46,473 nucleotides of DNA. Source: Fidelibacterota bacterium. Its GTDB lineage: Bacteria > Fidelibacterota > UBA2242. Of the stretch, positions 1-46,473 are shown in pieces (the first letter of the stretch is position 1; every line of letters begins with the position of its first letter). Position numbers and translations under genes: made by a program. The DNA is taken from NCBI GenBank assembly GCA_030603165.1, contig JAUVYH010000002.1:1-46473 (forward strand), in the 5' to 3' direction. Below the pieces are notes generated by a model. The model saw nothing but the letters and a program-made list of their open reading frames with translations. It was not told the DNA's origin and searched no databases.

Positions 1-189
1 ATATTCCAATCCCGCCTCTCTTGTTTTTCCATTTTCATTCATCATAACATAAATATTTCACTATTATTTTTCAATCATTAACTCTTCCTTCCTAAATCGT
101 TCCAAACAGTAAAAAATGAAAATTCCTATACAATTAAATTAATCACTAAAATGAGAGGACAAACAAATTTTGTAAGATAATGAGTTGCG

Positions 190-540
190 TTAGATGGGAT
201 TATTATCCGGATCAAGTGTGATAATAGTGGGTTTCCAGGACGCCACCTCTGATTCAGGTATATGAGTATAGGCAATAATGATAACGATGTCGCCTTTATG
301 AGCCAACCTCGCCGCCGCGCCCTTAATACAGATATCCCGTTTACCCCGTTCACCTTCTATTACGTAAGTTTCAAAGCGCGCTCCGTTGTTCAGGTTTAAA
401 ACCTGAACTTTTTCATAAACATGCATACCGACAGCCTCAATGAGGTCCTTGTCAATAGCTATACTGCCTTCGTAATCCAGGTCTGTTTCGGTAACCGTTG
501 CCCGGTGGAGTTTGGATTTTAAGACTGTTATTAAATTCAT
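190..540 (-). CDS. panD: aspartate 1-decarboxylase proenzyme (PanD)
   Basis: The product [30 protein letters not shown]... matches the PanD N-terminus, including the self-processing Gly-Ser site (YEGS). I prefer the ATG at 540 to the upstream ATG at 561 because it gives the canonical PanD N-terminus. Confidence 0.9.
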
Positions 541-684
541 AAATATTTCCTTAATCATCACAATTCATATTCAAATTTAAAGCTATTTGAATAGCTTTCC
601 AATATTCACGTTACAGAAAAACATTTTAAAAAATTAACATTTGAGATTCTTCTCATAATACTCTATCTTTGGTAAAGTAAAACG

Positions 685-1266
685 ATGATTGCTAATCTTA
701 TACATATCGACAGGGTTCTCTTCTATATTGTTAACCACAAGATGGCAAATCCATTTTTTGACTGGATGATGCCGTTTATTACCAACCAGTGGAACTGGGC
801 AATCCCAATCCTTTTAATCTGGGCCGGCATGCTGATAATCGGCAATAAAAAAGCAAGAATTGCGGCATTGCTCATTTTCCTTACAGTATCTGCCACCGAT
901 CCGATATGCGCCAGGGTATTAAAACCAACGTTTAAACGAATACGCCCATCGAGATCATTGGAAGACGTTCGCTTATTGGTAAAAAAAGGCGGGAAATACG
1001 GATTTCCATCCAATCACGCCGCAAACGTGACCGGCGCTATGATGATACTACTGTATTTCTTCAGAAGATATAAATATGCATTCGCGTCAATAGCCTTACT
1101 AATTTCTTACAGTCGCGTTTACGTCGGAGTTCATTATCCATTTGATGTATGTTTCGGAATACTGATTGGAGTGTTATTCGCCGTATTTTGGATATATGTC
1201 TGGATCGTCGTTTCCAACCATTTATCAAAAAAGGAAAAATTCTATTTAACAATTTCAAAAGAATAA
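685..1266 (+). CDS. PAP2-family (type 2 phosphatidic acid / undecaprenyl-diphosphate-like) membrane phosphatase
   Basis: All three PAP2 motifs are present: KRIRPSR (KxxxxxxRP), PSNH (PSGH-like) and SRVYVGVHYPFD (SRxxxxxHxxxD). They sit between hydrophobic helices. Confidence 0.8.
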   Translation: MIANLIHIDRVLFYIVNHKMANPFFDWMMPFITNQWNWAIPILLIWAGMLIIGNKKARIAALLIFLTVSATDPICARVLKPTFKRIRPSRSLEDVRLLVKKGGKYGFPSNHAANVTGAMMILLYFFRRYKYAFASIALLISYSRVYVGVHYPFDVCFGILIGVLFAVFWIYVWIVVSNHLSKKEKFYLTISKE

Positions 1267-1310
1267 TTAGATTACCAGTAGAATATGATTAGTTAAAACA
1301 GGGATAACAC

Positions 1311-1442
1311 ATGGCAAGTCATCATAGAAGAAAGAAAAAATCGTTCAGAATAACACAGGGTGTTAAGACAGGACTATATATCCTTCTGGGTATTCTTGTT
1401 TTTTATGTCTTGCTATTTAATGTATGGGATTGCAAGATCTAA
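1311..1442 (+). CDS. possible small membrane protein (43 aa), unverified
   Basis: My own translation gives MASHHRRKKKSFRITQGVKTGLYILLGILVFYVLLFNVWDCKI. It has a basic N-terminus followed by one hydrophobic helix. It is too short for the ORF track and I recognise no homology. Confidence 0.2.
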   Translation: MASHHRRKKKSFRITQGVKTGLYILLGILVFYVLLFNVWDCKI

Positions 1443-1561
1443 ACTGAATTTTCAACTCGCATACTCTCTGCTAAAAGTTCTCACCCAATTATTTTAGATA
1501 ATCTACTTCTTCTCAATTTTCAAATTTTCCAACTATTTTTTTATAAATATTAGCAATTTTC

Positions 1562-1610
1562 TTGACAGAGATATTTATTTATTTTAAATTCCTACCAGTT
1601 TGGTAGGAAT
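1562..1610 (+). promoter_or_regulatory. sigma70-like promoter plus a perfect 10-3-10 palindrome, candidate Rrf2/IscR operator
   Basis: TTGACA at 1562-1567, a 17-nt spacer and TAAATT at 1585-1590. ATTCCTACCA-GTT-TGGTAGGAAT follows at 1588-1610, overlapping the -10 and the predicted TSS, about 40 nt upstream of the Rrf2 gene start. Confidence 0.45.
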
Positions 1611-1648
1611 ACTGAAATTTGACAAAAAATTTATAAAAATCGCAAAAG

Positions 1649-2086
1649 ATGCTACGAATTTCAACAAAGGGAAAATATGGAGCGCGGCTGATGTTTCAGC
1701 TGGCGCTGAACTATGGCAACGGTCCCATGTTGCTGAAAGACATCGCTGAAAAAGAAGATCTTTCCGTGCGTTATCTTGAGCATCTTGTGCCGCCTTTAAA
1801 AACTGCCCGCTTAATCTACGCCACAAGAGGAGCGCGAGGTGGATACTCATTAGCCAAAGCGCCAACGGATATCACTCTGAAAGATATTATCCGTGTTCTC
1901 GAAGGGCATCTATACCCATCTGAATGCGTTGAATCCCCAGAGGTGTGTAGCCGGTCGAGATTTTGTATCACCAGAGATATCTGGACGAAACTGGAGGAAA
2001 CAATTTCAACAACCTTAGCCGGTTTTACCCTTCAGGATTTGGTCGATAAATATTACAATAAAACTCATTATGAGGAACTTAAATGA
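1649..2086 (+). CDS. iscR: Rrf2-family transcriptional regulator, IscR-like
   Basis: The N-terminal wHTH MLRISTKGKYGARLM...LSVRYLEHL is typical of Rrf2. A three-Cys cluster (CVESPEVCSRSRFC, C-x6-C-x5-C) resembles the IscR Fe-S ligands. The gene overlaps nifS by 4 bp (ATGA). Confidence 0.85.
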   Translation: MLRISTKGKYGARLMFQLALNYGNGPMLLKDIAEKEDLSVRYLEHLVPPLKTARLIYATRGARGGYSLAKAPTDITLKDIIRVLEGHLYPSECVESPEVCSRSRFCITRDIWTKLEETISTTLAGFTLQDLVDKYYNKTHYEELK

Positions 2087-3243
2087 AAACGATTTACCTC
2101 GATCATGCCGCTACAACGGCAACTGATCCGGAAGTATTGGAAGCCATGCTGCCTTATTTTCACGAACACTACGGAAACCCCTCAAGCATTTATTCAATAA
2201 GCCGTATCTCGAAAAACACCATCGAAAATGCGCGTGAAATAGTCGCAAACGCATTGGGTGCGAATTCAAAAGAAATCGTCTTTACCAGTAGCGGCAGCGA
2301 AAGCGACAACTTTGCCATCAAAGGCGTCGCCCTCGCCAAACAACAACAAGGCAATCATATCATCACATCTTCAATTGAACATCATGCAGTCTTATATACC
2401 TGTAAATTTTTAGAAAAAAATGGATTCAATGTCACCTATTTACCGGTTGATAACAATGGTATCATTAAATTGGACGAATTGGAAAAAGCAATCACTCCGC
2501 AGACAATTTTAATTACGATCATGCACGCCAATAATGAAATCGGCACGATTCAGCCGATCAGCCAGATTGGCGAGATCGCCCGAAAACACGGAATCACCTT
2601 CCATACCGACGCCGTCCAGACCTTCGGTCACATACCCGTCAATGTTGATGACCTGAATATTGATATGCTCAGAATTTCCGGTCATAAATTTTACGGACCA
2701 AAAGGTGTCGGCGCATTATATATACGAAAAGGGATTAAAATCACGCCCCTGATCCACGGTGGCGATCAGGAGCGACGCCGACGGGCTTCTACCGAAAACG
2801 TGCCCGGCATTATTGGGTTGGGAAAAGCAGTTGAGATCGCCGGAAAAGTCATGGAAAATGAAGCGACCCGGCAGACCAAATTGCGGAATGAATTCATTCG
2901 CACAATTTTAGATAATATCGATGACGCCCGTCTAAATGGACACTCCTCCCTCCGATTACCCAATAACGTCAATATTTCCTTTGAGGGTATCGAAGGCGAA
3001 TCAATCCTGCTGAACCTGGACATGGAAGGAATCGCCGCTTCAACCGGTTCGGCCTGCAGTTCGTCCAACCTGGAACCCAGTCATGTCCTGCTATCGATTG
3101 GGCTGTCTCACGAATTTGCACACGGCTCTGTGCGGTTCTCAATGGGAAAACACACAACGAAAGACGATCTGGATTATGTTGTCGAAGTGCTGCCCGGCAT
3201 AGTCAAAAAATTGCGCGCCATGTCGCCACTTTATAAAAAATAA
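2083..3243 (+). CDS. nifS: cysteine desulfurase (NifS/IscS, class V aminotransferase)
   Basis: MKTIYLDHAATT...HYGNPSS...SGHKFYGPKG (PLP lysine)...STGSACSS (active-site Cys loop). 386 aa, NifS-type length. Confidence 0.92.
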   Translation: MKTIYLDHAATTATDPEVLEAMLPYFHEHYGNPSSIYSISRISKNTIENAREIVANALGANSKEIVFTSSGSESDNFAIKGVALAKQQQGNHIITSSIEHHAVLYTCKFLEKNGFNVTYLPVDNNGIIKLDELEKAITPQTILITIMHANNEIGTIQPISQIGEIARKHGITFHTDAVQTFGHIPVNVDDLNIDMLRISGHKFYGPKGVGALYIRKGIKITPLIHGGDQERRRRASTENVPGIIGLGKAVEIAGKVMENEATRQTKLRNEFIRTILDNIDDARLNGHSSLRLPNNVNISFEGIEGESILLNLDMEGIAASTGSACSSSNLEPSHVLLSIGLSHEFAHGSVRFSMGKHTTKDDLDYVVEVLPGIVKKLRAMSPLYKK

Positions 3244-3255
3244 GGAACTGAATTA

Positions 3256-3642
3256 ATGGAACAGTACAGCGAAAAAGTAATGGATCACTTCCGTAATCCA
3301 CGCAATGTGGGTGAAATTGAAAATCCCGATGGAATCGGACATGTGGGAAATCCGATGTGCGGTGATGTCATGGAGATGTATATTAAAGTAAAAGAGAACA
3401 TAATTGTTGACGCCAAATTCAAAACTTTCGGGTGTGGCGCCGCTATCGCCACCAGTTCAATGGCGACTGAGCTCGTTATAGGTAAAACAATCGATGAAGT
3501 CCGGCAGATTACCAATAAAGTCGTTGCCGAAGCTTTGGATGGCTTGCCACCCATAAAAATGCACTGTTCAAACCTTGCGGAAGAAGCCCTGGAAGCCGCG
3601 ATAAAAGACTATAAAGAAAAACTCGCTCACAAAAAGGCGTGA
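3256..3642 (+). CDS. nifU: Fe-S cluster assembly scaffold (IscU/NifU N-terminal type)
   Basis: 128 aa with the conserved scaffold cysteines in NPMCGD, FGCGAAIA and MHCSNLAEEAL. Confidence 0.92.
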   Translation: MEQYSEKVMDHFRNPRNVGEIENPDGIGHVGNPMCGDVMEMYIKVKENIIVDAKFKTFGCGAAIATSSMATELVIGKTIDEVRQITNKVVAEALDGLPPIKMHCSNLAEEALEAAIKDYKEKLAHKKA

Positions 3643-3993
3643 TTTTCCGGATTCAAATTCCACTATAGCAAAAACCTTTAAAACGTACAGGACATATTGT
3701 ATCGCTTATCAATTATAATTTCCCCAAAATATCCCTGACCCAAATTGAAACCGCTGCTGCAACCTGATAAAATTCCATTGCCATATTGTGATTTTTTATA
3801 TAATATCACCACGAATACGGTTTACGGAAAATCCGGGGATTTTATGAGTTTAAAAATGGCTATATATGATAAGTTTTGAAAAAATGGATGGATATGGACA
3901 TTTATTGCTAAATTGAGTGATAACTTGTTATCTATATTATTTCAAGGATTAGTTCTAAAAATGAAAGTGCATTACAATTAAGGAAACAAAAAT

Positions 3994-6900
3994 ATGATCA
4001 ACACGGATTTAACTTTCATTACCAACGAAGAGCAGCAAAACCTTAAAACGAGATTTCGTATCTTGATAAAAGACACAAAATTTTTTGACTGCCTGGTCGG
4101 GTATTTTTATACAAGCGGTTTTTATGCTGTTTATAAATCATTAGAAAATACAGAAAATATTAGAATTCTGATTGGCATAAGCACAAGCAAACAGACCTAT
4201 GATTCATTAAAAAAAGCAAATCAAAACCCGCAGCAGGCGCTGCAATTTTCCCACGCGGAAACAAAACATGAATATTCAGAACTTGTGGAAAAGGAGCTGG
4301 AAGATTCAGAAGATAAGCGGGAAGTCGAAGAAGGTGTTGAAAAATTTATTGAATGGATTCGCGGTAAGAAACTGGAAATCAGAGCCTACCCTTCTCAAAA
4401 TATTCATGCAAAACTTTACATTATGACATTCGCTGAAGGCGACCGCGATATCGGCAGAATTATTACCGGTTCCAGCAATTTTACCCAATCAGGCTTAGTA
4501 GATAATCTTGAATTTAATGTCGAACTGAAAAATCGTGCTGACTATGAATTTGCCAAAAATAAATTTGAGGAGTTATGGCAGAATTCCGTAGATGTCAGCG
4601 AAAAATATATTCAGACAATTCAGGAAAAAACATGGCTAAACCAAAACATTACGCCTTATCAGCTTTACCTGAAGTTTCTCTACGAATATTTCAAGGACGA
4701 ATTAAGCCAGACTGACGAAGTATTTATCAAATATTTACCGCGAGAATTTAAAAAACTGGAATATCAGAAGCAGGCGGTATTAAATGCGAAAAAAATTCTT
4801 GAGGGATATGGCGGTGTTTTTATTTCTGACGTCGTTGGGCTTGGGAAAACTTACATCTCAGCCATGCTTGCCGGGCAGATTGACGGGAGAACTCTGGTGA
4901 TAGCGCCCCCCGTTTTACTTGATAAAAGGAATCCCGGATCATGGCCAAATATCTTTTCAGATTTCAGAGTGCCGGCTGATTTTGAATCGAGAGGAAAATT
5001 AGATCATATTCTTCGTAGAGGAACGGAAAAATACAAAAATATTATCATCGACGAAGCTCACCGTTTTAGAACGGAAACGAATATTACCTATGAGAAATTA
5101 GCCGAGATTTGCCGCGGAAAAAGAGTGATTTTAGTAACCGCCACCCCTTATAATAATTCCCCAAAAGACATTTTAAGCCAGATAAAGCTGTTCCAAAAAG
5201 CCAGGAAAAGCACCATTCCCAATTTGCCCGACCTTGAAACTTTCTTCAATGGATTGGAAAAGAAAATAAAAAATCTGGACAGACAACGGGATTATTCCGA
5301 ATACATAAAAACCGTCAAAGAGAACGCCAAAGAGATCCGCGAAAAAGTGCTTAAATTGTTAATGGTGCGTCGTACTAGAACCGAAATCATAAAACATTTT
5401 GAAAATGATTTTAAAAAACAAAACTTGAAGTTCCCTGATATTGATAATCCGGAACCGCTCTTTTACCAGCTTAATGACGAGGAAGATAGAATCTTTAATA
5501 CAACCATCGAATTAATTTCTAAAAAATTCACCTACGCCCGTTACACGCCTCTGTTACCACAGTATTACAAAGGTTCAATAGATCAGCTGGAGGAGCAATC
5601 CCAGAAGAACATGGGCAAATTCATGAAAATTCTGCTAGTCAAAAGGCTGGAAAGCAGTTTCTTCGCGTTTAGAAACTCCATTGATCGGTTCATCTACTCT
5701 TATGAGATGTTCATTAAGGAATTTAACAATGGCAATGTTTATGTAAGCAAAAAATATTCCCGGAAGATCTTTGAGTATCTGGAAAATGACGATGACAAAG
5801 CTATTCAAAGGTTAATTGATGAGGGCAAAGCTGTAAAGTTCGCAAACAATGAATTTAAGAATGATTTCATTATTGATCTAAAAAACGACCTTGAAATACT
5901 GAAAACCACCAGATTCCTCTGGCAAAAAGTTCAACGAGACCCAAAACTGCTTAAATTTTTGGATGAACTTACAAACCAAAAAATCCTGAAGCAAAGCAAA
6001 CTCATAATTTTTACTGAGTCAAAAGAAACAGCCGAATACCTGTTTAAAAACATAAATGACAAATTTCCCGGTACCGCACTCTGTTTTACAGGTGGATCGG
6101 GAGAGGCAACCCGCGATAAGGTTATTGACAATTTTGACGCTAACGTACGCCACCCCAGAGATGATTACCGCATTCTGGTCTCTACAGAGGTTTTGTCCGA
6201 GGGGGTGAACCTGCACCGTTCCAATGTTGTGGTAAATTATGACATTCCCTGGAATCCCACACGGATGATGCAGCGAGTCGGACGTATCAATCGCGTAGAT
6301 ACCAAATTTGATAAAATTTACACCTTTAATTTCTTTCCCACCAAACAATCAAATGATGAGATAAAACTAAAAGAAGCCGCAGAAGCAAAAATCAACGCAT
6401 TTTTAACTCTGTTAGGCGGCGATGCTGCGTTGTTAACCGAAGGGGAACCGGTCGCCTCACACGAACTCTTTAACCGTTTAATTTCCAAACAAACCCTGAC
6501 CGGCGATGATGGAGCCGAAGAAAGCGAACTGAAATATCTACACATTATTAAAGATATCCGCGACAAGAATCCGGATCTGTTTGAGAAAATCAAACGCCTG
6601 CCGAAAAAAGCACGCACAGCAAAACAAAACCATGCTGTTGCCGGAGCGCTTATCACCTATTTTCGCCGCGGGAAACTGCAGAAGTTCTTCCTGTCTGCCG
6701 TGACAACGGCACAGGCAGGCATAGCGCAGGTAAAGCAAACAGCCGAAGAACTGGATTTTATATCAGCGGCAAAACTGCTTGAAAGCCGGCCGGATGAAAA
6801 AAAGAAAAAACTTCCAAGCGAGATGTATGACCTTTTAGACAGCAACAAGGAAGCTTTTATTATCGCTACCACCGAAGAAATGGTTGAACCTCAAAAAAGA

Positions 6901-7224
6901 AGAGGACGCGACAGCGCCGCCAATATTCTGCGCATTTTAAAGGCAACCATGAAAAATACGCAGAAACTCACCGAAAACCAGGAGTTTTACCTTAATAAAG
7001 TATTGACTCAGCTTGAGGAAGGCGGACTGCCCAAACAAACAACCAAAGAAACACTCAAAGCATTAAATGAGCTAAATCAAGATTTGATGAATCCGTTTAA
7101 AGTACTGGCTACACTACAAAACCATATTCCCGAACGTCTTTTAAAAGGACATTACGCAGAGCAAAATCCGGCGGTATTCGGAAAACGTGAAGTCATACTC
7201 TCACTCTATCTAGCAGGAGAATAA
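3994..7224 (+). CDS. PLD-like (single HKD) nuclease domain fused to an SNF2-family helicase/translocase
   Basis: N-terminal HKD motif NIHAKLYIM...GSSNFTQSGL (His codon at 4405-4407). SF2/SNF2 motifs follow: GLGKTY (I), IIIDEAHRFR (II, DEAH), LVTATPYNN (III), LVSTEVLSEGVNL (V) and QRVGRINR (VI). 1076 aa. Confidence 0.85.
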   Translation: MINTDLTFITNEEQQNLKTRFRILIKDTKFFDCLVGYFYTSGFYAVYKSLENTENIRILIGISTSKQTYDSLKKANQNPQQALQFSHAETKHEYSELVEKELEDSEDKREVEEGVEKFIEWIRGKKLEIRAYPSQNIHAKLYIMTFAEGDRDIGRIITGSSNFTQSGLVDNLEFNVELKNRADYEFAKNKFEELWQNSVDVSEKYIQTIQEKTWLNQNITPYQLYLKFLYEYFKDELSQTDEVFIKYLPREFKKLEYQKQAVLNAKKILEGYGGVFISDVVGLGKTYISAMLAGQIDGRTLVIAPPVLLDKRNPGSWPNIFSDFRVPADFESRGKLDHILRRGTEKYKNIIIDEAHRFRTETNITYEKLAEICRGKRVILVTATPYNNSPKDILSQIKLFQKARKSTIPNLPDLETFFNGLEKKIKNLDRQRDYSEYIKTVKENAKEIREKVLKLLMVRRTRTEIIKHFENDFKKQNLKFPDIDNPEPLFYQLNDEEDRIFNTTIELISKKFTYARYTPLLPQYYKGSIDQLEEQSQKNMGKFMKILLVKRLESSFFAFRNSIDRFIYSYEMFIKEFNNGNVYVSKKYSRKIFEYLENDDDKAIQRLIDEGKAVKFANNEFKNDFIIDLKNDLEILKTTRFLWQKVQRDPKLLKFLDELTNQKILKQSKLIIFTESKETAEYLFKNINDKFPGTALCFTGGSGEATRDKVIDNFDANVRHPRDDYRILVSTEVLSEGVNLHRSNVVVNYDIPWNPTRMMQRVGRINRVDTKFDKIYTFNFFPTKQSNDEIKLKEAAEAKINAFLTLLGGDAALLTEGEPVASHELFNRLISKQTLTGDDGAEESELKYLHIIKDIRDKNPDLFEKIKRLPKKARTAKQNHAVAGALITYFRRGKLQKFFLSAVTTAQAGIAQVKQTAEELDFISAAKLLESRPDEKKKKLPSEMYDLLDSNKEAFIIATTEEMVEPQKRRGRDSAANILRILKATMKNTQKLTENQEFYLNKVLTQLEEGGLPKQTTKETLKALNELNQDLMNPFKVLATLQNHIPERLLKGHYAEQNPAVFGKREVILSLYLAGE

Positions 7225-7227
7225 TAT

Positions 7228-8586
7228 ATGACGAATAAAGAATCTCAAACAGTTGAATATAAACAAAACTGGCGAAATGACTGCCTTAAAGCCGTTTCAG
7301 CGTTTGCAAACAGCCGTGGCGGCGTTTTATATATTGGATTGGATGACCACGGAAAATCATTCGGTTTAAAAAATGTCAAAAAATTGCTTGAGGATATTCC
7401 AAATACCATCAGAAATAAACTCGGAATTATACCTTCAGTTGAACTGAACAGAAAAAGTAGTAAGGATATAATCAAAATCACAGTTGTACCGTCATCTGTA
7501 CCCATTTCCTACAATGGCAAATATTATCTCAGGAGCGGAAGCACTGTGCAGGAACTACAGGGAAAAGAGCTGGCTGATTTTTTGATAAGAAAAACCGGAA
7601 TAGAATGGGATGACGCTTTTGAAGATAGCGGGAATTGGGATTTTTTGGAAGAATCCACCATTGAAGATTTTAAACGTTTTGCTGTTGATCGTATTCCGTC
7701 AATTGTTCGTGAAAAAGATTTTGCCACAATTTTAAAAAAATTAAATCTTTTCGAAAATCAGCATTTGAAACGAGCGGCAATTATGCTTTTTGGCAGAGAA
7801 GTACAACGTTCTTACAGCCACGCTTGTGTAAAAATCGGGCGATTCTTAAGCGATACCGATATTCAAACAACCGATATTGTCAAAGGTAATCTGTTTCAGC
7901 AATTGGAAACCACATTGGAAATTCTCCGGACCAAATATTTACAGAGCAATATAAAATTTGAAGGCATCCATCGCCGTGATATTCTTGAATATCCTTATGA
8001 AGCCTTGCGGGAGGCAATCATAAATGCACTCATTCATCGGGATTACCGAAGTTTTTCTCAAATTCAAATTAGAGTCTATCCCGATAAACTCATCATTATG
8101 AATGCCGGTAGTTTGCCGCCTGAGGTGCCGGTGGAATCGCTGAAAACCGAGCATCTGTCCAGACCGAGAAATAAGCTGTTAGCAGAAACTTTTTACTATG
8201 CCGGTTTTATTGAAGCCTGGGGACGCGGCACATTGAAAATCGTGGAAAAATGTGTCGAGCAGAGATTGCCGGAACCTGATTTTAAAGAAGAAAACGGCGT
8301 GATGACTGTTACCTTTTATAAGGATAAATGGACTGAGAAAAAATTAAAGAAACTCGGACTGAATGAAAGACAGATAAAAGCAGTGATGTATGTAAAGGAA
8401 AATGTCAGAATTACAAACAGTGAGTATCAAGGATTATTTGAGGTATCGAAGCGAACCGCTACCAATGATTTAGATGAATTGGTGCAAAAAGGCCTGTTCG
8501 AGAAAACAGGTACACGAGGTAGAGGGACATTTTATGAAATTAAAAAGGGCAATAATTGGGCAAATGGGGCAAAAAAAGGGCAATAA
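7228..8586 (+). CDS. AlbA_2 (Schlafen-like) domain / HATPase_c_4 / C-terminal wHTH protein (COG2865-type, often annotated as RecG-like ATP-binding protein)
   Basis: N-terminus ESQTVEYKQNW...AFANSRGGVLYIGLDDHG is the AlbA_2 signature. EALREAIINALIHRDYRS...IRVYPDKLIIMNAGSLP is the HATPase_c_4 signature. The C-terminal LNERQIKAVMYVKENVRITNSEY...TATNDLDELVQKGL is a wHTH. It starts 3 nt after the helicase stop. Confidence 0.8.
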   Translation: MTNKESQTVEYKQNWRNDCLKAVSAFANSRGGVLYIGLDDHGKSFGLKNVKKLLEDIPNTIRNKLGIIPSVELNRKSSKDIIKITVVPSSVPISYNGKYYLRSGSTVQELQGKELADFLIRKTGIEWDDAFEDSGNWDFLEESTIEDFKRFAVDRIPSIVREKDFATILKKLNLFENQHLKRAAIMLFGREVQRSYSHACVKIGRFLSDTDIQTTDIVKGNLFQQLETTLEILRTKYLQSNIKFEGIHRRDILEYPYEALREAIINALIHRDYRSFSQIQIRVYPDKLIIMNAGSLPPEVPVESLKTEHLSRPRNKLLAETFYYAGFIEAWGRGTLKIVEKCVEQRLPEPDFKEENGVMTVTFYKDKWTEKKLKKLGLNERQIKAVMYVKENVRITNSEYQGLFEVSKRTATNDLDELVQKGLFEKTGTRGRGTFYEIKKGNNWANGAKKGQ

Positions 8587-8618
8587 TGGGTCAAATGAGT
8601 CAAAAACGAGGCAAAAAT
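8547..8618 (+). repeat. degenerate short word repeat (GGGCAAA-like units) spanning the 3' end and stop of the AlbA_2 gene
   Basis: gggcaataattgggcaaatggggcaaaaaaagggcaataatgggtcaaatgagtcaaaaacgaggcaaaaat. The tail encodes ...KGNNWANGAKKGQ*. Confidence 0.6.
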
Positions 8619-8745
8619 ACTGAAGACAAAAAGCGATCTGTTATCAGTTAAATTTTGGATAAATGGTGGTTTCCCGGCGGATATGTCGGATAAATGTCGG
8701 ATATCGGAAACGGACTGATTCAGATACAGAACACAAACTGCTTAA

Positions 8746-8853
8746 AGTAATGAATTGACTGAAGAATTTTTAATAAAGATCGGGTTGAATGAAAGGCAAA
8801 TGAAAGCCGTATTATATTTTAAAGGGGTGCTAAAGGGGCGAAAGGGGCGCTAA
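8746..8853 (+). pseudogene. orphan, internally deleted fragment of a COG2865-type C-terminal wHTH module
   Basis: My own translation gives SNELTEEFLIKIGLNERQMKAVLYFKGVLKGRKGR*. It repeats the W(T/S)E..L.K.GLNERQ.KAV.Y segment of the upstream gene and then runs straight into an AAAGGGGCG word-repeat tail (8821-8856). Confidence 0.55.
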
Positions 8854-8856
8854 AAA

Positions 8857-9120
8857 GGCGTGATGACCGTGACTTTTTATAAGGATAAATGGAGCGAGGA
8901 AAACCTCAGGAAATTGGATTTGAATGAAAGACAGATTAAGGCTGTGTTGTATGTTACGGAAAACGGGAAAATAACGAATAACGCCTATAGAGAATTGATA
9001 AAAGATATTAGTAGAATAACAGCAACCCGAGATTTAACTAACCTGGTTGAAAAAGGCATTTTAAAGATGGTTGGTATTGGTAAAAGGCAGGTGCATTATA
9101 TTATGAATGATTCAAAATAA
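8857..9120 (+). pseudogene. orphan 3' module (wHTH domain) paralogous to the C-terminus of the 7228-8586 gene
   Basis: GVMTVTFYKDKWSEENLRKLDLNERQIKAVLYVTENGKITNNAY...TATRDLTNLVEKGIL aligns residue for residue with GVMTVTFYKDKWTEKKLKKLGLNERQIKAVMYVKENVRITNSEY...TATNDLDELVQKGLF. By hand alignment the first ~100 nt are roughly four-fifths identical to 8296-8400. It has no N-terminal domains or obvious RBS. Confidence 0.65.
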
Positions 9121-9348
9121 ATGCAACGATGATGCAAAAGATGCAAAAATGATGCAAAAATGAAGAACCTATTGATAAAATGTCACGACAGGCATAGGGG
9201 CAAAATATGAACTTAAAAATTTATTGGCCGATAATTGGCCGAATTGGCCGCTCAAAGACCAATAATTGCACATGCCCTGCACAATTATTTGCACAACACT
9301 GTTAAAGGGCTTAAAGGGCTCATAAAGGGCTCACAAACGGCTCAAAGG
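9121..9348 (+). repeat. series of different short word repeats, decayed low-complexity tail-like sequence
   Basis: GATGCAAAA-like x4 (9121-9165), ATTGGCCG x3 (9223-9250), TGCACA x3 (9267-9295) and TAAAGGGCT-like x4 (9301-9348). One frame reads ...IIAHALHNYLHNTVKGLKGLIKGSQTAQR. Confidence 0.6.
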
Positions 9349-9356
9349 AATAAAAC

Positions 9357-12300
9357 ATGGATAAACAACAAGCGCAAACAATCATCAAAACAACGTTTGA
9401 AAATCCTTTTGATAAGGACAGGTTTACCGGTTTTGCAAAAAATCTTCTTAATCAAATTGACGATTCTCACTTTGCATATTATGGTAAATTTATACCGGAC
9501 GCCTATAAACCATTTATTAGCAGATATGAACGGATTGGTAAATATAGTGATAGTGAAAACCGAATTGATATTCTTGTTGTTTATCTAAATAAGGAAACAT
9601 CAATTGAGCGCGCCCGAACCAGACAGCGAAATTTTATTGCAGGTTACCTTGAAGGTAAATATGGCAGTGATGTAAGCAAAGATGCCGCTCTCGTGGCGTT
9701 TGTTTCTCCGAACGAAGAGGACTGGCGCTTTTCTCTTGTCAAAATGGATTACAAGTTCGAACAAACCGAATCTGGAAAAATGAAGGTAAAAGAGGAATTT
9801 ACTCCTGCCAGACGCTGGTCATTTCTGGTCGGTAAAAACGAATCCAGCCATACAGCCCAGAGCCGGCTGGTTCCAATCCTTACAGACGACCGGCACAACC
9901 CTACCCTTGCTCAACTTGAAGAAGCCTTTAACATTGAAAAAGTTACCAAAGAATTCTTTGAAAAATACCGCGAGCTCTTTTTGCGGACAAAAGAAACACT
10001 TGATGAAATCGTTACACAAGACTCAAAAATCAAAGCCGATTTCGAAATCAAAGGCGTTGACGCCGTTAATTTTGCCAAAAAACTCCTGGGACAGATCGTC
10101 TTTCTCTACTTCCTCCAGAAAAAGGGCTGGTTCGGCGTTGAGCGCGACGCCGAATGGGGAACGGGCACTAAACATTTTTTACGTGAACTCTTTTCCCGAA
10201 GGGATGAATTCCCAAAAGGCGGCAACGACAAACATACTAATTTCTTTAACGATATTTTGGAGCCGCTTTTTTATGAGGCGCTACGGATTGACCGCCGCCA
10301 CGATGACGACTATTACAAATATTTTAACAGCAAAATCCCATTTCTCAATGGCGGACTCTTTGATCCCATAAATAATTACGACTGGGTGCATACCGATATT
10401 CTTCTGCCCAATGAACTGTTTTCCAACAGGACTAAAACCAAAGAAGGCGATACGGGAAACGGCATCCTGGACGTCTTTGACCGCTATAATTTCACCGTCA
10501 AAGAAGACGAGCCGCTGGAAAAGGAAGTCGCGGTTGACCCGGAAATGCTGGGAAAAGTATTTGAAAATCTGTTGGCAGTAAAAGACCGCAAATCCAAAGG
10601 CACATACTACACTCCCCGCGAAATCGTTCACTATATGTGCCAGCAAAGTTTAATAAACTATCTTCATACAGAATTTAATAAAGGCATAACTTCGTATCAA
10701 AAGATTGGCGATACTCAAACAGACGCTTTTGGCAATGAAGTAAAAACAGGTCAGTTTGATTTGATTGCCGAACTCAAATCAAGTCCGCAGATATCAAAAG
10801 AAGACCTTGAAACCCTGATCAAATATGGCGAGCAGGTGAGCGAAAACGAAGCAATTTTTTTAGAAAAAGAACAAAAGATTAAAAAAGGGGAGCAAAAGAC
10901 TACCAGTATAAAAACGAAACTGCCTGACACCATCAGAAAAAACGCCGAACTGATTGATGGTAAACTGGCGGATATTACTGTCTGTGATCCGGCGGTAGGT
11001 TCCGGCGCCTTTCCCGTAGGCATGATGCACGAGATCGTGAAGACCAGAAATGTACTGACGACTTTTCTTAACCCCCCTCCCCTTGATAAGTGGGGAATGA
11101 AAAGTGGGTTAAGAACCATTTACCGGTTTAAGCGAGACTGCATTGAAAAATCGCTCTACGGCGTGGATATCGACCCCGGCGCGGTGGAGATTGCCAAACT
11201 TCGGCTGTGGCTGTCGCTAGTGGTGGACGAGGAAGATATCAAACGAATTAAGCCTTTGCCAAACCTGGATTATAAAATTGTCTGCGGCAATTCGCTATTG
11301 GGAGTTAAAAGGGATTTATTGAACGATTACTTATTTAAAGAATTGGAACAACTAAAACCGCTCTACTTTAATGAAACCAATCCCACCAAAAAACAGGAAT
11401 ACAAACAGCAGATTGATGAACTCATCAGCCGGATAACCGACGGACATAAGGAATTTGATTTTGAAGTCTATTTTTCGGAGGTGTTTCATGAGAAGAAGGG
11501 CTTTGATGTGGTGATTGCCAATCCACCGTACGTAAATATAGAGCGCCTGGATGACAAATTGAAACAGTATATCTTTTTACATTATCAAACCTGTTTAGGG
11601 CGTACTGATATCTATACTGCTTTTATCGAAAATTCTCTTGCCCTAATTAAAGATAGCGGTTTGCTGACGTTTATTATCCCGTATGCATTTACAAACCAGA
11701 AATATGGCACAAAATTGCGCAAGCATTTGATAGACAATTTCTTCATATCTGAAATTCTGGATACAAGCGATTATTTTGTTTTTGAAACAGCAAATGTGAA
11801 AAACATTGTACTCCGTGTTCAGAAAACCAAAAATGAAAGAAACACAACTATAAAAAGAGCTGAATCCGCGGATGATTTTCAGCAATGTAGTTTGTCAACC
11901 TTCTTTTTAGATCAGCAGCAATTTTTAGATTTGAAAGATTATCGTTTCGAGACAAAATATCTATCTGAAGCCCGTTCTATGCGGGGGAAAATATTATTGA
12001 ATACATTACCACTTGAAGATATTTGCTTTGTTGCTTATGGCGCTAGACTTAATCACAAAACCAAAAAGATAGGAAAAGATCATTATATAAGCGAAAGTTA
12101 CAAATCAACCTTCAAGCCATATTTGGAAGGAAAGAATATAGAGCGCTATTATTTTGCTCAATATGGCTGGCTTAGTTATCACCCAAAAGAACACTACAAT
12201 CCAATGTTCGCAGAACTTTTTGAGAATCCGAAACTAGTTACAATCAACGTGGTTAAAGATGAGTTACGTTTTGCCTTTGACAATAAAAACTTTTATAACA

Positions 12301-12728
12301 GCCATACAGTAATCAACTGTGTGAAATGGCACTTTCTGGTAAATGCAAAACATATATCGGTTAAAAGGGGAATTACAAAAAAGCGTATCACAAACAGCAG
12401 TAATTATGATTATAAATATCTTCTGGCAATTTTAAACTCAAAGTTGATGAGTTGGTATTTTATGTGTTTCTTATCAGAAAAACTACATTTCTATCCAAAT
12501 GATGCTAAAAGCATGCCTATTAAGACAATTTCTACTAAGGATCAGAATCCATTTACTAAACTTGTCGATCGCATATTTGTCATCACCAAAGCCGAAGATT
12601 ATCTACAAAACCCGCAAAAACAGGCGCAGGTGAAGGCGCTGGAGCGTGAGATCGACCGGATGGTGTATAAGCTGTATGGACTTACAAAAGACGAAATTGC
12701 CATCATAGAAAATTCAGGAAGGAAATAA
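9357..12728 (+). CDS. large Eco57I/PglX-like N6-adenine DNA methyltransferase with C-terminal target-recognition region (Type IIG/IIL-like architecture)
   Basis: AdoMet motif I VCDPAVGSGAFP. Catalytic motif IV NPPY at 11520-11531 (VIANPPYV). TYYTPREIV lies upstream, as in gamma-class N6A MTases. The C-terminal tail is REIDRMVYKLYGLTKDEIAIIE. 1123 aa. Confidence 0.85.
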   Translation: MDKQQAQTIIKTTFENPFDKDRFTGFAKNLLNQIDDSHFAYYGKFIPDAYKPFISRYERIGKYSDSENRIDILVVYLNKETSIERARTRQRNFIAGYLEGKYGSDVSKDAALVAFVSPNEEDWRFSLVKMDYKFEQTESGKMKVKEEFTPARRWSFLVGKNESSHTAQSRLVPILTDDRHNPTLAQLEEAFNIEKVTKEFFEKYRELFLRTKETLDEIVTQDSKIKADFEIKGVDAVNFAKKLLGQIVFLYFLQKKGWFGVERDAEWGTGTKHFLRELFSRRDEFPKGGNDKHTNFFNDILEPLFYEALRIDRRHDDDYYKYFNSKIPFLNGGLFDPINNYDWVHTDILLPNELFSNRTKTKEGDTGNGILDVFDRYNFTVKEDEPLEKEVAVDPEMLGKVFENLLAVKDRKSKGTYYTPREIVHYMCQQSLINYLHTEFNKGITSYQKIGDTQTDAFGNEVKTGQFDLIAELKSSPQISKEDLETLIKYGEQVSENEAIFLEKEQKIKKGEQKTTSIKTKLPDTIRKNAELIDGKLADITVCDPAVGSGAFPVGMMHEIVKTRNVLTTFLNPPPLDKWGMKSGLRTIYRFKRDCIEKSLYGVDIDPGAVEIAKLRLWLSLVVDEEDIKRIKPLPNLDYKIVCGNSLLGVKRDLLNDYLFKELEQLKPLYFNETNPTKKQEYKQQIDELISRITDGHKEFDFEVYFSEVFHEKKGFDVVIANPPYVNIERLDDKLKQYIFLHYQTCLGRTDIYTAFIENSLALIKDSGLLTFIIPYAFTNQKYGTKLRKHLIDNFFISEILDTSDYFVFETANVKNIVLRVQKTKNERNTTIKRAESADDFQQCSLSTFFLDQQQFLDLKDYRFETKYLSEARSMRGKILLNTLPLEDICFVAYGARLNHKTKKIGKDHYISESYKSTFKPYLEGKNIERYYFAQYGWLSYHPKEHYNPMFAELFENPKLVTINVVKDELRFAFDNKNFYNSHTVINCVKWHFLVNAKHISVKRGITKKRITNSSNYDYKYLLAILNSKLMSWYFMCFLSEKLHFYPNDAKSMPIKTISTKDQNPFTKLVDRIFVITKAEDYLQNPQKQAQVKALEREIDRMVYKLYGLTKDEIAIIENSGRK

Positions 12729-13750
12729 TGAAAAATATAGCAGGAAAAGAATACATTAAATTTTTGAATGAAATCAAATCGCGTATTGTTGCATCACGTA
12801 TTCAGGCAATTAGGTCGGTCAATAAAGAACTCATAAATCTATACTGGGATATTGGTAAACGCATCGTAGAGCGCCAGAAGAAATTTGGTTGGGGTAAGAG
12901 AGTTGTGGAACAATTATCCCGCGACCTTATTAATGAATATGCTAATTCTAAAGGATTTTCCCGGGATAATCTTTGGCGGATGAGAATGTTTTATCTTGAA
13001 TATAAAGAAGAAAAACTGGCACAACTTGTGCCAGAATTACCCTGGGGACATAACATTCTCATTATGCAGAAAGTAAAAAACATGAAAGAGCGGGAATATT
13101 ACATAACATCAGGCATTAAATTCGGCTGGTCAAGGAATGTGCTTCTCAATCAGATAAAAGCCAATGCGTATCTATTGAGCCAAAGAAAGAAAACCCACAA
13201 TTTTCCGAGAGCCCTACCTGTTCATATTGCCGAGCAGGCGGATGAATCCATAAAAAGCGTTTATAGCCTTGATTTTCTTGGCATTACCAAACCGGTATTG
13301 GAGCGGGAGCTTGAAAAACGGCTTGTAGAGAAGATCAAACAGTTTATCCTGGAGCTTGGTTACGGGTTTTCATTTATCGGCAATCAATACCGGCTAACGC
13401 TGGAGAACAACAAATATTTCGTTGATCTTCTTTTTTTCAACCGCAACCTGAAATGCCTCGTGGCAGTTGAGCTTAAGATCGGCAAGTTTGAACCAGAATA
13501 TGCCGGTAAAATGGATTTTTACTTAAATCTATTAGATGAACAAGTGAAGTTGAAAGATGAGAATCCGTCAATAGGCATTATTCTATGCGCAGATAAGGAT
13601 AACATTGTGGTTGAGTATGCCTTACGCAGTGTCAAAAAGCCCGTAGGTGTTGCTGAATACTATCTCACAAAGAAGCTGCCCGAATATTTGGTGGGGAAAC
13701 TTCCTGATGCAAACGCATTGAAATTACCGATACAAAAGGGATTGAAATAA
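12728..13750 (+). CDS. DUF1016 / YhcG-family PD-(D/E)xK nuclease-fold protein
   Basis: NKELINLYWDIGKRI...RNLWRMRMFY...FSFIGNQYRL...YFVDLLFFNRNLKCLVAVELKIGKF (D...ELK core) is characteristic of DUF1016. The start ATG shares one nt with the MTase TAA (TAATG). Confidence 0.8.
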   Translation: MKNIAGKEYIKFLNEIKSRIVASRIQAIRSVNKELINLYWDIGKRIVERQKKFGWGKRVVEQLSRDLINEYANSKGFSRDNLWRMRMFYLEYKEEKLAQLVPELPWGHNILIMQKVKNMKEREYYITSGIKFGWSRNVLLNQIKANAYLLSQRKKTHNFPRALPVHIAEQADESIKSVYSLDFLGITKPVLERELEKRLVEKIKQFILELGYGFSFIGNQYRLTLENNKYFVDLLFFNRNLKCLVAVELKIGKFEPEYAGKMDFYLNLLDEQVKLKDENPSIGIILCADKDNIVVEYALRSVKKPVGVAEYYLTKKLPEYLVGKLPDANALKLPIQKGLK

Positions 13751-13861
13751 AAGATATGGACAGGAGTCAAAGAATATGAACGCCAAATTGACCATCTTGT
13801 TTATAAACTCTACGGTCTGACCAAGGAAGAAATCTGAATCGTAGAGAGCGAGGCAAAATAA
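13751..13861 (+). pseudogene. remnant of a second methyltransferase C-terminal tail
   Basis: My own translation gives KIWTGVKEYERQIDHLVYKLYGLTKEEI*IVESEAK*. It parallels the MTase tail LEREIDRMVYKLYGLTKDEIAIIENSGRK* at 12639-12728. An in-frame TGA replaces the Ala codon. Confidence 0.6.
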
Positions 13862-13864
13862 ATC

Positions 13865-14443
13865 ATGGGAGTAACAGTTCATTACAAAGGCAGAATAAAT
13901 GATCCTGTAAATATTGACAGTCTCATAGATGAGATCAGCGATATTTGCGGGGATATGAAGTGGGAATATACAATAATCGAAAAAGAAGAAAATGATATTG
14001 ATCATCCGCCAATAAAAGGAATCGTTTTTACTATTCATAAAGAGTGTGAAATGGTTGGATTTATTTTCGATAAAAAAGGTCATCTTCGTTCTCCGATAAG
14101 TATCCCGTTTTATGAAGAAAACGATAAGCATCAATTAGTCGTAAGTGTAAAAACCCAGTTCTCTTCTCCGGATATTCATATTGTATTAATTAAACTGCTC
14201 AGATACATTAAGTCCAAATATATAGAAAATTTAGAGGTGACCGATGAAGGTGAATTTTGGGAAACTTCAAATAAAGAGCGCCTTAAATATTTATTTGATT
14301 TCCTGAATGAAAAATTGAATATGATTTGCGATATATTAGAAGGGAATAAAAATAATTTTTCTAAATCCGACAGTCCTGAACAAATTGCCGACAAAATTGA
14401 AGAATTGTTGTCAAAATATATGTCCAACAATAAAAAAGACTAA
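13865..14443 (+). CDS. hypothetical protein (192 aa), no recognisable domain
   Basis: Clean ORF with coding-like composition at the distal edge of the island. I recognise no motif. Confidence 0.5.
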   Translation: MGVTVHYKGRINDPVNIDSLIDEISDICGDMKWEYTIIEKEENDIDHPPIKGIVFTIHKECEMVGFIFDKKGHLRSPISIPFYEENDKHQLVVSVKTQFSSPDIHIVLIKLLRYIKSKYIENLEVTDEGEFWETSNKERLKYLFDFLNEKLNMICDILEGNKNNFSKSDSPEQIADKIEELLSKYMSNNKKD

Positions 14444-14861
14444 CCCATCACATGCACCTTGACATAAGCGCCTTCAATATTCTTTATGTTATCGTACCCA
14501 CCAGCCAGGCGCTTGTGTTAAGTTTTTCCCGGTACTTATCAACAAGAGACAATTACTTAACTCAAGCCGGAATAGCTACCACTCAATTGGTTGCACCTGT
14601 GACCCGGCTTAAGTCAAATGATATTAAGCAACTAATATTTCCATGGAATCCCTGACCGGTTTTCTATTCATCAAAAGAAATTTTCGGGATCGTTGAGGTT
14701 TCTCCTTAAAAACCTTAGATTTTTTATTAAATTTAAGCGATGAATATTTACAGCAAGAGGACCTCATTTGAAAAAACCTGTATTTAAAACAATGCATCTT
14801 CCGAAATCGGCGGTTATTTTACAGGTTGCTGAGGAATTTAAAAAAATCATGGGTGTAGATC

Positions 14862-15818
14862 ATGGAACAGTCGGATAGAAATCAGGTTATTCGCCACGCT
14901 TTTGACGCCGATATAGAGTTAAGTCTTAATAATGTATCTTACCGGGATTATGTCGGCGATTTTTTCTCTCGAATGATGAATGAAGATATCGGCAAAGGCG
15001 ATGCGTCACTGACCCCCGAACAATCTTATGAAACATCTCTGAACACCAGAGTAATTGCCAAATCCTCTGCAATTATTGCCGGACTTGATGAGACCATATT
15101 CTTCTTACTATCACGGAAAGAATTAACCGCTACTTCGCCTTTCAAAAACGGAGACGTCATTGAAGCCGGTAATGTCCTGTTACACATTGAAGGCAAGGCG
15201 GCGGAGATTATTACCGTCGAGCGTACAATTCTTAATATTCTTCAGCGGCTAAGCGGTATTGCAACAGCAACAAGATCATACGTGGAGCGGATTTCAGGTA
15301 CTAATACATTTGTCGTCGGCACCCGCAAAACTCTATGGGGATTGCTTGACAAACGCGCCATTCAATGCGGCGGAGGACTGACTCACCGATTAGGGCTTCA
15401 CGATGCGGCAATGCTGAAGGAAAACCACCTGGCGATTCTGCGAAAGTCGAAAAATCCCGATAGTCTGAAACTGGCGGTTACGGAAATGATCTCAGCCTAT
15501 CCTTATCTGCGCTTTATCGAAATTGAAGTGACAAATACGGATGAATACCGCGAGATGTTAGGCTATATGAAGAATATCACGGCTCCGTTCCCTTTTGTCA
15601 TCATGTTTGATCATTTTGCACCGGAAGACATTCCCGCACTGATTGCCGAAGCTAAAGCAAAAAAACTCTACAATCATATCCTGTTTGAAGCATCGGGAAA
15701 TATATCTATTGAAACCATCCGGGATTATGCCGAAAGCGGTGTGGATGTTATTTCAATAGGCGCCCTGACTCATTCCGTAACGAGCGCTGATTTCAGTTTG
15801 TTATTCGATTCTATCTAA
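14862..15818 (+). CDS. nadC: nicotinate-nucleotide diphosphorylase (quinolinate phosphoribosyltransferase)
   Basis: ERTILNILQRLSGIATATRSYV...GTRKTLWGLLDKRAIQCGGGLTHRLGLHDAAMLKENH...ASGNIS...ISIGALTHS are the typical NadC blocks. Confidence 0.88.
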   Translation: MEQSDRNQVIRHAFDADIELSLNNVSYRDYVGDFFSRMMNEDIGKGDASLTPEQSYETSLNTRVIAKSSAIIAGLDETIFFLLSRKELTATSPFKNGDVIEAGNVLLHIEGKAAEIITVERTILNILQRLSGIATATRSYVERISGTNTFVVGTRKTLWGLLDKRAIQCGGGLTHRLGLHDAAMLKENHLAILRKSKNPDSLKLAVTEMISAYPYLRFIEIEVTNTDEYREMLGYMKNITAPFPFVIMFDHFAPEDIPALIAEAKAKKLYNHILFEASGNISIETIRDYAESGVDVISIGALTHSVTSADFSLLFDSI

Positions 15819-15910
15819 CCTGAATTATTCATAGCCACTAAGATACCAAGAAAGTGATGTTTGATGGAATCGTCCCAAAGGGATCTCTTTGAGATAAAAA
15901 GACCCAAAGC

Positions 15911-16200
15911 TGTCATCTGAAAGAGGAACCCCGATTTATCGGGGAAGAATCCCTAACCTGGATAAACCAGAATGTCAAATTTCAAATCTCAAATGTCAAA
16001 CAAATCCCAAATCTCAATGTCTAATGTTCAAAACCAACTCATACGTTGAAACGTGTTTTTACCGTCGAGAACTCCAAATATTCTCCCGACGCGTCGGGAC
16101 AAGAAATTGACTTGTAAGATACTAATGACCAATGCGATTTTTCTTTAGCAATCGAATTAGTTATGGAGATTCTTCATTCACTTAGTTCTTCCAGATGACA
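15911..16200. repeat. ~290-bp intergenic element bounded by nested inverted repeats (MITE-like or structured RNA), unclassified
   Basis: TGTCATCTGAAAGA (15911-15924) versus the reverse complement of TCTTCCAGATGACA (16187-16200), 13 of 14 matching. An inner pair is GAAGAATC at 15945-15952 versus GATTCTTC at 16168-16175. The interior holds the hairpins CCCCGATTTATCGGGG and TCCCGACGCGTCGGGA and a TCAAAT-rich low-complexity run. Confidence 0.3.
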
Positions 16201-16276
16201 CATATAATTGCTTTCTGAGATTTGTTGGATGGTACTAACGTCACAATAAAATATCAGCCAAATAAATTCAGTTTAA

Positions 16277-16388
16277 GATAATTTGTTATTAAGCACACCT
16301 ATATATCAGATAATTTGTTAATGAGACACGCTTATAATTAGGATAATTTGTTATTGACAATCACGGTTTTATGGTATAATTTGCTATT
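16277..16388 (+). repeat. four direct repeats with a conserved 14-bp core (GATAATTTGTTAWT) at 32-33 bp spacing, iteron/operator-like
   Basis: Cores start at 16277, 16309, 16342 and 16374 (the last is degenerate: GTATAATTTGCTATT). The spacing is about three helical turns. The array ends at the ATG of the DUF4143 ATPase gene. Confidence 0.7.
16354..16380 (+). promoter_or_regulatory. sigma70-like promoter (TTGACA-15 nt-TATAAT) abutting the start codon, suggesting a leaderless or near-leaderless mRNA
   Basis: TTGACA at 16354-16359 and TATAAT at 16375-16380. The ATG at 16389 is 8 nt after the -10, and no Shine-Dalgarno is visible. The 15-nt spacer is shorter than optimal. Confidence 0.4.
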
Positions 16389-17570
16389 ATGAAAAAGCGC
16401 CTTTTATTTAATAAATTAAAAAACCATCTCAAGAAAAAACAAATCAGCCTTATTGTTGGAGCCAGGCAAACCGGAAAAACTACGCTTATGCAACAATTAA
16501 TGAAAGAGTTGAAAAAGGATCGAAATCAGATTTTCTTTCTTACTCTTGAGGATCCCGATATTTTAAAAGTACTTAATGAACATCCGGCTAAGTTGTTTCT
16601 GGTAATTCCGCCTATTGATCGTACCAGACAAACGATTATTTTTATTGATGAGATTCAATATCTTGACATTCCTTCTAATTTTTTAAAATATCATTACGAC
16701 AAATACCATGATAAAATCAAATTTATTGTCAGTGGTTCCTCAAGTTTTTATATAGATAAAAAATTTACGGACTCTCTGGCCGGCAGAAAACGATTATTCA
16801 AACTACCGACCTTAAGTTTTGAAGAAATGCTTATTTTTAAAGATAGAACAGAATTAACGCCTTTCATAAATAAAAAAATTCCACCAATCTTCAGAGATGA
16901 AATATACACTCTCTTACAGGAATATATCATTTTTGGCGGATATCCTGAAGTCATTTTGGAACCCGATATTGAAGAGAAAAAACATATATTAGCAGAAATT
17001 GCGAACTCTTACGTAAAGAAAGACGCCCTTGAATCTAATCTAAAACATCCAAATGCGTATTTGACTCTACTTCAAATATATTCCGAAAGAGTCGGCGGCA
17101 TCGTCAGTTATAATAATATAGCGGGTGATTTCAGCATGAATCATCTTACGATTAATGCCTATACTGAACTGATGCAGAAATCTTTTCACATTAGTCTTAT
17201 AAAGCCATTTTACCGTAAGTTGAGTAAAGAGCTGAGAAAATCACCGAAAGTCTATTTTAACGACCTCGGTTTAAGAAATCATTTTTTGCGTAATTTCAAC
17301 GCCCTTTTTTTTAGAGAAGACAGGGGTAATCTATTTGAAAATTACATCTTTCGTAGATTACTAGACAAATATGACGAAATGGATATTAAATACTGGCGAA
17401 CTCAAAATAAACACGAGGTAGATTTTATCATTCAAAACCAGAAAGCCTATGAAACAAAATTTTCCCAAGAACAATTTTATCCTTATAAATATCATTATTT
17501 TACAGATAAATACCCTGATATTCCCCTGAATCTGATACACTATGAAAATGCGCTGGAAACAGACTTGTAA
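16389..17570 (+). CDS. AAA-family ATPase with DUF4143 C-terminal domain (COG1373-type)
   Basis: Walker A GARQTGKTTL and Walker B IIFIDEIQY. The C-terminal WRTQNKHEVDFI block is typical of the DUF4143 nuclease-fold-like tail. Confidence 0.75.
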   Translation: MKKRLLFNKLKNHLKKKQISLIVGARQTGKTTLMQQLMKELKKDRNQIFFLTLEDPDILKVLNEHPAKLFLVIPPIDRTRQTIIFIDEIQYLDIPSNFLKYHYDKYHDKIKFIVSGSSSFYIDKKFTDSLAGRKRLFKLPTLSFEEMLIFKDRTELTPFINKKIPPIFRDEIYTLLQEYIIFGGYPEVILEPDIEEKKHILAEIANSYVKKDALESNLKHPNAYLTLLQIYSERVGGIVSYNNIAGDFSMNHLTINAYTELMQKSFHISLIKPFYRKLSKELRKSPKVYFNDLGLRNHFLRNFNALFFREDRGNLFENYIFRRLLDKYDEMDIKYWRTQNKHEVDFIIQNQKAYETKFSQEQFYPYKYHYFTDKYPDIPLNLIHYENALETDL

Positions 17571-17611
17571 TATGCATATAAACAGTAAATAAATTATGAC
17601 AGAGTGAAATT

Positions 17612-19810
17612 ATGAAACCAATCTACTTAGACCATAACGCCAGCACACCTTTATTACCGGAAGTCATTAACGCCATGATGCCGTTCCTGAAAAACCACTA
17701 CGGGAATCCTTCCAGCAGTCACTATTTCGGACAGGAAGCCAAAAAAACAATTGAGCATTCCCGGGAACAATTGGCGGCACTGCTAAACTGTTCCGCCGAT
17801 GAGATTATCTTCACCAGCGGCGGCAGCGAATCAAACAATATGGCGGTTAAAGGCATCGCCAGCCTATATAATTCGGGACATATTATCACCAGCGCTGTGG
17901 AACATCCCGCCATCCTGGAAGTGTGTCGATTTCTTGAGAATAATGGATATAGCGTCACCTATCTCCCGGTTGATGAATATGGTTTGGTAGATACCAAATC
18001 GCTGGTTCGCGCCATCCGCTTAGATACGATCCTTATCACGATTATACTGGCGAATAACGAAGTTGGCACTATTCAGCCGATCAGGGAAATTGCCCAAATA
18101 GCTCATGAACGGAATATCCTGATGCATACCGATGCAGCTCAGGCAGTGGGAAAAATCCATGTGGATATTCGGGAATTAGAGGTCGATTTACTATCTGTTG
18201 CCGGTCATAAAATGAATGCGCCAAAAGGCATTGGCGCTCTATATATTAAAACCGGAACTAAGATACAACCACTCATTCATGGCGCCGGTCACGAGCGGGG
18301 CTTGCGTCCGGGCACGGAAAATGTGCTGGAAATTGTTGGATTAGGAACCGCTGCGGAAGTTTTTCACTCGAATGAAAAAACAATTCTTGCCGAACAAAAA
18401 GCCCGGGGCGATCAATTCTGGAACGAATTGAAAGAAGCAATACCGGAAATCGAATTAAATGGTCATCCGGAACAGAAACTCACCAACACAATTAACACCT
18501 ATTTCCCCGGTATCGACGCCAATACGCTTTTATCCGATCTTCCGGACATTGCCGCATCCGCCGGAGCCGCCTGTCACGCCGACAGCATGGAACCATCCCA
18601 TGTTTTGAAGGCAATGGGATTTAGTGACGAACGAATTCTGGGCAGCATCCGCTTCTCGGTGGGCAGAACCACAACAGCGCAGGATGTCAGCGCTGCCGTT
18701 AGAAAAATATTCGAAGCTTACCGTAACCTTACTGAAAATATTCTGAGAGAAGTCACATTTACCGATATTTCCGATATTCGTCTCACTCAATATACTCACG
18801 GATTGGGATGCGCCTGTAAGATCCGACCGCAGCATTTGGAAGAAATCCTGAAAAAAATTCAGACCATACCTTCCGAATACACACAGGTCGGTTTTGAAAC
18901 CTCCGATGATGCGGCGGTTTTTCGCTTAACCGATGATATTTCCTTAGTTTCAACCGTAGATTTTTTCACGCCGATCGTGGATGATCCCTTTGATTTTGGG
19001 CAAATTGCCGCGGCAAATTCACTCAGCGATATCTACGCCATGGGCGGAAAACCCATTTTTGCATTAAACATTGCGGCATTCCCTGAAAAGCGACTCCCCA
19101 TGAAAGTGCTGGAGCGTATTCTTGAAGGCGCCCGGCATATTGCCAATATTGCAGGAATCCCAATCCTCGGTGGTCACACCATCGAAGACAACGAGCCCAA
19201 GTTCGGTCTTGCAGTTACCGGGACAGTTCATCCTGACGCAATCTGGCGCAATGTCGGATCGCAACCCGGTGACGCACTCATTCTTACCAAACCGATCGGG
19301 ACCGGCATTTTATCGACAGCATTGAAAAGGGGTCTGCTGGACAACGCAGCCCGGGATACCATTGTTGCTATTATGAGCGAGCTGAACGCCGCTGCTGCTG
19401 ATATTATCAGAGAATTTCCGGTTCACGCCTGTACCGATGTTACCGGATTCGGACTGTTGGGACACCTCTATGAAATGCTTACGGATGGTGATATATCCGC
19501 CCGGATTATTAGTTCGGAAGTACCGGTCATTCCCAACACAATCGAAATGGTTCGCAGAAACGTCATCCCCGGAGGCACAGACGCAAATATGAATTATCTT
19601 AAAGACCGGGTCGCCTGGGATGATAAAATCAGCTCCATATTCCGGGTAATACTTTGTGACGCTCAGACTTCAGGCGGATTATTGGTTGCGACGCCGGAAC
19701 CCAACGCCGCTGAGATGGTTAAACGACTAAAGGAATCCGGAATAACAAGCGCATCTGTTATCGGTAAAATCGAAAAAGCCGGAAAATATAAAATATTTAT
19801 TGTTCCTTAA
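17612..19810 (+). CDS. selD: fusion protein: NifS-like cysteine desulfurase/selenocysteine lyase (N-terminal) with selenide, water dikinase SelD (C-terminal)
   Basis: Residues 1 to ~380 parallel the NifS at 2083 (HYGNPSS, AGHKMNAPKG, SAGAACH). From about nt 18767 the product IRLTQYTHGLGCACKI matches the SelD N-terminus (E. coli IRLTQYSHGAGCGCKI), with Cys rather than Sec. DDAAVF and VDFFTPIVDDPFDFGQIAAANSLSDIYAMGG follow. Confidence 0.88.
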   Translation: MKPIYLDHNASTPLLPEVINAMMPFLKNHYGNPSSSHYFGQEAKKTIEHSREQLAALLNCSADEIIFTSGGSESNNMAVKGIASLYNSGHIITSAVEHPAILEVCRFLENNGYSVTYLPVDEYGLVDTKSLVRAIRLDTILITIILANNEVGTIQPIREIAQIAHERNILMHTDAAQAVGKIHVDIRELEVDLLSVAGHKMNAPKGIGALYIKTGTKIQPLIHGAGHERGLRPGTENVLEIVGLGTAAEVFHSNEKTILAEQKARGDQFWNELKEAIPEIELNGHPEQKLTNTINTYFPGIDANTLLSDLPDIAASAGAACHADSMEPSHVLKAMGFSDERILGSIRFSVGRTTTAQDVSAAVRKIFEAYRNLTENILREVTFTDISDIRLTQYTHGLGCACKIRPQHLEEILKKIQTIPSEYTQVGFETSDDAAVFRLTDDISLVSTVDFFTPIVDDPFDFGQIAAANSLSDIYAMGGKPIFALNIAAFPEKRLPMKVLERILEGARHIANIAGIPILGGHTIEDNEPKFGLAVTGTVHPDAIWRNVGSQPGDALILTKPIGTGILSTALKRGLLDNAARDTIVAIMSELNAAAADIIREFPVHACTDVTGFGLLGHLYEMLTDGDISARIISSEVPVIPNTIEMVRRNVIPGGTDANMNYLKDRVAWDDKISSIFRVILCDAQTSGGLLVATPEPNAAEMVKRLKESGITSASVIGKIEKAGKYKIFIVP

Positions 19811-19844
19811 CGTAGCATGATTAGCTTTGACACTTAATTAAACT

Positions 19845-20765
19845 ATGTATAATAGATACCGTAAACAGTATTTAAAAATCGCTAAAAAATTAACCCTGGC
19901 TGACATTCAGGCAGGCGCCAATTTTGGCGATCTCACATTGGATAACATTTTTTCCGATGGGCGGTTTAAGCAAAGTTCAAATTTCTTCATGGGTGTATTT
20001 AGTAAACAAGGATTGGAAAATGTAATCAATGCATTTGGACTAACGGAAGCATTAGCGAGATTGGGTTTGACAGATTTACATGTGGAAATCGGTACAGAAG
20101 ATCCTCATACTCATCGTTTATATGTATATACAGGTATGCCTGAAGATGAAAACATAATCTGTGAAATGGTATTAAAACGGGGACAGATGCATTTTTCAGA
20201 AGATGCTTTACCAAATTTTCCAGACAAAACGCCGAATTTTCTTCAAGTTGAGTGGCTGCTTCTCCAGAACCCTAAAAAGCATTTTGATGAACGACGTCCA
20301 CAGCTTCCCGGACAATCTTACCCAGGTTTGGGAATCGGTGATCGCATGTTGCAAATCATGATCCTTCTGACACGCCGCTTAAACCTGGAAGGAATGATTA
20401 ATAAACCCCGGTATTATCATACTGCATTCATGTTTACAAAAGACTTTATTTTTACAAATCCCCGCAACCAGGCAATTCTGCAGGCAATAAACAGAGATTT
20501 AACATCAACATACAAGTTTCATACAGTCGCTTGGGCAGCCCATTTTGACTGTCTAATCAATCATGTTACCGGCGAAGAGCTAGTCTGGGATACCGATTAT
20601 TTAATCCTGCCACTTAAGAAATATTTACTTAAATATTTCCGATCCAAAGAGTATCAGTGCCAGGTCGGTCAGCAGATAGAAAAATTTAATTTCATAATCA
20701 ATATTCCTAAGTTCATAAAGTGCATGCACAAAAATAAAATCCCAATTTACGAAAAATTATCATAG
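19845..20765 (+). CDS. hypothetical protein (306 aa)
   Basis: Long clean ORF. I recognise no family. Confidence 0.55.
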   Translation: MYNRYRKQYLKIAKKLTLADIQAGANFGDLTLDNIFSDGRFKQSSNFFMGVFSKQGLENVINAFGLTEALARLGLTDLHVEIGTEDPHTHRLYVYTGMPEDENIICEMVLKRGQMHFSEDALPNFPDKTPNFLQVEWLLLQNPKKHFDERRPQLPGQSYPGLGIGDRMLQIMILLTRRLNLEGMINKPRYYHTAFMFTKDFIFTNPRNQAILQAINRDLTSTYKFHTVAWAAHFDCLINHVTGEELVWDTDYLILPLKKYLLKYFRSKEYQCQVGQQIEKFNFIINIPKFIKCMHKNKIPIYEKLS

Positions 20766-20785
20766 TCCATTAGTTATTCCCAACT

Positions 20786-21451
20786 ATGGTTTCTATACTT
20801 CCATTATCATCTACTGAACCCGTCTGTATCCTGCTCGGAAATGGCGATTATCCTGATCAAAAACTATGTAATCAACTTCTTCAGTCCGCAAATTTCATTA
20901 TGTGCGCCGACGGCGGAGCGAATTATGCTTTCCGGCATGATATTACTCCCGATTTAATAATTGGCGATTTGGATTCGATCAAAGACGAAGCGCTGAATTA
21001 TTTTATTCAGAAAAATATCCGGATAATAAAGGCGGAAACCCAGCAGGAAAATGATGTGGAAAAAGCCCTGCAAGAAGCAATCCGGCTTTCATATAAACAG
21101 ATTGTTTTAATAGGTTTTATGGGTAAACGGGATGACCATAGTATTGCAACATTACAGATCATAAAAAAATTCAAACGTAAAGCAACTATTCGTCTTTTTT
21201 CACAAACTTCGGAAATTTTAGTGCTGCCCGCAGGCAACTATGGATTTCAAGCGTCCTCCGGTAATATCATTTCATTATTCGGATTTCCGAGAGCATATAA
21301 TGTAACGACCAATGGATTGAAATGGACATTGAACCACGAAAACCTGTTTGAAGGATCCCGTGGTATCAGTAACCAGGCATTGAAGGACGACATACGGATA
21401 TCTTTCACCAAAGGCACTCTGATCGTCATTAAACCGTTCAGTTCTTCATGA
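20786..21451 (+). CDS. thiN: thiamine pyrophosphokinase (TPK/ThiN type)
   Basis: CADGGANYAF...PDLIIGDLDSI...KAETQQENDVEKAL fits the TPK catalytic-domain signature. The size (221 aa) fits. Confidence 0.75.
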   Translation: MVSILPLSSTEPVCILLGNGDYPDQKLCNQLLQSANFIMCADGGANYAFRHDITPDLIIGDLDSIKDEALNYFIQKNIRIIKAETQQENDVEKALQEAIRLSYKQIVLIGFMGKRDDHSIATLQIIKKFKRKATIRLFSQTSEILVLPAGNYGFQASSGNIISLFGFPRAYNVTTNGLKWTLNHENLFEGSRGISNQALKDDIRISFTKGTLIVIKPFSSS

Positions 21452-22860
21452 ATTCTATAAACATCGCAATTATCGATAAACTTCTCATCCTGATTTATTT
21501 AATCTCAATTTTACTTATCGGTTTCCTGTATTCCAAAAATCAACGAAAAAATGATGATAATTTCCTATTAGCCGGACGACGGCTTTCCTTACCCGCATTT
21601 ACGGCTACGCTGGTATCGACATGGTATGGCGGGATTTTGGGTATTGGTGAATTTACCTACATCTACGGTCTTTTGAATTGGGTAACACAAGCATTACCAT
21701 ATTATTTATTTGCCGTTCTCTTTGCCGTCTTTATCGCACCAAAAGTTCGCAAATCAAACCTTTTCACTATTCCCGATCAGCTGTATCAACATTATGGAAA
21801 ACCAGCCGGACTGATCGGAAGTGTTTTCATCTTTTTCCTGGTATCGCCCGCATCACACCTGCTTATGCTCAGCATTCTGTTCAGCTCGATTTTTGGAATA
21901 CCTTTCTGGTTTGCCGTTTCAATCAGTATCCTATTTTCCACGGTTTATGTCTTTTTCGGAGGATTTAAATCGGTAGTTAAAACCGACATTATCCAGTTTA
22001 TCCTGATGTTTTCCGGATTCGCGGTATTAGTGATAACCCTGTTTACAAAATTCGGTGGTATTTCCTTCTTAAAGGATAATCTTCCAGCCAGTCATCTTCA
22101 ATTCAGTGGCGGTCAGAGCGCTCAGTATATCGTCGTCTGGTTCTTTATTGCATTATGGACATTCGTTGATCCCGGTTTTTATCAACGATGTTACGCCGCC
22201 CGTACTCCAGCGGTGGCACAACGTGGAATTCTAATCTCAATTCTGTTCTGGGTAGTTTTCGATTTTTTTACGACCGTTGCCGGACTTTATGCTCGCGCAC
22301 TTCTGAGTGATGTTCCGGGATTGATGGCATTCCCTCTCCTTGGTGTAACAATACTACCGCCGTTACTAAGCGGACTGTTTTTAATTTCCCTGATGGCGAC
22401 TATCATGTCAACCCTGGATTCAAATTCATTTCTTGCCGCCGTGACGTTCGGGCGGGATATCATCTGGCGGATCAAAAAAGATGTTAACATCACACATGCA
22501 ACCCAGTTTGGATTGCTTATTACGCTTCTGTTCTCAGTGCTGTTATTAACTCTGGTGCCATCAGTTGTGAAAATCTGGTATCTAATGGGCTCCCTGTTTA
22601 TACCCAGCTTATTATTGCCCTTGATTTCTATTTTCATTCCTGGTATTCAAATACCGAAACGCGACACTGTCGTGTCAATGATTACTTCTTTTATCGGCAC
22701 AAGTGGCTGGTTAGTTACCGGTTTATATCAAAGCACATTGAAAAATCCATCATTTCCATGGGATATTCAGCCATTTTTTATCGGTTTGATGTGCTCGGTG
22801 ATTATTTATCTTTTTAGTATATTGAAAAATATTTTCAGAGGGAAAAACAAAAATAGTTGA
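21448..22860 (+). CDS. sodium:solute symporter family (SSS) transporter
   Basis: 470 aa with about 12-13 hydrophobic helices. The N-terminus ...FLLAGRRLSLPAFTATLVSTWYGGILG is typical of SSS. It overlaps the TPK stop by 4 bp (ATGA). Confidence 0.8.
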   Translation: MNSINIAIIDKLLILIYLISILLIGFLYSKNQRKNDDNFLLAGRRLSLPAFTATLVSTWYGGILGIGEFTYIYGLLNWVTQALPYYLFAVLFAVFIAPKVRKSNLFTIPDQLYQHYGKPAGLIGSVFIFFLVSPASHLLMLSILFSSIFGIPFWFAVSISILFSTVYVFFGGFKSVVKTDIIQFILMFSGFAVLVITLFTKFGGISFLKDNLPASHLQFSGGQSAQYIVVWFFIALWTFVDPGFYQRCYAARTPAVAQRGILISILFWVVFDFFTTVAGLYARALLSDVPGLMAFPLLGVTILPPLLSGLFLISLMATIMSTLDSNSFLAAVTFGRDIIWRIKKDVNITHATQFGLLITLLFSVLLLTLVPSVVKIWYLMGSLFIPSLLLPLISIFIPGIQIPKRDTVVSMITSFIGTSGWLVTGLYQSTLKNPSFPWDIQPFFIGLMCSVIIYLFSILKNIFRGKNKNS

Positions 22861-22948
22861 ATTTCAAATGCCAATTCGTTATCAATCATATTGATTTAAT
22901 GCTTTTATTTGGATAAATTTTCGTGCTCTTTGGATTCAGTTAATGGCA

Positions 22949-23022
22949 GGGCGATTAGCTCAGCTGGTCAGAGTGTCCCGTTCACATCGGGAAGGTCATC
23001 CGTTCAAGTCGGATATCGCCCA
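22949..23022 (+). tRNA. tRNA-Val (anticodon CAC), no encoded CCA
   Basis: Hand-folded cloverleaf: acceptor GGGCGAT/ATCGCCC, D arm GCTC..GAGT, anticodon stem TCCCG/CGGGA with loop TTCACAT, T arm ATCCG-TTCAAGT-CGGAT, discriminator A. Confidence 0.9.
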
Positions 23023-23082
23023 CAGAAAGGTAAGGTTTTGAAAGCGTCACAGAAAGATCAACCCACATATAAAGATTTTAAT

Positions 23083-23109
23083 TGCACCCATGAAGGTGCA
23101 TTTTTTTTT
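23083..23109 (+). terminator. Rho-independent terminator after tRNA-Val
   Basis: TGCACC-catgaa-GGTGCA hairpin followed by nine T. Confidence 0.7.
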
Positions 23110-23126
23110 AATTAAATGGAGGATAA

Positions 23127-23927
23127 ATGTTCAAAGAATTAGAATACTTGGTAAAATTACAAAAGATTGATAACGAGCTGCTAAAGATTAATGAATTAAA
23201 AGGTGATCTTCCTCAAATCGTTGAAACACTTGAAAAAAATATTACCAGCCTGGAAAGGGAGCTTGAAAACGATCGCAGCCGCGAAAAGGAAATCATTCTG
23301 GAAACAAAAGACATCGAGGGACAGATCGAGGATCACAAAGAACATTTAAAAAGATACCAGGATCAGCTATACCTTGTTACATCAAATAAAGAGTATGATG
23401 CGCTTACATCTGAAATTGAAACTGTTCGCCAGAATATCGACACGGCAGAATATAAAATCCTCGAACTAAATGAAGAGATGGAAAACCTCAAAGAAGCAAT
23501 CAAAGGTAAAGATCTGACATTGAAGGATAAATCAAGTGAAATAAAATTCCGGCGTGAACAGTTGGAAAAAACAAACGAAAAGACCAACGACGTTCAAGGA
23601 AAATTAATGAAAAACCGGGAAGCAGTCGTAAAATTAATTTCGTTACGATATATCAGGGAATATGAGCGTGTATCCAAAGCCAGGAACGGTTTAGCAATTG
23701 TACCTATTTACCAGATTTTTGAAGAAAAAGTTGATAGAAAGGGCAATATTGAATATATTCCCGCCCAGGTTTCTTGCGGAGGCTGTCACACAATTGTCCC
23801 ACCGCAAAAAGCTGTAGAGATTCGCTCCGGAGCGAACCCAATACGTTGTGAATTTTGTGGACGGATGCTGTACTGGGACAAAGATGCCAGTGAAATCCGT
23901 TCAATTAATGAGGAGGAATTTATCTGA
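23127..23927 (+). CDS. coiled-coil C4 zinc-ribbon protein (COG1579/DUF164 family)
   Basis: N-terminus LVKLQKIDNELLKINELKGDLP, a long heptad-rich middle, LTSEIE, and C-terminal CGGCH...CEFCG. Confidence 0.75.
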   Translation: MFKELEYLVKLQKIDNELLKINELKGDLPQIVETLEKNITSLERELENDRSREKEIILETKDIEGQIEDHKEHLKRYQDQLYLVTSNKEYDALTSEIETVRQNIDTAEYKILELNEEMENLKEAIKGKDLTLKDKSSEIKFRREQLEKTNEKTNDVQGKLMKNREAVVKLISLRYIREYERVSKARNGLAIVPIYQIFEEKVDRKGNIEYIPAQVSCGGCHTIVPPQKAVEIRSGANPIRCEFCGRMLYWDKDASEIRSINEEEFI

Positions 23928-24319
23928 AGTTAGTCAGGCAGTCGCCTCGTCCCGACTTGTCGGGATCGGGGAGGAAAGTCCGAACTCCGCAGGGCAGGGT
24001 GCTTCGTAACACGGAGTCTCCCGACTATTCGGGAGAAGGAAAGTGCCACAGAAACAATACCGTCCCCGATTTATCGGGGTCAAGGGTGAAATGGTGCGTC
24101 CTGCAATTAAGCGGGATTAAAGTAAGAGCGCACCGCCCCGACAGCAATGCCGGGGGCAGGGTAAACCCCACCTGGAGCAAGATCAAGCAGAGAATTGGAA
24201 TTGCCCGTTCCGCTAAATTCTCGGGTAGATCGCTTAACATCAGTTGTAAGGCTGTATGTAGATAAATGACTGCCGTCCCGACTTGTCGGGAAACAGAATT
24301 CGGCTTACCGACTAACTTC
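23926..24319 (+). ncRNA. rnpB: RNase P RNA, bacterial type A
   Basis: P1 pairing GAAGTTAGTC / GACTAACTTC. Universal blocks GGAGGAAAGTCCGAAC, CAGGGTGC, AAGGGTGAAA, GTAAGAGCGCACC, GGTAAACCCCACCTGGAGCAAG and ACAGAATTCGGCTTA are in the order seen in E. coli M1 RNA. Confidence 0.92.
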
Positions 24320-24336
24320 AGATTCTTATACATAGT

Positions 24337-26049
24337 ATGAAATTCAAATGGAAATTTAAAGAATTTGATCTTGAAACTGTTCGGAGTCTTGCTTCAGCAA
24401 CCGGGCTTCCGATTCCAATTGCCACTGTACTATACAACCGTAATTTTGACAATCCGGAGGCGATTGATCATTTCTTTAAACCCAACATTCAGGATCTTTA
24501 TGATCCATTTCTGCTAAAGGATATGGAAAAAGCCGTTGACCGTATCCAAATTGCTCTGATGAATAAAGAAACGGTCATGATTTACGGTGATTATGATGTA
24601 GATGGGACAACAGCCACTTCCCTGCTGCATTTATTCCTACATGAAATCGGTCTTAATACTTTTTATTATATCCCAAATCGCGAAAAAGAAGGATATGGTC
24701 TGTCTCGACCTGGGATTGACGTCGCTATCGAGCATCAAGCCAATCTCATCATCACATGTGATTGTGGAATTAACGCCTTTGATGAAGTTGATTACGCAAA
24801 TTCGAACGGTATTGATCTGATTATCACCGACCACCATGAGCCGGCGGAAACATTGCCAAACGCCCTTGCCATTATCAATCCAAAACGTAAAGACGATCCT
24901 TATCCCTTTAAAGAGCTATGCGGCGCCGGCGTCGCCTTTAAAATGCTACAAGCGTTTTCAATGAAAAACAATATTCCCATTGAAAAATTATTCCTCCATC
25001 TGGATCTGGTGGCAATCGGTACCGCTGCCGATATTGTTCCGATTCTTGATGAGAACCGCATTTTGGTGTCAAAAGGACTGGAATATCTGAATCGCACTAA
25101 TAAAATCGGGCTTAGTTCCCTATTGAAAGTTGCCGGATTCACGAACAAGACTTTAAATGTTGTGAATATTGTTTTTGGGATCGCACCGAAAATAAACGCA
25201 GCGGGTCGTCTTGGGCAAGCCACCCGGGCGGTTAAGCTACTAATCTCATTTAACCAGGAAGAGGCTCATGAATTATCGCTAATACTGGAACAGGAAAACC
25301 GCAACCGTCAGAGTATCGAAAAAAACACGGTCGATCAGGCAATATTACAGTTAAATTCCACTCATGATATTTACAAAGATAAGATCTTCGTACTGTCAGA
25401 TGATAACTGGCATCAAGGCGTCATTGGCATTGTGGCGTCAAAAATAAAAGAAATGTACAACCGTCCGGTAGTTATGATCTCTTTTCAAAACGGGATAGGA
25501 AAAGGATCCGCCAGAAGTATTCAAAATTTTGATCTGTATAAAGCATTTACCGAGTGTTCAGATCTTCTTGAAAGCTATGGCGGTCACAAAATGGCTGCCG
25601 GTCTTACGATAAAACAGAAAATGTTAGCACAATTTCGTGATCGTATTCAACAGATCGCCGACAGACAGATTACCGAAGACATGCTCCATCCCACATTAAA
25701 GATCGAGTGTGAAATAAATTTTAACGATATTAATCAGAACATCATCTATTACCTTAACAAAATGGCGCCCTTCGGTCCTGGAAATATGCGTCCAATATTC
25801 GCAGCCCGGAATATCACCATATCCGGTTTACCACGCATTGTCGGTGAAAATCATTTGAAGTTTAAAGCCTGTCAGGACAAAATTATTATTAGCGCTATTG
25901 GATGGAAACTGGGGACTCTATACGAAATGCTCATCAGTAATCGTCCTCTGGATATGGTATTTGTAATTGAAATAAATGAATGGAACAACAATAAAGAAAT
26001 ACAACTTAATATAAAAGATATTCGCTATTCAGATAGTGCTACCATCTAA
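24337..26049 (+). CDS. recJ: single-stranded-DNA-specific exonuclease RecJ
   Basis: DHH-family motifs YGDYDVDGTT, CDCG and ITDHHEP, plus the DHHA1 block GGHKMAAG. Confidence 0.9.
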   Translation: MKFKWKFKEFDLETVRSLASATGLPIPIATVLYNRNFDNPEAIDHFFKPNIQDLYDPFLLKDMEKAVDRIQIALMNKETVMIYGDYDVDGTTATSLLHLFLHEIGLNTFYYIPNREKEGYGLSRPGIDVAIEHQANLIITCDCGINAFDEVDYANSNGIDLIITDHHEPAETLPNALAIINPKRKDDPYPFKELCGAGVAFKMLQAFSMKNNIPIEKLFLHLDLVAIGTAADIVPILDENRILVSKGLEYLNRTNKIGLSSLLKVAGFTNKTLNVVNIVFGIAPKINAAGRLGQATRAVKLLISFNQEEAHELSLILEQENRNRQSIEKNTVDQAILQLNSTHDIYKDKIFVLSDDNWHQGVIGIVASKIKEMYNRPVVMISFQNGIGKGSARSIQNFDLYKAFTECSDLLESYGGHKMAAGLTIKQKMLAQFRDRIQQIADRQITEDMLHPTLKIECEINFNDINQNIIYYLNKMAPFGPGNMRPIFAARNITISGLPRIVGENHLKFKACQDKIIISAIGWKLGTLYEMLISNRPLDMVFVIEINEWNNNKEIQLNIKDIRYSDSATI

Positions 26050-26068
26050 TACCGGAGGGTTTTTATCT

Positions 26069-27061
26069 ATGTATCGAAGTAAAATCGCAGGAATCGGAAA
26101 GAATGTCCCTAAAAATGTCATCACAAATTTTGATCTTGAAAAGATGATGGACACCAGCAACGAATGGATACTTGAACGAACCGGTATTCATGAACGAAGG
26201 TTCGTCACTCAACCGTGTGGTTGCGCCGAATTAGCGCTACCGGCATGCGAACAGGCAATTGCCGATGCCGGAATAGAAAAAACGGACATTGAATTAATCA
26301 TTGTCGCAACTATCACTCCGGAGCATCAATTCCCGGGAACCAGCAGCTTTTTACAGGCTCAGCTCGATCTTAAGGGAGTTCCTACACTCGATATCAGGGT
26401 TCAATGTTCAGGTTTTATTTACGGATTATCCATCGCGGATCAATTTATCAAAACCGGACAATATCAACATATTTTACTGGTGGGAGTTGAAGTACAGTCG
26501 GTTGGATTAAATTTAACAACTGAAGGACGAGATATAGCCATTCTATTCGGCGATGGCGCCGGCGCCGCAATCATAAGCCAATCAGATAATGATAGTGAAA
26601 TTTTGTCAACACATTTATTTGGTGATGGAAAACATGCTATGGACCTATCGGTTGATGCACCGGTTGGCTATGAATGTCCCAGAATTTCAAAAGAAATGAT
26701 TGACGAAGGACGTCAATTTCCAAAAATGAACGGACGGCAGGTTTTCAAACATGCGATAACCAGATTTCCTGAAGTTGTAAGAGAAGCTTTGAAGGCGAAC
26801 AACTGGAGCATCGAAGACGTCGATATGGTTGTGCCACATCAGGCAAATATGAGAATAACAGAAGCTATCGCCAAAAGACTGGGGTTGCCTCTTAAAAAAG
26901 TCTTTAGTAATATACATAAGTATGGAAATACGACCGCCGCATCAATTCCCCTGGCATTAGCCGATGCCTGTGAGGAACAGAAAATTAAAAGAGGCGATAA
27001 GGTCGTACTGGCAGCATTCGGATCCGGATTCACCTGGTCATCCGCAGCTATCATCTGGTAA
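26069..27061 (+). CDS. fabH: 3-oxoacyl-ACP synthase III (KAS III)
   Basis: Catalytic triad contexts QCSGFIYG (Cys), VPHQANMRI (His) and YGNTTAASIP (Asn). I prefer the ATG at 26069, preceded by GGAGGG, to the ORF-track start at 26036. Confidence 0.9.
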   Translation: MYRSKIAGIGKNVPKNVITNFDLEKMMDTSNEWILERTGIHERRFVTQPCGCAELALPACEQAIADAGIEKTDIELIIVATITPEHQFPGTSSFLQAQLDLKGVPTLDIRVQCSGFIYGLSIADQFIKTGQYQHILLVGVEVQSVGLNLTTEGRDIAILFGDGAGAAIISQSDNDSEILSTHLFGDGKHAMDLSVDAPVGYECPRISKEMIDEGRQFPKMNGRQVFKHAITRFPEVVREALKANNWSIEDVDMVVPHQANMRITEAIAKRLGLPLKKVFSNIHKYGNTTAASIPLALADACEEQKIKRGDKVVLAAFGSGFTWSSAAIIW

Positions 27062-27081
27062 GGAAAAAGGAGTAAACTTCA

Positions 27082-29475
27082 TTGCCAAACCTGACTTTTC
27101 TCACAACCAAAGACCCTGATCGCTCAGACCCGCAATCTGCAAAGAGACGAAAATTCTGGGCGCTTTTCTGGGGCGCCGTGATTATTGTCATTATAGCCTT
27201 ACTTTTTCCGAAAAACCGATACAGCGAATATAATTACAAGATCAACAATATAACTCGATCCGCCGTCATTGCTCCTTTTGATTATCCGATACTGAAATCC
27301 GAAACCGAATTAAGCAATAACCGTAATGATGCTCTCAAAAAGATTCACTTTGTCTTCCTGCAGGATAACGATATTCAGAAAACGGAACTGTCCAATTTGG
27401 AAATCTTTTTTAAAAATATAGAGAAGGTTCGCTCCGCTAAGAAAAAATACGAAGACTCCATAAAGTTGCTGGACCGCTACCGCTATTCCAAACGGTATGA
27501 CGAGATTCTGTCGATGACCCAAACCGATTCAATCTCATATTCAAACATAGCTACTTATTTTCAGGAAAATTATCAGTTCGAAGAAAATTCAATCGTTTAT
27601 ACTCAGCTGATCCTCAATTCGGAAAATCAGAAAGACAATGTTAGCTTCCCCTCTAATTTCTATCCTCCGTTGCGACAGATTTTAAGCAACCTCTACGCTC
27701 AGCTTATTCTTGATATCAGTAAAGAACAAATCATCAGCGATCACATCGCCATTTCACAAAACAATGAAGAACTATTGGTAGATTACGACCAGATACTGAC
27801 ACTGGAAGAAGCCTGGACAAAAGCGAAATTGACGCTGCAGGCTAAATATCCCGAACAGGATTCCAAAGTCATCAATACAGGTTACGAGATTATTGTTAAA
27901 TTTTTAAACCCAAACCTGATTTACCAAAAGGAAAAAACCGAATCCCGTCAGCAGGAAGCGATCAATAAGGTTCCGATCAGCAAGGGTATTATTCTTGAAA
28001 ATGAAAAGATTGTTGACGCAAACACCAAAATAACGCCGGAGATTTACCGAAAGTTGGAATCTCTATCGAAAGACAGAGCCCGCCAGGCAAATATTCGCGG
28101 TGGCATCCGGAAAAGTCTTCCATTAATCGGCGATCCCATCATCTTCATCGGACAAATCTTATTGGTGTCGATCATTGCATCATTCTTTATTACATTTCTA
28201 CTTTCGTATAGGCGCTCAATTCTCAGAGACCCAAAAATGGTCGTACTCCTGGGAATCATTTTCGTCATTCAGTCGCTGTTTACAGTATTATTTGTACAAA
28301 AATTTAACATTTCCGAATTTGTCATTCCCATCACTATCGCAGCAATGATGCTGACAATACTTTTTGACAGCAAGATTGCTTTCGTCGGAGCCGCAACCAT
28401 AACCATGATTGTAGGCGCTCAATTGCATGGTAGCCTCAATTTTATAATTACATCGGTTTTTGTGAATTCCTTTGCTATTTATTCAGTACGCAAGCTGCGC
28501 AAACGAAGTCAGCTTTTTCAATCCATCATTTATATTCTGCTGGGTTATCTGATCGCCATCAGCGTTACCGAATTATTAAGATACTCGTCCGTTCAGGAAA
28601 TGACAAACAATCTTCTATACGCAGGCATAAACGGTTTACTGTCGCCGTTTCTCACCTATGGAATCATCAGTCTGCTGGAAGGAATTTTTGGGATCACAAC
28701 CGATTTGACCCTCCTGGAATTAGCCGATTTCAATCATCCGTTACTGAAATCATTATCCAAAGAAGCAACCGGAACGTTCACGCACAGCGTAACTGTTGGC
28801 AATCTCACCGAAGCCGCCGCCGATGCTGTTGGTGCAAATGCTTTACAGGCTCGTGTCGGCGCCTATTATCATGACATCGGCAAAATCACCAAACCCGAAT
28901 ATTTTGTCGAAAATCAATCCTACAACATCAATAAACACGATAATCTTGCTCCAAACCTGAGCGCACTGATCATTATTAATCACATAAAAGAAGGTATTCG
29001 CTTAGCTAAAGAATATAAACTTCCTAAAGCAATTATAGATTTCATATCCACTCATCATGGGACTACCCGGGTTGAATATTTTTATAATAGAGCAATGAAA
29101 CAGTCTGACAGCGACACGCTTATTAATGAATCCGATTTCCAATATCCCGGTCCCAAACCCCGTACCAAAGAAACCGGAGTTTTAATGATTTGTGAATCAA
29201 TCGAGGCTGCTACCCGCTCTCTCGAAAAACCCACTGTAGGAAATATCGAAAAAATTATTGACCAGATAATTGAAAAACGACTTAAGGAAGGGCAACTGGA
29301 TGAATGTCCGCTGACTCTTGCTGATCTCAATAAAATCAAAGGTGATATAAAGTCAAATACAGGCATTATGCCGATTCTGAAAGGTCTTCACCACCTCCGT
29401 GTCGAGTACCCGGGACAGGAAAAGAAGATTCCTTCGAAACCGGCAAAAGCAAAATCCAAACAACCCGGTTCTTAA
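27082..29475 (+). CDS. pgpH: 7TM-receptor/HD-domain phosphohydrolase (PgpH/YqfF-like, probable cyclic-di-AMP phosphodiesterase)
   Basis: One N-terminal TM, an extracellular region, a 7-helix block and then the HD domain (HSVTVGNL...YYHDIGK...THHG). TTG start. Classic position upstream of ybeY. Confidence 0.8.
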   Translation: MPNLTFLTTKDPDRSDPQSAKRRKFWALFWGAVIIVIIALLFPKNRYSEYNYKINNITRSAVIAPFDYPILKSETELSNNRNDALKKIHFVFLQDNDIQKTELSNLEIFFKNIEKVRSAKKKYEDSIKLLDRYRYSKRYDEILSMTQTDSISYSNIATYFQENYQFEENSIVYTQLILNSENQKDNVSFPSNFYPPLRQILSNLYAQLILDISKEQIISDHIAISQNNEELLVDYDQILTLEEAWTKAKLTLQAKYPEQDSKVINTGYEIIVKFLNPNLIYQKEKTESRQQEAINKVPISKGIILENEKIVDANTKITPEIYRKLESLSKDRARQANIRGGIRKSLPLIGDPIIFIGQILLVSIIASFFITFLLSYRRSILRDPKMVVLLGIIFVIQSLFTVLFVQKFNISEFVIPITIAAMMLTILFDSKIAFVGAATITMIVGAQLHGSLNFIITSVFVNSFAIYSVRKLRKRSQLFQSIIYILLGYLIAISVTELLRYSSVQEMTNNLLYAGINGLLSPFLTYGIISLLEGIFGITTDLTLLELADFNHPLLKSLSKEATGTFTHSVTVGNLTEAAADAVGANALQARVGAYYHDIGKITKPEYFVENQSYNINKHDNLAPNLSALIIINHIKEGIRLAKEYKLPKAIIDFISTHHGTTRVEYFYNRAMKQSDSDTLINESDFQYPGPKPRTKETGVLMICESIEAATRSLEKPTVGNIEKIIDQIIEKRLKEGQLDECPLTLADLNKIKGDIKSNTGIMPILKGLHHLRVEYPGQEKKIPSKPAKAKSKQPGS

Positions 29476-29924
29476 TGTCACTCGTCTCCATCATTAATAA
29501 TTACCCGGAATTCCAACTATTATCACCGGCAACTAAATCTATTATTGATACTGTTGCGAAGGAAGAAAATGTGTCTTTCTCTCGCGTTACTATAATTGCA
29601 GCCGGCGATCCGATGTTAAATCGCCTGAAGAAAAAATATTTCCATGATGATGTTCTCACCGACACGATCAGTTTTAATTTTAACAAGCCCGGCGAGGCAA
29701 TTGAGGGAGAAATTTATATCAGCATCGACAGAATTAAAGATAATGCCCGGCGCTTTAATAATACTTTCCAGCAGGAATTGATCCTTGTTATTATACACAG
29801 TACTCTTCATTTAATCGGCTATAACGATCAACACCCCGATGAAAAACTGCAAATGGAGCGCTTACAACAACGTTATCTGCATCAAATACATGTCAAGCGC
29901 TTGTTCAGAGTGCTGAAGAAATAA
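29475..29924 (+). CDS. ybeY: rRNA maturation endoribonuclease YbeY
   Basis: Zinc motif region HSTLHLIGYNDQH and a size of 149 aa. TAATG overlap with pgpH. Confidence 0.85.
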   Translation: MSLVSIINNYPEFQLLSPATKSIIDTVAKEENVSFSRVTIIAAGDPMLNRLKKKYFHDDVLTDTISFNFNKPGEAIEGEIYISIDRIKDNARRFNNTFQQELILVIIHSTLHLIGYNDQHPDEKLQMERLQQRYLHQIHVKRLFRVLKK

Positions 29925-29927
29925 ACT

Positions 29928-30725
29928 ATGTCTGATAATTCTACGCTTTGTAATGAATTAGCCAAACTGATAGAAATCGTCAGGACTCTGCGCGGTCCAT
30001 CGGGATGTGAGTGGGATCGGGCACAGACCGCCACATCATTATCGCCTTATTTCCTGGAAGAAGCTCACGAAACCATTGAAGCCATTCATGAAAATGACCA
30101 CCAAAAATTAAAAGAAGAACTGGGCGATCTATTATTACATATTGTCTTTCAGTCGGAAATTGCCGAAGAAAACAAGCAATTTTGTCTTTCTGACTCCATT
30201 CGTAATATCAGTGAAAAATTAGTACGGAGACATCCCCACGTCTTTGGCGATGTAAATGTCAAGAACGTTAAAGAGATCAAACAGAACTGGGAAGAGATCA
30301 AGTTAAAAGAAGGTCGTGATTCCCTGATGGAAGGACTACCCAAAACCCTTCCCGCTCTACTGTTAGCCCGTCGAATTCAGGAAAGAGCTGCCGAGGTCGG
30401 CTTTGACTGGGATAAAATTGATCTCGTTTGGGAAAAAGTGCATGAGGAGCTGGATGAATTAAAGGACGCCTTAAAACTATCGGATGATAAAAATATTAAA
30501 CTTGAGTTTGGTGATCTTCTTTTTTCCCTGGTAAATCTTTCACGTTTTCTAAATATAAATCCCGAAGAGGCGTTACATTCCACATCAAAAAAATTTATTA
30601 GACGGTTCCAGTATATCGAAAAAGAACTGGCTGCAAAAAATATTAAGCTTAAAGATGCGACCCTAAAAGAGATGGATCATCTCTGGAACCAAACCCGATC
30701 CGAAGACAATACATCATCATCCTGA
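29928..30725 (+). CDS. mazG: nucleoside triphosphate pyrophosphohydrolase MazG (tandem MazG domains)
   Basis: LRGPSGCEWDRAQT..SL.PYFLEEAHE..EAI plus a second EExxE-type repeat (VHEELDELKDA...EFGDLLF). Confidence 0.85.
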   Translation: MSDNSTLCNELAKLIEIVRTLRGPSGCEWDRAQTATSLSPYFLEEAHETIEAIHENDHQKLKEELGDLLLHIVFQSEIAEENKQFCLSDSIRNISEKLVRRHPHVFGDVNVKNVKEIKQNWEEIKLKEGRDSLMEGLPKTLPALLLARRIQERAAEVGFDWDKIDLVWEKVHEELDELKDALKLSDDKNIKLEFGDLLFSLVNLSRFLNINPEEALHSTSKKFIRRFQYIEKELAAKNIKLKDATLKEMDHLWNQTRSEDNTSSS

Positions 30726-30862
30726 ATACATTCCCGAAATATTTTAACTATTTAGAATCTGTCTATAAATTATAATACTATGATAATAAAGAAGATATGC
30801 GTTGATAAAATAAAAATACTTTTGTATATTATCCTATAGAAAAGGAGGATAATGTAGATAAA

Positions 30863-31105
30863 TTGTTTAACGAGTTAACGCTTAAATTTGAAAAAGCAGA
30901 CTGGGCTAATAATCCTGAATTCGGTCTTATAGACGTAATTTTAGAGGAGCATCCTGAGTATTATGATATTTTTAATGATGATATTAGGCAGGGTTGTAAA
31001 TATAGTGAATTTGGTCGAAAAGATACTCCTACGTTTGAACAGATTGTTCGTGCAGCGATATACAAAGAGGTGAAGAAGTTGGATTACAGAGAATTGAAAC
31101 TATAA
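30863..31105 (+). pseudogene. truncated transposase N-terminal fragment (DUF772 / IS5-like InsH N-terminal domain)
   Basis: ...GRKDTPTFEQIVRAAIYKEVKKLDYRELKL* resembles the DUF772 segment of IS5/ISNCY-type transposases. It is only 80 aa, has a TTG start, no DDE domain follows, and I saw no terminal repeats. Confidence 0.5.
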
Positions 31106-31445
31106 ATATTATTCTCAACAAATTCATTAATCAACCTTTTTAATTTATTTTTTAAAATATCAGAATAACAAGATAAATATCACGATATAACTATTATATC
31201 CAAATTGTAGTGGAATAGCATTTAACCTAATCTAGACAAGCCAGAACCAATAAATGACAAAATTGTATAAACGCAGAGGCACAGAGGACGCAGAGAATTA
31301 TTAAATGTATAACAAACATATATCCAAAATTTTTCCTTAAAAGATAATAGGAGCAGACAAAGCGTTTTTTACTTTAAAAGAAATGATGGATAAACGTTAT
31401 GCTAAACTATCCCAAGCACAATTTACTTGACACTATCAGAAAATG

Positions 31446-32333
31446 TCATCTCTTCCATGGTGGACTTTCTGGGAGAAGTTTTTCGAATTCTTCCAATAAT
31501 GTACTTTCATATTCCACGGTGTATTCACCATTTAAAAACTTATCAGAGCCTTCTTTACAGAATAACTCCCAGGATTCCTCTTCCTTTGAAGGATTAATAG
31601 GAAAAAAGTGAGCATTATATGTCTTCGCTGCTTTCATATCATCCGGTGCATCACCTATCATCAGTACATGATCTTCGGAATATTTTCCATTTGAGGCTAA
31701 ATTAATATGTTCCTTTTTGCTTCCTATTTCCTGACCGGCAATTACTCTGACATACTTCGTCATATCATGTTCTTCCCATTCCCTCTGTAATGCTTCACAA
31801 GGAGTGGCAGAACATACAATAATATCCGCCCACTGAGAAATCTTTTCTAAACTCTCGCAAACAAATGGGAATGGCGGTACTCCATGAACCATATTTGCCA
31901 CAGTAGCATTAACTGCTTCACTCCATTCTAATGCTTGCTCGAGAATAGGATTACTATTTTTCTCTACTTCAGTTTTAAGTGCAGGATTACCCAGTTTTGT
32001 CTCTTTTACAATCCAATCTCGCAGTGGCTGAGCAACCGGGATTTCCACTCTGCGTTTTTGCACTTCTACTCTTTCTCTCAGTAGATCGAATACCTTAATA
32101 AGAGCTGGGAAACGATTTATCCCTCTCCATTTTGAATAAAGATTTACAAATTCAGCCGCCTCTCGGGCATGCTTAGAAACTGGTTGCAAATTCCAATATT
32201 TAATTATATTTGGAATAAAGCACTCCTTATGTTTGATCTCCATCGTATCAAATGCACATCCGTCAGAATCAATTGCTATTAAAAAATCGTGTTTGGGTTT
32301 CATGTTACGTAATTCAGCCTGGGGATCAGCCAT
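31446..32333 (-). CDS. HAD-superfamily hydrolase (probable sugar-phosphate phosphatase)
   Basis: Motif I IAIDSDGCAFD (DxDG), motif IV MIGDAPDD and a large cap region. Confidence 0.7.
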   Translation of the reverse strand: MADPQAELRNMKPKHDFLIAIDSDGCAFDTMEIKHKECFIPNIIKYWNLQPVSKHAREAAEFVNLYSKWRGINRFPALIKVFDLLRERVEVQKRRVEIPVAQPLRDWIVKETKLGNPALKTEVEKNSNPILEQALEWSEAVNATVANMVHGVPPFPFVCESLEKISQWADIIVCSATPCEALQREWEEHDMTKYVRVIAGQEIGSKKEHINLASNGKYSEDHVLMIGDAPDDMKAAKTYNAHFFPINPSKEEESWELFCKEGSDKFLNGEYTVEYESTLLEEFEKLLPESPPWKR

Positions 32334-32345
32334 TTTTAACTCCTT

Positions 32346-33644
32346 TCATTGTATTTTTCTATAAGCTTGTGGTACATATTTGTCTAACTTCTGCTCCGCA
32401 AATATTTTATCGAACCGTGCAAACCGCTGCCTACCATTAACAATAGGTACACTTACCCAATCTTCACCAATTAATGGTCTGGCGTAACATATAAAATCAT
32501 CAGTAACATCAATTCTATTGGATGTTATCCAGTTTTTTGGGAATTCTCTTTCTGAGTTAGCTACCAGATCAAGTGGTACTTTATCATAGTCAACATTATA
32601 AATCAAACCTGGTTTTCGCAATATTGTAGCCATATAGCCAGAGCCTTCTTCAACCGCTATTAAAACAGCTTTTTGACCTACTTTATATGCCTCATCTAAA
32701 TCCATAGTAGAAGCATAAATCATTGTATCTCGCTGATCAGTACCTACCACTTGTCCTCTGGCAGAGCCTCTGGCTTTTAAGCCAACTTTATTCAAATGAT
32801 TTACAATGATTTGCTGAACAGTAAGTGAACTGGAACTGAATGCTGTATGTCCGAATGAGTCTTTTATTTCTCCTATATTACCGACGTCAAAACCTTCACT
32901 AACTACAACAATAAGTCTTCCGCTTCTTTTCAATTCATCATTTACATTATCCGTAAGTTCTTTAAGTGTTACTCCTGACTCTGGCATATAGATCTGTAAA
33001 GGCATTTCTCTATTAGGATCACCAAGTCGGGCTGCTGCGGGTATAAAACCAATTCGCCTGCCCATTACCTGAATTACAAGCACAGGGTCAGAAGGAGAAG
33101 AGCCTCTGTTTTCCTCATTAGCATTTTGAATATTATATGCCCAATAACGTGCAACACTGCCATAACCGGGAGTATGATCAATTAACTTAAATTCAGAATC
33201 ACCAACATCATTATCAATTGTTTTAGATACACCGGTCGCAATTAGATCTAATCCCTTTTCGTGAGCAAGTTTTGCCAGTTTGTTTGCTGTATCCATAGAA
33301 TCATTGCCGCCTATATAGAAAAAGTATCCAACGTTATGGACTTCAAATACTTCAATAGAACGATTAAAATCTTCTTCTTGGTGACTCTTTAATTTGTATC
33401 TGCAAGTTCCTATTGAACCAGCAGCAGGAGTAGTACGCAAAAGAGAAATTTCTTCTTCTCTTTGCATGGATATGTCAATTAATTCTTCTTTTAATATTCC
33501 TTCAATCCCGTGCCAGCCACCATAAAGTTTTTCAAATTTACCTGGAAACATCTTACAAGTTTCTATAATTCCTCTTAATGAATTATTTATAACCGGTGAA
33601 GGACCTCCTGATTGCGCAATAACAACATTTTTATTTTCTGCCAT
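32346..33644 (-). CDS. phosphofructokinase-family enzyme, probably PPi-dependent
   Basis: SGGPSPVINN, YIGGNDSMDTA and GVSKTIDNDV. A Lys in the (P/S)KTIDND block is the signature I associate with PPi-PFKs (ATP-PFKs have PGTIDND). The GGNDS variant is atypical. Confidence 0.7.
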   Translation of the reverse strand: MAENKNVVIAQSGGPSPVINNSLRGIIETCKMFPGKFEKLYGGWHGIEGILKEELIDISMQREEEISLLRTTPAAGSIGTCRYKLKSHQEEDFNRSIEVFEVHNVGYFFYIGGNDSMDTANKLAKLAHEKGLDLIATGVSKTIDNDVGDSEFKLIDHTPGYGSVARYWAYNIQNANEENRGSSPSDPVLVIQVMGRRIGFIPAAARLGDPNREMPLQIYMPESGVTLKELTDNVNDELKRSGRLIVVVSEGFDVGNIGEIKDSFGHTAFSSSSLTVQQIIVNHLNKVGLKARGSARGQVVGTDQRDTMIYASTMDLDEAYKVGQKAVLIAVEEGSGYMATILRKPGLIYNVDYDKVPLDLVANSEREFPKNWITSNRIDVTDDFICYARPLIGEDWVSVPIVNGRQRFARFDKIFAEQKLDKYVPQAYRKIQ

Positions 33645-33659
33645 ATAACCTCCATAATT

Positions 33660-34931
33660 TTAAAACGGATCATTCTTTAATTTATATAACGTTTCACCCG
33701 CTTTAGGAACATACAGTATTCCTTCATCTTCTCTACCTTTCCAATCTTCTATATTTATACTATTCGGATCACAATATCCCATATTGATCTCTTTACATAC
33801 ATTTTCTGGAATCTGTGTGGATAAAATCACCTTTATCCGTGGCTTTTCTATTCCACTTTCAAATGTTCCAACACCCTTTACATGAGTTAAATGAGCCATA
33901 ACACCTCCTGGAATGTCTTTGAATCTATCCATCTGCTTTACGAAATAATCCCTAATATGATAACCAATTTTTCTTATAATTTTACCATGAGTTACAGATA
34001 TCTCCTTGATGTGAGGTGCATATATAATAAGTTCTCCCACGTCCTCAACAACTGGCTCGAGTTTATACATGCATTTTCCACCTGTCCAGAGATCATCATA
34101 CATTGCAGGGGCGCATGACAGAACCTTCTTAAAAGGGTGATCTTTGTAAATAATATGAAGTTTTGCAGATAAGTTCGCAGCCTTGTCCCATGCTTCCTCG
34201 GGAGTACCAATATATAATCCTGCCAGATCCTTACCTTTAACAACCAGACTCAAGCACATTTTCTCAGTATCAATTAATGAAGCGGCTTTGTCAATAACTT
34301 TCCTCACCGGTGTATACTTCTTCCCAATGATCATAGGACTTGTAATTAAAGCACCCAGCCAGTGAAACATATCGATTATTTCCTGACCGGCAATTCCGGG
34401 AAATAGGTATTTATTTCCACCGGAAAAACCCACCACTTCATGTGGAAAGGTCGGACCAATTATGACAAGTAAATCATAATTGAAAATCATTTTATTAATG
34501 ACAATATCCACCTTCTGGCGCATCAGTCCATTGGAAATTTCTTCAACTTCTTTTTCAGCTATAGTCCCTATGAGACGCAATTGATTGCGATCTTTCCAAT
34601 GGTGATTGAAAAAACATGCTTTAGAATATTTCGTATTCCGTTCATCTTTTGTAATTCCAACTCTTTTGTTAATTGCTTCATCACTCATTGGTGGATGAGT
34701 CCCTAAGGCTACTAGAAAATCCAAAGTCTTAACTCTATCTGAGAGCAAATCATAAATTATTTTAAAAATCATATCAATCGGAGCCGTTCTGGTATGATCC
34801 GGTATGATGAATAGTAAACGTTTACTATCAACTCGTTTAGTTTCAAAAGCTTCACTACAGAGCTTGAAAACCTCTATCTCTGATAGCGTTCTTTTAGTAT
34901 AACTTTTACCTATTAACATTTTGTTTATCAA
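33660..34931 (-). CDS. LarA-family (DUF2088, nickel-pincer-cofactor dependent racemase/epimerase-like) protein
   Basis: [20 protein letters not shown] and [17 protein letters not shown] match, from memory, the LarA N-terminal-domain blocks, including the GGxK lysine that tethers the NPN cofactor. Confidence 0.65.
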
Positions 34932-36349
34932 TCATCCAGCCACTTTGTGTGGAAAAATTCGCCTCTGGGTTTATCTACTCGCTCATAAGTATGAGCACCA
35001 AAATAATCACGCTGTGCCTGTAGTAAATTCGCCGGTAATCTCTCACTCCTATAGCTATCATAATAAGCCAAAGCGCTACTGAAAGCAGGCATAGGTATAC
35101 CTAATTCAATTGCTTTTGAAACTACTTTACGCCAGGCATCTTGATTATTCTCTATAGCTGATTGAAAATAAGGATTGAGCAATAAATTTGATAAATCTGG
35201 GTATTGGTCGTATGCCTCTTTTATTTTTCCAAGAAATTGTGCTCTGATGATACATCCATTTCTCCACATAAGTGCTATTTGTCCAAAATTCAAATCCCAT
35301 CTATATTCTTCAGCAGCCATTCGCATTAGCTGATATCCCTGTGCATACGCACAAACTTTTGAAGCATAAAGTGCTTTGCGAATCATCTCAGTGAATTCTT
35401 TCCTTTCACCTTCAAACTTAGTTTCTGGACCGGGAAGTACCTTTGATGCCTCTAATCTTTCTTCTTTTATTGCACTCATGAATCTAGCGAATACTGCTTC
35501 CACTATGGTCTGAGCAGGTACACCTATATCTAATGCCGAGTGAGTGGTCCATTTACCAGTTCCTTTCTGACCTGCTGTGTCCAGTATAATATCTACTATA
35601 GGCTTACCTGTTTCTGAATCAAGCTTGCTTAAAATATCACTTGTAATTTCAATGAGATAGCTATTTAATTCGCTTTTATTCCAATCAGTAAATATCTTGC
35701 TCATTTCTTCAGGAGTCATTCTAAGCGCTTTTTTCATTAGAAAATATGATTCGCAAATTATTTGCATGTCACAGTATTCAATACCGTTATGAACCATTTT
35801 TACAAAGTGACCTGCCCCATTATTACTTACCCATTCACAACATGGTGAGCCATCACTAACTTTTGCTGCAATTGCTTGAAATATTGGCTTGACTTGAGGC
35901 CATGCTTCAATTGATCCACCGGGCATTATAGATGGTCCTTTCAGAGCTCCTTCTTCTCCTCCTGAAACACCCGTTCCTATAAATAATAAGCCTTTATCTT
36001 CTAAATTCTTAGTCCGCCTAATTGTATCCATAAAATTACTGTTACCACCATCAATAATAATATCACCTTTGTCTAAATGAGGTATTAGTTTCTCTATAAA
36101 ACTATCTACAGGTTGACCTGCTTTAACCATTAGCATAATCTTACGTGGCTTTTTTAAACTTGAAATCATCTCTTCAATGATGTGACATCCTTTAATATTT
36201 TTACCCTTCGCTCTATTTCCAAGAAATCTATCCACTTTGCTTACTGTTCTATTGAAAACTGCTACTGAAAAGCCATGGCTCTCCATGTTCAAAACTAAAT
36301 TTTCTCCCATTACTGCTAATCCTATAAGTCCAATGTCATACTTATCCAT
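34928..36349 (-). CDS. gnd: 6-phosphogluconate dehydrogenase, decarboxylating
   Basis: [56 protein letters not shown] and [13 protein letters not shown]. Confidence 0.92.
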
Positions 36350-36372
36350 GTTTATCTCCTTCTTTTAATAAT

Positions 36373-37206
36373 TTAAACACCACTATATGCTGAGAATCCT
36401 CCATCAATAGGAACGACAATACCCGTAACAAATGACGAAGCTGATGAAAGTAACAATAGTGTGATACCAATCAAATCCTTCGGATCACCATAACGTCCCA
36501 TAGGAGTATGCTCAATTATCTTTTTACCTCTTGGAGTTATCTTTCCTGTCTTCTCATCTAGAAGTAAATATTGATTCTGCTGTGTTAATAAAAATCCCGG
36601 AGCTATTGCATTTACTCGAATTTTGGGAGAATATTCCTGAGACATGTGAACTGCCAACCATTGAGTAAAATTGCTCACAGCGGCCTTTGCAGCTGAATAC
36701 GCAGGAATCCGTGTTAGTGGTTGTAACGCATTCATGGATGATATATTCAGAATTATGCCTTCACCTTGTTCTGCCATAATTTTACCTATAACCTGACATG
36801 GTATAATCGTTCCGAGTAGATTGAGATCCGAAGTAAAACGAATCGCTTCAGTCGGTAATTCAAAAAAAGATAGTATCGGGTTAGTGGTTGCATTGGGGTG
36901 ATTGCCGCCCGCAGCATTGATGAGAAAGTCAACTTTTCCATATTTTTCAATAATTTTATTGGTAGCCGCTTCTAAAGAATCTTTATCCAATACATCGGCA
37001 AGAATACAAATTAACTGGTCGGAATATTGGTTTTCTGGATCCACAGTTTTCTGTGCGTTTTCAGAATGAATATCCAAAATCGCCACATTTGAATTACATT
37101 CCAGCAGAATCCTGGCAAACTGTGATCCCAGCACTCCCGCACCACCGGTAATTACAGCGCATTGGTTTTTAAAATCAAATATTTCGGATAAAAAGTTTCT
37201 TGTCAT
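36373..37206 (-). CDS. short-chain dehydrogenase/reductase (sugar-acid oxidoreductase-like)
   Basis: VITGGAGVLGS (TGxxxGxG), NAAGG, SSMNA...YSAAK (S...YxxxK) and a PGF block. Confidence 0.8.
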   Translation of the reverse strand: MTRNFLSEIFDFKNQCAVITGGAGVLGSQFARILLECNSNVAILDIHSENAQKTVDPENQYSDQLICILADVLDKDSLEAATNKIIEKYGKVDFLINAAGGNHPNATTNPILSFFELPTEAIRFTSDLNLLGTIIPCQVIGKIMAEQGEGIILNISSMNALQPLTRIPAYSAAKAAVSNFTQWLAVHMSQEYSPKIRVNAIAPGFLLTQQNQYLLLDEKTGKITPRGKKIIEHTPMGRYGDPKDLIGITLLLLSSASSFVTGIVVPIDGGFSAYSGV

Positions 37207-37514
37207 TTATCTTTCCTCCAAATTTTATTTTTCAATTTTACTAAAACCCAAACAAATGGGGAATTACCATCGTAATTTAAGGAATATAAATAACCAGTAA
37301 TAATGCGATTATCATAGCGAAAAGTAACGGTAATAATATCTCTCATAAAAAATATTAGAAATCTTTAAAAGCATTTGTTTGAAAGAAATCTTCGAATAAG
37401 CAGTTTCCATATATCAACAAAACTAAATACAGTATTTGTTCCACCTATATCAATCTCTAAAAAGGATTCTAATTTATTCTTATTCCTCTTTGGCAAGTGT
37501 TTGCATTCATTTTA

Positions 37515-38291
37515 TTAGATTATTTCCGATGATGAATTACTGTCCAAGTAATAAACAGCATTTTTATGCTTTCTCAAAATCGATGCCGGGCAGTCAATAC
37601 TTATATCTCCGTAAAGAGTACAGTGCACCGCTTTGGCTTTCATTATTCCTGGAACGACCACAAACAGGTATCTGCCCGAGAATAGTGCTGGAACTGTTAA
37701 CGTGATTGCCTGCTCCGGCACATCGTTGATCGAAACAAAACAGCCGTCATTCACCTGCTGTTGCCTGCTTATATGGTCTAATACTACCACCTTTACCCAT
37801 TTGCGATCATGAAAATCTGTGACCGGTGGATCGTTAAAAGCAATATGGCCATTTTCTCCAATTCCCATGCAAATGATATCAATGGGCGCTTTCTGCAACA
37901 GTTCTGCATAACGGTCACATTCGGCTTCTACCTTATCCGGTAGTGGATTCAAATAATGGACCGTTTTAAAGGGAACCTTTTCAAATATCCTTTCTTTCAG
38001 ATAATTACCAAAACGCTGTGGTTCATGTGCACTTAATCCGATATATTCATCCATTTGGAAAGCTATAACTTTTGTCCAATCGACGTCTTCCATTTTTGAG
38101 AGCTCATAGAGTACCTCATTTTGTGATGGGGCCGCGGCAAATATCATTCTAATTTCATCCTGAGCTTTCAGTAATAAGCGAATTCTTTCTGTTACAGCAC
38201 TGGCTGCTGCACGGCCCATGGCTTGTCGGTCCGGATAAATCTCAACCTGTAAATTCTTAATCTGTATCTTTTTAACTAAATTCAGTTTCAT
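37515..38291 (-). CDS. nagB: glucosamine-6-phosphate deaminase
   Basis: IFAAAPSQNE...MDEYIG...MGIGENGHIAFNDP are the characteristic NagB blocks. Confidence 0.85.
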   Translation of the reverse strand: MKLNLVKKIQIKNLQVEIYPDRQAMGRAAASAVTERIRLLLKAQDEIRMIFAAAPSQNEVLYELSKMEDVDWTKVIAFQMDEYIGLSAHEPQRFGNYLKERIFEKVPFKTVHYLNPLPDKVEAECDRYAELLQKAPIDIICMGIGENGHIAFNDPPVTDFHDRKWVKVVVLDHISRQQQVNDGCFVSINDVPEQAITLTVPALFSGRYLFVVVPGIMKAKAVHCTLYGDISIDCPASILRKHKNAVYYLDSNSSSEII

Positions 38292-39604
38292 TCAGTTAAT
38301 TGTCCTTTCACAATTACCTTTTGCGGCGTTAACTGATAGCCTTGTTCATTTTGTGTTATTTTAGCAATCAGAATATCAGCGTTTTTACCTATTTCTATGC
38401 TGCCGGTTGTATCTTTCGAATCATATATACCGAGAATTTTTGCCGGATTTGCGCTGCATAACGCTGCTGTTTTAACTAATGCTTCCTCAAATTCCAAAGG
38501 ACTGTGAATTTCGTACCAGACACCTTCGATTGGCCTTGTGAGCCAGGTTAAGATATTTGAAAAAGCTTTGTCCATAGTTAGGACACTTCCAAACAATTCA
38601 GTCGGTCGATCGGCAATTTGTAGATAATTTCCATTGAGACTGACTTTACCTTTAACCCCAAATATCTCAAAATTCTTTAGATTATTCATTTTCGCTGCAA
38701 ACATGCTGTCTGTAATAGCAATAACCTTCTCATAACCTTTACGCTTAATTGTATCGAGTACATAAGATTTATCCACATGGTATCCGTCAACAATAATCTC
38801 TAAATACATTTCATCCGTTCGTAAAACCTTTTCAATGGCCCCGCCACCATCCAACGACTTACTTGATGAACCTGTCGGACCATTTAGGAAGTGAACTGCA
38901 AGCCGTAACCCCTTTTTAATTGCCTTTTCATATTGTATACCGCTTGCGTTTGTATGTCCGGCAGCACAGACAATTTTTTGCACTGTTAGATATTCTGTCA
39001 AAACCAGGGCCAAATCTTCCCATTCCGGTACGACATTGACCACCTTAATAAGCCCGCTACAGGCATTTTGCAATTCGTTAAACAGATTGATAGATGGTGA
39101 ATGAAAATATTCCGGATTATGCGCCCCGCGATAATCTTTCAGCTTCATGAAAGTACCTTCTATATAAAGACCGCTTAAAACGTTTTTCCAGGGTGCTTTG
39201 CCGGTTGAATGTTTATAGTGAGAAACATAACGAAATATATTTTTTAACTGCTCCAGAGGGGCAGCAAAGCTTGTTAATACTACACGTGTAACGCCGGTTT
39301 GGGTATAGTGGCGCAATGCCTGATTAAGGCTTTTAAGATAGGTTTCCTCATCAGAATAAAACATTCCTGTTTTTAGATCGTATTTACCGCTTGTTAGATC
39401 AAATCCAGCAATGCCATTTGTGTGGATATCGATAAATCCCGGTAAAATAAACCTGTCCTGTGCATCGATATACATATCTGCTTTGGTTGCCGGGACTTGC
39501 GATGTAATCTGTGTAATACACCCTTTTTCGATGACAATGTTACCCTTTACAATGCCTGTGGGAGTAACAATTTTTCCATTTTTAATTTGAATAATATTTT
39601 TCAT
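38288..39604 (-). CDS. nagA: N-acetylglucosamine-6-phosphate deacetylase-like amidohydrolase
   Basis: PGFIDIHTNGIAGFD resembles the E. coli-type NagA block PGFIDVQLNGCGG. AAGHTNAS and VHFLNG follow. At 438 aa it is longer than a typical NagA. 4-bp overlaps on both sides. Confidence 0.7.
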   Translation of the reverse strand: MKNIIQIKNGKIVTPTGIVKGNIVIEKGCITQITSQVPATKADMYIDAQDRFILPGFIDIHTNGIAGFDLTSGKYDLKTGMFYSDEETYLKSLNQALRHYTQTGVTRVVLTSFAAPLEQLKNIFRYVSHYKHSTGKAPWKNVLSGLYIEGTFMKLKDYRGAHNPEYFHSPSINLFNELQNACSGLIKVVNVVPEWEDLALVLTEYLTVQKIVCAAGHTNASGIQYEKAIKKGLRLAVHFLNGPTGSSSKSLDGGGAIEKVLRTDEMYLEIIVDGYHVDKSYVLDTIKRKGYEKVIAITDSMFAAKMNNLKNFEIFGVKGKVSLNGNYLQIADRPTELFGSVLTMDKAFSNILTWLTRPIEGVWYEIHSPLEFEEALVKTAALCSANPAKILGIYDSKDTTGSIEIGKNADILIAKITQNEQGYQLTPQKVIVKGQLTE

Positions 39605-41067
39605 TTTTCCAATCTGGCAAAAATCTCTTCAACATTTTTCTGCTCTTGCGGGGTTTGTTTATTTATAAATCCTTCTATAAAAAATACGCCAAACGATACC
39701 AGCAGCTCCAACCCGGTGTACAAAGCAAAGGGGGTTTCTTCTCCCGAATACCAGGCGTATCCGTATTTTACGAATATAAAAGTTAAGAATCCTAGCGCCC
39801 AGGATGCTAATGCCCCACGCCATGTTGCCCTTTTATAGATCATCCCGAATAACAGTGGGATAGATATTGGACCAAGTATTGCCGCGTACCACTCAATCAT
39901 CGCCTTAAACGCTCCTTCAAGTTGCACGGTGACCAGAGCCGCGCTGATGGTTACCAAACCAAGCACAATCGTTGTAACCATACCCACACGTAGCAGATAT
40001 TTATCGCTCGAATTCGGTTTTATAATTCGGTGATAAATATCTTCGGTAAACACGGCGGCGAGTGAGTTTAAATCTGTGTCAATCATAGACATGGTTGCGG
40101 CAAACATAGAACCGACAAATAAACCAAGCAGTCCCGGTGAAACGGAAGATAGTATTTTTTGTGCCACCAGTACATAAGCATGTTCGGGATTGGCTATTTC
40201 GCCTACTATAAGCCGCGCCGACCAGATCGGGATATAGATAGCAAGAGGATAAACCAGATATAATGCGGCAGATAGTAATGCCGCTTTACGGGCGTCTTTC
40301 GGTTTACCGATGGAATAAAAACGTTGAGCCAATCCCCATGTGCCGCCATTATAACTCAAAATAATTACAAAAAGATACACAAACAGAAACCAGGGAGAGA
40401 TGCTTTCACTAAAAAGAGAACCGTGCCCTGTGGGAAGTTGTTCCCACATACCGCTCCAACCTCCAACAGTATTTAAAACTATCGGTACCAAAAGAAGGGA
40501 AATACCAAACTGAACGATAAACTGGGCAAAATCGGTAAGCATGGTGGCCCATAATCCCCCAAATAACAAGTAAGCAACCGTTACCAGCCCGCATGTGATA
40601 ATCACTGCTTCCAAAGGGAACCCCGTAACCACATGAACGATTACTGCTAATGAGTATAATTTGACCCCCTCATCAATAAATTTGATGCCGATGCCGCTCC
40701 AGGCAAAAACCTGGCGTGTGGCAAGATTAAAGCGTTTTTCAAGATATTCAACCGGTGTAATAACATTTAATTTAACCCACTTGGGTGCCCATAACTTTGC
40801 CCCGATAATCATGGCGATAAAAATTGGAACAGCAAAGAATGTCCACACGGAAAAGCCGCTCATATAGGCAATTGTAGCATGGCCTACAAATGCAAAAGCG
40901 CTATAACCGGACATGTGGTGAGAAATTGCAGCCATCCACCAAGGTACTGTATGACCGCCGGCGAAATAATCTTCCATGGTTTTTACTTTTTTCTTGGCAT
41001 AGAAACCGAGAAAAGCAACAAGTATGAAATAAACTAAAATAACTATATAATCTGCGCTTTGAAGCAT
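39601..41067 (-). CDS. sodium:solute symporter family transporter (candidate amino-sugar importer)
   Basis: 488 aa and polytopic, with an SSS-like N-terminus ...YFAGGHTVPWWMAAISHHMSGYSAFAFVG. Context is nagA/nagB/GH20. Confidence 0.75.
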   Translation of the reverse strand: MLQSADYIVILVYFILVAFLGFYAKKKVKTMEDYFAGGHTVPWWMAAISHHMSGYSAFAFVGHATIAYMSGFSVWTFFAVPIFIAMIIGAKLWAPKWVKLNVITPVEYLEKRFNLATRQVFAWSGIGIKFIDEGVKLYSLAVIVHVVTGFPLEAVIITCGLVTVAYLLFGGLWATMLTDFAQFIVQFGISLLLVPIVLNTVGGWSGMWEQLPTGHGSLFSESISPWFLFVYLFVIILSYNGGTWGLAQRFYSIGKPKDARKAALLSAALYLVYPLAIYIPIWSARLIVGEIANPEHAYVLVAQKILSSVSPGLLGLFVGSMFAATMSMIDTDLNSLAAVFTEDIYHRIIKPNSSDKYLLRVGMVTTIVLGLVTISAALVTVQLEGAFKAMIEWYAAILGPISIPLLFGMIYKRATWRGALASWALGFLTFIFVKYGYAWYSGEETPFALYTGLELLVSFGVFFIEGFINKQTPQEQKNVEEIFARLEK

Positions 41068-41177
41068 AGGATTCCTTATATAATTATCACAGAGAGTAAT
41101 GATGGTTCCATAAAGAGCATGAAAATTGAAGCATATCTCTTTTCATCAATGTTTTATAATTCCTATCTCACTAATAT

Positions 41178-42839
41178 TCACTGTTCTGAAAAATACTCTA
41201 TAATCGCATCGAAAATGAGTCCGGTATTTACTTCAGCAGAGTGCGGCGTCATCCAGGTATTCGACCAATGTAGATAATCTGCTCGTATTTCTTTTATCAA
41301 TTCAACGATTTCATCCGGGCTGCTTTGTGAATTTCCATTTGTTCGGTCAACAATTTCATTGGCAATTTGTGCACTCCAATACTGAAAGTATTCCGCTTTA
41401 GACCAAGCATTAAGTACTTCAAATCCTTTATTTGCCTTTGGAATAAATTTATTCAATAGAAAAATTCCGTTCCGTATTTTATTAGATGTTCCTTTGATAA
41501 TTTTAGTATTACTAAGCCATTCTTTCTCATCGTTCGATGTTTTCCATTTTTCGATTAAGTCTCTAATAAAACCCTCTGGCGCTGGACGGGAATCTTTTAA
41601 ATTTGTCCACTGAATTCCGGTTGTTTTATTATTTGCAAAGGGGAATGAAATTCCTATCAAAGAAATAGCTTTGAAGAATTCGTCGTTCTTAACACCAAAG
41701 ACATGCTCCGCTGTTTTGGCCAATAATTCTTGCCGTGATAACTCTGAATTTTTAATAGTCAACGGTACAAGATAAAGCCAAGGTTCTTGTGTCTCATAAT
41801 TCGGTATACGTATCGCCCAACTGGTTACGCAAGTACCTAATAACCCTGCTTCAATCGTCTTTTTAGCCGCCCCAATAATATTGGGTGCATGAACATAATG
41901 CCTTCCGGCAAATACGCCATCACCATAAGACCGCGATGAACTGCAAAGAATCACTTCATAGCCTAATCGTTTTAGAACCTCAGCTATATAAAAAGAACGT
42001 AAATTCCCTGAATCATCAATTATTTCCGGAAGCATGTTGCGAATATCCTCTGTTATTTCATCCTTTTTTAAATTCCTGCCTTTACTCCAAACCATCACCT
42101 GTTGTGGGATTTCATCCCCATCCCAATAATTCCAATCCCATATCACAAAATCTTTTGGAATAGCGTTTATTTCTTCGGGATTCTTTAAGATCATATCACA
42201 CCATATACTTGGTCGGATTCCATTTTCTAATAGAGGCTGAGCAATGTCCGTCATGTACTCGGCATAGAGATGGTTTTCACCGATCTCTTTTGCACGCTGT
42301 GCACAAACCGGGCAGGTGCCAAAAGCATATGCTTCATCGCCGCCTAAATGGAAATAGCGTATGTTTCCAAACAATTCGAGATATTCTCTTATCCAATCTT
42401 TCAAAAATTTACGCACATCGGGATTACTCGTACAATAACAATCATATCGATTAAGATCCTCTCTTAATGTAATATATTTTTCGCAGCTCAAAACATATTC
42501 TGCATGACCTATGGTTTGTAAAAGCGGTATCGGCTCTAAACCCAATTCTCTTGAATATTTAAGAATGTCCCGAAAAGTCTGTTTAGAAAAAGCATCGGGG
42601 CTGACACATTCAGGGCAGGTTTTCCATTGCACTTCATTCTCCACCTCCCATAGTATTGCATTATATCCCATATCGGCTGTTTTTTTTATCCATTTACGGA
42701 TATAATTTTCTTTTAAAGAGACAGAATTAAGGTCAATATGAAAAATTATCAAAGGATTTTTAAAACTATTCCAATTTGAGCAAAACACACTTGATGTTGT
42801 TGAAATAAATAAAATAAATAGAACAATAATTCTCATCAT
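41178..42839 (-). CDS. secreted glycoside hydrolase family 20-like beta-N-acetylhexosaminidase
   Basis: Signal peptide MMRIIVLFILFISTTSSVFC. FHIDLN and the catalytic-pair block YFHLGGDEA. Confidence 0.7.
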   Translation of the reverse strand: MMRIIVLFILFISTTSSVFCSNWNSFKNPLIIFHIDLNSVSLKENYIRKWIKKTADMGYNAILWEVENEVQWKTCPECVSPDAFSKQTFRDILKYSRELGLEPIPLLQTIGHAEYVLSCEKYITLREDLNRYDCYCTSNPDVRKFLKDWIREYLELFGNIRYFHLGGDEAYAFGTCPVCAQRAKEIGENHLYAEYMTDIAQPLLENGIRPSIWCDMILKNPEEINAIPKDFVIWDWNYWDGDEIPQQVMVWSKGRNLKKDEITEDIRNMLPEIIDDSGNLRSFYIAEVLKRLGYEVILCSSSRSYGDGVFAGRHYVHAPNIIGAAKKTIEAGLLGTCVTSWAIRIPNYETQEPWLYLVPLTIKNSELSRQELLAKTAEHVFGVKNDEFFKAISLIGISFPFANNKTTGIQWTNLKDSRPAPEGFIRDLIEKWKTSNDEKEWLSNTKIIKGTSNKIRNGIFLLNKFIPKANKGFEVLNAWSKAEYFQYWSAQIANEIVDRTNGNSQSSPDEIVELIKEIRADYLHWSNTWMTPHSAEVNTGLIFDAIIEYFSEQ

Positions 42840-42866
42840 TAATAGGCCTCATTTAATTAAAATTGA

Positions 42867-44135
42867 TTAATTCACTATGTAAATTTCTCTATCAATTTCT
42901 ATTTTTCGTAAAGGATTATCAAAAAATTTCTCAATTATTGGAATCGTTGCTCCAATAACACCAGCATTTTCACCTAATTGTGAAAACACAATTTTTGTAG
43001 ATTTCCTCGGCAGCTCAAGAGCATGTTTCATTACAATGGTCTCAATTGAATTCATCAATAAATTAAAAGAGCCACTGAGTTTACCACCAAGAATAATCAT
43101 CTTTGGGTTAAACAGGTTTATTAGCATAACAATTCCTTTTCCCAAGTAACGGCCCATTTCATCAATTATGCTGTATGATAATTTATCTCCATGTATTGCA
43201 GCATCATAGATCATTTTAAAATTTACAAACTCATTATTTCCTTCTGTAGCATTATTCAAACTGGAAATTACTCCCCTCTTAAGCATTTCTTTTGCTTTGT
43301 GCACCACAGCTTTTATACTAGCAAAAGATTCTAGACAACCAGTGCTACCACATTCGCACAACGGACCATTTTCATCAATCATTATATGACCGAATTCACC
43401 AGCGCTTCCAGTTACTCCTTCATACAGTTTACCATTAATGATTATTCCTAAACCAAGTCCTGTTCCTACGTTTAAGTATAGAAAATTATCTATTCCACGA
43501 CCAATTCCGAAATTCAATTCTGCAAGTGCAGCCGCATTTGCGATATTTTCAACATAGCAGAACAAACCAAACTCTCTCTCTATTATTTCTTCAATTGACC
43601 AATCACCACAATCTGGTAAAGATGGGAAGTGACAAATAGAACCTGTTTTCGGATTAACTAATCCAGAGACAGAAATACCTATACCTAATATTTTGTCTCT
43701 CGAATCACCTAATTGATCAATGACATTATGTATAGAATTTATAATAGAATTTACTATATATTTTTTCCTCAGCGAAAAATCAAAAGTTTGAAAATCATCC
43801 TTTAAAATCTCGCCATTTATATTACTTGCAACAGTCCTCAATTGAGTATGAGATAATTCACATCCTATTATGAACCGATAATTAGGATTAATTTTAAACA
43901 ATGCTGAAGGACGACCGCCGTTTGATCCCTCTTTGCCGATTTCAAGGATGATTCCCCGTTCGATCAATGATAGTATAATAGAATTTACTTTAGCGAAACT
44001 TATTCCGGTATTATTTACAATTTTCCTCTTACTCATCGGACCTTTTTGATTTATATTTTTCACGACCATTGCTATATTGCGCTGCCGCAATAATGTTTGG
44101 CTCCCTCCGTAATATTGTTTTTTATTTTGTCTCAT
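42867..44135 (-). CDS. ROK-family transcriptional regulator (NagC/Mlc-like)
   Basis: N-terminal wHTH (MSKRKIVNNTGISFAKVNSIILSLIERG). ROK body with the zinc motif GHIMIDENGPLCECGSTGCLES. I prefer the ATG at 44135, which has AGGAG 8 nt upstream, to 44174. Confidence 0.82.
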   Translation of the reverse strand: MRQNKKQYYGGSQTLLRQRNIAMVVKNINQKGPMSKRKIVNNTGISFAKVNSIILSLIERGIILEIGKEGSNGGRPSALFKINPNYRFIIGCELSHTQLRTVASNINGEILKDDFQTFDFSLRKKYIVNSIINSIHNVIDQLGDSRDKILGIGISVSGLVNPKTGSICHFPSLPDCGDWSIEEIIEREFGLFCYVENIANAAALAELNFGIGRGIDNFLYLNVGTGLGLGIIINGKLYEGVTGSAGEFGHIMIDENGPLCECGSTGCLESFASIKAVVHKAKEMLKRGVISSLNNATEGNNEFVNFKMIYDAAIHGDKLSYSIIDEMGRYLGKGIVMLINLFNPKMIILGGKLSGSFNLLMNSIETIVMKHALELPRKSTKIVFSQLGENAGVIGATIPIIEKFFDNPLRKIEIDREIYIVN

Positions 44136-44231
44136 TTTCAAAACTCCTAACATATTTATTATCTCAACAATCAATCCATTAAATAAAGTTCATAAATAAC
44201 GCTTTTATGCTACCTTCAAAATTTAACCCGT

Positions 44232-45260
44232 TTAAAACTCTAATCCAGCTGTTACTTGCATAGGAGAAGAAAATCTATCTGATGTGATGAAAATATAGCT
44301 AATATTTATACGGAGCTGCATACTGTTATTCAACGGAAATAGAAAACCACCTCCCGTTGTAAAAGTACCTTCATCATAATTCATCCTGTAACCACCTCGC
44401 AGTTGAAACATCCCTAAATAATTATACTCTATTCCTATATTTAAACGTTCCGAATAATCTCGAGGGTGAATTGCATCTACAGCAAATAAAAGAGTATTGT
44501 GCGACGATTCCCTAGCAAAATCGAGCAGATCCATAGATAATCCCAGCTTAAATGTTAAGGGAGAACTAAATGCTTCTTGTTGAAACTTTATATCTGGCGA
44601 AAAATTTTGAATAGACATTGAGAAAGCCAGACTTTTGAAACCCGGATAGTAGAGTGTTCCTAAATCAAAACTAAAAGCGTGGATAATATTATCGACATTT
44701 TTCTCAATGCCTTTTGTTGTGATTATCACATTATATCCATAATTTTCATAAAGATAACGAACATGACCACCGACAGCAAATTGACTTGAAATTTGTCTTG
44801 AATATGCCAACCCTATTGCGATATCAGCAGGTGAAAAAGTACCTTCGTCGACGTAACCGAGTTCAGTTGACTCTAAAACAGTTGTGGGAACTGAAGTACC
44901 ATATAATTCACCATAATCCATCCATAATACACTTAGCCCGAGCGTCCCCCATTTTCCAAATGAAATACCTGCTGCTATAGCATTTAATGAAATGTCAGCT
45001 ATCCAGGCATTGTAAGTAGAAAAGATTTCCTTTCCATTCAAATAAGAAAGGCCTGCGGGATTCCAGAAAATTGCTGATACCCCTTTTATTGCGGAGATTC
45101 CCGCTTCTCCTCTTCCGACCATTGCGGCATCTACACCAATTTTTAGATATTGCATACCACTTTGAGATACTTTTTTAAAATTTTCTTGTCCATATAACAT
45201 TGAAGTAAAAAGGAAATAAGTGATTATCAATATTTGTAAGAATATATTTTGTTTTTTCAT
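44232..45260 (-). CDS. PorV/PorQ-like outer-membrane beta-barrel protein (T9SS-associated)
   Basis: Signal peptide, then GMQYLKIGVDAAMVGRGEAGISAIKGVSAIFWNPAGLSYL (NPAGL block) and alternating beta-strand pattern ending in ...GLEF. Confidence 0.6.
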   Translation of the reverse strand: MKKQNIFLQILIITYFLFTSMLYGQENFKKVSQSGMQYLKIGVDAAMVGRGEAGISAIKGVSAIFWNPAGLSYLNGKEIFSTYNAWIADISLNAIAAGISFGKWGTLGLSVLWMDYGELYGTSVPTTVLESTELGYVDEGTFSPADIAIGLAYSRQISSQFAVGGHVRYLYENYGYNVIITTKGIEKNVDNIIHAFSFDLGTLYYPGFKSLAFSMSIQNFSPDIKFQQEAFSSPLTFKLGLSMDLLDFARESSHNTLLFAVDAIHPRDYSERLNIGIEYNYLGMFQLRGGYRMNYDEGTFTTGGGFLFPLNNSMQLRINISYIFITSDRFSSPMQVTAGLEF

Positions 45261-46473
45261 CGTACAACCACAAATTTAATTATTGCGTTACCCTTTTCAG
45301 ATTCTACATGGGCAATATAAAGCCCGCTTGTAATATATTGTTGGTATTCTGTAATTTGATCCCAGGGTTCAGAACCAAGGCCATTTGTATGTTTGAGAGT
45401 TTTTACTAAATCGCCGTAAACTGTATAAATGCGGATAGTGCATTTTTCTGGCAAGCCCACAAAAAGAATTCTGTTGTTAGCCACATCTTCTATATTATTG
45501 GGATCGCCAAAGCCGCGGGCACGAATGTTATAGGGATTCGGAACAACCCGTAACGAGTTTAAATTTTGCATGGGAGTTTGCTGAGAAACGCCCCCTCGGA
45601 AAACATTTGATGTTAAACGGGAACTTTCTAACGATACACCCGGTTGCAGAAAATTTTGTGTGCCGTCATCGAATGTAGTAACAGCATAATAGTAGTTAAA
45701 CCCTATAATGACATTATTATCAATGTAAGTATTGGTTATTGGAATGTTACTATCACCACCACACTCGAATATTTTTTCCCATTTGTCCGTTGGATCGTTA
45801 ATTACGCGGTAAACCCTGTAACCGGCAAAATCATTTACTTTTGTATCAGGGTCTTCAGCCGCTTCGGCATTGGCAGACCACTCAAGTTTAATATGACCAA
45901 CTCCAGAGGAGATCAATAGAGAATCAGGAGAAGGAGGCGGATCAGGTATATTAAATCTTTTGCTGAAAGCTAACTTTGCTGTAGCCAATGCTTTAAATAG
46001 GGAATCCTTCCCAGTCGCGATAGTCTGCTCATAATCTTCTTTTGTTATTGTGCCTCTCAAGAGCTGATGTCCAAGCTCTTCAGCATTCTCACGCGAAATC
46101 CCGGCAATGATTTGAACTATAACGATACGCACATCTTCATTTATAGGAATATTATACGGACCACACGACATGATGTAACTTTCAGCGCCAACCCCACTCA
46201 CATTTTCATTTTCACTCAAAGAAAGCTTTTGATATTGCGAGCTCGAGCTCGCTTCTCCAGCAGATTCGGTGTTTACACTTTTAGGCTGTGATGGATCATC
46301 TGAAGATCCAAATTCAAGATCGTCACCCGCCTGTTTATCCACGTGGAGAAATCCAACTCCATAGTAACCAGGAACGCGTGGCTCGTTAGTAATCGGATCA
46401 GGGTCATAATTCCCTGTGCCCTCCGGTCCATCCCAGACAATGAAAACACGAGCTGAATCAGCACTCTTGTCAC
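45257..46473 (-). CDS. large secreted protein, C-terminal part: FN3-like domain plus T9SS-type C-terminal sorting domain (5' end outside the window)
   Basis: My own translation shows the frame stays open upstream of the GTG at 46342 to the window edge (...DKSADSARVFIVWDGPEGTGNYDPDPITNEPRVPGYYGVGFLHVDKQAGDD...). HIKLEWSANAE...FAGYRVYRV is FN3-like. The C-terminus RVVPNPYN...IRIYTVYGDLVKTL...SGLYIAHVESEKGNAIIKFVVVR is a Por-type CTD. Confidence 0.65.
   Translation of the reverse strand, partial: DKSADSARVFIVWDGPEGTGNYDPDPITNEPRVPGYYGVGFLHVDKQAGDDLEFGSSDDPSQPKSVNTESAGEASSSSQYQKLSLSENENVSGVGAESYIMSCGPYNIPINEDVRIVIVQIIAGISRENAEELGHQLLRGTITKEDYEQTIATGKDSLFKALATAKLAFSKRFNIPDPPPSPDSLLISSGVGHIKLEWSANAEAAEDPDTKVNDFAGYRVYRVINDPTDKWEKIFECGGDSNIPITNTYIDNNVIIGFNYYYAVTTFDDGTQNFLQPGVSLESSRLTSNVFRGGVSQQTPMQNLNSLRVVPNPYNIRARGFGDPNNIEDVANNRILFVGLPEKCTIRIYTVYGDLVKTLKHTNGLGSEPWDQITEYQQYITSGLYIAHVESEKGNAIIKFVVVR

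Follow-up and report, generated by a model that had tools for sequence, protein, structure and literature searches.

A widespread PLD-SNF2 and Eco57I-like methyltransferase gene pair, with facultative cargo, as a probable two-gene restriction-modification system

We analyzed a window of 46,473 nt (positions 1 to 46,473 of contig JAUVYH010000002.1, assembly GCA_030603165.1, from a Fidelibacterota bacterium), in which four genes, here called p1 to p4, had been proposed to form one undescribed methylation-linked defence module. The conserved unit is a pair, p1 (PLD-SNF2) plus p3 (Eco57I-like methyltransferase), and not a four-gene machine. We hold it reasonably probable that p1 and p3 together make up the functional unit, a two-gene ATP-dependent restriction-modification system similar to a split Type ISP enzyme or to a Type III res/mod pair and equipped with a PLD nuclease, and that p2 and p4 are self-contained cargo.

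The four co-directional open reading frames lie on the plus strand at the coordinates originally given: p1 at 3994-7224 (1076 aa), p2 at 7228-8586 (452 aa), p3 at 9357-12728 (1123 aa), and p4 at 12728-13750 (340 aa). They had been described as tightly packed, which holds for p1/p2, separated by 3 nt (TAA tat ATG), and for p3/p4, which share 1 nt in a TAATG overlap, but not for p2 and p3, which are parted by 770 nt of non-coding DNA (8587-9356). This spacer contains relic copies of the wHTH end of p2, recognizable in sequence and translation as an 86-aa ORF (8860-9120, with weak SoFic-C/HTH matches) and a fragment at ~8780-8826, as well as five sets of short words repeating every 9-11 nt (TRF); the order of its segments differs from that in the relative L092. 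The locus is flanked by iscR-iscS-iscU and nadC, in agreement with the predicted insertion between isc and nadC, and the same island occupies this site in two related contigs, L032 and L092; no empty isc-nadC site was seen. Homology with both contigs restarts at 13787/13800, 3' of p4. Directly after p4, the plus-strand segment 13751-13837 translates as KEYERQIDHLVYKLYGLTKEEI*, a relic of a p3-type C-terminal tail when compared with the tail of p3, ALEREIDRMVYKLYGLTKDEI. Judged from this resemblance, the methylase gene once ended in this relic, which would place p4 inside the footprint of the restriction-modification operon.

Core gene 1, p1, encodes the proposed restriction subunit. A single-HKD PLD nuclease domain at the N terminus (aa 1-215) is followed by an SNF2-type SF2 ATPase (aa ~250-830) and by a conserved C-terminal region without a family assignment (aa 831-1076). 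Pfam bore out the domains originally predicted for all four proteins, in p1 PLDc_2, SNF2-rel_dom, and Helicase_C, and additionally matched p1 weakly to RE_NgoFVII; the motifs named at the time, H138xK and DEAH353 in p1, NPPY722 in p3, and ELK248 in p4, are all present. p1 has 7118 homologues across many phyla, at 60-84% identity. H138, K140, G159-S-S-N162, GxGKT 282-286, and DE353-354 are each identical in 76/76 homologues, and H356, the H of DEAH, in 75 of the 76, a pattern which suggests that the nuclease and ATPase activities are under selection.

Core gene 2, p3, encodes the proposed modification and specificity subunit (Pfam Eco57I, N6_Mtase, and TaqI_C). It begins with a family-specific N-terminal domain, here domain A (aa 1-185), continues with an MmeI/PglX-like helical domain (aa ~186-392) and a gamma-class N6A methyltransferase (DPAVGSG at ~544, NPPY at 722), and ends in a TaqI_C-type TRD (aa ~860-1123). 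Of 55 homologues, 51-53 retain any given residue of NPPY. Compared across loci, domain A has a median identity of 63%, the helical domain 72%, the methyltransferase 52%, and the TRD 30%; with a variable TRD and best-conserved N-terminal and helical domains, p3 appears to behave as a specificity subunit. The identity of domain A correlates best with that of the p1 C-terminal region (Spearman 0.67), a correlation confounded by shared operon history. There was no p1-p3 fusion protein among the top 150 domain-A matches, and thus no Rosetta-stone support for a contact between the two.

Of 65 loci, from more than 20 phyla, whose flank exceeds 1.5 kb, 64 have a p3 homologue immediately downstream of p1, and in 37 of these 64 the gap is <120 nt. 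Reciprocal look-ups from p3 N-terminal homologues found p1 upstream in 6/6. The same order is kept in a distant Parabacteroides branch, where identity falls to 31% for p1 and 25% for p3. No third flanking gene recurs among 80 loci, the commonest family being found in 5. The PLD-SNF2/methyltransferase link at the heart of the original prediction is therefore real and strongly conserved, whereas its single four-gene unit did not stand, as p2 and p4 are facultative: across genomes p1 and p3 are linked, p4 is not, and p2 largely is not. p3 is deleted in one locus (L011) and interrupted in four others (L004, L005, L018, and L027), with p1 intact in all five, although assembly errors may account for broken genes in metagenome bins; a p1 that depends on p3 for targeting would be expected to be tolerated when p3 is lost. 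PADLOC 2.0 and NCBIfam 20 contain no named multi-gene system covering the PLD-SNF2 and Eco57I-like methyltransferase link, and in the literature we found no paper describing the pair, with one passing mention only. The earlier concern that the locus might belong to a named system applies in a weak sense only: PADLOC does not recognize the pair, and files p3 alone under "Type IIG".

The shared orientation and the short p1/p2 and p3/p4 junctions would suit a single integrated, novel defence machine of all four genes, as would the company kept by the close p2 family: three of four close homologues looked up lie beside a p1+p3 pair, several contigs are shared by this family and the pair, and an AlbA_2 gene stands beside the distant Parabacteroides pair. 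Judged by these neighborhoods, the close p2 family seems to prefer the p1+p3 system. We nevertheless regard a four-gene machine as highly improbable. p2 (SLFN_AlbA_2, HATPase_c_4, and a C-terminal wHTH; COG2865 type) had been counted among the parts of the module, but an AlbA_2 gene lies between p1 and p3 in 7/65 loci and adjoins p1 in 11/80 (~11-14%), and is missing from about 86-89%. In the close relative L032, p2 is only a fragment, and the fourth homologue (L100) belongs to an island that lacks both p1 and p3. In most loci no gene separates p1 from p3, and elsewhere their slot is filled by at least nine unrelated families (Bro-N, AbiEii, Fic, ORF6N, RhuM, TumE, HEPN, HepT, and NYN), which makes at least 10 alternative genes counting p2. 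As for p4, a DUF1016/YhcG PD-(D/E)xK protein (DUF1016_N and YhcG_C) that matches PADLOC PDC-S02, one related pair (L083) has a DUF1016 gene 4 kb downstream, and DUF1016 has been reported beside a related methylase (PMC9881135). Its predicted membership in the system failed on a wider view: DUF1016 adjoins the pair in 0/80 loci, and L092 and L032 carry a 615-aa TPR gene in place of p4 at the same isc-nadC site. Both genes are self-contained cargo rather than required parts, and the operon offers two slots for such insertions, one between p1 and p3, taken by p2, and one after p3, taken by p4.

It is also conceivable, but in our estimate unlikely, that p3 is an autonomous Type IIG enzyme with a divergent N-terminal nuclease and that p1 is a separate or auxiliary effector travelling along, which might be a processive degrader finishing p3-nicked DNA or a second defence line. 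Over its full length, p3 is matched with 1060 bits by the PADLOC profile REase_MTase_IIG (PDLC03596), whose label, "Type IIG restriction enzyme-methyltransferase", implies that curators treat the family as a self-contained enzyme. The order of N-terminal domain, helical domain (with its MmeI/PglX-like motifs), methyltransferase, and TRD is of the MmeI/Eco57I type; Cj0031-type Type IIG enzymes restrict phage by themselves (PMC4889913), and methylases beside PLD+SNF genes were called Cj0031 homologues by Milman et al. (PMC9881135). Domain A could itself be a cryptic or divergent nuclease, given the alpha-beta-beta-beta-alpha-beta order of elements in its model and its conserved acidic and basic residues (E58, D71, D122, E162, H165, and K108); very weak viral matches labelled PD-(D/E)xK point the same way, and a failed fold search is no proof of absence. 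However, domain A has no conserved (D/E)xK: the residue after D71 is an invariant Leu, and D71 differs in 3/55 homologues. Domain A has no Pfam match and no PDB sequence match, and its confident model (pLDDT 84) gave no significant Foldseek match in the PDB (best TM-score, 0.31), the nuclease domains of MmeI, BpuSI, and Type ISP enzymes not being among the matches; it was found only at the N terminus of this p3-type methylase family (840 clusters). Near-obligate linkage to p1 in both directions is unexpected for a self-sufficient enzyme, and the invariant or nearly invariant nuclease and ATPase motifs of p1 likewise argue against this reading. Quite improbable, in our view, is a reduced BREX/DISARM-like module of the DrmD-DrmMI type, which would block phage in a non-classical way needing host or distant partners and not by simple cleavage. 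p1 has partial DrmD matches (PADLOC, 120 bits; NCBIfam, 136 bits), p3 has partial matches to DrmMI and PglX, and SNF2 followed by methyltransferase is the gene order of class 1 DISARM. Yet the scores are far under the family cut-offs (136 versus 610 for DrmD, 104 versus 500 for PglX), none of DrmA, DrmB, BrxC, and PglZ recurs in the 80 loci, and the intact, invariant HKD nuclease speaks for cleavage. The absence of DrmA/DrmB and PglZ/BrxC noted originally was confirmed by PADLOC in the four genes and ten other large ORFs of the window, where DUF499 was not found either; DISARM, BREX, and Hma identities were rejected.

In its order of nuclease, SF2 double-stranded DNA translocase, coupler, gamma-class N6A methyltransferase, and TRD, the p1+p3 pair resembles Type ISP enzymes, which have this order in a single chain (PMC4666363). 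In the pair, two genes divide this chain, with the break after the motor; a single-HKD PLD stands in place of the Mrr-type PD-(D/E)xK nuclease, the motor is SNF2-like, and p3 has a family-specific N-terminal domain without a detectable relative. Type III systems (mod/res, e.g., EcoP15I) are likewise two-gene operons in which a TRD-bearing methyltransferase loads a helicase-nuclease subunit, with the one-strand methylation and ATP-dependent cleavage that we propose for p1+p3; however, p3 is gamma-class and Eco57I-like, not a beta-class Mod, the PLD nuclease of p1 is N-terminal in place of a C-terminal PD-(D/E)xK domain, and the res-like gene comes first. In the MANTIS, Gao_RL, Hma, and BREX-related type 2 group (MtsA-D), the effector likewise begins with a PLD nuclease and continues with an SF2 ATPase, and it owes its specificity to a separate N6A methyltransferase, which carries the TRD and hemimethylates asymmetric sites (preprint 10.64898/2026.09.23.753747; PMC12839542). 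The pair has two genes versus four, without the DUF499 AAA+ ATPase (MtsA) and the DUF3780-type MtsB; p3 is Eco57I-like, not of the DUF1156 type, and p1 matches PADLOC HmaA over Helicase_C only (81 bits). Class 1 DISARM (DrmD SNF2, DrmMI, DrmC PLD, DrmA, and DrmB) shares an SNF2 ATPase, a large N6A methyltransferase, and a PLD nuclease, but DrmA and DrmB (DUF1998) are missing here, and PLD and SNF2 form a single protein. Type IIG enzymes (Eco57I, MmeI, BpuSI, and Cj0031/CjeFV) have the helical-domain/gamma-methyltransferase/TRD layout and size of p3, whose N-terminal domain, in contrast, has no recognizable PD-(D/E)xK nuclease and whose gene almost never occurs without its PLD-SNF2 partner. SauUSI (Type IV) and CglI/NgoAVII (ATP-dependent Type II) also combine PLD nuclease chemistry with an SF2 helicase-like motor; SauUSI, named as a structural relative of MtsD (10.64898/2026.09.23.753747), is autonomous and targets modified DNA by its own reader domain, and in CglI/NgoAVII the PLD subunit carries the recognition domain and the methylases stand apart, whereas here the predicted recognition is on the methylase.

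In the division of labour that we predict for the p1+p3 system, p3 would recognize a short, probably asymmetric DNA sequence via its TaqI_C-type TRD and, as a gamma-class enzyme with NPPY, methylate one adenine of the target, this predicted hemimethylation marking host DNA as self. At an unmodified site, p3 would recruit or activate p1, the predicted contact probably being that of domain A with the conserved C-terminal region of p1. The SNF2 motor of p1 would move along double-stranded DNA, and p1 is predicted to cut with a composite PLD site that can assemble only from two paired single-HKD domains, whether these belong to a standing dimer or come together as two complexes meet. MANTIS offers a precedent, in that its PLD+SF2 effector MtsD dimerizes to build a single composite PLD site and is steered by the methyltransferase TRD, and its restriction favors inverted site pairs (10.64898/2026.09.23.753747); Type ISP enzymes, which hemimethylate asymmetric sites, cut once two of them have converged by translocation. 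The p1+p3 pair is very widespread yet unnamed, and the cargo genes p2 and p4 likely serve as independent or back-up defence, or in regulation.

Four co-directional open reading frames were found on the forward strand at the positions originally predicted, and Pfam matched every domain that had been assigned to them. The first gene, p1 (3994-7224), encodes a 1076-aa protein with PLDc_2, SNF2-rel_dom, and Helicase_C domains; p2 (7228-8586; 452 aa) carries SLFN_AlbA_2 and HATPase_c_4 domains and a weak C-terminal winged helix-turn-helix (wHTH); p3 (9357-12728; 1123 aa) is an Eco57I-like N6A methyltransferase matched by Eco57I, N6_Mtase, and TaqI_C; and p4 (12728-13750; 340 aa) is a DUF1016/YhcG protein matched by DUF1016_N and YhcG_C. 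The motifs H138xK and DEAH353 in p1, NPPY722 in p3, and ELK248 in p4 were all present. Tight packing, also part of the prediction, was seen at p1/p2, where the junction reads TAA-tat-ATG (a 3-nt gap), and at p3/p4, which overlap in TAATG, but not between p2 and p3, where 770 nt (8587-9356) are non-coding, so that the cluster is not evenly compact. The cluster does lie between isc and nadC, with iscR (Rrf2), iscS, and iscU on its left and a 192-aa ORF and nadC on its right. A scan for promoters and terminators gave a number of matches not above chance, and an exact look-up of p1 retrieved no identical sequence on record.

We examined the linkage of these genes in a one-genome-per-species scan, which yielded 497 confirmed p1 loci; 80 of these (60-83% identity, more than 20 phyla) were kept and searched with the four window proteins by tblastn. 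The p1 family has at least 7118 homologues, the best 120 of which align over the full length at 76-92% identity, with named hosts among Marinimicrobia, Spirochaetes, Deltaproteobacteria, Zixibacteria, Parcubacteria, Flavobacteriaceae, Acidobacteria, and Nitrospirae. A p3 homologue was the next gene after p1, on the same strand, in 64 of the 65 loci whose sequence continues for over 1.5 kb past p1, with a gap of less than 120 nt in 37 of the 64; in the single exception (L011), p3 is reduced to a TaqI_C fragment. The reverse look-up placed a PLD-SNF2 gene directly upstream of a homologue of the p3 N terminus in all six long contigs. Clustering of all flanking ORFs from the 80 loci gave no third recurrent gene, the commonest family (5 loci) being uvrA or a split-off piece of the p3 specificity region. 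Linkage in both directions and the lack of a third recurrent gene indicate that the conserved unit consists of two genes. The expected co-occurrence of PLD-SNF2 and large methyltransferase genes was thus borne out, but the four-gene unit was not, since p4 was absent from all 80 loci and an AlbA_2 gene lay beside p1 in only 11. The original prediction was therefore partly right: the core that it found is real, conserved, and insufficiently annotated, but the boundaries were drawn wrongly and the parts list was too long. Gene order is kept even in a distant branch in Parabacteroides, in which p1 is 31% and p3 25% identical to the window proteins and the p3 alignment runs from residue 104 to the end.

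Across more than 20 phyla, CPR/Patescibacteria among them, the 1076 residues of p1 keep 60-84% identity, with no recurrent mobility gene; no integrase, transposase, or terminal repeat recurred in the flanks of p1 loci. In the plasmid collection, which helped to trace the Parabacteroides branch, p1 relatives were distant only (at most 35% identity), and the methylase is arranged differently in the Thermus and Meiothermus plasmid loci. Immediately before p1, similarity is patchy over the final 30-100 nt. Small HTH/CopG-type genes directly precede p1, or lie between it and p3, in several loci (L084/L085, 4592-4795; L089, 2596-2805; L090, 2210-2569; L098, 11116-11268) and could encode controllers similar to MtsR of MANTIS; the 351-nt p1 leader in the window (3643-3993) has no HTH/CopG-type ORF.

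All of 76 p1 homologues share the HKD residues H138, K140, and G159-S-S-N162, Walker A (G282 and G284-K-T286), D353-E354, and the arginines of motif VI, and 75 share H356 of the DEAH box. The invariance of these HKD and motor residues indicates that nuclease and motor are both under selection. Each p1 chain has a single HKD. In Nuc and BfiI, an active PLD site takes two chains. The MtsD structure likewise has one PLD site formed by two chains (10.64898/2026.09.23.753747). The C-terminal 246 residues of p1 are conserved (median identity, 61%) but are matched by neither a Pfam family nor a PDB sequence; nor did any part of p1 match a reader domain. A SauUSI-like Type IV, modification-dependent activity was rejected because of the lack of a reader domain match and because, with an active methylase as its obligate partner, such an enzyme would be self-destructive. 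Longer homologues (1290-1322 aa, with ~220 additional aa) occur in L095 to L097 (p1 at 2125-5997), P0066, L063, and L065, with a weak in-frame match to Y1_Tnp, an IS200/IS605-type transposase; in L063 and L065, a 650- to 680-nt insertion lies near p1 residue 880. The extra segment may reflect insertion of a mobile element into the helicase-nuclease or gain of a domain there.

The p3 protein comprises, in order, an N-terminal region that we call domain A (aa 1-185), a helical domain with the MmeI/PglX-like motifs LLGQIVFLYFLQKKGW and IPFLNGGLFDP, a gamma-class methyltransferase (motif X at ~394-430, DPAVGSG at ~544, and NPPY at 722), and a TaqI_C-type specificity region (TRD). Each NPPY residue is kept in 51 to 53 of 55 homologues. 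Median identity is 63% in domain A, 72% in the helical domain, 52% in the methyltransferase core, and 30% in the TRD, which was picked up in 20 loci only; the gradient matches that of a specificity subunit. Several loci carry the methylase in two parts, a piece of ~825-945 aa and a separate TaqI_C ORF of 180-325 aa, and in others extra TRD-like fragments follow it; the loci with one or the other are L083 (10603-11211), L089 (8867-9406), L041, L047, L079, and L032 (18376-18509). Programmed inversions have been reported for such methylases (PMC9881135), and these arrangements suggest TRD cassette switching in part of the p3 family.

Domain A is confined to the p3-type methylase family: a search of 1.84 billion representatives gave 840 clusters at 50% identity, and in the best 150 hits the domain lies at or near the N terminus of proteins of ~1000-1340 aa or of their fragments. 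None of these 150 hits, of which the longest has 1337 aa, is a fusion of p1 and p3. The domain has no Pfam match at E values up to 10 and no match in a profile search of PDB sequences. Its AlphaFold model (pLDDT, 84) has the order alpha-alpha-beta-beta-beta-alpha, followed by a beta-meander and a helix, which is compatible with a degenerate restriction-endonuclease-like fold. Foldseek returned nothing significant in the PDB (top TM-score, 0.31) or BFVD; a DHH pyrophosphatase (TM-score, 0.31) and viral "PD-(D/E)XK" matches (TM-score, ~0.2; rmsd, >17 Å) were dismissed as noise. The invariant residues of domain A are mostly arginines (R87, R91, R124, and R153), together with E162 and H165, and no (D/E)xK is conserved in 55 sequences. 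D71, the best acidic candidate, is M or L in 3 of the 55 and is followed by an invariant Leu; domain A thus lacks a recognizable PD-(D/E)xK site. Its identity co-varies with that of the p1 C terminus (Spearman coefficient, 0.67, versus 0.45-0.55 for other parts of p1), which is suggestive only, because the two genes share one history.

We compared the four proteins with the PADLOC-DB 2.0 and NCBIfam 20 profile libraries; the PADLOC search also took in their neighbors and ten other large window ORFs. The full length of p3 matched the PADLOC model REase_MTase_IIG (PDLC03596, "Type IIG restriction enzyme-methyltransferase") at 1060 bits, and p4 matched the single-gene candidate PDC-S02. The best match of p1 was the orphan model "C3a139, HKD+Snf2" (152 bits); its partial matches to DrmD, BrxH, HmaA, DpdE, and ZorD do not extend beyond the helicase core. 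None of the four proteins passed any NCBIfam model: p1 scored 135.7 bits against DISARM_DrmD (cut-off, 610) and 64 bits against DrmD_b (cut-off, 950), and p3 scored 103.8 bits against BREX_1_MTaseX (PglX; cut-off, 500). A standard pipeline would thus report "RM Type IIG" and a DUF1016 candidate here and ignore p1, and the PADLOC model name suggests that REBASE lists methylases of the p3 type as putative Type IIG.

The locus lacks the partners that define the named systems. Class 1 DISARM has DrmA and DrmB (DUF1998) with DrmD, DrmMI, and DrmC, whereas no DrmB was detected in the scanned window ORFs, and the sole DrmA match among them is a Helicase_C overlap in p1. PglZ, BrxC, and DUF499 were likewise missing from the PADLOC scans of the island genes and the ten other ORFs, so the predicted lack of a DrmA/DrmB pair and of PglZ/BrxC stands; neither DrmA/DrmB nor a DUF499 ATPase nor a DUF1156-type methylase recurred in the flanks of the 80 loci. 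Given these absences and the sub-cut-off scores, the locus is not DISARM, BREX, or Hma/MANTIS. The suggested likeness to Hma fails, since there is no DUF499 protein and the HmaA match to p1 (81 bits) is restricted to the helicase C region; MANTIS/Hma/BR type 2 systems pair a DUF499 AAA+ ATPase (MtsA/HmaC) with a DUF1156-type methylase, whereas p3 is of the Eco57I/TaqI_C type. The pair does resemble MANTIS in having a PLD+SF2 effector and a methylase-borne TRD; MANTIS is a four-gene system whose dimeric PLD+SF2 effector is steered by the methylase TRD and prefers inverted site pairs (10.64898/2026.09.23.753747). In a 2026 survey of BREX-related systems, every HKD+Swi2/Snf2 effector described is accompanied by DUF499 and DUF1156 partners, and neither Eco57I nor Type IIG is mentioned (PMC12839542).

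The logic of Type ISP and Type III enzymes, also invoked in the original prediction, was recovered in part. Read together, p1 and p3 follow the domain order of Type ISP enzymes (nuclease, SF2 motor, coupler, gamma-class methylase, TRD), and their arrangement parallels res/mod of Type III. However, Type ISP enzymes are single polypeptides with an Mrr-type nuclease, whereas here there are two ORFs, broken after the motor, and a PLD (PLDc_2). Type III systems combine a beta-class Mod with a Res bearing a C-terminal PD-(D/E)xK; p3, in contrast, is gamma class and Eco57I-like, with motif I before NPPY, the p1 nuclease is an N-terminal PLD, and ResIII matches the generic motor region only. In the full-text literature, we found no description of the PLD-SNF2 and Eco57I-like methylase pair beyond a passing mention in a table of Milman et al. 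(PMC9881135); SNF2 and Eco57I genes of streptococcal ICEs proved unrelated. Our verdict is that the pair, neither described as a system nor characterized, probably belongs among the ATP-dependent restriction-modification (R-M) systems and is not a new category; in linkage and motifs it corresponds to their broad definition, a specificity methylase obligately linked to a translocase-nuclease with intact motifs.

We consider it probable, from sequence comparisons, that p1 and p3 form a two-subunit, ATP-dependent R-M system in which p3 would be the modification and specificity subunit and p1 the restriction subunit, uniting translocase and nuclease in one protein. By analogy with Type ISP, Type III, and MANTIS, an asymmetric site would be hemimethylated, p1 would be recruited via domain A, and the DNA would be cut by a PLD site built from two p1 chains. 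In five loci (L011, L004, L005, L018, and L027), p3 is deleted or interrupted and p1 intact, a state that would be tolerated if p1 alone cannot target DNA; these loci support a dependence of p1 on p3, a reading weakened by possible metagenome assembly errors.

That p3 is instead an autonomous Type IIG enzyme whose nuclease is cryptic, p1 being auxiliary, would agree with the PADLOC label and with the domain layout, in which methyltransferase and TRD share one chain (Eco57I, N6_Mtase, TaqI_C, and NPPY), as in Type IIG. The near-obligate, two-way linkage of p1 and p3 and the missing catalytic motif in domain A argue against this explanation, which we regard as unlikely. Still less probable is a reduced DISARM- or BREX-like system needing other partners: no such partners were found among the window ORFs scanned or recurred in the related loci, and the p1 nuclease is intact. 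A single machine made of all four genes is contradicted by the co-occurrence data, and we give it very little credence.

The two remaining genes are better described as cargo of the p1-p3 pair. If p1 and p3 are apart, the slot separating them is occupied by one of a range of unrelated genes: AlbA_2/HATPase_c_4 (7 loci), Bro-N (5 loci, plus L011), AbiEii, Fic, or TumE (2 loci each), or ORF6N, RhuM, HEPN, HepT, or NYN genes. Toxin-type and regulator-type genes of the same kinds sit inside Type I R-M operons. Identity within the p2 family is high (70-93%); of four members that were looked up, two (in L092 and L095) occupy the p1-p3 slot, one (L098) lies just upstream of a p1-p3 pair, and one (L100) lies in a different island containing AAA_13 and TIR genes, the chromosomal site being that of L098. 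An AlbA_2-type gene likewise precedes the Parabacteroides pair. We read p2 as a self-contained accessory that prefers the p1-p3 system, not as a needed subunit. In both L098 and L100, the p2-type gene lies at the same site downstream of secG; a p1-p3 pair follows it in L098, whereas HTH/Peptidase_M78, AAA_13, and TIR genes do so in L100. The p2-type gene appears to persist at the rim of an island with changing contents.

The p2-p3 spacer contains debris of p2. An 86-aa ORF (8860-9120) is a relic of the p2 C-terminal wHTH and begins, as does the wHTH in p2, at a "VTFYKDKW" boundary; a second relic, the fragment LNERQMKAVLYFKG, lies at ~8780-8826. Five different short words are repeated 3 to 6 times each at a spacing of 9-11 nt: a GGGCAA-type word (8542-8618) that runs across the p2 stop, GGGGCG (8820-8860), ATGCAA (9106-9163), TTGGCC (9223-9250), and AGGGCT (9302-9344). 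The spacer segments are ordered otherwise in the relative L092.

A second slot follows p3. The nearest DUF1016 case among the loci looked up is a gene 4 kb downstream in L083, and the table of Milman et al. lists one related methylase with an upstream DUF1016 gene (PMC9881135). Two contigs sharing the isc-nadC setting match the window through p1 and p2 at ~86% (L092) and ~79% (L032) nucleotide identity and have no DUF1016 gene; their layouts are p1-p2-p3-TPR (615 aa) and p1-(p2 fragment)-p3-231 aa-TPR, respectively. Directly after p4 in the window lies a relic of a p3-type C-terminal tail (13751-13837, KEYERQIDHLVYKLYGLTKEEI*), and homology to both contigs restarts at this relic, which marks the position after p3 as a second cargo slot. 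In both contigs, the counterpart of the relic follows the 615-aa TPR gene (L092, 13242-13359; L032, from 20487); the TPR gene and the p3 stop share 4 nt in L092. The DUF1016 and TPR genes are alternative occupants of this slot in this lineage; the slot lies within the old footprint of the methylase gene and probably arose by recombination at the conserved methylase tail.

Beyond nadC, 2.6 kb past the island, a 393-aa AAA_14 and DUF4143 ATPase (16389-17570) matched the PADLOC candidate PDC-S01 (307 bits) and is a further defense candidate. Next to it, the N-terminal half of a 732-aa protein (17612-19810) matched the DndA and SspA models at ~500 bits, which identifies this half as an IscS-type cysteine desulfurase, the second desulfurase near the isc operon. 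No dndB-E or sspB-D gene was seen among the large ORFs scanned in the window, and the protein is probably a housekeeping fusion.

Taken together, and tentatively, the pair may represent a distinct, very widespread, unnamed R-M class, a split Type ISP-like PLD machine that Type IIG calls on its methylase hide from current pipelines and that doubles as a cargo platform, its two fixed slots spreading toxin-type and Schlafen-type back-up defense genes across phyla. PrrC held by EcoprrI offers a model for a guarded partner, and by that analogy the AlbA_2 lineage of p2 may be a semi-dedicated partner guarded or triggered by the R-M complex. The pair remains an R-M variant and brings no new principle of immunity; its points of note are its ubiquity, its minimal composition, and the consequences for annotation. 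If the reading is true, thousands of genes annotated as "helicase-related protein" and as "Type IIG / Eco57I methylase / PglX" would belong to one two-subunit R-M class, and, as defense finders miss this class, Type IIG counts would be inflated and a major restriction type overlooked in uncultured phyla, including CPR. The pair would also be the smallest natural example of a PLD-motor nuclease guided by a methylase, a task for which MANTIS takes four proteins, and a simpler system in which to study the assembly of a single-HKD nuclease and its licensing on unmodified DNA. The defined insertion slots of the pair offer a clean setting in which to learn how cargo of the abortive-infection type is carried, and perhaps controlled, by R-M operons.
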